A stretch of 63,961 bases of DNA, counting the filler, from Reclinomonas americana ATCC 50394 (taxonomy: Eukaryota), in the NCBI GenBank assembly GCA_048213135.1. It is 11 parts of 9 records of this genome, joined end to end, with 100 filler letters (N's around TTAATTAATTAA, not from the genome) between each part and the next. Parts side by side here need not be neighbours in the genome. Positions count along the whole stretch, not along the records: positions 23,338 to 35,732 come from AFZH01016528.1; positions 35,833 to 40,628 come from AFZH01016529.1; 9 more parts are not named here. One strand, 5' to 3'. The position numbers and the translations under genes are program-made. Below, one piece after another: positions 1 to 63,961 of the stretch. Under the pieces are notes generated by a model. The model was not told where the DNA came from. It searched no databases and was given only the letters and a program-made list of their open reading frames with translations. Position 1 is the stretch's first letter, and the number at the start of each line of letters is the position of its first letter.

Positions 1-3000
1 CAAGGAGAGCAATCGCTGCTCGTCAATAAACAACTCGATGCCCTGGCCCAACTTGTCCAGAAAACTGTACACGACGCAGTGAGCGTGGGACCGCTGCGAT
101 TTCCCTTTCCCTCCTGTCCAGTTGACTCTCTCTACCTGAAGATACGCGGACGCGGAAAGTCGCCGTGTACGTCCTCCAAACGGAGCCACAGGCACACCGT
201 GTAGCCCTTCTTGCCCGGCCATTGCGTCACTGGCGACAACAGCATCAAGCCCTGCATGTGGCGTGAGGAGAGTACGCACGAAAAGAACACTGTTACACCA
301 CATGAGCCCCGCACCGAATCAAAGCCCGAAAAGTCAAAGAATGCCTGCGGACCGAGTTTCTTGGTCATTTTCTGCACTGCCGTCAACACTCGCGGCAGCA
401 GCGCGTCCTGCACGCACGACTGTGAGCACACGCCATTCCTCAAGAGCACGTCACCCACAGCTCACTCAAGCGCACCTGTGGATCGCGCGAGTGCCGCTTG
501 AGGAACTGAAACAGACGCTTGAGCTCCATGACGGTGATGCTGTGGGCACCGACCAACTGCATGAGGTCGACCAGCCGATCGGACACGTGCGGCTCAGTCA
601 CTTGGTCCAACATGTCGAGAATGTGACTGGTGAGGCACGCGAACGCGCACGACGACTGATTCAGCACGCTGTTGTTGACGACTGTGCAGTACAACCGACA
701 AAAGGACCGAGTGAGCACACCAAACGCATGCGACACCTCACCGTGCATCACACACACGCAACTCTGGTGGAACGTGTCCAGCACTTGCAGTTTCACTTCG
801 TCGTCGGCCGACAGGACGAGCTGCAGAATGACCTGAATCACGTCCGAGTTGCGGATTGTGTAGTTCCTCTCCAGACTGAATTCGCCGTCCACGAGCTGTG
901 TGCGTGACGGGAGAGCTGAGTGAGAGGTGCACTGACACCAGCAGCATGCCCAACACGCTCACCATGTCGAACAGTGCGTCAAACAGCGCGGACGACGGGC
1001 GCCCACGCTCAAGTGTGTGGAGCCACACGGTAAACTGGTGGTACTGCACCTTCTTCGCAAAGTGTCGCTTCGACTTGCCGAAACCGGCCATGAACGCGGT
1101 CACCATGAGTACCACCTCCACGGCCAGTGTCGTGCCGTCCACTTGCCAGCGATCCATCATCTCTCTCGACAGATCCAGCAGACGCGCAGTTGATTCGAAA
1201 CCAGCCACCTGCAATTGTGCGTGTAGTGAGTATGCAACGCAGGGAACAAGCAGGGGAGAGCAATACTAAGAGGAAGCGAGATGATGATTGATACCTCACG
1301 GAAAATGGTTTGCATCACCGAGCGCGTGCCCGAATCGGTCGCTGATCTCGTGGTCGAGTATACACGATCGCGCAGCATGTGGAACATGCGGTAGAGACGG
1401 CTGAGGTTGCCCTGCGACGGCGCCTCCGTGATGCTGCAGGCACATCTCACGGTCAGGTTTTTCCTTCTCCACGCACACATGGCGCCACCGCCACACGCAA
1501 CGAGAGCAGCTCGCCAACGAGTCGACCAAAGAACACTTTCAGGTGCTGTCCATTGTTCGACGACTGGCCACATCACTACCGTGTCAGCAGTTAGGAAGAC
1601 AACAAGGGACGACCACTCCACGCACCCGAATCTTCAGAATGCTCGCCAACAAGTCCAGCGCCATGTCAGTGACCTTGGGGTCCGCTTGCAGCAGCATCAG
1701 CACATCAACGTATTCGTACATCTCGCTCAACACGCCACGACTCTTTTCGTGTGCGTTGCACAGATCCTGTGTGGGTCATCGCAGAGTGTGATGTCAGTCA
1801 CGGAGATGATAATGTGGAGAAATGAGTGGGTGGCTGACGCAACCAGAATGGCCAGCAGAGTGTTCCGCGGCACGACTGGTGGAATGGCTGTGTCGGCTTG
1901 CGGCGAGCACAACCACTCGATCGTGGCGTTCTTGTACAACTCGGTGCTGCGCCCTCACGAAATCAGCTCGCAGAAACCAACTCGCTGCACACACACACGA
2001 GTCACACACCTCTCCAGCGTCAACTGCAGTGTCTTGATGATCAAGCAGAGTCGCTTCAGCAGGCCCGACTGCACACAGCCGACAAACGTCGCGTCGAACT
2101 GACGACGCAGAATCGCCAGCAGCAGCTGTGACAGGTCCTTGAGGCCCTCAATGTCGGCACCGTGATCGTCCAGCACACGCTGTGTCAGGAATGGGGGGAA
2201 TCAGACAAGCAATAACTCTCACAGACTTCGAGTGACTCGCGCAACATCGATTTGGGCAAACAGATCGTGCGGTCCCAGATCTCGATGCGTCACTGCGTTC
2301 AGCAGGAACGTGCAGATGATACGTCGCAGCAGCGCTTGCAGCCGCGCCGTCACCGCCGTAGGGACAGCTGGGAAATCAACCTGTGCGCACGCAAGTAATG
2401 AGTGGCAGTGAAGGAGATGTACACCAGTTGCTGCCGCCAGTCCTCACCAACGGGGCGGAACGGGACAACGCCGCGGCTGTTGATGACGACGATACGGACG
2501 TCACGGTATCCTCATCCGCTGCCGACTCGGCCGACGGCAGCTCCGACTGCACATAAAACATGGCCGTCGACAGCAGCACCGGGAGAATGCCCATGTGCAC
2601 CATCGACACGAAGCGTTGCTCGTCCATTTGGGTCATCTTGACATAGAGGCTCAGCGCATACAGTTGCATCTCGGGAAGCTCACTGCACGGAAACAGGCGT
2701 CAGTGCAACACTGCGGCACATCAAACCCATTTGAAACAACGCACGTCATTCTCCGACGAGCTTGCTTGTGCGCATGCATGTCGAGGTCCTCCCGCGGATC
2801 GAACGGCACCAGCAGCGCCTCCAGCACACTGTACTTGGTCGACAGCTGTCCAACAGAGTCAAAGTGCGTGAGGGTGCGCTTGACCTTTGGCGACGGTGCA
2901 ATATCGCTAAAGCTACTGCCGGCTCCATTGATAAGTGGTGACGTGGGCACTGTGGAGTCGCCATCGTTGGAGGAGGTGCCGATACTGGCACCGGTCACAG

Positions 3001-6000
3001 TGTCGGGATCTGCCACCGGCAAACTGCCGTCGTGCGACGTCGCCTCGCCTTCCTCTGACTCAGCGTCACCTCCCACAATGGCCGATGAGAATCCCACACG
3101 TGAACTCGTAATCATGGCCATGGCAGCAGCCATGCCGCTGCTGCTGGTAGTCGAGTGCGCTCGCATGCGCCGCTCAAACTCGAGCTGACCGGGGCTGCTC
3201 GAGATTGAGACAGAAACGTGAGCAGAGGACGGATGAGAGTAAATCACAGCTCCCGTCACGCACCGCAGCGACTGTCGTGGAAGTGACAGAGGCGGAGGAT
3301 GCTGTGGTGTCTGAGAGGATCGCTGCTGCAGGTCGAGAGCATTTTGCGTCATGCCACCGCGGATCAGCGGATTGGAGCCCTCTGCCACGCCAGTCAGCAG
3401 CGGTCATACACCTTGCGAATACACATACACACACCGGTGAATGTGGCCACTGCGGGTGCTGGTGGTACCATGTTGCGATCGAGCGACTGATACTTTCGCG
3501 AACCACTCGCTGCAACGACAATCTCGTGAGCAACAAATCTAGTAATGCGCGGCAGGGACAAGAGACACACCATTGAAGCTGGTACCAGAAGGGAAGGTGC
3601 TCGACCCGGAACCAGGCACGCCGATACTGGGCAGGGCACTGCTGTGCTGCCGCTGGCGAACGTGGGTTGGAGGGGCCACACGGCGCGAGAGAGCAGCCGG
3701 TAGCCGACGCGAACCGCCAGCACTGGCAGTCCCCAGGGACGACGATGTGGGTGCTGCAAGTAAACACACACACAATAACACAATGAGTGTGCCATATAGA
3801 GAGGCACACTGCCAAGCGCGACAAACCAGTCCGCTGCAAACGGAAGCACACGTCTGCCAGCTCAGAGACGGGCGAAAACAGGCGGCGGAAGATCGTGTTC
3901 TGGCCACTTGGCGGCAACGCTGCGAACAAAACAAGCACCAGTCGCAGTCAACAACGTGCAGGTGCACGAGTCGACCAACAACCACACGCACCAAACAGAG
4001 GCACATCGTCGTCAAATGTCGACCTCGTTCGAGTCACCGCGTCTGGAGACGACGGCTGGTACGGCTGGAACTGCATGCGGAACAACGACTCGGAACTCAC
4101 TGTGGTGGAATGTGAGTGCGCGGCTGTCACTTCTTTTGGGGGGTCTGTAACGTGGATTCGCTCACCAAGCGACTGTTCGTTGAGCGAGTTCAACTCCTCC
4201 GCCGACGGCACCCGTGAGAAGAAGTAACCACACATGAACAGGTAATCGACCAGACGATCACCGAGTCCCAGCGATTCCACCGCTTCGAGTCGCGCTTCGC
4301 TCGATCCTCTGCATCGGCAGTGTCAACAAGATGGAGAGAAATGCACACACACACACACAAACATTATGCACGCACATGTACGCAATGAGGGCCTCCAGCA
4401 CCAGCAGCTGGAACTCAAACTCGCTGGCGGCAATGTGCATCGCGTTCTGCGATTCCACCGTCCGCCCATCCGCAGCCACCTCCTGACCCGCCTCCAAATC
4501 ACTGAACACGACGCGGCAAGGCACAGGCGGTTAACAAATGTCACGACGCATTGCGTGCACACAGTGACACACACCTGTCAGAGGCATTGAGTCGCAGCGA
4601 CGAGGCCAACTTGGACGGCCAGCCCAGCGAATTGACAAGCACAGGAAGGCCACCGAACGCGGCAAACTTGTCGGTGCGCTCTCGCGGCAAATGTTCATGT
4701 TGGATGAGACGGCCGGCGACCAGCGCCAACACCGTGTTGAGGCGCATGAGCTGCGGAAAGTGCCGCCGACTCGTCAATGACCGTGCAATGCTCATGGTCT
4801 CCACCAAAATGGGGAACGTTCCCTGCGACACGGGAATTGAGAGAAAGTGAGCGCGACGACGGAGGGGTGTGTTATGTACCTGTGAAGCCAGCATCGCCAC
4901 CGATGCATGATCCCACTCCGACGACGCCTCTTGCACCACATTGCGCAGCGACAGCTCGCTGTCCAATTCCCACAATTTGATTCCCAGAAACGACGAGGTG
5001 ATGGAGAAACACTCCAACAGTTGCGACTGTGTCGCACAACATACGCAATCAATCAGTCACGCAAATCGTGATAAAATGGTGGCGAGCATGCGCCGCACCG
5101 TGAGAAATCCCAAGTACGACTCGTCCGTCTCTCGTAACCTGAGGGAGAGCATCACCTGCTCGGCCTCCGACAGGTCCTTCAGCTTGGTGTTGCATGCGCG
5201 GACAATCAAAAAGAGCCACGGGAACACGTCGTAGAATCGGAGGAGATCCAGCAAGCGGAGGTTGCGGGCAATTACCGCACACATGCGCACCATGGAGCGG
5301 CCTGGGGGCTTGGCAAACGACGCCTCCAGGTAATCGGAGCTCGACGCGGAGAACTCTGCACGCGGCATACGGTGAGCAGCGTGGACCATCACGAGGTGGG
5401 ATGCGACCAACAGACAAACAAACCCTCGCTCATGTACTTGGCGTACTCCTCCAGCTGATCCACCAGCCACTTGACCACGGGTGACGGAACACCGTCGGTG
5501 GCGCCTGCGCAGCGGAATGATCCCATCAGTTACTGCCTCACGACAGCGTGCAAGCGAAATCACACAACTGTCGTCGCCAATGCCACTGCTCTCGTTGTCG
5601 TACTGCCGCAGAAACTCGGTGACAAACTCGTCGCGCTGCGTGGGTCCCTGTGTACATCGCTCCCACAGACGGCTCAACGAGCGGCCCCCAAATGTGTGTC
5701 TAGGGAGAGGAGGAATGAGCACACACGCTCACGAGCCCAGTGCGGAGAGAGGGCGACGCAACGGCCAGTCGATGCCATCGTTGGGATCCACCTCCGGCAA
5801 CGATTCCGGCACATCCAACGCCGGCGTCACCAGATCGATTCCACTGCCACGCACAAACGTGGTGTTGCCGGCCGCCATTACACTGACCACGCCGCCGCCA
5901 CCAACAGCGCCACCACTGCCGCCACCCGCAGCTGTGCTTGCCAGTGGCGACGGAAGATCCGACGACAACAACCGTGGAGGCACAGCGACCGCCGACGTGG

Positions 6001-6094
6001 GTGATCCCACCACGCGTCCATCACTGCCACTGGCCCCCGAAGCACTGCCGCCACTCCTGGCGCGACCTCCGAACAGGCGTCGCAGAAAGCTCAT
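1..6094 (-). CDS. BEACH-domain family (neurobeachin/LRBA/Lvs-like) protein, N-terminal part; multi-exon, runs off the window
   Basis: Starts MSFLRRLFGG at 6094. Long ARM-like helical exons follow, then 'AHSITVMELKRLFQFL' and 'AFFDFSGFDS..WPGKKGYTVCLWLRLED..PRIFR', typical of the region entering the ConA/LamG-like domain of BEACH proteins. The BEACH domain itself is not in the window. Confidence 0.75.
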
Positions 6095-6751
6095 CCTCGT
6101 TGCTCACACGTGCTCCTGCTGCTGCTGCTGCTGCTGCGGATGGACGGATCCCGCGCCCCACAGACACACACACTCCTCCGGAGTACGCACACGCGGAAAT
6201 GAGGAGAAACACACGCCCGGATAACCCTATATGCGTGGCCGGAGTCAGTCTGCCAGTCAAGTCAACTCATTGTCTCACAGAGACACACATTGCTCTCGTC
6301 AAGACAACACACGCTGAAGGAGGGAATGAGGCGGAGAGAGCGCGCGCGCGCGGGAAGGGAGAGCGAGAGAGACACACACTGCGGAAGAACACGCGCATCA
6401 GGCTCCGACCTATGAAATACATTGACCGCGACTTTATCTCTCTTCCCCGCAGTCACACACACACAATGTGCAACACACAAAAGGGTGAGAGAGCAAGAGC
6501 GCGAGAGAGAAACACAGCGTGTCCTCTGCTGGCCTGCGGAAATCGCGGACATGCGTAACACACACATACGCACTCGCCCTCTCTCTCTTGCCGCCACTCA
6601 CTGTCTCTCTCTCTCTCTCTGTCCACACACCAGCGTGCAAGAGAACAACCGCGGCTGCGAGGAAGACGGCGACCAGATGATGATTGAGTGATTGAGTGAG
6701 TGTGGACAGTTTTCATTGACGTCATCTCTGTTGGTTTTTGTGCGAGAAAAG

Positions 6752-7870
6752 ATGGGCTGTGGCGGGAGCAGTCAACGAAGCGACGCGCCGGCGTTTGCGC
6801 CAATGTGCGAGGAGATTCTGGCGTGCGGGCAGGATGAGAAGCCGACAGAGGTCCTCAAGCGCGCGTTCACAAGAGCCGCAGCACCAGCAGGCGCCACTGG
6901 AGGTCTCTCTCACTCGCTCTCTCAGTGTGTGTGTCTCTCTCTCGTGTAACCATGTGTGTGTGTGTTCATGTGCGCAGAGTTGAGCGTCGTGTCGCTGGCC
7001 ATGGAGGTGCGTAACAGCAAGAGCCCGTTTTTGGTGATCAGACGTTATCATCTCACTTGTCTCAACACACACACGCACTCGCACACTCGCATGTGTGCTT
7101 GCTGTCACAGCTGCCGAATCTGTTCATGGATGCGATCCACTCGACGCGCTTTCAGGGCGCGGTCTCACAGTTGTTCTCTGGATCTTCATCGGCAAGTCGA
7201 TCCTTTACGCACGCACGCACACACACACACACACATACACGCGAGACACGCACAACGCTTGACAGACACAGAGCGGCTGCTGAGTGTTGTTTGGGGGGCG
7301 ACGGTCTATTTCCGAGGTTTTTTCGCGCCAATTGCTCACCGACTGTTGCCGTCGATCGCACGCAGGTCCACAAGGACAACGTGAATGTGTATGTGGAGAA
7401 GGCACACAAGGGTTCGTTCTGCTGCACACGTGTGTGCAGGGAGGCGAGTCACTGAGAGGCATCTGTGCGCAGCTTTTGTGACGGCCTTCCCGAACTATCA
7501 TTTCGGTGTGCCCAACCAGCAGCACGTGCAGCTGGCACTGCGAGGTGCGACGGCGACCAGTTGTTGTGATGGAGGCTTTGTCATTACAAGCAACCAATTT
7601 GTATTTCGTCGTGTACACACACAGGTGTGCTCAAGGTGTCGGGAAACAGCGACCAGTTGTTTGTGTCGCGGCAGGATTTCTGCCGCATGCTCGAGCGCGT
7701 CATGCTGGTCAGCTACATGTCGGGTGAGTGCGTGCCATTTTGTGCCCGCTGGTCGTGCCCGCTTGCTGAGACCGGTCGCCCCGTGCACAGAGTTCACGGC
7801 TCCCTCTGGCGATGCCGCCGGCGACACTCACGACGACGAGTACGGCGGGTACAGCACCGGAACGCAGTGA
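6752..7870 (+). CDS. Hypothetical N-acylated protein (MGCGGS), about 6 exons
   Basis: Exons join in frame (MGCGGSS...ELSVVSLAME|LPNLF...|VHKDNVN...|FVTAFPNY...|GVLKV...|EFTAP...GTQ*). Gly2/Cys3/Ser6 fits myristoylation plus palmitoylation. Probable GC donor at 7192. Confidence 0.65.
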
Positions 7871-7986
7871 TGCGGGGTGGAACGGAAGGCGGGTGGTACA
7901 GTGAGCGCTCCAGGGAGAGTTCAGCAGTGAAAAAAAGCAAAAAAAGAATGACGATGTACATGATGATGATGCAACGACGTGTTTTT

Positions 7987-10830
7987 CTATAGTGGTGGTG
8001 CTGATGAACCGGCGGCAGAGGTGGCCACAAAGTGTAACGAGTCGAACGCGTCCTTGACCTCGTGCAGCACGTGCGTGTTGATGTCTGCGTGACTGGCGAC
8101 GAATTGCGCGAGGCACAAGCGATCGGTACCGACCGCCACGGCTCGGGCCAGCACGCTGACCACCATGTCGCCGAGTTCGGTGTCGGCCTCCATGTCCACG
8201 CCAGAGTACTCGTGCTCTTCGCCGTCTTCGGTGGCCTCACTGGCTACCGTCCAGCGTGCCTCCACGGCGCCACCCCACATGAGCCCTGCATGCGTTTTAT
8301 GAGACAACAGTGTGGGAGCATGAGTGGGTGGGTGGGTGGGTGGATTTGACGAAACCAGGAATCATGCGGTCAATGTCGGTCTGCGCCAGGAGCGCCACCT
8401 GTGGCGCGAACTTGATGGCAGGCGAGCGCTCCATCCAAAACACGGTGAGGGTCGGCAGCAACGATCGCCTCGGCGACGTGCCACGGTCGCGCAGGAAGCT
8501 GGCCACCATGGTCTCTGGCAGCGCACAACCACCCTCGCCACCACCGTCGTCGTCGTCGTGCGAGTCCAACGCGTGGCACCACGACGTGGCCGGCAGCGAA
8601 ATCGACACACCGCACACAGCACTGAAGAGGCGGATGGTGGGGGTGGCGGCGAGATCGCGTGGAATCGTGTGCACCGACCTGGTGACGCGCGCGTGGTAAG
8701 CGAATGAAGAAAGGGGGAGACTCAATCGAGCCCACGCAACCCAATGATGAACTCGGCCAGCGGAACAAACTCCTCGTCCTCCGCCAGCGGCGTGGTCAGT
8801 GTGATGCGTGCACGCCCTGGTATGCGCACCTGCAGGCATCGCATCTCGATGTTCATCTTGGTGAAGACGGCCTCGGAGCGTGGCCAGTCCCGCCGCTGGA
8901 CCCGACCATCTCGCTCATCATCGCCGTACTCGTCAGCTGGCATGGCACTGCTGCCTGGCTTCTCATCGTCGGCCGAGTCCAGGTGCACATCAATCTGTTG
9001 CCAAAACTGTGCATCGTCCTCCACATCCTCCCGCTTCACCACCATCACCACGTCGCCGACGAGCGGGAAGTGATGTTGGAAGATGTACGGATAGGTGATG
9101 GAGTAGCCGAGGCGCGGGTCACGAATCGTCACCAGATCCGTTGCCTTGAGGTCCATGTGCAACACCGTGTCCACGATGCGCAGTGTTTTGCACACGCGGA
9201 AAAAGGCGCGCACGGCGAGTCGAGCCTCCTGGACATACGATCGCGCTCGTGGCACCACTGCGGCGCAAGGTGGGTGAGGCAAAGGAGTGTGAAAATATGA
9301 GAGGATTGCCACGAAACTCAGTCGGAGGGAGACAGTCTTGCGACTGACGACCGCGATCAGTGTCCACTGGCGCATGGGCTGCAGCGAGCCGTCATCTCGT
9401 TTGAGGTCCTGTTTGTTTTGGAAGGGAGAAGGGTGTGAGAGGAGAGTGTTGCGGTCTGCTACACGTACGCGTTGCACACGAAACGACTCGGTGGCACAGC
9501 ACAGCGGCCTCGATGGGTTCCGACTGCCCGCCAGCTGGGGGGAGCTCGAACCTGATTTCGTCACCCAGCGACATGCCGGGTGCAATCATGGTGCCCGGCA
9601 CCACCTCGCTGTCGCATCCCAGGCGCTGATTCAGCACCGCCTGCACTCCACACAGTGAGCACACGCTGTGATATGGAACCGAAGAATCACCAGTAGCGCA
9701 CGCACCTTGGCCTGTCGCAGTGTAAAATGCGACGGACATCCCTCGGCCATCGCAATCATGCGTGGTGTGTGCGTCTCGATGCGATCCGGTCGCTCGGGTG
9801 TGGTGCACACAAACGTGGCCGACACGCGCTTGGCGGTGCCTGGCCGTCGATCCGGCGTCACCTCCATCCAGTGCGCCGGGTACTGCGACGGACACACAGA
9901 GTGATGAGGAGACTCTTTCTAACACTTGTGAGTGCCCTCACGCACCTGGAACGAGAAACCACCACGCATGTCAATGAACGGCGTGTACGCCAACGCATCA
10001 CCGGCGCTCGCCAGTTCGCCACGCGACTGGGGAGCCGACAAGTGACGATTTGGCGATCGAGAGGCCGACGCAGAAGAGACCTGCGGTCGCTGCTGCTGCT
10101 GTTGTGGCTGTGGGTGAAGCGACGGTGGCGGACTGATGTTCGAGCCAATCATGGACTGCGGTGGAGGCGAGAGGCCGGTGGACGACGACGACGAGGACAG
10201 GTAGCCGGTCAGGTTGAACTTGGCAATCAGCTGTCGCCACGTCTCATCATCATCTTCATCGTCATCCTCATCATCATCATCGTCGTCGTCGTCTCCCTCC
10301 TTGCTTCGTGCTCGCCGATCGCTGTCCTCGAGATAGGGCTCCTCGCGCAGCAGTGTCGCGGTCGACCTGACGGGCGTCGACGGTGTGTGCAGCCACTCGG
10401 CGGGATCGTCGTCGGGGTCCACGCTGTGGTGTCGGTGCGGCTGCGAGGCACATGTATCTCAGACTCACACGTGTGAAGAAGAGAGAGAGAGAGATCATGA
10501 TGCGAATCACACCTGCTCTTCTTCATCGTCGTCTTCATCGTCGTCTTCATCAGTGTGCAGCACGTCCAGCGAGGCATCAGAGTCAGGTGCAGGGAGCACT
10601 GCTGTCGCGCGAGTGTTGCGCTCAGGCGACGGTGATCGTGGTGTTGGTGTGGATGACGGTGGAGATGAAGAAGTGGTACTGGTGGCGGTGACGAGTCGAT
10701 AGAGCAGGAAGCTCACGGAGGAGAGGGCGACTGCAGCACCGACGGCGTAGGCGCCCCATTGCCACCAGGGGGTAGACTGGCCGACACCGCCATCGTCGTC
10801 GTCACCGTCGACGTCGCCTTCGCGCTGCAT
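7987..10830 (-). CDS. Membrane-anchored protein with acidic tracts and three PsbP/Mog1/DcrB-like repeats
   Basis: N-terminal TM (WWQWGAYAVGAAVALSSVSFLLYRL) and D/E tracts. Three related motifs: FIDMRGGFSFQYPAHW, IRDPRLGYSITYPYIF, LFSAVCGVSISLPATSW. C-terminus ends VKDAFDSLHF. Confidence 0.55.
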
Positions 10831-11251
10831 TTCGCGCGCAATTGGAAAACGAAATTGCTTGACAGGTTAATTTTTTTGAGACGGGCCAGGCCATACACAA
10901 GGGTGCAACGTAGTGGATGGGGCAGGGAGACGGGCCAACAATGCAGCTGATGTGCCAAGCGCAACTCGAAATCGAATTTCAAGTTACTGTAACAGTGTAT
11001 ATGATCATGATCCAGATCATGATCATCAGGATCCGCCGTCACTTCTTTTGCCTTTACATCCCCACGTGTACACGGCTGCAGGTCGTATCACACACTGTAC
11101 TACAGTACATCAGTGCCAGTATTATTCACGACAGCAGCGCAGGGTGATCGCGGCCTCCTCTGGCGAAAGCTTGTAAAACCTGGTATCTTTGCCGCCCGAC
11201 GACGCCTGGAAATACACCACTCCACCGGGTCCGAGCAGCGGACCGTGGAGC

Positions 11252-12073
11252 CTACGACAGTACCGCAGACGCGGCGGTGCAGCACGACGCACAAATCCTG
11301 CAAAGCGGTGTTGACAAAGAACGGCGACAAACACTGAGCTTCAGTGCTGTCATCCTCCCCAAAAAACCTGCATCAGGGCAGAACCCAACGCCGTCGCCAG
11401 CGCACTCGTTTCTTGTCACGCTCTCGTCACTGTCGACGTCGTTGACCAGAGACGGCTTCGAGCCTTCCACCATCGACAGCTCGTCTTCGAGATCGATGAG
11501 GGAGGTCGACTGAGCTAGACAAAGGGCCTCCTCGATGAGCGTTTTCGCCTCGTGCCACACCTTCTCATCGAGGGAAACAGTTGGAGCGGCAAGGGCGCCC
11601 ATGATAACCCGGAGCACGTGTCGTGCACGGCTGTTCAGCTCACTGCTGTCGACGGCATCTTCCGAAACGTTAACTTGACCGCTGAGCTCGGCCATGCACG
11701 CAGCAACCTCTCGTAACAGGTGCTGCCTGTCAAGGTTCTCCATGTCGATCGCACCATCACTGCTGCTGTTCTCCAGTCCTTCGTCACCGAGTTTGCGCAG
11801 TGCGGTCCTCACTTGACGCATGAGCATGCTGTGCAGTGAGTCCAAAGACAGATCGCAGTGCGGTCAGCCATCGAGGCGCACAAAGAGCACTGCCTCTCCA
11901 CACTCACCACCGATAGTCATCGAAATGTGATGATGCATACACCCTCAGTCGCACTAGAGGATGGTGAAGAGCATAAGCACGGGAAGAACCACAATGCGAC
12001 AGACACCACCTTCGTCGTCCGAGAGTCTGTTCGTGCTCTCATCCGCTCGATCGCGACTGCCTCTCGCTCCCAT
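11252..12073 (-). CDS. Hypothetical protein (start uncertain)
   Basis: A 197-aa ORF with coding-like composition; two short upstream exons join in frame via GT-AG introns (..DDE|VRLRVYASSHFDDYR|CMLMRQV). Confidence 0.45.
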
Positions 12074-12277
12074 CGGAAGTTCCTCTGGTGGCCGTTGTGT
12101 GTGTGTGTTGATGCGACGAATGAGTGGCTTAGTCTCCAACTTTACAGAACCCGACTCAAGTGGCGGGAGAGGACACGACGTTCACATCCACCCCTTGCCA
12201 ACAATGGCCTCTCCTCTCTGTGACGAAAGCAACATCTGCACGAATGCAGAACGCTTTCTATTCCCCATCCGCACACA

Positions 12278-12998
12278 NNNNNNNNNNNNNNNNNNNNNNN
12301 NNNNNNNNNNNNNNNNNNNNNNNNNNNNNNNNNNNNNNNNNNNNNNNNNNNNNNNNNNNNNNNNNNNNNNNNNNNNNNNNNNNNNNNNNNNNNNNNNNNN
12401 NNNNNNNNNNNNNNNNNNNNNNNNNNNNNNNNNNNNNNNNNNNNNNNNNNNNNNNNNNNNNNNNNNNNNNNNNNNNNNNNNNNNNNNNNNNNNNNNNNNN
12501 NNNNNNNNNNNNNNNNNNNNNNNNNNNNNNNNNNNNNNNNNNNNNNNNNNNNNNNNNNNNNNNNNNNNNNNNNNNNNNNNNNNNNNNNNNNNNNNNNNNN
12601 NNNNNNNNNNNNNNNNNNNNNNNNNNNNNNNNNNNNNNNNNNNNNNNNNNNNNNNNNNNNNNNNNNNNNNNNNNNNNNNNNNNNNNNNNNNNNNNNNNNN
12701 NNNNNNNNNNNNNNNNNNNNNNNNNNNNNNNNNNNNNNNNNNNNNNNNNNNNNNNNNNNNNNNNNNNNNNNNNNNNNNNNNNNNNNNNNNNNNNNNNNNN
12801 NNNNNNNNNNNNNNNNNNNNNNNNNNNNNNNNNNNNNNNNNNNNNNNNNNNNNNNNNNNNNNNNNNNNNNNNNNNNNNNNNNNNNNNNNNNNNNNNNNNN
12901 NNNNNNNNNNNNNNNNNNNNNNNNNNNNNNNNNNNNNNNNNNNNNNNNNNNNNNNNNNNNNNNNNNNNNNNNNNNNNNNNNNNNNNNNNNNNNNNNNN
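12278..12998. other. Assembly gap (Ns)
   Basis: Run of N. Confidence 1.
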
Positions 12999-15110
12999 CT
13001 GGGAGTTGGTGCGTGTGCATGCATTGTTGATTGCATTCTGCGTGTGCATTGGTGATTCATTCGTTGCTCTTTGACAGGTTGGTGACTTGAGTTCTGTGTA
13101 TTTCCGCGAGTCGGTGGGCGGTGTCGAGGGTCGCAGCAAGATTGCCGCGTTGCGTCTGTTTTCTCCATTGTTCCTCCTTTGCTGTTCTCTCTGTCTGACT
13201 CTCTGTGCAGGTTCGATCTCGACGAGTGCGTGGAGTTGTCTCTCTCTGTGAATTCAGTGTGTGTGCGCGCTGACTCCCGATTGCAGTACGCTGGTCCGCA
13301 CGCGCTCCGGCAACACGTTTGCGAAGAACGCCAGTGACTGGCAGTGGTTGTACCCGCAGGTGCGATACAGATGAATCGACCTGCTGCTGTCCACTCCTTG
13401 TCGTCGTGACAGGATGCCGGTGTCCACTCCTTCTCGTTGTCACGCACTGAGATGCCTGCTACTGTCCATTGCTTCTCCTTTTGACGCACAGACATGTCTT
13501 TTGCTGCCATTCTTTCTCGTCGTGACTGGACGATGTCTACTGCCAGTGTCCACTCCTTCTTTGTGTCACGACGACATCTCGCTTCTGCTGCCATTCTTTC
13601 TCGTTGTGGACGATATCTCGCTTTTGCTGCCAATTTTTCTTTTGTGTCACACAGACAACTCCCTGCTGCTGTCCACTCCTCGTCGTTGTGTCTCGCTGAA
13701 GTCTCGCTGCTGGTGTCGACTCCTTCCCGTTGTCACGCTGACAACTCTCTGCTGTCCACTCCTCCTCGTTGTGTCACGACGCTATCTCCCTGCAGATGCC
13801 CACTTCTCCTCGTTGTCGTCCTTCTCACTGTCACACGCCGATTACTCTCTTCTCTTGTCCACTCCTTCTCGTTTCCCGTGCCTGTCCACCCCTTCTCACC
13901 GCACCAACAGGTCGTCGGCAAGCTGCGCGAGCTGCACGATGAGGGCTACAAGCTGGTGATCATCAGCAACCAGAATGCCCTGTCGGCCGAGAAGAAGGGC
14001 GGCCAGTCCAAGTCCAAAGTCGCGGAGACGCACGGCCGCTTCGATCAGGTCATGGCCGGCATCGATCGCCCGATGCAGGCGTTCATGGCGATTGAGAAGG
14101 ACCGCTTCCGCAAGCCGTACACGGGCATCTGGGACTTGCTGAGTGCGCACCACAATGGCGGCGTACTCATCGACAAGGACGCCTCGTTTTTCGTCGGCGA
14201 CGCCGCCGGTCGCCCGGATGGGTGGAAGGTGCTGTGCTGGATGCACTCTGTGTACGTATCCCTTTCTCTCTCGATCTCACGTCATATACGCACACCACAG
14301 AGCGGCCGAAAGAAGGACTTTTCGTGCACCGATCGCAAGTTCGCTCTCAACGTGGGCATCAACTTCAAGACTCCCGAGGAGTTCTACCTGGGCGAGCAGC
14401 CAGTCGACTTTACATGGGACGGCTTCAACCCGCACTCGATTGACGAGTTGGAGGATCGTCACGTGCTGGCTGATGGCGGTCAGGTCGTTCGCCCGTCGCA
14501 GGAGGTCTGTGTCTTTGCACTCCTTGTCATGCAGCGAGAAACAGCCTTCGCTCACCCATCCCTTCCCCGTTCCCATAGATGGTCCTGATGGTCGGCTTCC
14601 CCGGCAGCGGCAAGAGCACGTTTGCGCGCCGTCACCTGCTGCCCGCCGGCTACGTGCACGTCAATCGCGACACGCTGAAGACGCCCGCCAAATGCCTGGC
14701 GGCGGCCGAGGCGGCACTCCAGGCCGGCAAGAGTGTGGTGGTCGACAACACGAACCCGTCGCGCGAGGCGCGCAGCTCGTACATTCGACTGGCCGACAAG
14801 CACTCGGTGCCGGTGCGCTGCTTCATCATGGAGGCCGACGAGGACTTGGCGCAGTTTCGTCTGCATCATTGCGTGGATTTTTCACTGTTGTTGATTTTTT
14901 TTTTGTTGCAGGCACATGAACATGTACCGCGAGGCGGTGACGAATGGTGAGCACAAGCACGTGCCGGGCATGGCGTATGGAGTCTACAAGAAGAGCTTCG
15001 AGGAGCCGGACCCGGCGGCCGAGCACATTGCCGAGGTCAAGGTCATCCGTTTTGTGCCGCAGTTCGACAGCGAGGAGCATCGCAAAATGTTCAAGATGTT
15101 CCACTGCTGA
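12999..15110 (+). CDS. PNKP: Bifunctional polynucleotide kinase 3'-phosphatase (5' end in gap)
   Basis: Spliced HAD motif KIAA|FDLD(D)|TLVRTRSG (exons 13078-13148, 13211-13225, 13287-13359). Also VIISNQ, RKP.TG, FFVGDAAGR, KKDFSCTDRKFA, kinase P-loop GFPGSGKST, HVNRD and VVVDNTN. Confidence 0.95.
13375..13895. repeat. Degenerate tandem repeat (about 35-50 nt unit) in PNKP intron
   Basis: Recurring 'ctgctgtccactccttctcgttgtcacg'-like units fill the 551-nt intron 13360-13910. Confidence 0.8.
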
Positions 15111-15369
15111 TGGTTTTATATTTTTTTGCGTGGCGAGAGGAAAGGTGGACCGACAGCGATTGGAATGGCGGGAAAGAAGGAAACGAATGAATGGATCGGC
15201 GTCACCTTATCATAAGAGAGACTGTGTACATTTGTTTTTGGTTTTGGTTGTGGTTTTTGATGCCGACGCGGCGCTGCACGGAGCGAGCGCAGGGGGGAAA
15301 TGGGGGAACAGAGGATCGGGCCGGTTCAGTCGGGCATGCCGCGCGCGGAGCAACAGAAACGTGCTCTCC

Positions 15370-16044
15370 TTAGTTGAGCACGCACGACTCGTATGTTGGT
15401 ACTGCTCGCAAGAAAGAGCCAAGGAACGTGAGTATTTACACTTGCAGCAGTGCGACGAAAACAGGCGTGGTGACGAAACTCATGTACTTGATGTTGATCT
15501 GCGGGGAAGAGAGAGAGGGAGGGGGAACAACAGAGAGCACGGTCAGTGACTTTTGGTGTGCGCACACAGACGAAGCAAGGTGCGCATGACTCACGAAAGC
15601 ATCCTCGCCGCCATTGGTCTCCAGCAACTGCAATGTCTCGTCGATGAGGTCGCCGAGGTTGAGTCGCTTGCGCTGTCCGTATTCGATCGAGTCGCCAATG
15701 TTGCTGTTCTTGTTCTTGAAAAGGTTGAGCACCGGCAGGATCTGGCGGTAGTACGGCACCAGCGCCTCGCCAATCATCTCGCCACTCAGCACCAGTTGTT
15801 GCAGCACCTTCAGCACCGTGCAAATGATCTCCGGATCGCGTGTGTTCAACGCGGCTGTGTTGGGGAGAGAATGGAACATGAGAAGGCTGGCTGGCGCGGG
15901 CGCCGGCACATTCTCTCTCGTGTTACGCAACTCTTGATGGGGATGATGAGCTGTGGAATGGTGCGCAGCACCTTGTTGGAGCCTCGCTCCAACAGATCCA
16001 GGGTGCCCTGCACGGCCAAGAAGCGGTACGGCTCCTCCTTCTCA
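15370..16044 (-). CDS. PACRG: Parkin co-regulated protein (axonemal inner junction), 3' part
   Basis: [10 protein letters not shown]...[80 protein letters not shown]. Confidence 0.97.
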
Positions 16045-16088
16045 NNNNNNNNNNNNNNNNNNNNNNNNNNNNNNNNNNNNNNNNNNNN

Positions 16089-16100
16089 TTAATTAATTAA
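16089..16100. other. Artificial scaffold spacer TTAATTAATTAA flanked by Ns (also at about 23282, 35777, 40673, 44543, 48746, 52699, 55800, 59919, 62731)
   Basis: Identical 12-mer with stops in all six frames, always embedded in Ns. Confidence 0.97.
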
Positions 16101-16144
16101 NNNNNNNNNNNNNNNNNNNNNNNNNNNNNNNNNNNNNNNNNNNN

Positions 16145-16719
16145 AGCAGCAACAACAACAACCGCCACCACCAGCAGCTGCTGTAGCCGCCAAGCCCACG
16201 GTCCGGTCGCCACTAATTGAGCCGTCGACAAAACCGCCACAACCACCATCTCGCGTCGTTCCGGCCACTAACGCCGCCCGGCCGACGCCAGCAGCCGCAG
16301 CACCCGACTACAATGACATGCCGGTGGGTCCGCGCCCATCGAGTGCAGCCGGTGCGCCGACGCTGGGTGGTCGGAAACCTGCTGCGGCATCGGCCATGCC
16401 ACCGCCGGCATCTGCGGCAGCACCGCAGCCACCAGTCGCCGTTGCCGCTCCACATGCAGTCTCCGACGCACCGTTTGCCACATCGAGCTCGCTCGCTCAG
16501 CAACTGGCCCTGACGGCGGAGACCGAGTCGCGACTGATGCGGTTGAACTTGGAGCGCACGCAGGTGGAGGCCGAGTACAATCGACTGCTACCCACCGCCT
16601 CCAAGACCATCCAGTCGCGGCGGAGGATCAACGAGCTGGAGGAGCATTTGAAGGAGCTGTCGCGCAACATTGAGCAGGACAAGAGCAGGCTACGGCAGCT
16701 CGAATCCTTGCACAAGTAA
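16145..16719 (+). CDS. C-terminal fragment of an Ala/Pro-rich protein ending in a coiled coil (MPHOSPH9/enkurin-like C-terminus)
   Basis: LNLERTQVEAEYNRLLP..SKTIQSRRRINELEEHLKELSRNIEQDKSRLRQL; 5' end in gap. Confidence 0.5.
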
Positions 16720-17037
16720 TGAATGAAGGAGAGGCGATGATTTCTAGCGTAAACAAGCCTTGTTTTGCGCCGTACAATCTCGACACGAGCGAGTGAAGAA
16801 ACAACGAGACAAACAGGTAACATCAGTGACTTACAACATCGTACACACGCACGCACCCACACACACGCACACGCACACGCACACGCACACATACATGCAT
16901 ACATAGAATCCCAAGCGACACGCCAAGGGAACACATGAAAAAATCGTACAGAGCGGTGCTTCCAAAAGAAGAAAAAAAAAAGAGGGGGAATAAAAAGAAA
17001 ACCTATGCACAAGCACCAGAGAATGCACATCAGCCGA

Positions 17038-18778
17038 TTACTCCTTCTTCTCGTGTCCCGACGATGGACTTGGCGGTTGCACGGGCAGAATGTCGGGGTA
17101 CGTGGGTCCCTTGGCCGGCACCGATCGGCACGGCCAGTTGAGGTATGGACCGGGGAACTTGCAGCCGGACTTGGGATCCTCAAAGTCCAACAGCATCTTG
17201 TCCTTCTTCACAAACAGATCCCAGCACCATTGTGCAATCTCCTCGTCACCAGTCGGGATTCGATTCACCGGAATCTCCTCGCAGTAAATGTGAATGGTGA
17301 CTGGCGCGAGGCCCTGCGACGACACACAGAGATCAGCGCATCGGTAAACGTAACAGAGAGACTCACATCCGCGGAGCACCCACCGTGAGCACCGACCACG
17401 CACTCGGGGCGCGGGTGGTGTACTTGAGTGTGAGGTCGTACACAGCGTCGATGCGGTGCCTCAACTGCTGCACCGAGGCCACAATGCCCTTGGTGCGCGG
17501 CGCCAGGATGCGCTGGAAAACTGGTCGCTGGTTCTCGGCGCACCACTGTTGCGACTGCTCATGCTTGCGCCTCTCGAAGCGCGTTCCCTCGGGGAAGGTC
17601 ACGAGCCAGAATGGCTGATCGCCAAACCTGCCAGACCACATTTTTCGAAGTGAGGACTGGGTCGAAGTGTGTGTGTGTGTGTGATTGTTCGCTGCTACGC
17701 AACATCAACAGTCGCTGGAACACCTTGTAGACGCGCTTGGCATCCACAAACCAGTTGCGCTTCACAAACACCATGTCGAGGAACAACATGCCCCATCCAG
17801 TGGCCGGCATGTACTTGATGGCCTCCTTGGCGAAAAACTTGGTGCCCGCTGCCAAACAGAACGTATCAGTCAGTCAGTCAGTCAGTCGGCACGCAGGATT
17901 GAGTGAGAGCACTAGCTCAAAGAGGCGACGCACCAAGACGACCGCGACGCAGCGCAAACGCAAACACAATCATGGGATCGAGATACGAGCAGTGATTGGA
18001 GAGCACAATCGCGTTGCGACCCGGCGGCAACTCGTGGCCCTGGAACTTGAGCTCCATGCCTCCAATCTCCAAAAACACATCAAACAGCCACAGCCACACG
18101 CTCTGGTACGCGTCGTTCCAGCTGCAGGAAGAGAGAGAGAGAGAAGGTGAGCAGAAAGAAGAGAAGATATACGAGAGTGACACAGAGAGGAGAAGAGTCT
18201 GTGCTGCTTCACGAGAAGCTGCAGATACAGAGAAGTGAGCAGATATAGAGACATCTCTCGTTCGTTCTTTCTCTCTCACACACAGCGAAAGAGACAGAGA
18301 GGAGAGACGCTTCGAAGCTGCTGCTTCTCCATATAAGTGAGCAGACACAACGAGACAAGTGAGAAATACTCTCCCTCTTTCGTTCGTTCTTTCTCTCTCA
18401 CACAGAAAGAGACAGAGAGGAGAGACAGGTCTGTGCTGCTTCCAAGCTGCATTCTTCCCCCTCCACCCACCGTCTGCACAGGCGCGGATTGAACGGATGC
18501 ACGACGACCCAAGTCATCATCTGAATGACATTGAAGCCGACTCCCGACAAGACGAGGAACGAGAACAAGAAGAACGCGCGCAGCTGGCCCAGCAACCATC
18601 GCGGCCAGGACACCACCCGCACTCGCTCGCCACGCGACGTCAATCGCTCGCCGGCCGGTAACACAAACGTCGGAGATACCGCCGCCACCGGAGATGAAGG
18701 CGGAGATGATGCGGCGGCGGCAGTCACCGACGCCGTTGACTTGTTCGCTGCATTCGTGATGCCATCTTTGGCTGACAT
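17038..18778 (-). CDS. Lysophospholipid acyltransferase (LCLAT1/AGPAT3-5 type)
   Basis: NHCSYLD (HX4D), KFFAKEAIKYMP, FVKRNW, WLVTFPEGTRF, LAPRTKG, DAVYDLT, FVKKDKML; N-terminal TM. Confidence 0.92.
18150..18450. repeat. Internally duplicated GA-rich intron segments
   Basis: 'tcgttcgttctttctctctcacaca..aaagagacagagaggagagac' and 'gtctgtgctgcttc' each occur twice. Confidence 0.6.
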
Positions 18779-20190
18779 GGACGGAAGGGATGACGGAGTT
18801 GCACCACCACACACACACACAAAAACACCAAGCGAGCTGGAGGAGAGAGAGGCGGGACACCTGTGCGCACCAGACACACACAGAGTCAGTTGATGGCAAT
18901 GCACCTGTGTGTGTGCGTAGAGAGAGAGCGCGCGATGCATCGACATGTACGTCACACGCACGCGTGTTTACAATGCAGCAGCGTGCGTGTGCACAGAGAC
19001 ACTCATGACGCACACATACGCACACAACATGTGGGAGGGATGACGTGTCGCGCTCACTCACCGATGTGTTGTGTGCGTTTGTGTGTGAGAGGACAGTTCG
19101 CGCGGCTCGCGACACAACTGTCCACTTCGACGACGTGCACAACCACGACAAACGAGTGTTGTTGAATGCGGGCAGACAGACAGACACAACGCGCTCTCAC
19201 CAGCGCGCACACACGCAGAGGCAATGTTGCTGTCGCGTTTATGTGCTTGGGTGTTGAAGTGGACAGTGGCGCGGCTCGCTCTCAGAACTGTCCCGACCGC
19301 ATTTCCCCTCATTGTGCACCGAGCGCAGAAGCAGAGAGAGCACACACATAGTGTGAGAGTGTGTGTGTGAGAGAGAGAGGCAGTGAATGGCGATGGCGAG
19401 TGTCGCCTCTGATGTGGAGGTGCGTGTCCACATGTGTGTTTTTTCGGAAAGCGGCGCTCTTTTGCCGGATCTTTTTCACACTGTTCTTTTCACACTCTCT
19501 CTCACACACTCACTCACACGCACACTCTTCTTGCACTCTGCGTGTGTGTGTGTGCGTGCGTCACTTAATGTGCGCGTGAAGAGCTGGTCATTGTGTGCAC
19601 CATCAAAGTGTGCCGATTGGCAACCGCCTCGTTTCATCTTCATTTTCGCTCATCTCTCGCACACGCACGCACTCTCTCTCTGCGCTCTCATGTGCACACA
19701 CACATGCAATGCATGCATCGCTGTCTGTGCGCGCGCACACCACACATCGCGCGCTCTTTCTCTATTTTGCGCCCGAGTTCTTCCTTTCAATTTTGCCCTT
19801 GTCCACAACACCACTTGATCAGCAGGCGTTCTCCTCACCACTCTTGTGTGTGTGTAGTTTGCTCGTGAGAAGCGCGGGCACATTCCACACATTCGCTTCC
19901 AGTCGGTGACCGATGCCATTCTCGCCGATGACGAGATCATCAAGTCCACGTTGTCGCCCATTGGTGAGTGCGTCGCCCGACGAGGCAAGCACGTGCAGTT
20001 CACAGTGAGAGTGAAAGAGAGTGGGAGCTCGTTGAGCATTGGCGAGGAAGAGAGAGATTCTCCTGGTTGCGCGAGTGCGCTTTGTTGCAGTGCGATCGTG
20101 TCGATGCTTGCATTTTTTATTCTCATCGTCGTGTTTGTGTTTGCGTCGCGTTTGCGTGCAGGCAACAAGGTCTCGCCGCGACCGGTGAGC

Positions 20191-23100
20191 ATGGATGGCA
20201 CCAGTGTGCACATGACAGACATGTTTCGGTGAGTGCCGCGGGATTGTTTGTTGTTCCTTGTGTGTGTATGTGTGTGTGTGAGTTGGGGCGAAAACGGATC
20301 CGCGTGTGTGCTCTTTTGATCCTCTCGTACATGCTGCATTTGCGTGATTGTACACTCATGCCTGTCTGTTGCTTTCCGCACTGGGCAGTCCGCAAGGAAA
20401 GGCCGAGGACTTGTTGCAGACGGTGGCCGGAGTATCTCCACGGTTGGTGTCGCCGGGGATCTCACCACCGCGTGGTCCGCCAGGCACCGCAGCCGCTGCG
20501 ACTCCGCCCACCTCCACCACGCCCACCACCACCGCCACTTCTACTACGACGATGATCTCGCCGCGGTTGACTGGCACGGGGGCGATTGAGGAAGTTGTTC
20601 CGGAGGCGCTGGGCAGTGGGCACGGCAGTCCTCGCAAGTCGTTCCGTCCCGATCTGTGGGCCTACCTGGAGAGCACGGCCGCCGGCGGAGCGGGCAGCAA
20701 TGGCGGCGGTCTGGCCGGCAGCAACAGCAGCGGTCTGGGTGAGAGCGGAGTTGTGTGGCCAAATTCGGCACGCGACCACTCGACCAGTGACGACCGCTTT
20801 GAGTTGGACCTGATCAAGGACTCGCGCTCACGTTCACATCCGTGTTCACCGCGTATCAACAGCGATTTGGGCGATGTGGCACCACCGGCGCTGTCGTCGC
20901 CACGCACTCCTGGTGGCACGCCGTACGAGCACCCGCTGGGCGAGCATCCGTCGCGGAATCTTTTCGTGCGCAACATCAGCAGTGTGGTGGAGGACGAGGA
21001 GCTGCATCGGCTGTTTGGCCAGTTTGGCCACGTTCGCAACATGCACACGCAGTCCAAGCATCGCGGCTTTGTGGTGGTCTCGTTCTACGACATTCGCGAT
21101 GCACGGGCGGCGATGCGCAGCCTGCAGGGCTTTGTGCTGCACGGGCGCAGCATGGAGATCCACTACTCCATTCCCAAGGACAACCCATCGGAGCGCGACC
21201 AGAACCAGGGCACGCTCGTCGTCTTCAACCTTGATGCCTCGATCAGCAACGAGGAGCTGCATGCGGTGTTTGAGCGGTTTGGCGAGGTCAAAGAGGTGAG
21301 GGAGACGCCGAACAAGCGGCACCACCGCTTTGTCGAGTTTTACGACACACGGCACGCGGAGAACGCCATGCGCGCCCTCAACAAGTCCGAAATCAAGGGC
21401 AAGAAGATCAAGATTGAGCCAAGTCGACCTGGCGGCGTGCGCAAGTCGGGCGTGCCGCTCGTATCGCCGTCGCAGCTCTGGTCGGCCGAGTTCACCGAGG
21501 AGGATTTGGCGCGATTGAGTTTCGTCCACTCCGCCTCACTTGCCTCTGTATTCCTTTGCCTCATCTCACACTCTCTGTGCGTGCAGTTCCGTCGGATCCC
21601 ACCTCACCCGACGCGCTCGGTCACTCGGCGTCCGGTCTCGGTGACCTCGTGCCACCGCTTCGATCAGTCCCCGCTGGCGCCCATCCGTCGTCAGCTCCAG
21701 GGTCGGCGCGATCCGAGGGCTCGCACTACAGCGTGCACTCGTCGCCGTCGGCGTCGCCGCACAGCACCCCCCGCCAACTGTACTCGCCCATGGGCCAGTC
21801 GCCACTGGCACACGCCTATGTCACGCAGACGGTGTGTATGTGTGTGTTGCTTTTCTGTCTCTTTGTTGACCTTGCGTGCACTCACTCAACTCTCCGTGCG
21901 CAGAACTCGGCCGACGACTCGCTTCCGAGCACAACGTCTATTCACCTGCCGCAGAGTGCGACATCGCCTCGTCCCCGTGGAAGCCCGCGACAGCATGTGC
22001 CGCTCGGCTACTCGCCGCGGCGTCAGAGTCCTGCCACGCTGTACGACGAGCAGTCGTACATGATGGTGGCGGCGGCAGCGGCGGCACTGGGTCCCGAAGA
22101 TTTTGACGAGGAGGATGCCATATATTCCAATTCAGCTTCACCGCGTCGTCTCTCCGACGACATCACCGCGCAGTCGCTGGGTGGTGCCGACGGCGACGAG
22201 GATGTGCTGGACAACAGCGCCGACATGTCGGGCATGATGGGTGGTGAGTCGGCGCACCACAGCGCGATGGCGTCCGCCGTCAATGGCGGCATGGTGCATC
22301 CGCCAATGCCGCAGATGCCTGCGCCAACGGCGACGACGACGGCGGCAGCGACAGCGGCGGCGGCATATGGTGTGCCACCTGCGGCTGCTTACGGAGCGTA
22401 CGGTTCCGTGTACTACGGTCAGCCCCCGGCGACGCACCACGCACACCACGCGCATCACCACCAGGCGGCGCAACAGCACCATCACCACCACGCGGCGCAG
22501 CAGCACTATGCGGCGGCTGCGGCCGCTGCCGCTGCGCAAGCTCACCATGCGTACGGTGCTCCGTACGGCTACGCCCCGGGACCGCCACCACCGCCTCCGC
22601 CGTCTGCCTCTGCCGGTGGCTACGGCCCTGCGCCACCTGGGTACCCTATGCACACGCACCATCCGCACGCCCACCACCACCAGCACCTCGGTCCGCCCCC
22701 ACCGCCACCGCCACCGCAAGCACACATGTCGCCACCCGGCGGCTACATGTCGGTGGAGCAGCATCATCACCACATGATGTCATCGCCTCCGCAGCCGCAG
22801 CAGCAACAGCCACCACAATATGGTGGGTCGCCGTACGGTCCAATGACGCACCAGGGTATGGGCTACGGACAGTCGCCTGGCTCGTCGCAGTCACCGCCAC
22901 CGTCGCAGCAGCAGCAGCAGCAGCAGTATCAACAAGCGCCACCGCCGCCGTTCGTGGTGTCGCCGCCGCCGAGCCAGGTGATGCAGTCGCCGCTGTTGCA
23001 CCCGACTGTGGCCTCGCTGCAGCAGCACGGACAATCGGCGCCGCCGAGCATGGACACGTATCAGTACATGCCGTTGTCGTTGCGTTTTCATTTGCGTGCG

Positions 23101-23645
23101 TGTGTGTGCTTGTACGCGTGCCTCTGCATTGTGCTCACCACATTCGTAACACCAACACAGAGATCACATGTCGGAGGACTCGGGCGGTGTTGGCAGCACC
23201 GGCGGTGGTAGCAGCAGCGGGAACTGGTCCATGTCGANNNNNNNNNNNNNNNNNNNNNNNNNNNNNNNNNNNNNNNNNNNNTTAATTAATTAANNNNNNN
23301 NNNNNNNNNNNNNNNNNNNNNNNNNNNNNNNNNNNNNTCGCTGATTTGCATGAGCGGTTCAACGGCAAGAAGTGGGAGCGGTTCAATTCCGAAAAGGTGT
23401 GCGCCATCACGTTTGCACGCATCCAGGGCAAGAACAACCTGGTGCAGCATTTCCAGAATTCGAGTCTCCTGTTTGAGGAGGAGCAGTGCAGACCACTGCT
23501 CTTTAACGATGTCGGCGAGGAGGTGTGTGCATGACAGAGAACAAGAGTTGGTGTTGCTCAGTGTGCTCATTATTGTGTCTGCGCGCAGGAGGAATTCCCT
23601 GTTGGGCCTTACGCTCGCCGCCGCCGTGTGTCAACCGATCCGTGA
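20191..23645 (+). CDS. Mei2-like RNA-binding protein (RRM1, RRM2, RRM3); spans a gap
   Basis: EHPSRNLFVRNI..KHRGFVVVSFYDIRDA..IHYSIPKDNPSERDQNQGTLVVFNLD..HHRFVEFYDTR; RRM3 end FNGKKWERFNSEKVCAITFARIQGK..LVQHFQNSSLL. Confidence 0.93.
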
Positions 23646-24406
23646 TGACCACGCCGCTCTCTTGTCAGAAAAAGTGTGTCTTTGTCTCTCTCTGCTTAGG
23701 AAGAAAATTTGTCCCCCAACACACACACTGTCACACCTTGTATCCTTTGTTTTTCTACCCCCTTCCCCCCCTTCGAGTAGTCTTTGTATCGATGTGCGTT
23801 TCACCAATCTACAACCCCCCTTGTCATCTCTCTTTTTCCCCCCATCCTTCCCTGTGTGTGCTATAACGAACCACACACATGCCCCGTCTTTCATCAACCC
23901 ACAAAATAGTGTGCGTCCGTGGCCTCAGTAGTCGTCGTCTGCCGCGGCGTGCAGCCAGTCTCTGTTCTTTCATTCTGTATGTTTCTCTGTTTGAGTCGTG
24001 TTGTCCATTGTACACAAATCCTCATGATGTGGCTGGTGCGGGGAAGAGAGGAGGAGGGAAGGGGAGAGAAGGGCACTTGTGCAAGTGCAACCAATTCGAA
24101 TGATGTGGCTTGTCTGGGGAAGAGAAGAGGGAAGGAAAGGCACCCAATGGGGCGGTCATCAACAGAGTGTGCATCACCCTGCAGCTTATGTGTGGAGAGC
24201 AGAAGAACGAAGTCAAGGAATTCGAAGTCATCTGCAACTTCGTGAGATAGCACACGGAGAAGACAGAGAAGAAGCTTGCGGTGCTCTTGCTGTTCATCAA
24301 CGCCAGTGGCCTCACATACAACTCAAAAACGTCGCGTTGTGGACAACTGCGCTTGTCATGCACCGCAAGGACACTTTTCATCGTCGTCATCGCAGTCAGA
24401 GCAGGA

Positions 24407-24933
24407 ATGATTACCTGGCTGCTTGGTCCCATTGCGTTTCGTAAGCTCTCCCTTGTTGCAAGTTCACAGCCATATACCAAACACTTGCATGCACACAGTG
24501 TTCTCGTCGGTGTCTTGTGGCCCGCGTATGCCTCATTCAAGGTCTCACTCTCACACACACTCACACACACAGAGGCATTCTCTGACCGCCTTTTTCTCTC
24601 TTTCTGTGTGTGTGTTACACAGGCACTTGACACGTCATCCCCCGAGGACGACCGTCAATGGTGCACAGACACACACAGACGCGCGTGTGCGTGACTCACA
24701 TTCTTCCGCTCACTCTCTTTGTATGTGCGTGCGTGCACAGGCTGACGTACTGGGTGTGCTTTGGCGTCATCTCCGCTGTGCACAGCGTGCTCTCATACGT
24801 CGGACTTGGGTGAGCGCAGACTTGTCTCTCTCGCACACAGACACACACTTTCTCACTCTCACACACAGTGGTGACCTGCTGCTGCTCGCGAGCATTCCAT
24901 TCTACCTCTGGCTGCAGCTGCCACAGACCAAGG

Positions 24934-24968
<35 letters not shown>

Positions 24969-25443
24969 ATGCCTCTCTTGTGTGCTCTCACACTGCAGTG
25001 TACTCAGGGCGCCACTGTTGTCTATGAGAAGTTCATCCAGCCGTTCTTCAAGGCATGCTTACCTCGCGTTTTAGTCTCTGTTTGGGTGCCTTACCTCCCT
25101 CTGTCTCTGTGTGCAGAAGCATGAGTCGCAGATTGATGGTTTGTGCGCTCTCTTTCTCTCTCTCGTGCATGTGTTGACTGCATATGGCACAGGTGCTGTG
25201 AGTGACGTTCTGCGCAAGGGTATGCTCGTCGAAAAGGGAAGGGAGGCTTGTGCTCGGGATGCTCATTCAATTGGTGCGCAGGCGTCAAGGTGGCCAAGGA
25301 CAACGCCGGTCGCGTCATTGCTGGAGCGACCAGTGTTGCGTCTCTCTTCGCTTGTCTTCATCTCGTGCGCGTCTGCTGCTCACTTTATTTGTTGTTTGCA
25401 GACCCTCATGCATGCGGCGCAGGAGGTCGAGAAGAAAGAGTAG
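24407..25443 (+). CDS. HVA22/TB2-DP1/YOP1 (REEP) family ER-shaping protein, about 10 short exons
   Basis: VGVLWPAYASFK|ALDT...DDRQ|WLTYWV..FYLWLQLPQTK|GATVVYEKFIQPFFK|KHESQID. Confidence 0.9.
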
Positions 25444-25558
25444 CAGCCTTTGGCGCTGAGTGCGCTCTCCTCGCCCATTGACGCGCGCGAGAGGAAACCT
25501 CCCCCAAACAAGAATAAAGAAAGCTCAGACTCTTTATCACATGGCGCGCGTTGACACA

Positions 25559-27052
25559 TTAGAGCTCATCGTGCGTCTTGTGCGCGGTCTTGTCACCAAC
25601 AACCTGCGATGGTGGTGGAGGCGACGGTGGTGGTGTTGCCTTGACTGCCTTTGCAGCACCCGATGCCGTCGTCGCCGGCTTCTTCGCCGCCACTGTTGTT
25701 GTGGACGACGACGACGACAAGGGCGCAGGAGAGGCGGGCACCGGCAGTGTCGCCGGCACAATGGTTATTGACTTGCCGTGCGCGTTGACAGGCGCACTGC
25801 CAATGGCCGCCGCATACGCCGCCGCACACTGCACGGCATCACGCGCTCCGCACACTGCCGAACCATGCAGCGCAATACCACGCAGCGAGGGCGACCGCTG
25901 TGCGGCTTCCACCAGCTGCGCAATGGCCTCAATCGACAGCGCATTGCGTCGCAGCTCCAGCACCTCCAATTGCTCCAGCTTGTCGAGCACCGGCACCAAG
26001 TGCTCCACCACGCCCGCGTCGTCAATGCCGCACTCTGTCCACATAAGAAGTAAGCACACGAGAATTCTCCTGTCTCATACAAGCCGCCAGGAGGGCACGC
26101 AACGCGACAAGGTCAGCTTCTGCAGACTGGCCAGATCCTTGAGAATGGGCGCCAAACGCGCCACTCCGCCCGCCCCAAAGTGCACATTGCCTCGCAAGTC
26201 CAGGTGCGTCACGCGGCCAAACACGCGCCTACGGAAGCCCATCGTGTACGCCAACGCAGGCATGTCGCTCTCCAGCACATCGCAGTGCGCCAGAGACAAC
26301 AGCGTCGGATCCTCAATGAGCTCGTACATGACACCAAACGCCGAGTGCTGCTTTGCTTGAATCGCGGCCTTCAGTGGGCATCCCATGTCCTCTACCGTGT
26401 CGTGGAAGCCGGCGCCTTCCAGATACAGCCTCTGCACTCAACACACACGCGCGCGCAGGTGTGTGAGAGGAAAAACTCTTAAGTTAAGAAGAGCGCGACG
26501 CACCCTTATCTGATCTTCATTGCCGACGCGAGCTGCGCGGATCAGCTGCAATGCCAGATGCTCCTTTCGAGACGCACGCAACGCACTGGTCAACGCTGCG
26601 ACAAGTGCGGCGTTGTTATTGTCAGTCGTCGCAGCGATGGGCGCAATTGAAGTTGTCGAAGCGATCGCCGTTGTCGGTCCGGCAGTGCCGCGCGCCCACG
26701 CGCTCAGATGCCACAAGTACAGTGCCAGCCACACGGCCGACACAATGAGCACGAATTGAAGTACGAGCGATGGGCCTCGTGCAACGGTCGACATTGCGTG
26801 GCCGACCGATGAGCTCATTGAGGAAAGCGATGGCGATGCTCGGCGAAGACGCTGATGATGATGGTGTTGCTGTTGGAGGAGAGGCGATGAGCGCACAGAC
26901 GACTCGTCTTCGTCTTCATACTCATCGTCGTCATCATCATCGTCCACACAGAGTTGATCGCACGCGTTGAGCGCCGCAGCGGCGCGCAACAAGGCATCGC
27001 TGCTTGTTGAATCGCCGCCATCGGTGCGGAGAGTGGCGCGCGTCTCTGACAT
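25559..27052 (-). CDS. Single-TM protein with an ankyrin-like segment and RI-like leucine-rich repeats
   Basis: TM VLQFVLIVSAVWLALYLWHL; LIRAARVGN...PLKAAI; LRRs VTHLDLRGN, LQKLTLSR.CGI, LEVLELRRNALS, LRGIALHGS. Confidence 0.7.
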
Positions 27053-27201
27053 GTGTCGCAAACGAGTTGAAGTAAAGCGAGTGGATCGCCAATGGACGGA
27101 GCGATACTTCAACTGGGCTCATCGTCGTCGACTCTCGCTCATCAATGCCAGCGTGGCTGTTTGCCCGTGCGGGCAACAGCACCACCGTGGTCGCTGATGC
27201 G

Positions 27202-30200
27202 ATGGGCGATCAGAACGCAGAGATCGCTGCGATTTTTACAGAGCATGATCGGCAGGAGTTCACCAGCACGTTCTTACAGGTGCGCGCGTGTGTGTGCGCA
27301 TGTGTGTGTAAGAGAGAGAAGGAAGAGAGCGCGAAAGAAAGCAGAGAGAGAAAGAGTGTGAGATTGCATTTGAAGTTTCTGAGAGATACAGATTGTGTGT
27401 GTGCACATGCGCGTGTGTGCGTGCCTACGTGTGAGAGAGCAAGCTAATATGCGCAGATACCACCTTCTCCCCTCACTTTGTCAGTCATGTGATATCGCGG
27501 CTCCACGCTCATTTCTTGATATGAAATCGCAGCTTGGCATTGTGGCACTCGGCTTATCTCTGATCTCGGCGTTGGTTCTGATGGTCGGTCTCAGTCGCGG
27601 TCGACTTCGTCATTTGCCACTGTTGCGCACTTTTTCTTCTTCTTCTCTCTCACTCACTCACAAGAGAACGATCTTTCTCATGTGTTGCTTGTAGCATGTT
27701 TGCGCGCATCATGGACGCCAAGACCTTCGCGCGATGGGCTCTCTTTTCCACGATTGTCGTGTGGTTCTTTCTGATCATTGCTCCGCCGGTGTTTCTCATT
27801 GCCTGGGGCGTGGTGGTCAGTCATTTTCTTTTCTTCTTCATGCGGTTGTGTGCGACTCAACTCTCTCCACCCACCACCAGACGGCGGCTCGTGTGAACCC
27901 GTATCTGATTGGTTTGACCATCATCCTGCTGTCGATTGGCACTGGCATCCTGTTCTTTGCCGTGCTGCGCTGGCGCCAGATGCGCTTCCTGTTGACCGGT
28001 ACGCGTGCTGCTCGTCTCGTCTCTCCCTTGCCTTGCCTTGCTCACTGACTGACTGACGGATGCGTGCGTAGCTTTCACGTGGTGGCTGCTGGTGCTCGGC
28101 CTCATGTGCTTCCTGATCTACGAGATCGTGGTCGTGTACACCATCAACGTGTTCACCTACATTGGTGCGTCGTCGGTGTGGCTCTCCTTCAACGCCATCT
28201 TTGTGGTGCTGATTGGCCACGAGTTTGAAAAGTGTTGCGTCTTCCCCTCCCCTTCCTCCTCCTCCTCCCACTGCCGGCCTTGGTGCACTCATTTCATTCG
28301 ATGCGCAGTGCACCTGAAGGACGTTGACACAATTCTGAACGAGAGCAACGTGAGTGGCGCCAGTGGCGCATCGCAGTACGGTCCACCGCAGTTCGTGTCG
28401 GCCATGTTCACGCGCTTCGGTCGGCTCAAGCCAGTGTTGCGTCTGCCGTGCCAATTGACTTAACGATTTCTCTTCACCAGCACGTCCTCACTTGTGCCTG
28501 AACACACGCAGCACGCGCATCATCATCTACTACATCATGGCCATTCTCGTCCTCGTCGGCTACATTGTGACCGTGCTGACTCAAGTCGACGACCGCGAGA
28601 CCGTGGTGACGGCCACTGTGGTCGCCATTATCGTTGTTGGTGAGTCCCGACAGCGATCTGTGAACCATGCTCCGTCTCTCTATCTCACTGCTTCTGTGAC
28701 CAGATATTTTGCTCTTTATGCGCTTCATTGCGCAGCGTCAGGCGGACCCGGTGCTGCTTTCGTGGAAGGCCATTGCGGTGCGAGTGGCACTCATCTTTTT
28801 GGGCCAGCGGTCAGTGACATGGTCTTTGTCGTCACCACCGTGATAATCACGAATTCATCTCTCTCCCCTCTCTGCTCTAGATACTACTTTGTCGCCCACA
28901 CCGTCGTCTTTATTGCGTTCGGGTGGTACCTGGTCACCGAGGCGATTCTGCGTCGCTACCCGAAGTACTCGCAGTCTCGCAACGAGATTGTGCTGGATGG
29001 CATGCAGCGAATCATGGAGGCCAACTCGCCGGCCGCTGGCACCGCCGCGGCTGCCGCGTGGAGTGACGCGGAGGCGGCAGGCGTGGGAGCGAGCAGTGCG
29101 GCAGCGGGCGCCAGTGACGATCCAAGCAGGTGAGGAGTGTCTGGTGAATAAGCTGACACCTGCGGACGGCTCATCGCACGCGCGACACAGACACGCGCCG
29201 TCTATCACGCCCGTTTCTCCTACTGCACGCCGCGCCGCGACGCCGACACCCATCTCGCAGCGGGTGTGTGCCGTCAGAGCGGTGTCGTTCGCTTACGTGT
29301 GTGCGTGTGTCGCTGACCCGTGATGGACGCAGTGGTATCTCTCGCCCGAGTTCGTACTGCTGTTGCTGGTGCTCGCTTTCGTCATTGAGATGATTGTGAC
29401 GGCACGAGTCGGCCACCTCGACAAGGTCCGCATTGTGGACTTGTACCACGAGCAGTGGCTTGTCGGCGTGTGTGGCATTGTGCGTGCAAATATGTTTCCC
29501 TCAACGCAGCAAGTCTGCAGTTTTCTCAATCACTTGCAGATTCTGGTGGCCGACTGGGCTTTTATCGTGTGGACAGCCATGGTGTTGCTGTCGACCAACT
29601 GGTGTGCCGGCATGACGGTGAGCATTCGACTCGCCACTCTCCGCTTTTGTAACGTGCCTCATCTTGCATCTTGCAGTTCCGTACATTTTTCGGTAGCGGC
29701 GCCGGCTGGTGCTTCTTCCTGTGCGAGGTCGCGATTGCCGGTCTGGGCCTGCTGGTTGTACTTGTCACGCGCTCGTACATTTTCCTCTTCAGCTCGATCT
29801 TTGCGTATCCCACTGGCCTCTTGTGCGCCTTTGCGTTGCACTGGTGGCGCGACAATCACTACAGTTGCGCCACATTTCGACATTGGCAAGTGCTTTTTTC
29901 TCTCTTCTCACGTCGCTGGAACGGCGCACAGATGTGCTACAAGAGCCCAAGTTCCGCAAGGAGCCGCATCGCGCTCGCAACTCATTCAGTGCCTTTTTGT
30001 GCTGCGGCCTCACTGGCGCCGACTACGGGGTTCGTGTCCACTGGCGTTGTGTATCCGCTCGGTTTATTGCTCACTTGTTTTGTCGCTGCAATCAGATGTT
30101 GTTTGTGCTCCTGCTCATCTGCGGTCTGCTGGTGGCGTGGGGCGGCGGCATTGCGGCAACCATTTATCGTTGGGTGTTGCTTGTCGTTGTTGTTGTGATA

Positions 30201-33200
30201 CTGCTTGCAGTCACAATCTGACGTTCTGTTGTCGACGCAGAGTCGTGGATTGGTTGGACCATTGTGGCTGTGCCGTTTGTCGTCGGAACCTCGGTGCGTC
30301 GTTTCTCTCTGCTTCCATCGTGTACGCCTTCCATGTTGATTCATTATCTCCCCCAAACAGATTCTTCCCATGGTCAAGTGGTATCACACGCTGAATGTGT
30401 CGCGCTCAATTCTTTTCGGCCTCGTCAGCGTTCTGCTTTTCGCCTTTATCTGGACTCTGTTGCGTCATCGTCGTGATGCGGGGACTCTTGCCGTCGGTGT
30501 CTGACATGTTGACGCACTCAGCTACATGGCCCTCATGTATACGCGCATCATTGATCGCAACGACAAGAGCGCCAGTCTGGCAATCCTCTTGGTTTACTTT
30601 TCGTACCCGACGCTGGTGCTGGCCATCAGTGCCTTTATCGTCTGGTGCGTGCATGGTGTACTTCTTCTTTTTTTTCTTGGTTGTCATTCAGCTGACACCC
30701 CATCCGCAGGCGCGAGAACCGCTGGAAGCTGACGAGTGTCGTCTTTTGGTGCCTCCTGCTGTGCGCACTTCTCGTTCTGGCCCTGGCCATTGCCGTCACG
30801 GTCGTGCTGAGTGTGGCAGCGGGTCTGGCGCTCTTTGGAGTGTTTGCGTTGTTGGTGGTGGCCGTCGTTGCGTGCGGGACTCAGACAAAATGTCGTGAAC
30901 TACTGAATAGAGAGGCTAACTGCCTGGGCGGCTGCTGGCGATAGGTGTCGATTGTCATCTGGGTGCGACACGATTTCCAGGCGCCCACTTTGCTGCGCCA
31001 GATCGTCGTCACCAGCGCACTGGTGCTGATTGCCGCCGGCATCGGTATTGGCTTTGCCGTGAATCAGGCGTTTGCCGGCTTTAGTGTGGCTTTCGGTGTG
31101 GCCTTTGTCGGTCTCCTGTTCCGTGGTGCACGCTACGTGCTCGATCGGTATGTGGGCCCTGCTGTATGCTCTCGCCTCCCGTCAACTATGTTGACAAAAA
31201 GTCCACACGCACAGGTACACGTTGAATCGCTTGTACTGCGTTTCGAGTCCATTCGTTGCGTGCTCCACATTTCGTCCTCCGCCACTGCGGCGCTAACGTT
31301 TGCTGGCACAGGTCTTCCCGCTGTTCAAGTACGACTCGACGAGCGACACGGTCAAGTCGTACAATCGCAGCATCAGCTCCCTTTGTTGCGTCTCTCTTGT
31401 GCGGTCCGAAGAAGCGCGGTCTCGTGGTGTTCACGTGTTGCCGCCAACTCAGACATGTCATTCTTCGTGCTGCTGTGGTGGGGTGCGGCGGCCACGGTGT
31501 TCCTCTCGCCTGCCTGGATCGGCATGGCCGTGGCGTCGCTGGCGGTGCTCCTGTGCTTCATCCTCACGCTCGACGCACTGCGCCGTCCCCAGGAGGCCTT
31601 TACCAGTGTGGCTGACTACGTGACACCCGCGCTCATTGCGCGTGCCCACGAAGAGGTGAATAGAGAGGTGTGCACACATATGTTGACCATTGATTGTCTG
31701 ACTGGCTCGACGCGGTGGTGTGTGTGCGTGTGCAGGCCGACAGTCGCTTCTCCGAGTTCCAGTTGAATCGACTGCACCCCGACATGGACGACCAACCGCA
31801 GCCACACGGTGCTTCGGGATCGACGGTGCCGGCCATGGGAGGCCACCCCATCAGTCCCACCAACATTGTGCTGAACGAGCCAGCCGACCAAGGACCGCGC
31901 GGTGCCGGTCCCGCACCGTATGTCGCACCTGCGAGCGAGGGACCGGTGCCAGCGAGCGAGTTGGAGCGACGCATCGGTGCCATGTCGCTGGGCTACAGAG
32001 AAGGCGACCATGCCAACTGGCTGCAGCTCCAGGAGTACAACCGCCTCATCAACGAGGCGCACAAGCAGGAGCAGCAGCGCATCGCTTACTTCCGTGTTGC
32101 GTTGGGGGTTCACCAACCAGCGTGTTTTTCTCCCTTGATGGCTTGTGCTGAATTCTCGTGAATAGTTGCATGTGCTGATGGCCGCCAGTGCCGCCCGTCG
32201 CGCCGACGAGGCCGAGTTCAATGAATTCGTCGGCCTGCAGATTCGCGAGTTGCAGGCGCAGCAGGATGCCGCCAATGCCGCCATTGTGGCTGTTTCGTGC
32301 TTCTTCTCTTTCTCTCGTGTATTTCGTGTTGAGTGCTGGTGGCTCACTGGTGAGAACACGCAGGCGGGTGACGACCCCACTGCACGACGCAACGCGGAAG
32401 CCTCGCGAGCGTTTTGCGAAAAGGCCATTCGCGTGTATCGTGACATTCAGACGGGCAAGCTGACGTTGCGCGCTACAGCCTATTGTTGTGGTGTCGACGA
32501 TTGACCGCTGACCATTCTTGTTGTTCTTGATTGTGTCGTGCAGTCGGGTCAGCGACCAGGATAACGCGCTCGTACGTCACGACTTCCGTGCGTTCAAGGT
32601 CAAGCGCGAGGCGGAGATTGCCGAGCAACGCCGTCGCAAGCGTGAGGACGAGGAGGCAGAGCGACAACGGTGAGTGTCTTTTTTTCCATGATATGTACTC
32701 GTGTGTGTAGCATTGGCTGAGCATGACCGTCAGTCGTGAGTTGGTGCGACGGCAGCGCGAGGAGGAAGAGCGCCGTCAGCGGGAAGAAATGATGCGCCTC
32801 GGCGGCGGTGGCGGCGGCGACGGTGGCGGTGTCTCACCGTCGGCTGTTGGCATGGCCGTGGCTGCGCAGGAGCAGCTCATTGCGCGCATGCGGCAGGAGT
32901 TCGACGCCATGCTGCGTAGCGAGCAGCAACGTCGTGACGAGGCCGAACAGAGGCGAGCTGCCGCAGAGACCGAACTTACGCGCCTGCGCAACGAGATCAG
33001 CGGAGCGCATGAGGACCACGGCACCGCGCAGAGCCGCATCGCCGAGCTGGAACGGCAGTTGCGCGAGGCCTCGGCCATCGCCTTGCACCTCGACCAGGAG
33101 GCGTCGGAGGCTCGTCAGTCGCTGCAAGCGAGTGAGCAACGCGCGGCTGATCTGGAGCGCCAGGTGATGGAGGGACGAGCGCGCCCCGCCGACGACGCCA

Positions 33201-36200
33201 ATCGGGCCATGCTGGAAGAGCTCACTGCGGCGCGCGATCGAGTTGCGTCTTGTGTCTCTATTGCTGTCAATCGATCCTTTCAGTGATGCTAATCGCATGA
33301 CAGGCCATGGACCAAGTGCGACAGTCCACAACGCAGCTGGAGCAGGAACGTGCACATTCGCAGTCACTGCAGCAGGAACTCAATACACTGCGCGCGCAAG
33401 CTTCGCGAAACAGCGACTCCAGTGCCAGTGTTCCTGCAGCCACGCAGCAGCAAATTCAGTTGCTGGAACGACAATTGCGTGCGGTGCGTGACTTCATGTG
33501 CAACACAGTCTGGTGTTGTGTGCTGACACGCATGTTTTCTCGTGTGGTTAGTCAACGGACCGTGCGGATCGGCTGCAGGCCGAAGTCTCCCAGCTGCACG
33601 ACGCTCTGCAGGCGACTCAGACGGAGCTGCACACGGCGCAGGACCGTCTGCATGCTGCACTGCAGGTATGCAGCACGCAACATGATTGGAGTGCATGGGG
33701 CTCACTGCTCACTATCTCTCTCTCACAGAACACGTCGGCTTCGACGGCGGAGATGGAGGCTGCCAAGCGTGCACAGGCAGAGGTAATATTTCACACTAGG
33801 TGATGACTTGCATCTGTGCGCTGACACTGCTCTGTGGTACTCATTGTGCAGGCGGAGCGTCGCATGGCCGCGGCCACTTCCAATCTCGAGGTGGAGCGCC
33901 GACGAGTGTTGGAGGCGAGTTGATGCACCAGTGCTTTCCTCTCGGTGGCCTCTCTTGTTCTCATGTCGCGCACTATTCAACAGTTGGAAAGTCAACTCGG
34001 CACCGCGCAAGCGACAGCACGCGAGGCCACTGCTCAGCTGCAACAGCTGCGCGTGCGCGCGGAGCGTGCCGAGGAAGAAGTGCGCAAGAGTCGGCAGGAG
34101 ATCGCCACGCGGGATGCGCGCATCACCGAGTTGCAAGAGGCCACGCAAAATGCCCGTCGCGACCTGGTTCTCGCGCAGCGCCGCATTGCGGAGCTTGAGG
34201 TGCTGTTGGCACACGCTTCGGCCGGTGGCGCAGTGGGCGGTGGTGGTGGCGGCGGTGGTGCACCTGCGTTGATTCCTGTGGCTCCAGTCATTAGTGGAGG
34301 TGGATTGCGTCCGCGTCGCGGCCCCACCATCGAGTCGATTATTGCCGAGTGCAAGTCGGCCGGCCGCAAGTGGCGCGACACGACATTTTCGTCAAACGAC
34401 TGCCTGCACATTAATCCGCGACGACCCTCCAAGAGTGCGTTGTGTCTTGCATTGCTTCCCTTTCGCGTGGCTGGTCTCTCACTGCAACACTCGCCACACT
34501 TGTGTTGCGCAGCGTACCAAGTGCGCGAATGGAAAGATCCGTCGTCAATTGCTGACACACCAGCCGTGTTTGTGGAGGCACCGACAACCGATGCGTTTGG
34601 ACCTGGCACTCGCGTCCGTCAAGGGGTTTGTCTTGTGCTGCCGGTGATTGATGTTGGCATGGATCGATTGTTTGACTGACTCGTGGTGTGTTGGCAGTCA
34701 CTCGGCGGTACTGTTCCCACATTGCACTGCTGTATTCATGACTGTGCAGAGTGACTTACATGTGCTTGTTTGCTTCCATGTGTGTCGCTGCGATTGTTGT
34801 TTGACGCAGAGTTGCGTCTCCTTGATTGCATGTCTTCTGTCTTGCATCACTGATGTCTCATCCCACCGCGATCTTGCATAGTTGCTACTTCCTCAGCGCA
34901 CTCTCGGTGAGTTTTGTCACCACATTCTTCTGCTGGTGTGCGTGCACGCTGCTGACCTTGTGCATTCTCATACAGGTACTCGGCAAGTACGGCGACCGCC
35001 TTCGCGACCTGTTCGTGGTCAACACGCGCCAGCAGATGCCTGGTGAGGAGAGCACGGATGTGGGCGGACCAGCGGTGTCGCTTGACGACTGCATCAAGTG
35101 GGGAGTGTGCGTAACTCTGGTAGCAGTCTGCTTCATCGTGACTTGACGCTGATCGACATGCATGCAGCTTCAACATCAAGTTCTACAAGGAGGGCAAGTG
35201 GGTGTCGGTGTTTGTGGACGACAGGTGAGATGCTGCATGCGTGTTGTCCTCACTGGCGCGCAGCCCACTCACACCCAAATACAGTTTGCCCACATTCAAC
35301 ATGCATCCGTCGTTTGGTCGCTCTGTGCGCGATGACGAGTTTTGGGTTTCGCTGCTGGAAAAGGTTTGCCGCGGTGCACTGGCGTTGATGCAGTGCCCCT
35401 GTTGTCGCTGACTGGAGTGAGTTGCAGGCGTACGCCAAGGTCCACGGCAGCTACGAAGCCATTGTCGGCGGTCAAGTGTCCAACGGTGCCCATATTTGCT
35501 CGTGTCGTTTTCTGATGGTTGTGGGGTACTCACATCCTGTTAATCAGCACTGGTGGATTTGACGGGCGGTGGCGGCACGCTGATCGACCTCACCGACACC
35601 AAGGTGAAGCTGGATGTGGACAGCGGGCATCTCTTTGATCAGCTGCTGCAGTACTACAAGGCAGGTCATCTCATTGGCGCCGGCTCGGTGGATGGCATGG
35701 GTCGCGGTGATGCGGCCACCGTGCGTGGTATCNNNNNNNNNNNNNNNNNNNNNNNNNNNNNNNNNNNNNNNNNNNNTTAATTAATTAANNNNNNNNNNNN
35801 NNNNNNNNNNNNNNNNNNNNNNNNNNNNNNNNACTGGTGAGCTGGCTGTCGACTGTGAATCGTTGACGCGCACTGCTGACTCACATGTTACGCGCAGCGC
35901 GAGTCGCAAGCGTTCTCCACGCATGTGACTTACGAAAACCACCCGATTGGCCTGAAACTGGTCTCCAAGCGCGGCAAGCGAGTGCAAAACGGTGTGTCAG
36001 CCATTGTCGTGCCGTGTTTTGTGATTTCGTTGTGCTGACTGGGAGTGATTTCGGTGCAGTGTACACGCGAGAGGTGGTGGCCACGAGTGGTTCCTTTGTT
36101 GCGTACACGAGAGGGCAAAGCGGGTAGTGGAGATCCATCGAAAACCAACTCATGTACACGCACACACAGATCAATTCGACACAAGTGAGCGTGGAGCTGG

Positions 36201-36340
36201 CGCTGGAGCCGTCCAAGTGCCCCGTGACCATTGTGCCATGCTGCTACGACAAGGGCGAGGAGGGCCGTTACACACTCATGGTGTTCTCCGACAAGGACGT
36301 GGACTTCCGCATGCTCGACAGCAGCGTGGCTGCCGACTGA
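27202..36340 (+). CDS. DEK1-like multi-transmembrane calpain (TML - coiled coil - CysPc - C2L), more than 35 exons, spans a gap
   Basis: Many hydrophobic exons, including SPFVFPLFKYD and WWGAAATVFLSPAWIGMAV resembling the DEK1 membrane domain. CysPc: QGSLGDCYFLSAL, KFYKEGKWVSVFVDD, FWVSLLEKAYAKVHGSYEAI, ALVDLTGG. C2L end: TIVPCCYDKGEEGRYTLMVFSD. Confidence 0.88.
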
Positions 36341-36710
36341 GAACTGTATCTCCCTCATCAATAAACCCCCCTCCCGACAAGCACACCGGTTGAACTCGCT
36401 TTCGATTTACGTGCCGCCGACAAGAAACAAACGCATGCACATCACACACAGGGAGAAGAAGGGGGAGAGACAGAGAGAGAGAGAGATGGTGGGGGGAGAG
36501 ATACACACAAGCGACAGAGAAGAGTGGGAGTGGGTGAGAGACACCTCGCTCGTTCTCCTCTGCTCCTGCTCCTGCTCTCCTCTTCCTCCTTCCTCGTCTT
36601 CTGCCACCTCCGCACCTCTGCGGCAACACACACACGGCTGCTCCTTGACAAACGTCGCTGCTACACAAGCTGGAACTGGGTGCCCCTGCAGCCGAGGGGC
36701 AACGGCCCCA

Positions 36711-37651
36711 TTACTCACTGCCATCAGTGTACTGCTGCGGGTACAGCATGACGCGGATGGGTGCGCCAAATGCCTGCGGAGGGACGTTCTTGCTGAAGCG
36801 GACGCGCACGACACCCGAGTTGCCGTGAGGGCGTGCAATGCGGCCCCAGATCACACGGCTCGTGGTGGCGCCCTTGATGTTGGCGCGGCCACCGCGAGGC
36901 TTCTGCTCACACAAAAACACGCATAATCAACAATCGAGCTCAACGAAACATGCACACAAGAAGGCAGTAAGGCGAACCTGTGCGTTGGACTTCTTCACGT
37001 GGTACACGTATGCCACGCGCTGCATCAGCATGACACCATGTCAGTCAAGTCATGACTCCCCTCTCTCACTGATCTCTCAAACTTGCATTCACCTTGCCCA
37101 GGTAGTAACGAGCATCCTCGGGTGTGCGCACGCCCTCAATCTGGCACAGAGCGACGCTGAGGTGCTGCTTGTGGTGCGATCTGTGTGTGTGGCAGAGTGA
37201 GCGACATGGCGCACGGGCATGAACAACACTCGCACAACGTTCTCTCTTCTGTCTCTCTCCCTCACACACATTGAATACACACACATGCAGACGATAGCAG
37301 TTGCACATGCACACACGCACACAGAGCAAGCCACAAAGTGAGTGAGAGAGTGAATGCGCGAGTACCGTGATCCGCATGCGCGCATGCACCACCAGCACCA
37401 CTCGCCCCCAACGACCCACACACTCACATTCTCCACTACGCATACACACACGCACACCAGCAACACAGACACACAACACGCACACACGACTACACACACA
37501 CAAGAGCAGTGCGCGTGACATGTGCCCTCGCCTCACTTCCACCACAAAGACGCTAAACGCGAAACAAAAACAGCCACACTCAGCACACGCACCGTTGGTA
37601 GCCGAGCACATTGCCTCGGACGTGCAGACGCGACGAAACCGACTTGGTCAT
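36711..37651 (-). CDS. RPL35A: 60S ribosomal protein eL33 (L35a)
   Basis: [45 protein letters not shown]..|[36 protein letters not shown]; exons 37651-37593, 37180-37093, 37019-36978, 36902-36711. Confidence 0.96.
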
Positions 37652-37731
37652 TCCGTAAACAATCGAAAGTAAGTAGAGTGAGGACAGTTGCGCCGCGCGA
37701 GCCCGCGCTGTCCTCTGTCCCTTCAATCACC

Positions 37732-39957
37732 ATGGCAAACTTTGTCACGATTCCCTCTTCGTCTTCCTCCTCCTCCTCCGCGTCCTCGTGTGAGCTTGGT
37801 TCATGCGGGCTTGTGTGGCTGTGTGTGTGCATGGTGCTCGCGAGTGTCGTGTTTGTCGCTGTCCGTGAGCTGGCGCGATGGATGCTGCAGCATGTGTTGA
37901 TGCCCTCGGTGCCAAAGGGAACTGCACTGGCCACTGCTTTTCATAGGTGAGAGGCGAGAGAAAGATGGAGAGACAAGGGAGGGAATGAAGGAGGGCGGAC
38001 ATGGAAGAATGTCGTGTGTGGGAGAGAGAGTGTGTGACGCAACAAGGAGGTTCTTTGACTTGCAATGCTTTGTGTGATGACGTGTTTTTTGATTGCAGGT
38101 GCATGGCGAGTACAAAACAGTTTCCGGACGGCATTCGATTGCCTGCACGACATGCGGAGTTGACCAAGAGGTAATGCCCTCGTCATACTACAGTTGTCTT
38201 CCGCTGTGTGGGATATTCATCAATTTTTTCGGTAGATTTCTTCCGCCGCACTGGCGACTGATGCTCGAGTGGTTCCCGTCGTTTTGCGTGAAACACCGCT
38301 TCTCGTACATGCCGGGCATTGGGGCGTGTGTGGTGGCGCGCACGCGGTATATTGATGAGGAGGTGGAGCAGGCGTTGCGCGATCCGCGGCCCATGGCGTC
38401 GCTGCCGGAGCGCGAGGTCAAGTTTCGCCAGTTTGTGGTGTTGGGCGCGGGATTTGATACGCGGGGGTGGCAGTATGCGGAGGAGTCGCGGCGGGCGGGG
38501 GTGAAGTGGTTTGAGGGTGCGGGCGGAGGGGGAAGGGGGTAGGGGGGAGAGGGGGGAGAGGGGGAAGAGGGGGAAGGGAGGGCGGTAAGATGTGTTGTCT
38601 CTCACTCCTTCTCTCGCCAAGAGTGTGACGCAGGCTATGTTCCTTCAGACGTACTGCAGTGGTGTCTCTCACTCTTTCTCTTCTCGATTGTGTGGCCAAG
38701 AGTGTGAAGCAGTCTCTGTTCCTTCAGACGTACTGCAGTTTTGTCTCTCACTCTTTCTCTTCGCGATTGCGAAGCCAAGAGTGTGCGGCAGTCTCTGTGT
38801 TCACTAAGAAAGACGACGCAGTCACTGTTGTCTCTCACTCTTTCTCTTCTCGATTGTGTGTGGCTCGAGAGTGTGCAGTTGTCTTCGTGGTCACTCGGAA
38901 AGACGACGAATCGCTGCAGTGTCTGTCTCTCGCTCTTTCTCATCTCGATTGTGTGGCTCACATGTGAGCAGTAGTCTCCGTGATAACTCGAGACGACGGT
39001 GCACGCACTCCAGTGCCTATCTCTCTCTCTCTCTCTTTCTCTTCTCGAGAGTGTGCAGTGGTTGCAAGGCCTCTCGTGTCGCCCCGTTTGTCTCTCTCTC
39101 CTCTTCATCTCTGTAGATTCAGTCGTTTCTGTCTGCGTGCAGCTGAGCGTACAGCCATTCTCTTCCTCCTCTCTGTCTCACCCTCTGTCTCTCATGCCCA
39201 CCGCGCGCAGTGGACTTGGCGCCCATGCAAGAGTACAAGAAGCAACAGCTGACGCCGGAGGAGCTGCAGGTGTGTAGAAGACAAACACTCCGCCGTCACT
39301 CCGTGTTTCACTGACGCCCGCCCGCGCACAGATGGTCACCTTCATTCCGGTCGACTTCACCGCGGGTCAGTACGCACTGCGCGATGCGCTCGTCAACTGC
39401 CCATCGTTCGAGCAGAATGCACGCACGCTGTACATTTGGGAGGGCGTGACATACTACCTGAAGCCGGAGGAGGTCGATGCGGTGCTTGTCAGCCTGCGCC
39501 AGGTGTCGGGACCGCGCTCGGAGATTGTCTTCGATTTCGTGTGGCATACGGATATCATGCGCCCCGACCTACCGCCGCCAACACGCTATGGGTACGTGTA
39601 TAAAGCGTGCCTGTCTGCGGGGGGAAGGCCACTCGCTGATTCACTTTTCCCCTGATGCTTTCTGCAGTATGCGATTCCTCAACGAGGTCGTACGTCAGCG
39701 ATACGGCGAACCGCTGTTTTCCGGCATGCCCGACGGTTCGTGCAGCCAGCCTACCAGCTCCTCTGTGATGCCACCTCTCACGCCCTCGATGCCTCACATG
39801 CACAGGCAATCTGAGCACGTTCTTCGCTGATCGCGGATACCTCGTCATGCGCTGCGTGACGCCCGACGAGGCCCAGAAGCGCTACCTGACCGACAGCAGC
39901 GCCGGCATGTCAATCAAGCCGGTCAGTCTCAACTACGCCACTGTCTCACTCCTCTGA
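37732..39957 (+). CDS. SAM-dependent methyltransferase, LCM/Ppm1/TcmP family, with N-terminal TM
   Basis: TALATAFHR, ARTRYIDE, QFVVLGAGFDTR, WFE|VD, FIPVDF, TLYIWEGVTYYL, GEPLFSG. Confidence 0.9.
38595..39070. repeat. Degenerate minisatellite (about 65-90 nt unit) in the methyltransferase intron
   Basis: About 6 copies of 'gtctctcactctttctcttctcgattgtgtgg..agagtgtg..gcagt'. Confidence 0.85.
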
Positions 39958-40071
39958 CAAATCCTTCCCTCCTCTCTCTCTCTCTCCTTCCATGCCCTCC
40001 CTTCCAACGTCAATGAACACCGCGGAGGACTTTGTTGTGAGTTGTCCTCCGACTCAATCAATCGTACAAGA

Positions 40072-43000
40072 ATGGACGCAGAGCTCAGTCACCTTGTGTA
40101 CTTGGACTACAATGCATCGACGCCCATCTGCACAGCTGCACGCGATGCAATGCTTCCTTTCCTCGGAGCTTTCTTTGGCAATCCGAGCAGCTCACACGCC
40201 TTCGGAGTCGCACAAGTTCCTCTCTCTCTCACACACTCTCACTCTTGTGTGTGTGCAGTCTCTTACTCTCTGTGTGTCTTCTCAGAGAAAGGCGATTGAG
40301 AAAGCGCGACAACAGGTGGCCAGTGCGTTGCGAGTGACCGGAGGTCCCGATGAGATCATCTTCACCTCGGGAGGCAGTGAGAGCAACAACTATGCGATCA
40401 AGGGTGCAGTGATGCGGGCGAGGTGAGGGGCACAGTGATGAGAGAGAGAGGGGGAGGGAGGGAGGAGAGAGGGGGGAGAGAGAGAGAGAGAGAGACAGGT
40501 AGGGATGCAGGCAAGCAGACAAGCAGACAGTGCCTCAAAGACCACGCTTTCTTCCCTCTCTCTTCTCTCTCCCTGTTCCCCGCTGAAGAGCAAGGCAAGC
40601 AGTTAAGAAGATAGCCAAGCAGGGATGCNNNNNNNNNNNNNNNNNNNNNNNNNNNNNNNNNNNNNNNNNNNNTTAATTAATTAANNNNNNNNNNNNNNNN
40701 NNNNNNNNNNNNNNNNNNNNNNNNNNNNAGGCAGACTGCCTTACAGACATACAGGCAGGCAGGCAAACAGACAAGCAGACAGACAGACAGGCAGGCATGC
40801 AGACGAGCAGACATTACGACGAAGACCACTCATTCTTCCCCCTCACTCCCTTTGCCTCTCCTTCTCTCCTCGTTTGCCCTTCTCCCTGGAACAGCGCTCT
40901 GTACCTCAACAACGCAGGCGGTCACATTATTACGAGCAACGTGGAGCATCCGGCTGTGCTGGAGGTGTGTCGCGCACTTGAAAAATCCGTGCCAGCGTTC
41001 ACTGTGTCGTACGTGGAGGCCGATGAGAGTGGTCTCGTGTCGGCCGACGCAGTCATGCGAGCGGTGCGCGATGACACGCTGCTCATCACGATCATGCACG
41101 TCAACAATGAGGTCGGCACGGTGAACCCGATTGCGGAGATTTGTCGGCGCGTGAGGGAGCTGAATGCGGCGCAGCCTGGTCGCCGGGCGCCGGTGCTGGT
41201 GCACACGGATGCGGCGCAGTCTATTGGCAAAATCCCTACGTTTGTCGACGAGTTGGGCGTGGATCTGCTGTCGGTGTGCTCGCACAAGTTCTACGGACCG
41301 AAAGGTGTCGGGGCGCTGTACATTCGACGCGGGGTGCAGCTGGAGAAGCAGTTGCATGGAGGTGAGAGACTGTGTGTGTGCGTGAGAGCTGGTCACGGCC
41401 CTGAATGTCTCTGTGTGTGTGTGCAGCCAATCACGAGCGCAACATGAGACCAGGCACGGAGAATGTGTTGGAGATTGTCGGCATGGGTGCCGCCATCGAG
41501 GACATGGTGCGCAATCTCGACAAGAACGCAGCGCACATGCGATGCATGCGGGACGCACTGCACACGGCACTCGAGGCAGCGTTTCCGCCGCCCCTCACAC
41601 GCCTGAATGGCCACCCCACGGAGCGCCTGCCCAACACACTCAAGTTTCGTTTTCCAGCGATCATCTCGTTCCCTCTTCACTGCTGTTAGTTGTGACTTCT
41701 TCGCACCCCACGCAGCATCGGCTTCCGTAACGTGGAGGGCAGCTCGGTGCTGGATGCGTTGAGCGACACGCTGGCGGCGTCCGCTGGTGCCGCCTGTCAC
41801 AGTGGCGACGATGCCATCTCGTACGTGTTGCGCGCGATGCACGTGCCGGAGGAGTACTCTCGCGGCTCCTTGCGTCTGTCCACTGGCGTGCTGACCACGG
41901 AGGAGGAACTGGAGCGCATTATGCCCAAGTTCATCGAGGTGGTACGAGGACTGATGCCAAAGGAGGAGGCACATGACGGGGAGGAGGAGGAAGGGGAGGC
42001 GTGTGCGTTTCTGCATGCGGATTTGAAGTTGCGGCATCGCTGTGCCACAGTTGTGGTCTTCGCTTCCTCGAGCTGATGGTGTGTGGTGTGCAGGTCGATT
42101 CGACTCACCACCACCACCCACGGTCTGGGCTGTGGGTGCAAGCTGCGCCCGCAACTGCTGGAGCAGGTGTTGCGGAATCTGCCACCACCCTCCGACCCGA
42201 ACGTGCTGGTGGCCACCTCGACGGCAGACGACGCTGGCATCTACAAACTCAGCGATACGCTGGCCCTGGTGCAGACCGTTGACTTTTTCACACCCGTGGT
42301 CGACGATGCGTACATGTTTGGCGCCATTGCCGCCGCCAATGCCATTTCTGATGTGTGCGTACACTTGTGGCAGTGCATTCCCCTCGATACTGGTGCCAAC
42401 CACCTCTTCCTCCAGGTATGCCATGGGTGGCATTCCGCTGACGGCGCTGAATATCGTTGGTTTCCCGTCGTCTCGATTGCCGCTGGCGGTGCTGGAGGCG
42501 GTGTTGCGGGGCGCAGCAGACAAGGCCGCCGAAGCTGGCGTCTCCATTCTGGGTGGTGGGTGCTGTGCAAGCTGCAGTGCTTTCTATGGTGATGCTTATT
42601 GCGGGCAGGCCACTCGGTGGAGGACCTGGAACTCAAGTTTGGCATGGCGGTGACGGGAACAGTGCACCCGGATCGTGTGTGGTCGAATGCCACCATGGAG
42701 GCCAACGACGTGCTGATTCTGACAAAGCCACGTGCGTTTTTTTCAGCCCTTCTTCTTTGTGCTCTGTGTGTGCGAGACTCACGTGCTGTCGACAGTTGGA
42801 GTCGGCATTCTGAGCACGGCGGTGAAACGGCGAATGGTCGACGATAGCACGGCGCAGCTCGCCGCGCGGACCATGGCCCAGTTGAACAAGTACGCCGCCG
42901 AGTGTGTGCTGAAGACGCAACTCCGCGTCACTGTGCATGCGTGCACCGACGTGACGGTGAGAGAGTGTGCGTGTCGGCGGTGGTGTGATCCTCATCTGAT

Positions 43001-43490
43001 GTTGACTCTCAACAGGGATTCGGTCTGCTCGGCCACCTGCGCGAGATGGTGGGAGGCAGTCGTGCGCGGGCAGGTCACGAGCACCTGGTGTGTGAGTTGT
43101 ACACGTCGGCAGTCCCCTTCCTGCCGCACGTGGAGGAGCTCGCTGTCGGCAATGTGGCCATTCCGGGCGGCACTCGCGACAATCTCGCATACTCCGCCTC
43201 GAGCACCAACTTTGAGCCGAGTTGCGCCGCACGTGCAGCCGCTTGCTACTGACTCGATACTCACACACACTCCTTTTGGTGCAGGCATTCCCCAACACAT
43301 GCGCCTGATGCTGGCCGATTCGCAGACGTCGGGCGGTCTGCTGCTGTGCGTGTCTGGCGAGGATGTAGAGGCACTCGTCGACGAGCTGCGCAGTGTCACT
43401 GACGACGTCGCGTGTGTGATTGGGCGTGTGCGGAACGGCAGTCCCGACGAAGCACCTGTGCAGGTGCTCAGAGAAGCGCCCGCTGAATGA
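40072..43490 (+). CDS. Selenocysteine lyase/NifS-like domain fused to selenophosphate synthetase (SelD, Cys form)
   Basis: [62 protein letters not shown]. In-frame splice 42000/42094 gives [24 protein letters not shown], then [48 protein letters not shown]. Confidence 0.93.
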
Positions 43491-43515
43491 AGGAGACGGA
43501 AAGCAACACAATTGT

Positions 43516-46500
43516 TTATGAGCATGGACATAATCGGGTGGTGTGCGGGTGCTGACTCGTGCACTGCGGCACCTCCTCTGTGATGAGACACCGTTCTGTG
43601 GAGACACACACAAAAGGGGATGAGGAGGCAGGCTTCCACAGCACTGCAATCGCAGGGAGACGCACGATAGTTGCGGTCGCGTGATTCGGGCACATAGACG
43701 GGGATTTCAGTGCCCCATTCAAGGAAACAGCCTACAAGATGGTCGTGAGCGACGCAGCTCGTTTCGGCAAGCGTGCAACACAAAGTTCGTACCTCGCTGA
43801 CTGCCACACTCGAAGAACTCATACAACGTGTGGCAGTGGTTGATGTAATCAAAGCTCGACGACTCGCACGACAGGCCAACGTTTGCGCACGCTGCACACA
43901 CACACACAAGAATTAAAACACCCACCACGTCTCAAGAATTCAACGTCACACGCACCATTGACGCAGTTCTGATCCCGCTCCGCTCGCACAACTTGAATGT
44001 TCTCCAACGCCTTTTCCAAATCGTTGGCATACGTCTGTGTACCTGCGCGTGAGCCAACAATGCCACTGCCACTTCTCTTTCTCTCCAGTCTCCCACGGAA
44101 CTGGAACGTAGGGCGAGAGCGTGGCACTGGCCAGAATCAGGACGTGCTTGCCGTGCAAGTTGTAGAGGATCTGTGCGTGGCGGTGGTGCGCACGCGGTGT
44201 GGACCAGAGGCCGAGTGCACCGGCAATGCCCGCGAATGCAGGTTTGGCGTACGGAACCAGGAAGACGCCGGGTGCACGACTCTCCAGCGACTGGAAGTTG
44301 GAAAAGTTCGTCTCCAGCACCGTGGCCATCGAGAGCAGTTTGCGCAAGTCCCGTTCGTGTTCCTGCGAGAAGGGGGAGGTGGGGAAGGGGAAGGGAAAGG
44401 GGAAGGGGAAAGGGAGGAGGGGGGAGGGGAGAAGACCGAAGGGGGAAGACGGAAGGGGAAGACGGAAGGGGGAAGACTGAAGGGGGAAGACCGAAGGGNN
44501 NNNNNNNNNNNNNNNNNNNNNNNNNNNNNNNNNNNNNNNNNNTTAATTAATTAANNNNNNNNNNNNNNNNNNNNNNNNNNNNNNNNNNNNNNNNNNNNGG
44601 GGGAAGACCGAAGGAAGGCGAACGGGGAGAGAAGAAAGGGTCCATACCTGGAACAGCATACGAGAGACATCACCGAGATAGACGTCGGGCTTGTCGGCAA
44701 ACGCTACGTTGCGGAAGAAACGATCATACTCGGCATTGTTCACGTCTACTTGCCACAGGTTCAGAATGTGTCTGCTCGTGTACGCACGAGTCCAGCGACG
44801 CAACTGGTGCCTGTCTCGCCAATGTTGTAATTGCGTGAGATCTCTGGAACAACACACTGGCGTCCACGATTCACAGAGTCGATGCGCATGCCGTGGTCCC
44901 AGTGGTCGTTGGACCATGAGTTGCGAATCTGGATGAATGAAGACAGACAAGGTGTGAGCCACAGCACGATAGAGACGAGGTGAATGCTTTCGACTACCGA
45001 GGAGAGTCTTCGCATTACAAACCTCCATCCACACTTCACGACTGAGTATCCAACCGAGACCCGGGAAGAAGCTGGTTCTCCGCAACCGTGCCAGATTCTG
45101 CTCCACCAGATGGTTGAAGCCGTTGTCGTTCCACGTCGACACACACCACAGTGACGGATCGGCAGCCAGCAACGGCGCCAGCTGCTCGAAGAATTGCAGC
45201 AGATCAGGCGAGAACAACATGTCTGCACACAGTCGTGTATGAGAGAGATGGAAAAGACTGCGCTTTGCCCGCATACAAAGCCACCAACCGTCCTCGAGCA
45301 GAATGGCGTGCGTGTGCTTCTTTTGCACAAACACGCGATCGAGGGCCTCCCTGCACCACGCGCTCATGAGCGCAGCAAAAACATGGCTACACCCCACTTG
45401 CGCAACGCGATGACACGTACTTGTAATGCGCTGCAATGAACGCCGTGCCAGTCTCCTGCGCGCCCGGAAGGCGCACGTGATCGCGTTGCACGTGCACGAA
45501 ACTCGGGTTCGCGGCCTGCACCAGCGGCCCGATGCGCCGTCCGCGCCCATCCTCCGACACATACACCGTGATGTCTCCCACGAGGCGCACTTTGTTCAGA
45601 CTCTCCAACGTGCGCTGGAGGTACGTGGTGCGATCATACGTCAACACGATAACAGCGGCGTCCTTCAAGTACTTGAGCGATTGCTGTGCGATAGAGACAG
45701 GTCTGAGTAAAAACGACCAGCGTTCGTCACCGTGTGACGTGGAGAACGAAACTGGCGCCTTCCCGCTCTCAATGTACACACTATCGACCCTCTCAGCCGC
45801 CACCCATTCGCGCGTGCCCGGCAGCCGTCGTTCATGCGACGCCCGCACCAGATCCAAGTACGGCAGATACTCGGGAAAGTCTCGCTGCGATTGCGCCACC
45901 ACCTGCACCAACAGCAGAGTCAACACGCGCTGCACAATCTCTCAACGCGCTGCACAACTCGCACCATTCGCAGCTGCACGCCCTTGCCGGGCGGGAACAA
46001 CTTCTTCGGCATCGCATCCGGTCGGATCAACACTGGCTGTGTGACAGCTGCGCCCTCCTCCTCACCACCTGCATCATCCTCATCCCCACCACTCGACGAC
46101 GACACTGGCGATTCCACAGGCGGTTCTGGCTCCACAGAAGGCGGTTCCAGATCCAGCGGATTCTGCTCACACCAACGATTAAGCGGTGGTGGATTTCTCG
46201 CGCGCCTATCCTCAATTGCAAACTGACCGATTCCTCTGTTGTCTCGCTCACTGGTGGAGGAGGTGGAGGTGCAGGTCGTCTCTTCTTCGACTTGCCACCA
46301 CGTCGTTTCCTTCGCTGTTTTTGTGGTGTTGGCGACTGTTCCTGTTCCTCTCGTCGTCGACGAATGTCATCCAACTGTGCTGCGTATCGATCAATGCGCT
46401 GACGGAAGGCCGCAGTGCCGGGAATGTCAGCGGAGGCTGTCTGTGACTCCTCCTCCTGTGTGTCACCTCCACTTGTGTTATTGTTGTTGCGTGTGAGCTG

Positions 46501-46584
46501 GAAGAGGAGAATGAGGCCGGTCAGGCAGAGAATGGCGGTGATGGTGTGTGTGCTTGTCCATTGGCGACGGACGAGCAGTGCCAT
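43516..46584 (-). CDS. GT13 N-acetylglucosaminyltransferase I (GnT-I/MGAT1/POMGNT1-like) with Cys-rich C-terminal domain
   Basis: Type II TM; VYVSEDG, IAAHYK, AILLED|DM, WCVSTWNDNG, RTSFFPGLGW, HWDHGMR, CVVPEISRNYNIG; C-terminus QNCVNAC...LSCE..F.YIN.C...RLCPC. Confidence 0.9.
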
Positions 46585-47178
46585 CGTCGCGCGCGTGCCA
46601 ACACAATACAAATAAAAAGTGATTCGTGGCAGGACATTTTGTGACAAGTGTCACTTTCGTGAATGTGAGTGCGTGTGTGTGTGTGTGTGGCGAGAAGGGT
46701 GGAGGCGGAGTGGTGCACTTGGCTTTCCCATCTACCTGCGTTCTTGGTTGTTTTCGAGTGACGTCGATGTCGATTGATATCGCGACGTTTATTGCTTCCC
46801 CACATCAGCATAGGTTCCCCGTTTGCAAATACGAATACAACTGCGTGGTAGTGGCTCTGGAGATCGAGTTCCCGCAATGTGCAAACCAGAACTCAATCTG
46901 TTCGCAGCTGCATCGCAGAAAAGGAAAATCCGTCCTGGAGGCTATACTATGCAAAATCGTGCGACGTCGCCTGGTTTCGCGTAAGCACGATGAGGCACGG
47001 TAACAAAGTGCATCTTCTAGCTGCTGCAGACGTGGACGATGCTGGTGTTTTCACGACTCAAAATTCTGTACTGTACTTTTTTTGCTAAACAATTGCTTGG
47101 TTTTCTCTTCGTGCTCTTTCTCTCAAAACTTTCTCTCCCGCTCGTCCACGCCGCGGACTGGCTCGCCAGGTCGACCGC

Positions 47179-48227
47179 TCATGTGGCCATGTGCGCTCGT
47201 CGCGACGGCACCGCGTCTTCGACCACCGATCCACCCGGCGACATGACGTTGATCGTCGGCGGCGACTTGACGTCGTCGTGCGACACAATGCCCGAGCCAC
47301 CGACTCCACCACCAGCGCCACCAACACCGCTGCCCACACGCACCGCGGGCACGGTCAGCGACGAGGACTTGGGCGACTTGCTGCCGGCAGCACTGCCCGA
47401 AAAGTGCTCCTGCATGATCATGCGACCCTGCTCCGCCATCTGCTTGGCCATCGCTCGCAGCTGCACATCGGTCTGGATCTGTCGCAGTCTTCTGCGCACC
47501 GGATCGCTCTTCAACTTGCCACCACCACCACCCTGTATCGCGTGCGTCATTGCATGAGATATCGAATCCGGACACGAGCAAGAAAGACAGAGAATGAGAG
47601 AGACGCACAGTGGTGGACGCCATGCTCTGTGGAGTCGACGGCCGCCCCGCTCCACCTGCATGACTCGGCGACAACATCGCCGCCTGCTGTGCAGCAGCTG
47701 TCCTGGCACTCTCCAACGCCGTCTGCAAGCCCAACACCTCCATCTCCAGCTGCATAATGCGTCGATCGCGCTGCGCCATCAGCTCCTGCAACATGAGGTT
47801 CTCCGCCCACAGTTGCCGATTCTCATCAAAGAGCGTGTCGCCTTCCATGGTCGCCTGACTCAGCGCGTCGCGAAGTGAGGCTGCCTCGTGATCGGAAAAG
47901 TCCTGTCAGGAGGAGGGGGAACGAAAGGCGGAGTGTGAGCGGAGTGAGGAGGGAAGTTGAGTGCGCGTGTGTGACACAGTGTGTGTAAGGAGAGAAGAAG
48001 GCTATGTTTGGCACGAATTGTGTCCCAACCTCAAGTGGTGGAGAGTGTGTCTCTGTGTGATCACTCTCTGTCTTTCTCTCTCTTGTGTGTGTGTGTTCGT
48101 TGTGAGAAGGTGTGTGGTGTGTGTGTGACAGAGTGGAAGACGAGGTCGCTTTTGTGTGTGTGTCTGACTGTGTGTGTCTCACCTCTGTCGCGTCACCCGC
48201 ACTGTGATCATCCACGAAATCCATCAT
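47179..48227 (-). CDS. Hypothetical coiled-coil protein, 3 exons
   Basis: MMDFVDDHSAGDATE|DFSDHEAASLRDAL..ENRQLWAENLMLQELMAQRDRRIMQLE..|GGGGGKLKSDPVRRRL; in-frame GT-AG joins. Confidence 0.6.
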
Positions 48228-48559
48228 TGCGCGCTGTTCTCTCTCTCTTTCTCTTTCTGTTTGTGTGTGTGTGTGTGTGTTCTGCGCGCGCAAGTGTGTG
48301 TGTGTGTGTTGCTTGTTCTCTCTCGCTCACTCGTAATCAATTTGTCGGAGAAAGTTGATGGTGTTTGTTATTCCGTGTGTACTTATTAGTGTCTACTTGG
48401 CAGTGTCGACGACAATGAGTGGTGATGAGGTTGTTGTTGTTGTTGTGGATTATGACAGTGCGGTTGATGGGAAGATGACGGTGATGGAGGAGGTGGTTGT
48501 GGGCGATGATATGGATGGAAGGGCGACGAGAGTTGCGTCAAGGGAGGAGGGAGGAGAAA

Positions 48560-48960
48560 AGCTTCTGTCTCGAGTCTGCTGATCTCGATCTTCATGCAGG
48601 AGAAGCACTTCAAAATAGTATCTGCCCTGCGTGGATGATCTGTCTCGAGTCTGTTGATCGTGAGCTTGTGAGACCAGGTGATGAAGGAGGAGGAGAAGAG
48701 GNNNNNNNNNNNNNNNNNNNNNNNNNNNNNNNNNNNNNNNNNNNNTTAATTAATTAANNNNNNNNNNNNNNNNNNNNNNNNNNNNNNNNNNNNNNNNNNN
48801 NGGAGAAGAAGATCTGTGTTTAGTATCAGAGGGTAGCAGTCTTTTGTATCGTTGGTTTGGCATTTTTTGTCTCGAGTCTGTGAGTCAATTGTCGTGCCTG
48901 CTGAGAAGGGCAGAGAAAGTACTGTCCTCCTTGCCTTGTCTCGAGTCTGTTGATCGTGAA
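48560..48960. repeat. Short dispersed repeat 'tgtctcgagtctgttgatc' on both sides of a gap
   Basis: Copies near 48566, 48641, 48868 and 48936. Confidence 0.6.
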
Positions 48961-49187
48961 CGTGAGACTGGGAAAGCGAATACTATGAAGAAGACAAGAA
49001 AATGGAGGAGGCGAGAAAACACCTTTCTCTTCCCTGTTCTTTGCATGCCATCCTGGCCTTTGTATGCCTTCCTGCTCACTGGGATCGACAACCTGGCTCA
49101 GATCAGTGTCACTGTTTCTCTCTCGGTCTCTTTCTTGCTCCCTCTCCCTCCTCTGCCAACGCTCATTGCTTTTCCCCTCGATCGCAG

Positions 49188-49972
49188 TGCCCGGAATGGT
49201 GCGACGGTCATCCCTCCACCCATCCACTCTTGCTCGTGTTGTTCTCACGTGACTCCCTCATTTTGTCGCAGGGGCGTGGAGTTCGAGGGTGCCAAACACG
49301 CGTTCTTCCACATGACAGCTGAAACGTGGGAGGCCATGGTGCGCGAGGGCAATCGGTGTGAGCGGACTCGATTGGTGTTGGAAACGGTGCGCGATCGATG
49401 TCGGCACACTCTGTGTATCGCCGCGCTCATCTTCTCATCTCACACGTCGTGTCGCAGCTGTATCTTCTCACAGGGGAGCGATTCTGCATCGGTGCCAGTG
49501 CCGAGGGCAGGTGAGGATTCGTTATTGAGAAAGGCGGTCGCCTATCTTCCCACTCAAACCGCCTGCTTCTCGCAGGTGGCATGACGTGTTGCACGCTTCA
49601 CGCGGCACTCATCCCACTCCTCTTCTGCGAGGTGAGTGGCTGTCGTGTGTGTGTGACGCGCACCGAGTGTTGCTGACCCGCGTCGACAGGAATTCATGAC
49701 ACATCGGTGGAAGACTTTGTTCGCGGTATGTGTGTCTCTGCGACACCGTGCTCATGCCGCCGCCACCACTGACTTCGTCTTCTCTCTATGCAGACGAGCC
49801 TCGTGTGCAGCGATATCGGCAACGCATCAGCATGCTACAACGTGCCGATCTATCCACCGTGTCCAACACTGTCCGGCAGGCTGCGGAGTTCGCGCTGCGT
49901 GCGTGGGAGATTGTGCTCGAGCAGAAGGAGGCGACGCCGACCACGGCACTTCAGCGCATGACATCGGCATGA
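49188..49972 (+). CDS. Hypothetical multi-exon protein, 3' part
   Basis: Series of short GT-AG-bounded exons (GVEFEGAKHAFFHMTAETWEAMVREGNR ... EPRVQRYRQRISMLQ..); no recognisable family. Confidence 0.4.
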
Positions 49973-50137
49973 GACACTTGGGATGATCCATTCTCGACAC
50001 GCAGACACGGCCCGCCATTGCATCGGCCAACACGGCGGCGATCAGCAACTAACAAGATCGCGGAGCCTTTTTTACCATAGGATGATTTCCAATGAGACTG
50101 AGAAAGAGAGAGAGACGAGAGATGGGAGCGCACACTT

Positions 50138-62870: not shown

Positions 62871-63014
62871 CCTCCCTCCCTCCCTCCTCTCTCTCTCTCT
62901 CACGGCATTCCAGCCTGTCATCATGTCGCACATTTTGCGTCCGCATGTCTCTTCTTCGTTCCCTCTCTCTCCCTCCCTCCCTTCCCCCTTCCCCCCTTCT
63001 CCCCCTTCACTCAC

Positions 63015-63614
63015 CACATCACAATGCGCCAACCCCACTCCCCTCGCCTCCACCGCCTCGCGCGTCTCCTCGTCACCCCACAACCGCTCCAGCACCTCCC
63101 GATCCTCGCCGCTCACCCCACCATACTCGACCGCCATCTCCACGTCCCGCCGCCACTGCTCCTCAAACCACTCACTCCACCCTTTGCTGCTCTCCTCCAC
63201 CCCCACCGCCTCGTCGCCATCCACCCCGCCAAGGTAGCCGGCTCCGCGGCCACGAATCGCATGAAAGAAGTGCAGCTGACGGCCCACCTGTCGCCACGCA
63301 TCGCCAGCAGACAAGACCAGATCCGACACGCCCACCAGAGTCTCCAGCACGAACTCCGTGTCGTGGGCATCACTGCAACGCGGAGAGAAGAGTGAGCACG
63401 TGGAGATTGCACTGTTATCCTCTCGTCACTCGTACCTCACAGCAAGTGTGCGCGGCCCCGAGCCTCCCGCCCTCCACAGCTGCTCATTAATCCACGCCTG
63501 TGAGACGGCATCGTGACCGGCGTGTGGTCGCAGCTCGCGTGCCTTGCGTGGCATGCGCAGGATGCAGCGTTGGTGCCGGTGATGGACGACCTCGAATACC
63601 CAGTTGTCGACGCC
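63015..63614 (-). CDS. Aminoglycoside phosphotransferase/choline-kinase-like protein (partial)
   Basis: GVDNWVFEV..CILRMPR, VLETLVG, VGRQLHFFHAI..GAG, GLAHCD (start of the Brenner HxD motif) followed by an intron. Confidence 0.65.
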
Positions 63615-63828
63615 CTGCAAAAGCAATGAAGAGTTGGTGAACGAAGAGCGTGCATGTGCAAGCAGTAGCGATCAACAGAGGGATCAACGAAAGAAGCAGC
63701 TTGCTTTCTCCACAAGGAGAGTCCCATATCGTTGCCTATGATCAGTAAATTGCAAGCCTCGCACAGTGCACAGTGCTCTGTGACACAAAGCGACAGGAGA
63801 GCCCTTGTGCATGCACAACTCGGTATTC

Positions 63829-63870
<42 letters not shown>

Positions 63871-63961
63871 CTCTACTACTACTACTACTACTACGTACTA
63901 CTACTACTACGTACTACGTACGTACGTACGTACCGTAACCGTACCGTACCCTAACCGTACC

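Follow-up and report, generated by a model that had tools for sequence, protein, structure and literature searches.

In the DNA of Reclinomonas americana ATCC 50394 analysed here (the window; 63,961 nucleotides, filler included), the exons that lead up to the catalytic cysteine of a calpain gene do not join in frame. The question raised by this locus is how the gene could encode an intact active site. From the sequence, we consider it likely that the 174 nt in front of the cysteine exon consist of two short GT-AG introns around a single-nucleotide exon, most likely the A at 34810.

The calpain gene and the frame at its active site

Judged by its sequence, the gene is a DEK1-like, type 2 membrane-anchored calpain (Table 1). 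In the DP gene model, the open reading frame upstream of the active-site motif is continuous over 1656 amino acids. A crude Kyte-Doolittle scan (mean ≥1.6; no topology predictor) found 22 hydrophobic 19-residue windows in the first ~890 residues of the modelled protein, and this hydrophobic part is followed by a linker of ~650 residues with a long coiled coil. As far as such a crude hydropathy scan goes, a multi-spanning membrane part thereby lies N-terminal to the linker and the CysPc core, the arrangement by which DEK1-like proteins are recognised. The last exon alone matched Calpain_III with an E value of 0.0089 and 16.7 bits, which is under the curated 21 bits. The gene is split by an assembly gap (35733–35832), and the region in which the catalytic His and Asn are expected coincides with this gap.

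Table 1 Features of the calpain gene and of the exons and introns around its active site.
Feature	Position	Strand	Remarks
Membrane-anchored calpain gene (DEK1-like, MEM-Linker-CysPc-CBSW)	27527..36340	+	5' end not fixed; stop codon 36338-36340
Exon ending ...CAA GGG (QG), phase 0	34513..34625	+	aligned with homologues
72-nt intron	34626..34697	+	GTTTGT...CTGAC...GGCAG; internal AG absent
10-nt exon TCACTCGGCG	34698..34707	+	codes for SLG; its final base opens the Asp codon
Proposed upstream intron, 102 nt	34708..34809	+	GTACTG...GACGCAG; from splice-site scores
Alternative single-nucleotide exon A (candidate)	34750..34750	+	CAG-A-GTGACT; same mRNA; introns of 42 and 131 nt
Proposed single-nucleotide exon A	34810..34810	+	middle base of the Asp codon G-A-T; flanks CAG and GTTGCGTCT
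Proposed downstream intron, 71 nt	34811..34881	+	GTTGCGTCT...CTGAT/CTCAT...GCATAG; from donor motif and branch-like motifs
25-nt exon	34882..34906	+	starts TTGCTAC; completes the Asp codon and encodes CYFLSALS, which holds the catalytic Cys
69-nt intron	34907..34975	+	GTGAGT...CTGAC...ATACAG; from splice motifs
Next calpain-core exon (VLGKYGDRL...)	34976..35106	+	aligned with homologues
Assembly linker	35733..35832	.	N44 + TTAATTAATTAA + N44; cuts the calpain gene just 5' of the expected position of the catalytic His

Single exons matched calpains weakly (Peptidase_C2, E value of 0.066; calpain-5, E value of 0.74). A homologous-protein search among longer proteins, with the 61-aa exon and a 120-aa exon as queries, gave no match at E ≤ 0.001, and a PDB search with the 106-aa read-through open reading frame carrying the Cys exon gave none at E ≤ 10. 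The 61-aa exon retrieved 24 library proteins; 12 were scanned, and 9 of those were Peptidase_C2. The homologue HMM and the alignment used below were built on 8 calpain homologue domains. The one metagenome locus (L001) retrieved with the 61-aa exon was rejected as not calpain: the match was short and G/T-rich, and the locus is a high-GC contig with one 1409-aa open reading frame for a repeat-rich, bacterial-looking protein. When the predicted core was spliced with the A included, its similarity to Pfam-verified calpains (Peptidase_C2 / CysPc) was significant, with E values from 2.9e-49 to 1.7e-33; the best of these matches (2.9e-49) reached 39.5% over 258 aa.

The coordinates and sequences that a sequence-only reading had given for 34626–34906 all agreed with our re-reading, as did the one-base mismatch that it had noticed among the QG exon, the 10-nt exon and the 25-nt exon. 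When 34707 is joined straight to 34882, the frame lacks one base, directly before the codon of the nucleophile. The 10-nt exon itself suits the invariant xLG of the QGxLGDC motif, which is present in all eight homologue domains. Elsewhere in our own model, every junction keeps the frame (40 GT-AG introns, more than 1,900 codons), and the gene's coding sequence of ~5.7 kb requires no second frame break.

The stretch between the 10-nt and 25-nt exons (34708–34881) begins with GTACTG, ends with CATAG and is an outlier in size. The 40 other modelled introns are 52–97 nt long with a median of 68 nt, figures that derive from our own gene model with its intron length limit of 100 nt. The 174 nt had been described as about twice a normal intron; this holds and was understated, as the stretch is 2.6 times the gene's median. 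Exons of 10–60 nt are common in the gene. Two apparent introns of more than 100 nt were rejected. The one at 29083–29190 came to ~60 nt by hand (29130–29190 in the final model) and the one at 33430–33551 to 68 nt (33484–33551 in the final model). Long introns from early gene-finder runs were false, having been chained across intergenic DNA.

Splice signals of the candidate single-nucleotide exons

Four AG dinucleotides are present in the 174-nt stretch, all inside two CAGAG motifs. The sequences at these sites are GACGCAG-A-GTTGCGTCT at 34810 and CTGTGCAG-A-GTGACTTAC at 34750. In the 62,360 non-N bases of the window, both strands counted, CAGAGT occurs 34 times (0.273 per kb per strand), so that ~0.05 copies would be expected in 174 nt, as against the two observed. 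AG-N-GTTGCG occurs nine times in the window, with ~0.0125 expected per 174 nt. The CAG-A-GT pattern exceeds chance expectation. When the 458 AG-N-GT sites of the window were ranked by PWM scores of the intron-side acceptor and the donor, 34810 was third and 34750 was fifth.

The donor that follows the A at 34810 had been assigned to a recurrent GTTGCGT class, and the counts bear this out. Counted on the sense strand, the gene has ten copies of this 7-mer: the one at 34811 and nine others, each a 5' splice site in the model. The count is partly circular, since this donor class contributed to the training of the PWM; a motif-blind run placed donors at six of the other nine copies. With a score of 4.15, the acceptor at 34809 is among the best 1.84% of AG sites. 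The downstream intron would be typical: it measures 71 nt, its donor fits the consensus, and branch-like motifs are found 28 and 21 nt from its 3' end.

In an enumeration of the possible exons, the only open, in-frame one ending at 34810 is the single A, longer ones meeting a stop or being out of frame. Among exons with AG/GT flanks that restore the frame without a stop, Asp is obtained only from the two 1-nt A exons. With the A at 34810, the mature mRNA would read ...GGC G-A-T TGC..., with an Asp codon built from three exons, and the Q-G-x-L-G-D-C spacing of the calpain active site would be restored. The protein so predicted fits QGxLGD-C without a gap in 8/8 homologue domains, and the catalytic Cys comes to stand in the QGxLGDC context by the 1-nt exon model and by no other route. 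The HMM score of the model with the A was 223.0 bits, compared with 196.0–212.3 bits for all other in-frame GT-AG routes (212.3, 209.4 and 206.9 bits with a 4-nt, 10-nt and 22-nt exon, respectively).

Several features of the upstream intron count against this model. Its 102 nt exceed the longest of the 40 others (97 nt, under the model limit of 100 nt). Its donor GTACTG at 34708 is weak (–2.0), 90% of the training donors being higher. The branch motif CT[ACG]A[CT] is absent at the usual 8–51 nt from the 3' end, and the sole TTGAC lies 5 nt from that end; the motif is missing from 13 of the 60 training introns too. A DP run allowing 1- and 2-nt exons did not pick 34810. The two tiny exons that it called in the window, of 2 nt at 26459 and of 5 nt at 6650 (minus strand), were rejected as unconvincing, with introns of 111–130 nt in doubtful regions. 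RNA structure drawing the splice sites together was unsupported (z of –0.91 and –0.65), and Rfam and tRNA scans across the window gave no matches. Taken together, splice-site motif, intron sizes, exon enumeration, alignment and HMM favour the earlier proposal that the A, preferably the one at 34810, would be needed for the GDC motif.

The same mRNA would result if the 1-nt exon were the A at 34750, or if both sites were used in different molecules, which we regard as improbable. The acceptor at 34749 has a small lead over that at 34809 (4.61 versus 4.15), the donor GTGACTTAC scores 1.82, TTCAT is located 11 nt upstream of 34749, and chance would hardly supply a second CAGAGT, given the ~0.05 copies expected in 174 nt. 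Against this, the 42-nt upstream intron, a length already pointed out in the sequence-only reading, is below the shortest of the 40 modelled introns (52 nt), and the 131-nt downstream intron is longer than all of them. The path score via 34750 was –12.31 as opposed to –3.81 via 34810, and the GTTGCGT at 34811 would be left idle within an intron. The A at 34810 is much preferred on these sequence grounds. Use of both A's in one molecule was rejected, as it gives 4 nt and a frameshift, and so was a tandem duplication as the source of the two CAGAGT sites, since 606/2000 and 218/2000 shuffles aligned equally well.

Skipping of the A had been predicted to shift the frame directly before the nucleophile, and frame computation agreed. 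Skipping might thus work as the on/off switch that had been suggested, but there is no sign of regulated use. It is conceivable, though improbable, that the two CAG-A-GT sites 60 nt apart are mutually exclusive single-nucleotide exons that gate production of the membrane-anchored calpain. Exactly one A would then give an active protease, while none or both would give a frameshift before the nucleophile.

Routes that do without a single-nucleotide exon

A conventional GT-AG route through the region would extend the QG exon to 34669 and use an intron at 34670–34749, a 30-nt exon at 34750–34779 and an intron at 34780–34881. This route is open and in frame, needs one intron fewer, has introns of 80 and 102 nt, and was the top path in the naive ab initio model (7.11, over –3.81 for the path via 34810, which counts against the latter); it would be the choice of automatic gene finders. 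Its protein, however, would have 25 residues between QG and Cys in place of the four (SLGD), so that the LGD motif is lost along with the constant distance from Gln to Cys in 8/8 homologue domains, and the HMM score drops to 196.0 bits, 27 bits under the model with the A. It would have to be a coincidence that 10 nt flanked by AG and GT read SLG in the correct frame, and the donor at 34811 is ignored. We consider the conventional route very unlikely.

Other ways of repairing the frame appear the least probable of all. A one-base shift of an intron boundary, giving a non-canonical intron of 173 nt (TA-AG or GT-TA), would restore the frame, as GGT with Gly replacing Asp. All other modelled introns are GT-AG, and the Gly displaces an Asp that is invariant in 8/8 homologue domains; GAT is unattainable by any single-intron route. 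Ribosomal frameshifting or insertional RNA editing might also be invoked, but a slippery site is absent and the calpain gene gives no hint of editing elsewhere. Moving the acceptor at 34697 by one base was rejected, as a non-AG acceptor would be needed and the LGD motif lost.

A more serious competitor, though unlikely, is that the gene has no micro-exon and that one base is missing at an exon edge, either by an assembly error or by a real 1-nt deletion in a null allele or young pseudogene. The 174 nt would then be a single long intron and both CAG-A-GT motifs coincidental. The draft nature of the window, in which contigs of a few kb are joined by ten N44-TTAATTAATTAA-N44 linkers and a run of 721 N is present, is compatible with such an error, and the donor at 34708 and the acceptor at 34881 are required by the micro-exon and missing-base models alike. 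On the other side, only an A would serve as the missing base, and only at one or the other of two junction positions, neither of which is in a homopolymer. The single intron would exceed the longest other one by a factor of 1.8. A perfect GTTGCGT, which is a splice site at 9/9 other places, would have to be present by chance, and so would the CAG and the exact base in front of it, for which the expected frequency of AG-N-GTTGCG given above is the relevant figure. A decaying pseudogene should carry additional lesions, and the frame is unbroken elsewhere in the coding sequence. We retain the single-nucleotide exon at 34810 as the preferred reading.

Splicing of a one-base exon and known systems

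In the preferred reading, a single base separates the CAG acceptor of one intron from the GTTGCGT donor of the next, and the two introns around 34810 would therefore probably have to be removed sequentially. The short introns (52–97 nt) and the many exons of 10–60 nt suggest that splice sites are paired across introns in this gene. Sequential use of adjoining sites is a feature of recursive splicing through a zero-nucleotide exon, described for long Drosophila introns, where the 3' splice site abuts the 5' splice site. The putative calpain sites likewise adjoin and would need to be used in sequence; unlike the Drosophila case, one base would be kept, and the introns are short.

If the single-nucleotide exon is real, it would be a third nuclear one-base exon in the literature searched, from an unrelated eukaryote, and would show that retention of a single base by the spliceosome is widespread. 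The exon would split the codon adjoining the nucleophile of a protease, in a run of 10-, 1- and 25-nt exons. A plant micro-exon database reportedly covers exons of 1–15 nt. Gene finders cannot model a 1-nt exon and would yield a frameshift, or keep the frame at the cost of the active site; protist DEK1-like calpains could then be misjudged as lacking catalytic residues.

One-base exons are a very rare kind. The literature searched holds two nuclear genes with such an exon, Arabidopsis thaliana APC11 and Fusarium CYP621A, and the 2026 paper on the latter terms its case the second example (Nelson & Syed 2026, PMC12940212). The APC11 exon, as described, is a single A in the context AG-A-GT; its proof came from cDNA sequences, re-sequenced genomic DNA and mutated minigenes (Guo & Liu 2015, PMC4674806). 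The calpain candidate resembles it in being a single A between AG and GT within what appears to be one intron, in being needed for the frame and in having been missed by annotation. It differs in that it is predicted from sequence, while the APC11 exon is proven, and in the lengths of the introns (102 and 71 nt, compared with 332 and ~89 nt in APC11). The calpain A would also be placed in the middle of a codon within a catalytic motif, between exons of 10 and 25 nt, and 60 nt upstream of it there is another, equivalent CAG-A-GT.

For CYP621A, the reported clue to the 1-nt exon was an intron more than double the median in length; 20 orthologues share the exon, and SRA reads confirm it (PMC12940212). 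The parallel is close as far as that description goes: the single base supplies, or in the calpain would supply, the centre of a codon that belongs to a conserved motif, CAG-N-GT lies inside an intron of more than twice the median, and homologues fix the spacing. The organism and the gene family are different, and the calpain exon is predicted from a single locus. The protein that it would complete compares with the type 2 membrane-anchored calpains of the DEK1 kind, for which the order MEM-Linker-CysPc-CBSW has been described (Front Plant Sci 2023, PMC10762896). The R. americana model agrees with this order: many predicted transmembrane segments, with a loop in their midst, come first, the long linker and the CysPc core follow, and a putative beta-sandwich lies at the C-terminus. 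The linker of the model, unlike that of DEK1 as described there, is a long coiled coil.

Architecture of the calpain gene

Simple dynamic programming over codon and splice-site scores, followed by hand correction, yielded a model of one long + strand gene that spans ~27527 to 36340, its stop codon occupying 36338-36340. In the modelled N-terminal part of ~890 residues, 22 windows of 19 residues are strongly hydrophobic and a central loop is present; a linker of ~650 residues, mostly coiled coil, connects this part to the calpain core. Single exons were too short for firm matches (Peptidase_C2, E 0.066 in Pfam; calpain-5, E 0.74 in the PDB), and the match of the C-terminal exon to Calpain_III (E 0.0089) was under the Pfam cut-off. 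A full HMMER scan with the 61-residue exon 35550-35732 as the query found 24 proteins, and Peptidase_C2 was present in 9 of the 12 that were scanned. The spliced core, assembled by script, matched the Peptidase_C2 proteins with E-values of 2.9e-49 to 1.7e-33. As modelled, and with a putative CBSW end, the gene product has the MEM-Linker-CysPc-CBSW layout of membrane-anchored "type 2" calpains, the DEK1 type (PMC10762896).

The window is eukaryotic DNA in draft form, its contigs joined by ten identical 100-nt linkers (N44-TTAATTAATTAA-N44). One of these, at 35733-35832, breaks the gene directly upstream of the expected catalytic His, and the gap takes out the region expected to hold the catalytic His and Asn. 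The intron at 33906-33983 (+) has two in-frame donors, GTGTTGG at 33906 and the GC donor GCGAGT at 33915, between which sequence alone does not discriminate.

Features of the calpain active-site region and of the rest of the window
Feature	Position	Strand	Basis or remark
Exon, ends ...CAA GGG	..34625	+	read from sequence
Intron, 72 nt, GT-AG	34626-34697	+	read from sequence
Exon, 10 nt, TCACTCGGCG	34698-34707	+	read from sequence
Stretch, 174 nt, GTACTG at start, CATAG at end	34708-34881	+	read from sequence
Candidate 1-nt exon A	34750	+	context CTGTGCAG/A/GTGACTTAC
Candidate 1-nt exon A	34810	+	context GACGCAG/A/GTTGCGTCT
Exon, 25 nt, T TGC TAC at start	34882-34906	+	read from sequence
Intron, 69 nt	34907-34975	+	read from sequence
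GTTGCG(T/C) donors	27622, 28234, 28436, 29864, 30459, 30867, 31255, 31385, 32096, 32465, 33242, 36098	+	calpain gene
GTTGCG(T/C) elsewhere, e.g.	8740, 17703, 50714	-	sequence
CTGA tandem repeats	28030-28060	+	in intron
CTGA tandem repeats	about 17860-17900	-	in intron
Linkers	16045-16144, 23238-23337, 35733-35832, 40629-40728, 44499-44598, 48702-48801, 52655-52754, 55756-55855, 59875-59974, 62687-62786		sequence
721-N run	12278-12998		sequence
Polynucleotide kinase 3'-phosphatase	13485-14585	+	Pfam on long ORF, E 1.9e-39
RRM protein	20348-22060	+	Pfam on long ORF, E 6e-26
GNT-I N-acetylglucosaminyltransferase	44600-45595	-	Pfam on long ORF, E 1.7e-22
Na+/H+ exchanger	56695-58032	+	Pfam on long ORF, E 3.3e-09

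A candidate one-nucleotide exon at the active site

The coordinates and letters given for this locus by the sequence-only reading all match the window, and direct joining of the 10-nt and 25-nt exons indeed leaves the frame one base short. Its proposal that an exon of a single A, at 34810 rather than 34750, is needed for the motif QGxLGDC agrees with five converging lines of evidence (intron size, AG positions, donor, chance counts and homology) and stands as a prediction, which we consider likely to be correct.

The 40 other modelled introns of the gene are 52-97 nt long (median 68). Although intron length in the model was limited to 100 nt, a continuous open path was found; the rest of the gene thus requires no intron above that limit, and the 174-nt stretch is 2.6 times the median. 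Two seeming introns of >100 nt in an earlier run were resolved by hand into ~60 and 68 nt, with which the final model concurs.

The stretch contains only four AG dinucleotides, all within two CAGAG motifs. When all internal exons flanked by AG and GT that mend the frame without a stop were listed, Asp was produced only by the two 1-nt A exons; the others add VA, VTYI, longer VTY... strings, or ELRLLDCI. The donor at 34811 is GTTGCGT, a 7-mer with ten sense-strand occurrences in the gene, of which the nine besides 34811 are all modelled 5' splice sites; this count is partly circular because the PWM training set included such donors, but six of the nine had already been called when the model was run blind to motifs, under a flat intron penalty. 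Use of 34811 as a donor requires an exon end at 34810, where the single A is the sole workable exon: longer ones run into a stop (start at 34750, or read-through from 34698) or are out of frame (start at 34752).

GTTGCG(T/C) is a recurrent, unusual class of 5' splice site, resembling GTGCGT with an additional T after GT, and is used by 12 of the gene's 40 introns in the model. Within the gene, the presence of GTTGCGT nearly suffices to identify a donor (9 of 9 sites other than the focal one). Some introns also carry CTGA tandem repeats (CTGACTGACTGAC...), which provide multiple overlapping branch-like CTGAC motifs.

By chance, ~0.05 CAGAGT would be expected in 174 nt against the two observed, and ~0.0125 AG-N-GTTGCG. 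Ranked by intron-side acceptor plus donor score among the 458 AG-N-GT sites in the window, the candidates at 34810 and 34750 are third and fifth, and the two sites above them fall in GT microsatellites. The second CAGAGT (34750) is itself above chance expectation; no sign of tandem duplication was found at the two sites.

In an alignment of eight calpain domains taken from library matches, Q-G-x-L-G-D is present in all eight without length variation, and the residue after it is Cys in seven domains and Gly in the eighth; the product of the single-A route fits it exactly. The Gln of this motif is the oxyanion-hole residue in papain-like proteases. Against an HMM of the same domains, the single-A route scored 223.0 bits, compared with 212.3, 209.4 and 206.9 bits for routes with 4-, 10- and 22-nt exons and 196.0 bits for the conventional in-frame GT-AG route (introns 34670-34749 and 34780-34881). 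The ab initio model still took this last route even with 1-nt exons permitted, and an annotation pipeline would probably do the same; automatic annotation at the active site is therefore likely wrong. The conventional route, which bypasses both the 10-nt and the 1-nt exon and which we judge very improbable, was rejected solely on homology: it scores 27 bits lower, places 25 unrelated residues where SLGD stands before the catalytic Cys, and preserves neither the invariant LGD nor the distance from Gln to Cys.

The main rival to the single-A exon, a base missing from the draft or a genuine 1-nt deletion in this allele, appears unlikely. The lost base must be exactly A at either of two non-homopolymer positions, and the gene's ~5.7 kb of coding sequence needs no further frame break. 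The resulting single intron would be by far the longest of the gene and would hold, by coincidence, an unused perfect donor directly after CAG plus exactly the base required. Other mechanisms (RNA editing, ribosomal frameshifting, or a 173-nt intron with non-canonical ends that would yield Gly) are hardly credible.

Choice of the candidate A and probable stepwise intron removal

The mRNA is identical with either A. With 34810, the two introns would be 102 and 71 nt long and the donor would be the consensus one. In the 71-nt downstream intron, CTGAT and CTCAT lie at distances of 28 and 21 nt from the end, inside the span of 8-51 nt (median 17) seen in 47 of 60 training introns. Use of 34750 gives a 42-nt intron, below every modelled one, and a 131-nt intron, with a path score of -12.31 versus -3.81. 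For these reasons, 34810 is very probably the A that would be used. The 102-nt upstream intron is atypical: its donor GTACTG scores -2.0 (90% of training donors are higher), and CT[ACG]A[CT] was not found in it at a workable distance, although the motif is likewise missing from 13 of the 60 introns used for training. All hypotheses require the weak donor at 34708.

Since a single base separates the acceptor AG from the donor GT that follows it, their binding factors could hardly sit together, so that the two introns would probably be removed sequentially. Removal of the downstream intron first would leave the acceptor context CAG/A-T, and removal of the upstream intron first the donor context G-A/GTTGCGT, both still usable. 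No helpful RNA structure was found at the focal splice sites (z -0.91 and -0.65). The on/off switch proposed earlier, in which omission of the A would alter the reading frame immediately ahead of the nucleophile, is possible in principle; constitutive inclusion of the micro-exon would be the simpler explanation, and nothing in the present results speaks for regulation.

Comparison with known micro-exons

The predicted process is akin to recursive splicing but keeps one base. A plant micro-exon database reportedly spans exons of 1-15 nt. A full-text literature search on nuclear 1-nt exons found two genes, Arabidopsis APC11 (PMC4674806) and Fusarium CYP621A, presented as the second example in PMC12940212. 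The argument for CYP621A has the same form as ours (an intron exceeding twice the median length, CAG/N/GT within it, and homologues fixing the spacing) and is further backed by orthologue conservation and SRA reads (PMC12940212), whereas the calpain exon is a prediction. If true, the calpain locus would join this very rare class as its first member in a calpain, and an unusual one, lying between a 10-nt and a 25-nt exon and accompanied by a second equivalent site.

Follow-up and report, generated by a model that had tools for sequence, protein, structure and literature searches.

Proteins that join a NifS-type enzyme to a selenophosphate synthetase (SelD or SPS) have been described in protists and prokaryotes, and the fusion architecture, its bacterial origin and the idea of channelling between the halves were already published in 2014-2015. 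In Naegleria gruberi and Acanthamoeba castellanii, NifS is N-terminal, SPS is C-terminal and Cys occupies the Sec position (PMC4561486, Supplement S2), as in the Reclinomonas americana gene presented here. Both are described with several small introns and read as horizontal transfer of a fused bacterial gene (PMC4561486), and the present gene is set beside them by description. The diplomonad Spironucleus salmonicida carries an SPS-NifS fusion of the same two enzymes, which its authors interpreted as a Sec lyase that supplies SPS and believed to have come from bacteria by transfer (Xu et al. 2014, PMC3916229). Its NifS-like part is described at the C-terminal end, while the NifS domain found here is N-terminal, a comparison again made by description. 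The same paper gives Caldithrix abyssi as the only other fusion holder known at that time (PMC3916229). For SCLY and SEPHS2 of T. brucei (PMC7595633) and for human SCL (PMC3266270) the same two activities are described, but on separate polypeptides. In NADH-dehydrogenase-like-SPS and methyltransferase-SPS proteins of protists and bacteria, a Cys-form SPS is likewise extended at its N-terminus, but by a different partner domain (PMC4561486). The methyltransferase-SPS of N. gruberi has been used to complement an E. coli selD mutant, with formate dehydrogenase H activity as the read-out.

The gene lies in a stretch of 63,961 nucleotides from R. americana ATCC 50394, which is referred to as the window. 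We put the probability at roughly 85% that a single nuclear gene with 11 exons encodes a bifunctional NifS-SelD enzyme of 781 aa, which descends from a fused prokaryotic gene and hands over selenium for selenocysteine synthesis.

Gene structure and genomic context

The gene spans 40072-43490 on the plus strand, from an ATG at 40072 to a TGA at 43488-43490, and its 11 GT-AG exons encode the predicted protein without an internal stop (Table 1). All ten introns begin with GT and end with AG; nine of them measure 53-93 nt and intron 2 is longer. Position 40072 is the first in-frame ATG downstream of an in-frame stop at 39955-57. As the first-pass annotation had noted, the frame of the PLP enzyme is open up to the GT at 42001, and if unspliced it ends 25 codons further on at a TGA. 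Predicted splicing of 42001-42093 fuses an acidic linker in frame to the SelD start (SIRLTTTT...GCGCK). The SelD half has no start of its own, as was also claimed, its first Met being residue 74 of that half, beyond the catalytic Cys and Lys.

Table 1. Features of the NifS-SelD gene, with positions counted along the window.
Feature	Position	Strand	Content
Exon 1	40072..40215	+	ATG, start of NifS domain, YLDYNA; TIGR03402 (NCBIfam) positions 1-38
Exon 2	40286..40422	+	NifS domain; TIGR03402 positions 42-81, E 7.6e-11
Intron 2	40423..40894	+	472 nt; scaffold gap 40629-40728; GA/CT-rich repeats
Exon 3	40895..41361	+	NifS core; PF00266 (Pfam) E 2.2e-32; TIGR03402 positions 82-222, E 1.6e-47
Exon 3 residues	40947-49 (His112); 41286-88 (Lys225)	+	EHPAV with His112 and Pro113; PLP lysine Lys225
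Exon 4	41427..41643	+	NifS domain, RPGTEN; TIGR03402 positions 225-291
Exon 5	41716..42000	+	NifS end, then acidic linker; TIGR03402 positions 294-371
Exon 5 residues	41795-97 (Cys349)	+	Catalytic Cys349, then His350; both invariant in 60 fusions
Intron 5	42001..42093	+	93 nt, GT..AG, NifS/SelD junction; TGA 42074-76 in frame if retained
Exon 6	42094..42354	+	SelD N-terminus; TIGR00476 positions 1-87, E 2.8e-32
Exon 6 residues	42131-33 (Cys430); 42140-42 (Lys433)	+	Gly-rich loop: Cys430 (TGT, Sec position), Cys432, Lys433
Exon 6 further conserved residues		+	Asp462, Asp480, Asn499, Asp503; presumably the ATP/metal site
Exon 7	42416..42555	+	SelD, AIRS N-terminal domain; TIGR00476 positions 89-134; PF00586
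Exon 8	42609..42731	+	SelD; TIGR00476 positions 136-175
Exon 9	42796..42956	+	SelD; TIGR00476 positions 177-225; last residue Asp643 of DVTGFG
Exon 10	43016..43220	+	SelD; TIGR00476 positions 226-279
Exon 11	43285..43490	+	SelD C-terminus and stop; NF002098 positions 289-346 of 347; PF02769

The scaffold gap consists of N44, a TTAATTAATTAA linker and N44, and since it falls within intron 2, exons 1-2 and exons 3-11 belong to two different contigs. A single contig (40729-44498) contains the NifS-SelD junction. An exon missing in the gap was ruled out, as coverage of the NifS profile is unbroken across it (positions 42-81, then 82-222). A triple fusion of LCM, NifS and SelD was also rejected: the upstream methyltransferase gene stops at the TGA at 39955-57, which shares its frame with the ATG at 40072. 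When the sequence was read by eye, the sole in-frame candidate acceptor for a splice skipping this TGA ended in GAG, while all ten introns have CAG. As for recoding of the TGA, Rfam at E up to 1 found no SECIS in 39000-44498, only sub-threshold miRNA-like matches on GA/CT repeats.

The window has a GC content of 57.6% and holds eukaryotic genes elsewhere (PACRG, PNKP, RPL35A, and an RRM protein); exons 1-2 share their contig with RPL35A and the methyltransferase gene. GC3 of the fusion gene is 0.738, compared to 0.665-0.729 in neighbouring genes, with a codon-frequency correlation of 0.77. Ten GT-AG introns, host-like GC3 and these eukaryotic genes bear out the assignment of the gene to a eukaryote. 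Over the whole window, Rfam gave no match at the gathering threshold, and no gene for tRNA-Sec or any other tRNA was found in the 64 kb. No selenium-machinery Pfam family occurred among the window ORFs scanned, which says little on the whole genome; the scan covered 50 ORFs of mostly at least 200 aa and, out of 463 ORFs measuring 70-199 aa, all but 13 in 60148-61765, or 450.

Domains and catalytic residues

Exons 1-5 encode a complete NifS-type PLP enzyme, with per-exon matches over TIGR03402 positions 1-371 of 379, and exons 6-11 encode a complete SelD (profile positions 1-346), in the order NifS then SelD and in the same frame after predicted splicing. All 11 exons match successive profile stretches, those of NifS first and those of SelD next. 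With exons scored singly, exon 6 by itself reached 112 bits against the SelD profile, compared to a whole-protein cut-off of 125. The G-C-G-C-K motif occupies residues 429-433, and the Gly-rich loop, PF00586 and PF02769 occur as in SelD. Matches to TIGR04369, the oxidoreductase/SelD-related fusion, were weak and partial (approximately 21 bits versus a cut-off of 700). In an alignment of 60 fusions (A2), the window protein keeps 109 of the 110 invariant columns, the only change being Leu to Met. The PLP lysine Lys225 and the NifS cysteine Cys349 both fall in such columns, and the Cys-x-Cys-Lys of SelD is kept along with the conserved Asp/Asn columns.

The motifs YLDYNA, EHPAV, RPGTEN and GAACHS were located at residues 10, 111, 257, and 346, respectively. 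The first-pass annotation had called motifs of the N-terminal domain SCL-like, which has to be corrected: the domain is no SCLY of the animal type, since EHPAV and GAACHS are typical of this NifS subfamily and IscS outscores SCLY (125 versus 106 bits). For the mammalian EHDSI, with which EHPAV had been contrasted, the wild-type codons deduced from the printed D146K primer fit the motif (PMC3266270). While animal SCL has Asp146 and Val256, the window protein has Pro113 (in EHPAV) and Cys222 at these positions, and human His389 corresponds to His350. Pro stands at the Asp146 position in 231 of 234 fusions. His directly follows the catalytic Cys in 220 of the 234, and the remaining 14 gave no pattern match.

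In human SCL, Asp146 is reported as the determinant of selenium specificity, and the residues His389 and Val256 alone did not set it (PMC3266270). The residue that follows the catalytic Cys is described there as His in Sec-specific SCLs and as Thr or Ala in enzymes lacking such specificity, and group I enzymes of lower organisms are said to generally take both Sec and Cys (PMC3266270). With Pro113 in place of Asp146, the NifS half may thus act on cysteine too, or instead.

The SelD half is of bacterial type. Among solved chains its top match is 3u0o at 82.6 bits, which we take to be E. coli SelD and to which exon 6 aligns from chain residue 5, compared to 36.1 bits to human SEPHS1 and 31.5 bits to 5l16, named a putative selenophosphate synthetase. 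The earlier reading of Cys in place of Sec is confirmed by the TGT codon. Features of the eukaryotic SPS2 lineage, which is inherited vertically and usually contains Sec (Sec TGA, SECIS, and eukaryotic SPS kinship), do not apply, given this codon, no SECIS in the region searched and the higher score to 3u0o.

Relationship to prokaryotic and protist fusions

Prokaryotic NifS-SelD fusions are collinear with the window protein end to end at 49-55% identity. The alignment to one of them, a protein of 732 aa (P0097), forms a single BLASTP segment over residues 9-766 with 53.9% identity. The nearest relative is a single ORF of 788 aa (P0130). Among the 120 best matches of exon 3, from the NifS half, 24 were fusions, and 102 of the 120 best matches of exon 6, from the SelD half, carry both PF00266 and PF00586. 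The best identity of exon 3 to any protein in the searched collection was at most 63%. The linker position matches that of 15 prokaryotic fusions, and in fusions of Caldithrix abyssi (P0012), Zixibacteria (P0029), KSB1 (P0122), and Thorarchaeota (P0398) both G-C-x-C-K and the linker position are shared with the window protein. These prokaryotic fusions are uninterrupted ORFs of approximately 732-756 aa, while the window gene has ten introns. The window protein also differs from them by its acidic linker and by small insertions, e.g., after residues 185 and 655. In Geobacter FRC-32, the fusion is reported with Sec in place of Cys (PMC4561486).

The first-pass annotation described such fusions as sporadic in a few bacteria and amoeboid protists, which the counts contradict. 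Full-length collinear single-ORF NifS-SelD fusions made up 113 of a first set of 235 proteins, and 234 fusion proteins of at least 650 aa were collected in all. Their holders include many bacterial phyla, Thorarchaeota and, among eukaryotes, Heterolobosea and Metamonada. Among the GTDB loci matching both halves, 12 of 13 have one ORF with both domains. A selenium-related neighbour occurred at two of the 12 loci with a prokaryotic fusion, namely YedF at L001 and MnmH, a selenouridine synthase, at L008; no shared operon partner was found among the 12 loci, and neither selA nor selB was among the selenium-related neighbours.

Annotated full-length fusions occur in Naegleria lovaniensis, N. fowleri, Willaertia magna, and Chilomastix cuspidata. 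The fusion of N. lovaniensis (P0241) is only 42% identical to the window protein, and that of the metamonad Chilomastix 41%. Naegleria is AT-rich and Acanthamoeba is not known to have flagella, in contrast to the window with its GC content of 57.6% and its PACRG gene, which points to a flagellate.

In a quick free tree, the eukaryotic fusions did not form one clade, with a weak backbone and 15 of 44 inner branches unresolved. A tree with the window gene, P0130 and the heterolobosean fusions forced into one clade was 12.98 log-likelihood units above the free quick tree (p-AU 0.71), so that grouping these genes comes at no cost in the tree test.

Discussion

As prokaryotic fusions are nearest to both halves, the gene was probably acquired already fused. 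Similarity, including the bacterial-type SelD scores, supports the proposal of the first-pass annotation that horizontal transfer was followed by intron gain: the gene would descend from a prokaryotic, already fused gene and would have gained its ten spliceosomal introns and the base composition of its host later. Horizontal transfer is also the published explanation for the protist NifS-SPS fusions (PMC4561486). A separate fusion of a NifS and a SelD gene in this eukaryote itself, for instance after the DNA between them was lost, would make the coincidence of the junction with an intron a possible relic of the spacer. We regard it as very improbable, as both halves have prokaryotic fusions as their nearest matches, domain order and the position and length of the linker are those of prokaryotic fusions, and the whole protein aligns as a single segment. 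We give even less credit to an error in scaffold joining, to contaminating bacterial DNA or to a pseudogene. The window does consist of short contigs chained by artificial linkers, one of which lies within the gene; however, the junction falls within one contig, profile coverage is unbroken across the linker, the reading frame is intact and all invariant columns but one are retained. A bacterial contaminant is excluded by the ten spliceosomal introns and the host-like GC3.

The predicted transcript would be a single mRNA, yet frequent retention of intron 5 or an alternative poly(A) site could yield mainly free NifS ending at the TGA at 42074-76, with the fusion as a minor or regulated isoform. 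Intron 5 is the longest of the nine gap-free introns, and since its length is a multiple of three and its stop lies 25 codons in, retention would give a free-standing NifS. Such an arrangement seems improbable to us: given the position of its first Met, any SelD half made in that case would lack its catalytic loop, yet the conservation of every invariant SelD column argues for expression as part of the fusion. The other introns have ends similar to those of intron 5 (GTGTGC...TGCAG), and the relatives have an unbroken ORF across the junction. Somewhat less improbable, but still unlikely, is a fused enzyme with a task other than selenocysteine recycling, either as a general cysteine desulfurase or as a source of selenophosphate for tRNA selenouridine, a selenium cofactor or detoxification. 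Pro113 at the site that gives human SCL its selenium specificity, the broad substrate range of group I enzymes in lower organisms, and YedF and MnmH instead of selA or selB as prokaryotic neighbours would all fit this role. It would also agree with the observation of Mariotti et al. that a second SPS is present in nearly all fusion-bearing species, and with their suggestion that the full SPS role may not fall to the fused form (PMC4561486). It is opposed by the His after the catalytic Cys, which most fusions share with Sec-specific SCLs, and by S. salmonicida, where the fusion is the selenophosphate synthetase that its authors identified, in a genome with tRNA-Sec and four Sec enzymes (PMC3916229).

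Under the preferred reading of a recycling fusion, the N-terminal half would be a PLP-dependent selenocysteine lyase/cysteine desulfurase of the NifS/IscS type (group I), from which a linker of approximately 20 residues leads to the catalytic loop at the N-terminus of a bacterial-type Cys-form SelD. The Cys349 loop of the NifS half would receive selenium from free selenocysteine as a sulfoselenide. The selenium may then be handed to the flexible Gly-rich loop in the SelD half (Cys430/Lys433), with no free selenide being released, and the SelD half would use it with ATP to form selenophosphate for selenocysteine synthesis. Channelling of this kind is the published reading of the protist fusions (PMC4561486, PMC3916229). 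It fits the SCLY-SEPHS2 complex measured in T. brucei, in which binding needs the N-terminal region of SEPHS2 (PMC7595633), and the mobile Cys segment of human SCL has been proposed to give selenium directly to the synthetase (PMC3266270). A complex prediction for the two halves in A2 (P0130 residues 25-418 and 430-788) scored 0.00 without controls and speaks neither for nor against binding.

The fusion would hard-wire the Sec lyase step to the one that follows it, selenophosphate synthetase, and is thereby a natural argument for an enzyme-to-enzyme hand-over of selenium without release of toxic selenide. This gene opens no new question. Being one more copy with introns, from a flagellate unrelated to the other holders, it widens the known eukaryotic distribution and adds a taxon for deciding between one and several acquisitions by protists. 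We regard it as a doubtful but possible extension that the eukaryotic NifS-SelD genes stem from one early acquisition and not from scattered recent transfers, and that intron 5 could also be a splice-controlled switch between free NifS and the fusion. If a single early acquisition is true, the flagellate of the window would represent a new, deep-lying branch within an old enzyme of eukaryotic selenium recycling. In any case, the gene marks its genome as that of a likely selenium user.

Gene structure and reading frame

The gene on the plus strand at 40072-43490 is modelled with 11 exons, and predicted splicing yields a coding sequence of 2346 nt and 781 residues without an internal stop. Profile scans were run exon by exon with a NifS model (TIGR03402) and two models (TIGR00476 and NF002098) of SelD (selenophosphate synthetase), and consecutive exons matched consecutive profile pieces, NifS first and then SelD. 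Pfam matches were PF00266, PF00586, and PF02769. Each of the ten introns has GT-AG borders. Nine measure 53-93 nt, while intron 2 reaches 472 nt because a scaffold gap lies inside it (N44, the TTAATTAATTAA linker, and N44 at 40629-40728), in which no exon is hidden. The NifS/SelD junction lies within one contig.

The NifS frame is open to the donor at 42001 and, if unspliced, would end after 25 more codons at a TGA (42074-42076). Predicted removal of intron 5 (42001-42093) places the acidic linker and the start of SelD in one frame. The SelD half begins at the equivalent of residue 5 in 3u0o, a solved chain of 347 aa, so that the whole N-terminal catalytic loop is kept, and its first methionine is its residue 74, downstream of this loop. 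The selenocysteine (Sec) position is occupied by Cys430 (TGT at 42131-42133), followed by Cys432 and Lys433. The sequence statements of the first-pass annotation, i.e., a NifS frame without a stop before the intron, an in-frame linker after splicing, a SelD N-terminus lacking its own Met, and Cys instead of Sec, were all borne out.

Coordinates of the fusion gene, selected neighbouring genes and assembly gaps
Feature	Position	Strand	Match
Exon 1	40072-40215	+	TIGR03402 positions 1-38 of 379
Exon 2	40286-40422	+	TIGR03402 positions 42-81 of 379
Exon 3	40895-41361	+	TIGR03402 positions 82-222 of 379
Exon 4	41427-41643	+	TIGR03402 positions 225-291 of 379
Exon 5	41716-42000	+	TIGR03402 positions 294-371 of 379
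Exon 6	42094-42354	+	TIGR00476 positions 1-87 of 311
Exon 7	42416-42555	+	TIGR00476 positions 89-134 of 311
Exon 8	42609-42731	+	TIGR00476 positions 136-175 of 311
Exon 9	42796-42956	+	TIGR00476 positions 177-225 of 311
Exon 10	43016-43220	+	TIGR00476 positions 226-279 of 311
Exon 11	43285-43490	+	NF002098 positions 289-346 of 347
LCM-family methyltransferase gene	38093-39957	+	PF04072 at 38093-38539 and 39278-39652
PACRG (Parkin co-regulated protein) exon	15439-16041	-	PF10274, E 9e-33
Polynucleotide kinase 3'-phosphatase gene (PNKP)	13485-14947	+	PNK3P, E 1.9e-39
721-N run	12278-12998
Paired N runs 1-5	16045-16144, 23238-23337, 35733-35832, 40629-40728, 44499-44598
Paired N runs 6-10	48702-48801, 52655-52754, 55756-55855, 59875-59974, 62687-62786

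Evidence for one fused protein

The reading as a fusion was supported by alignments in one segment, by conserved columns, and by relatives in single ORFs. The spliced model aligned with the 732-aa database protein P0097 in a single BLASTP segment (residues 9-766, 53.9% identity), and the same was found for 22 more long proteins of the first search. Full-length collinear fusions accounted for 113 of the 235 proteins fetched up to the second search, and the linker has the same place and a similar length in 15 prokaryotic fusions of a multiple alignment. In an alignment of 60 fusions, 109 of 110 invariant columns are retained by the window's protein, the sole change being Leu to Met. Retained residues include Lys225 (the PLP lysine) and the loop Cys349 in NifS and Cys-x-Cys-Lys of SelD, as well as the conserved Asp462, Asp480, Asn499, Asp503, and Asp643 of the SelD half.

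Both halves were matched at 13 of 80 kept loci in GTDB genomes. Twelve of these carry a single ORF of 648-756 aa with NifS and SelD profiles, and the remaining one (L025) carries NifS and SelD as separate genes. A gene for the selenium-metabolism protein YedF follows the fusion in a Caldisericaceae locus (L001:6232-6564, plus strand), and one for the tRNA 2-selenouridine synthase MnmH precedes it in a Lentimicrobiaceae locus (L008:26-1063, plus strand). The other 10 prokaryotic fusion loci had no selenium-related neighbour.

Relatives and phylogeny

The best single match, with 56.7% identity over 772 columns, was P0130, which is encoded by one ORF of 788 aa on a contig of 2,735 nt. It has small insertions and signatures in common with the window's protein, namely TTTT ahead of the loop, G-C-G-C-K, and additional residues at three sites. 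A profile search recovered full-length fusions from Naegleria lovaniensis (919 aa), N. fowleri (951 aa), Willaertia magna (833 aa), and Chilomastix cuspidata (EukProt, 814 aa) and a group of 819-825 aa (P0238, P0387, P0388, and P0391), all at 41-46% identity to the window's protein. P0130 and this last group have eukaryote-like extensions and insertions and are single ORFs on contigs of about 2.6-6.9 kb.

A quick maximum-likelihood tree (47 rows and 738 columns) was built from named fusions, divergent representatives, and nearest matches picked from about 230 fusions. The window's protein paired with P0130 (SH-aLRT 99), heteroloboseans formed their own clade (support 100), and the branch leading to Chilomastix was very long; of the 44 inner branches, 15 were unresolved. 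Constraining the window's protein, P0130, and three heteroloboseans to one clade, a group chosen after seeing the tree and involving long branches, scored 12.98 log-likelihood units above the free tree (p-AU 0.71). This post hoc test thus does not reject one common eukaryotic clade, which is a candidate grouping. Five NifS-SelD fusions are labelled Candidatus Thorarchaeota (Asgard archaea; P0398, P0399, P0405, P0421, and P0428), and in the quick tree they grouped with Anaerolineae and Eisenbacteria, not with eukaryotic fusions. The words fusion, fused, NifS, and cysteine desulfurase are absent from the 2024 Asgard selenoproteome paper (PMC11227280).

Origin of the two halves

The 120 best matches to NifS exon 3 were prokaryote-like proteins only (52-63% identity), 24 of them fusions. 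For SelD exon 6, the 120 best matches showed 55-74% identity, and 102 carry PF00266 and PF00586 by hand count. Named sources in the fusion searches included Zixibacteria, KSB1, Calditrichia, Caldithrix abyssi, Bacteroidales, Acidobacteria, Marinimicrobia, Eisenbacteria, Chloroflexi, and Thorarchaeota. Among solved chains, the SelD half scored 82.6 bits with 3u0o (the best, which we take to be E. coli SelD), 36.1 with human SEPHS1, and 31.5 with 5l16, tabulated only as a putative selenophosphate synthetase. The NifS half scored 125 bits with IscS, 112.6 with NFS1, 106 with human selenocysteine lyase (SCL), and 46-58 with SufS/CsdB-type chains, and is by these matches of the group I IscS/NifS type. 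The N-domain, initially described as SCL-like, is thus a fusion-lineage NifS rather than a SCLY of the animal type.

Judged by sequence, both halves belong to a prokaryotic fusion lineage, and the gene would therefore have entered the host already fused. The proposed ancient horizontal transfer with later intron gain agrees with the prokaryotic fusion kin of both halves, the ten introns, and the host-like GC3. The fusion had also been regarded as sporadic; it is in fact widespread in prokaryotes and present in several protist lineages.

The NifS-SelD architecture is already published, and the window's gene adds one more member to it. A selenophosphate synthetase-NifS fusion is described in Spironucleus salmonicida (PMC3916229; repeated in PMC6006210), and NifS-SPS fusions are reported in Geobacter sp. 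FRC-32 (with Sec), Caldithrix abyssi, Naegleria gruberi, and Acanthamoeba castellanii, the latter two with small introns and Cys, for which acquisition of a ready-made bacterial fusion by transfer was proposed (PMC4561486). The A. castellanii, N. gruberi, and S. salmonicida fusions are likened to the window's gene by their published descriptions. Naegleria-type fusions share 42% identity with the window's protein, so the window's gene is distinct from the Naegleria copy.

Host setting

The fusion is now a host gene, as seen from its ten spliceosomal introns, its GC3 of 0.738 (six neighbouring ORFs have 0.665-0.729), and its intron GC of 0.54. Window GC is 57.6%; Naegleria genomes are AT-rich. 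Exons 1-2 share a contig with the genes for RPL35A and an LCM-family methyltransferase. The methyltransferase stop (TGA, 39955-39957) lies 114 nt before the fusion ATG in the same reading frame, and a single joined gene was rejected, as inspection by eye for a splice and a search for a recoding signal gave no credible candidate. Further window genes encode PNKP (with an AAA_33 kinase domain in the ORF after PNK3P, E 9.9e-22), PACRG, an RRM protein, a neurobeachin-like protein, GNT-I, and a Na/H exchanger. PACRG is an axonemal protein, and the organism therefore probably builds flagella or cilia. Acanthamoeba is without flagella, so that PACRG speaks against this genus, even if the window's GC content would suit it.

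Contigs of about 3-12 kb are joined in the window by N44, TTAATTAATTAA, N44 linkers and one 721-N run, and gene order across these artificial linkers thus rests on scaffolding. Similar (CAGA/CAGG)n and CT-rich sequence was seen by eye on both sides of the intron 2 gap, and these repeats may have caused the assembly break. Pairing-capable GA-rich and CT-rich stretches of this intron (40430-40587 and 40729-40894) drew about two dozen miRNA-family matches, all far below gathering scores (best MIR156, 37.8 bits vs 62). Over about 11 kb (approximately 25000-36000), the scanned ORFs of at least 70 aa gave no Pfam match at E <=1e-5 (<=1e-3 for long ORFs). Long open frames nonetheless occur there, e.g., 29324-30391 (plus strand, 356 aa), and could be lineage-specific genes or a product of high GC.

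Substrate preference and proposed selenium transfer

Asp146 is the selenium-specificity determinant of human SCL (PMC3266270). The window's protein has Pro113 at this position, where 231 of 234 fusions likewise have Pro, and Cys222 at that of human Val256. Directly after the catalytic Cys, 220 of 234 fusions have His, the residue seen in Sec-specific SCLs, with the pattern unmatched in the other 14. Among related stand-alone NifS proteins, 142 of 197 have EH-P too, and of the 88 with a loop that matched the pattern, 62 have Cys-His; both are subfamily traits.

In group I NifS-type enzymes, a cysteine of a mobile segment is loaded with sulfur or selenium, and direct selenium delivery to selenophosphate synthetase was proposed for this segment of human SCL (PMC3266270). 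The T. brucei SCLY-SEPHS2 complex requires the SEPHS2 N-terminal region, which bears the catalytic Cys and Lys (PMC7595633). A hand-over of selenium has been read from the S. salmonicida fusion (PMC3916229) and in Supplement S2 of Mariotti et al. (PMC4561486). In the window's protein, about 20 residues tether the NifS C-terminus to the N-terminal catalytic loop of SelD. By analogy with the SEPHS2 N-terminus in the complex, the most likely mechanism is that the NifS half would cleave Sec, a sulfoselenide would form on Cys349, selenium would move from there to the Cys430 loop, and the SelD half would make selenophosphate in an ATP-dependent step.
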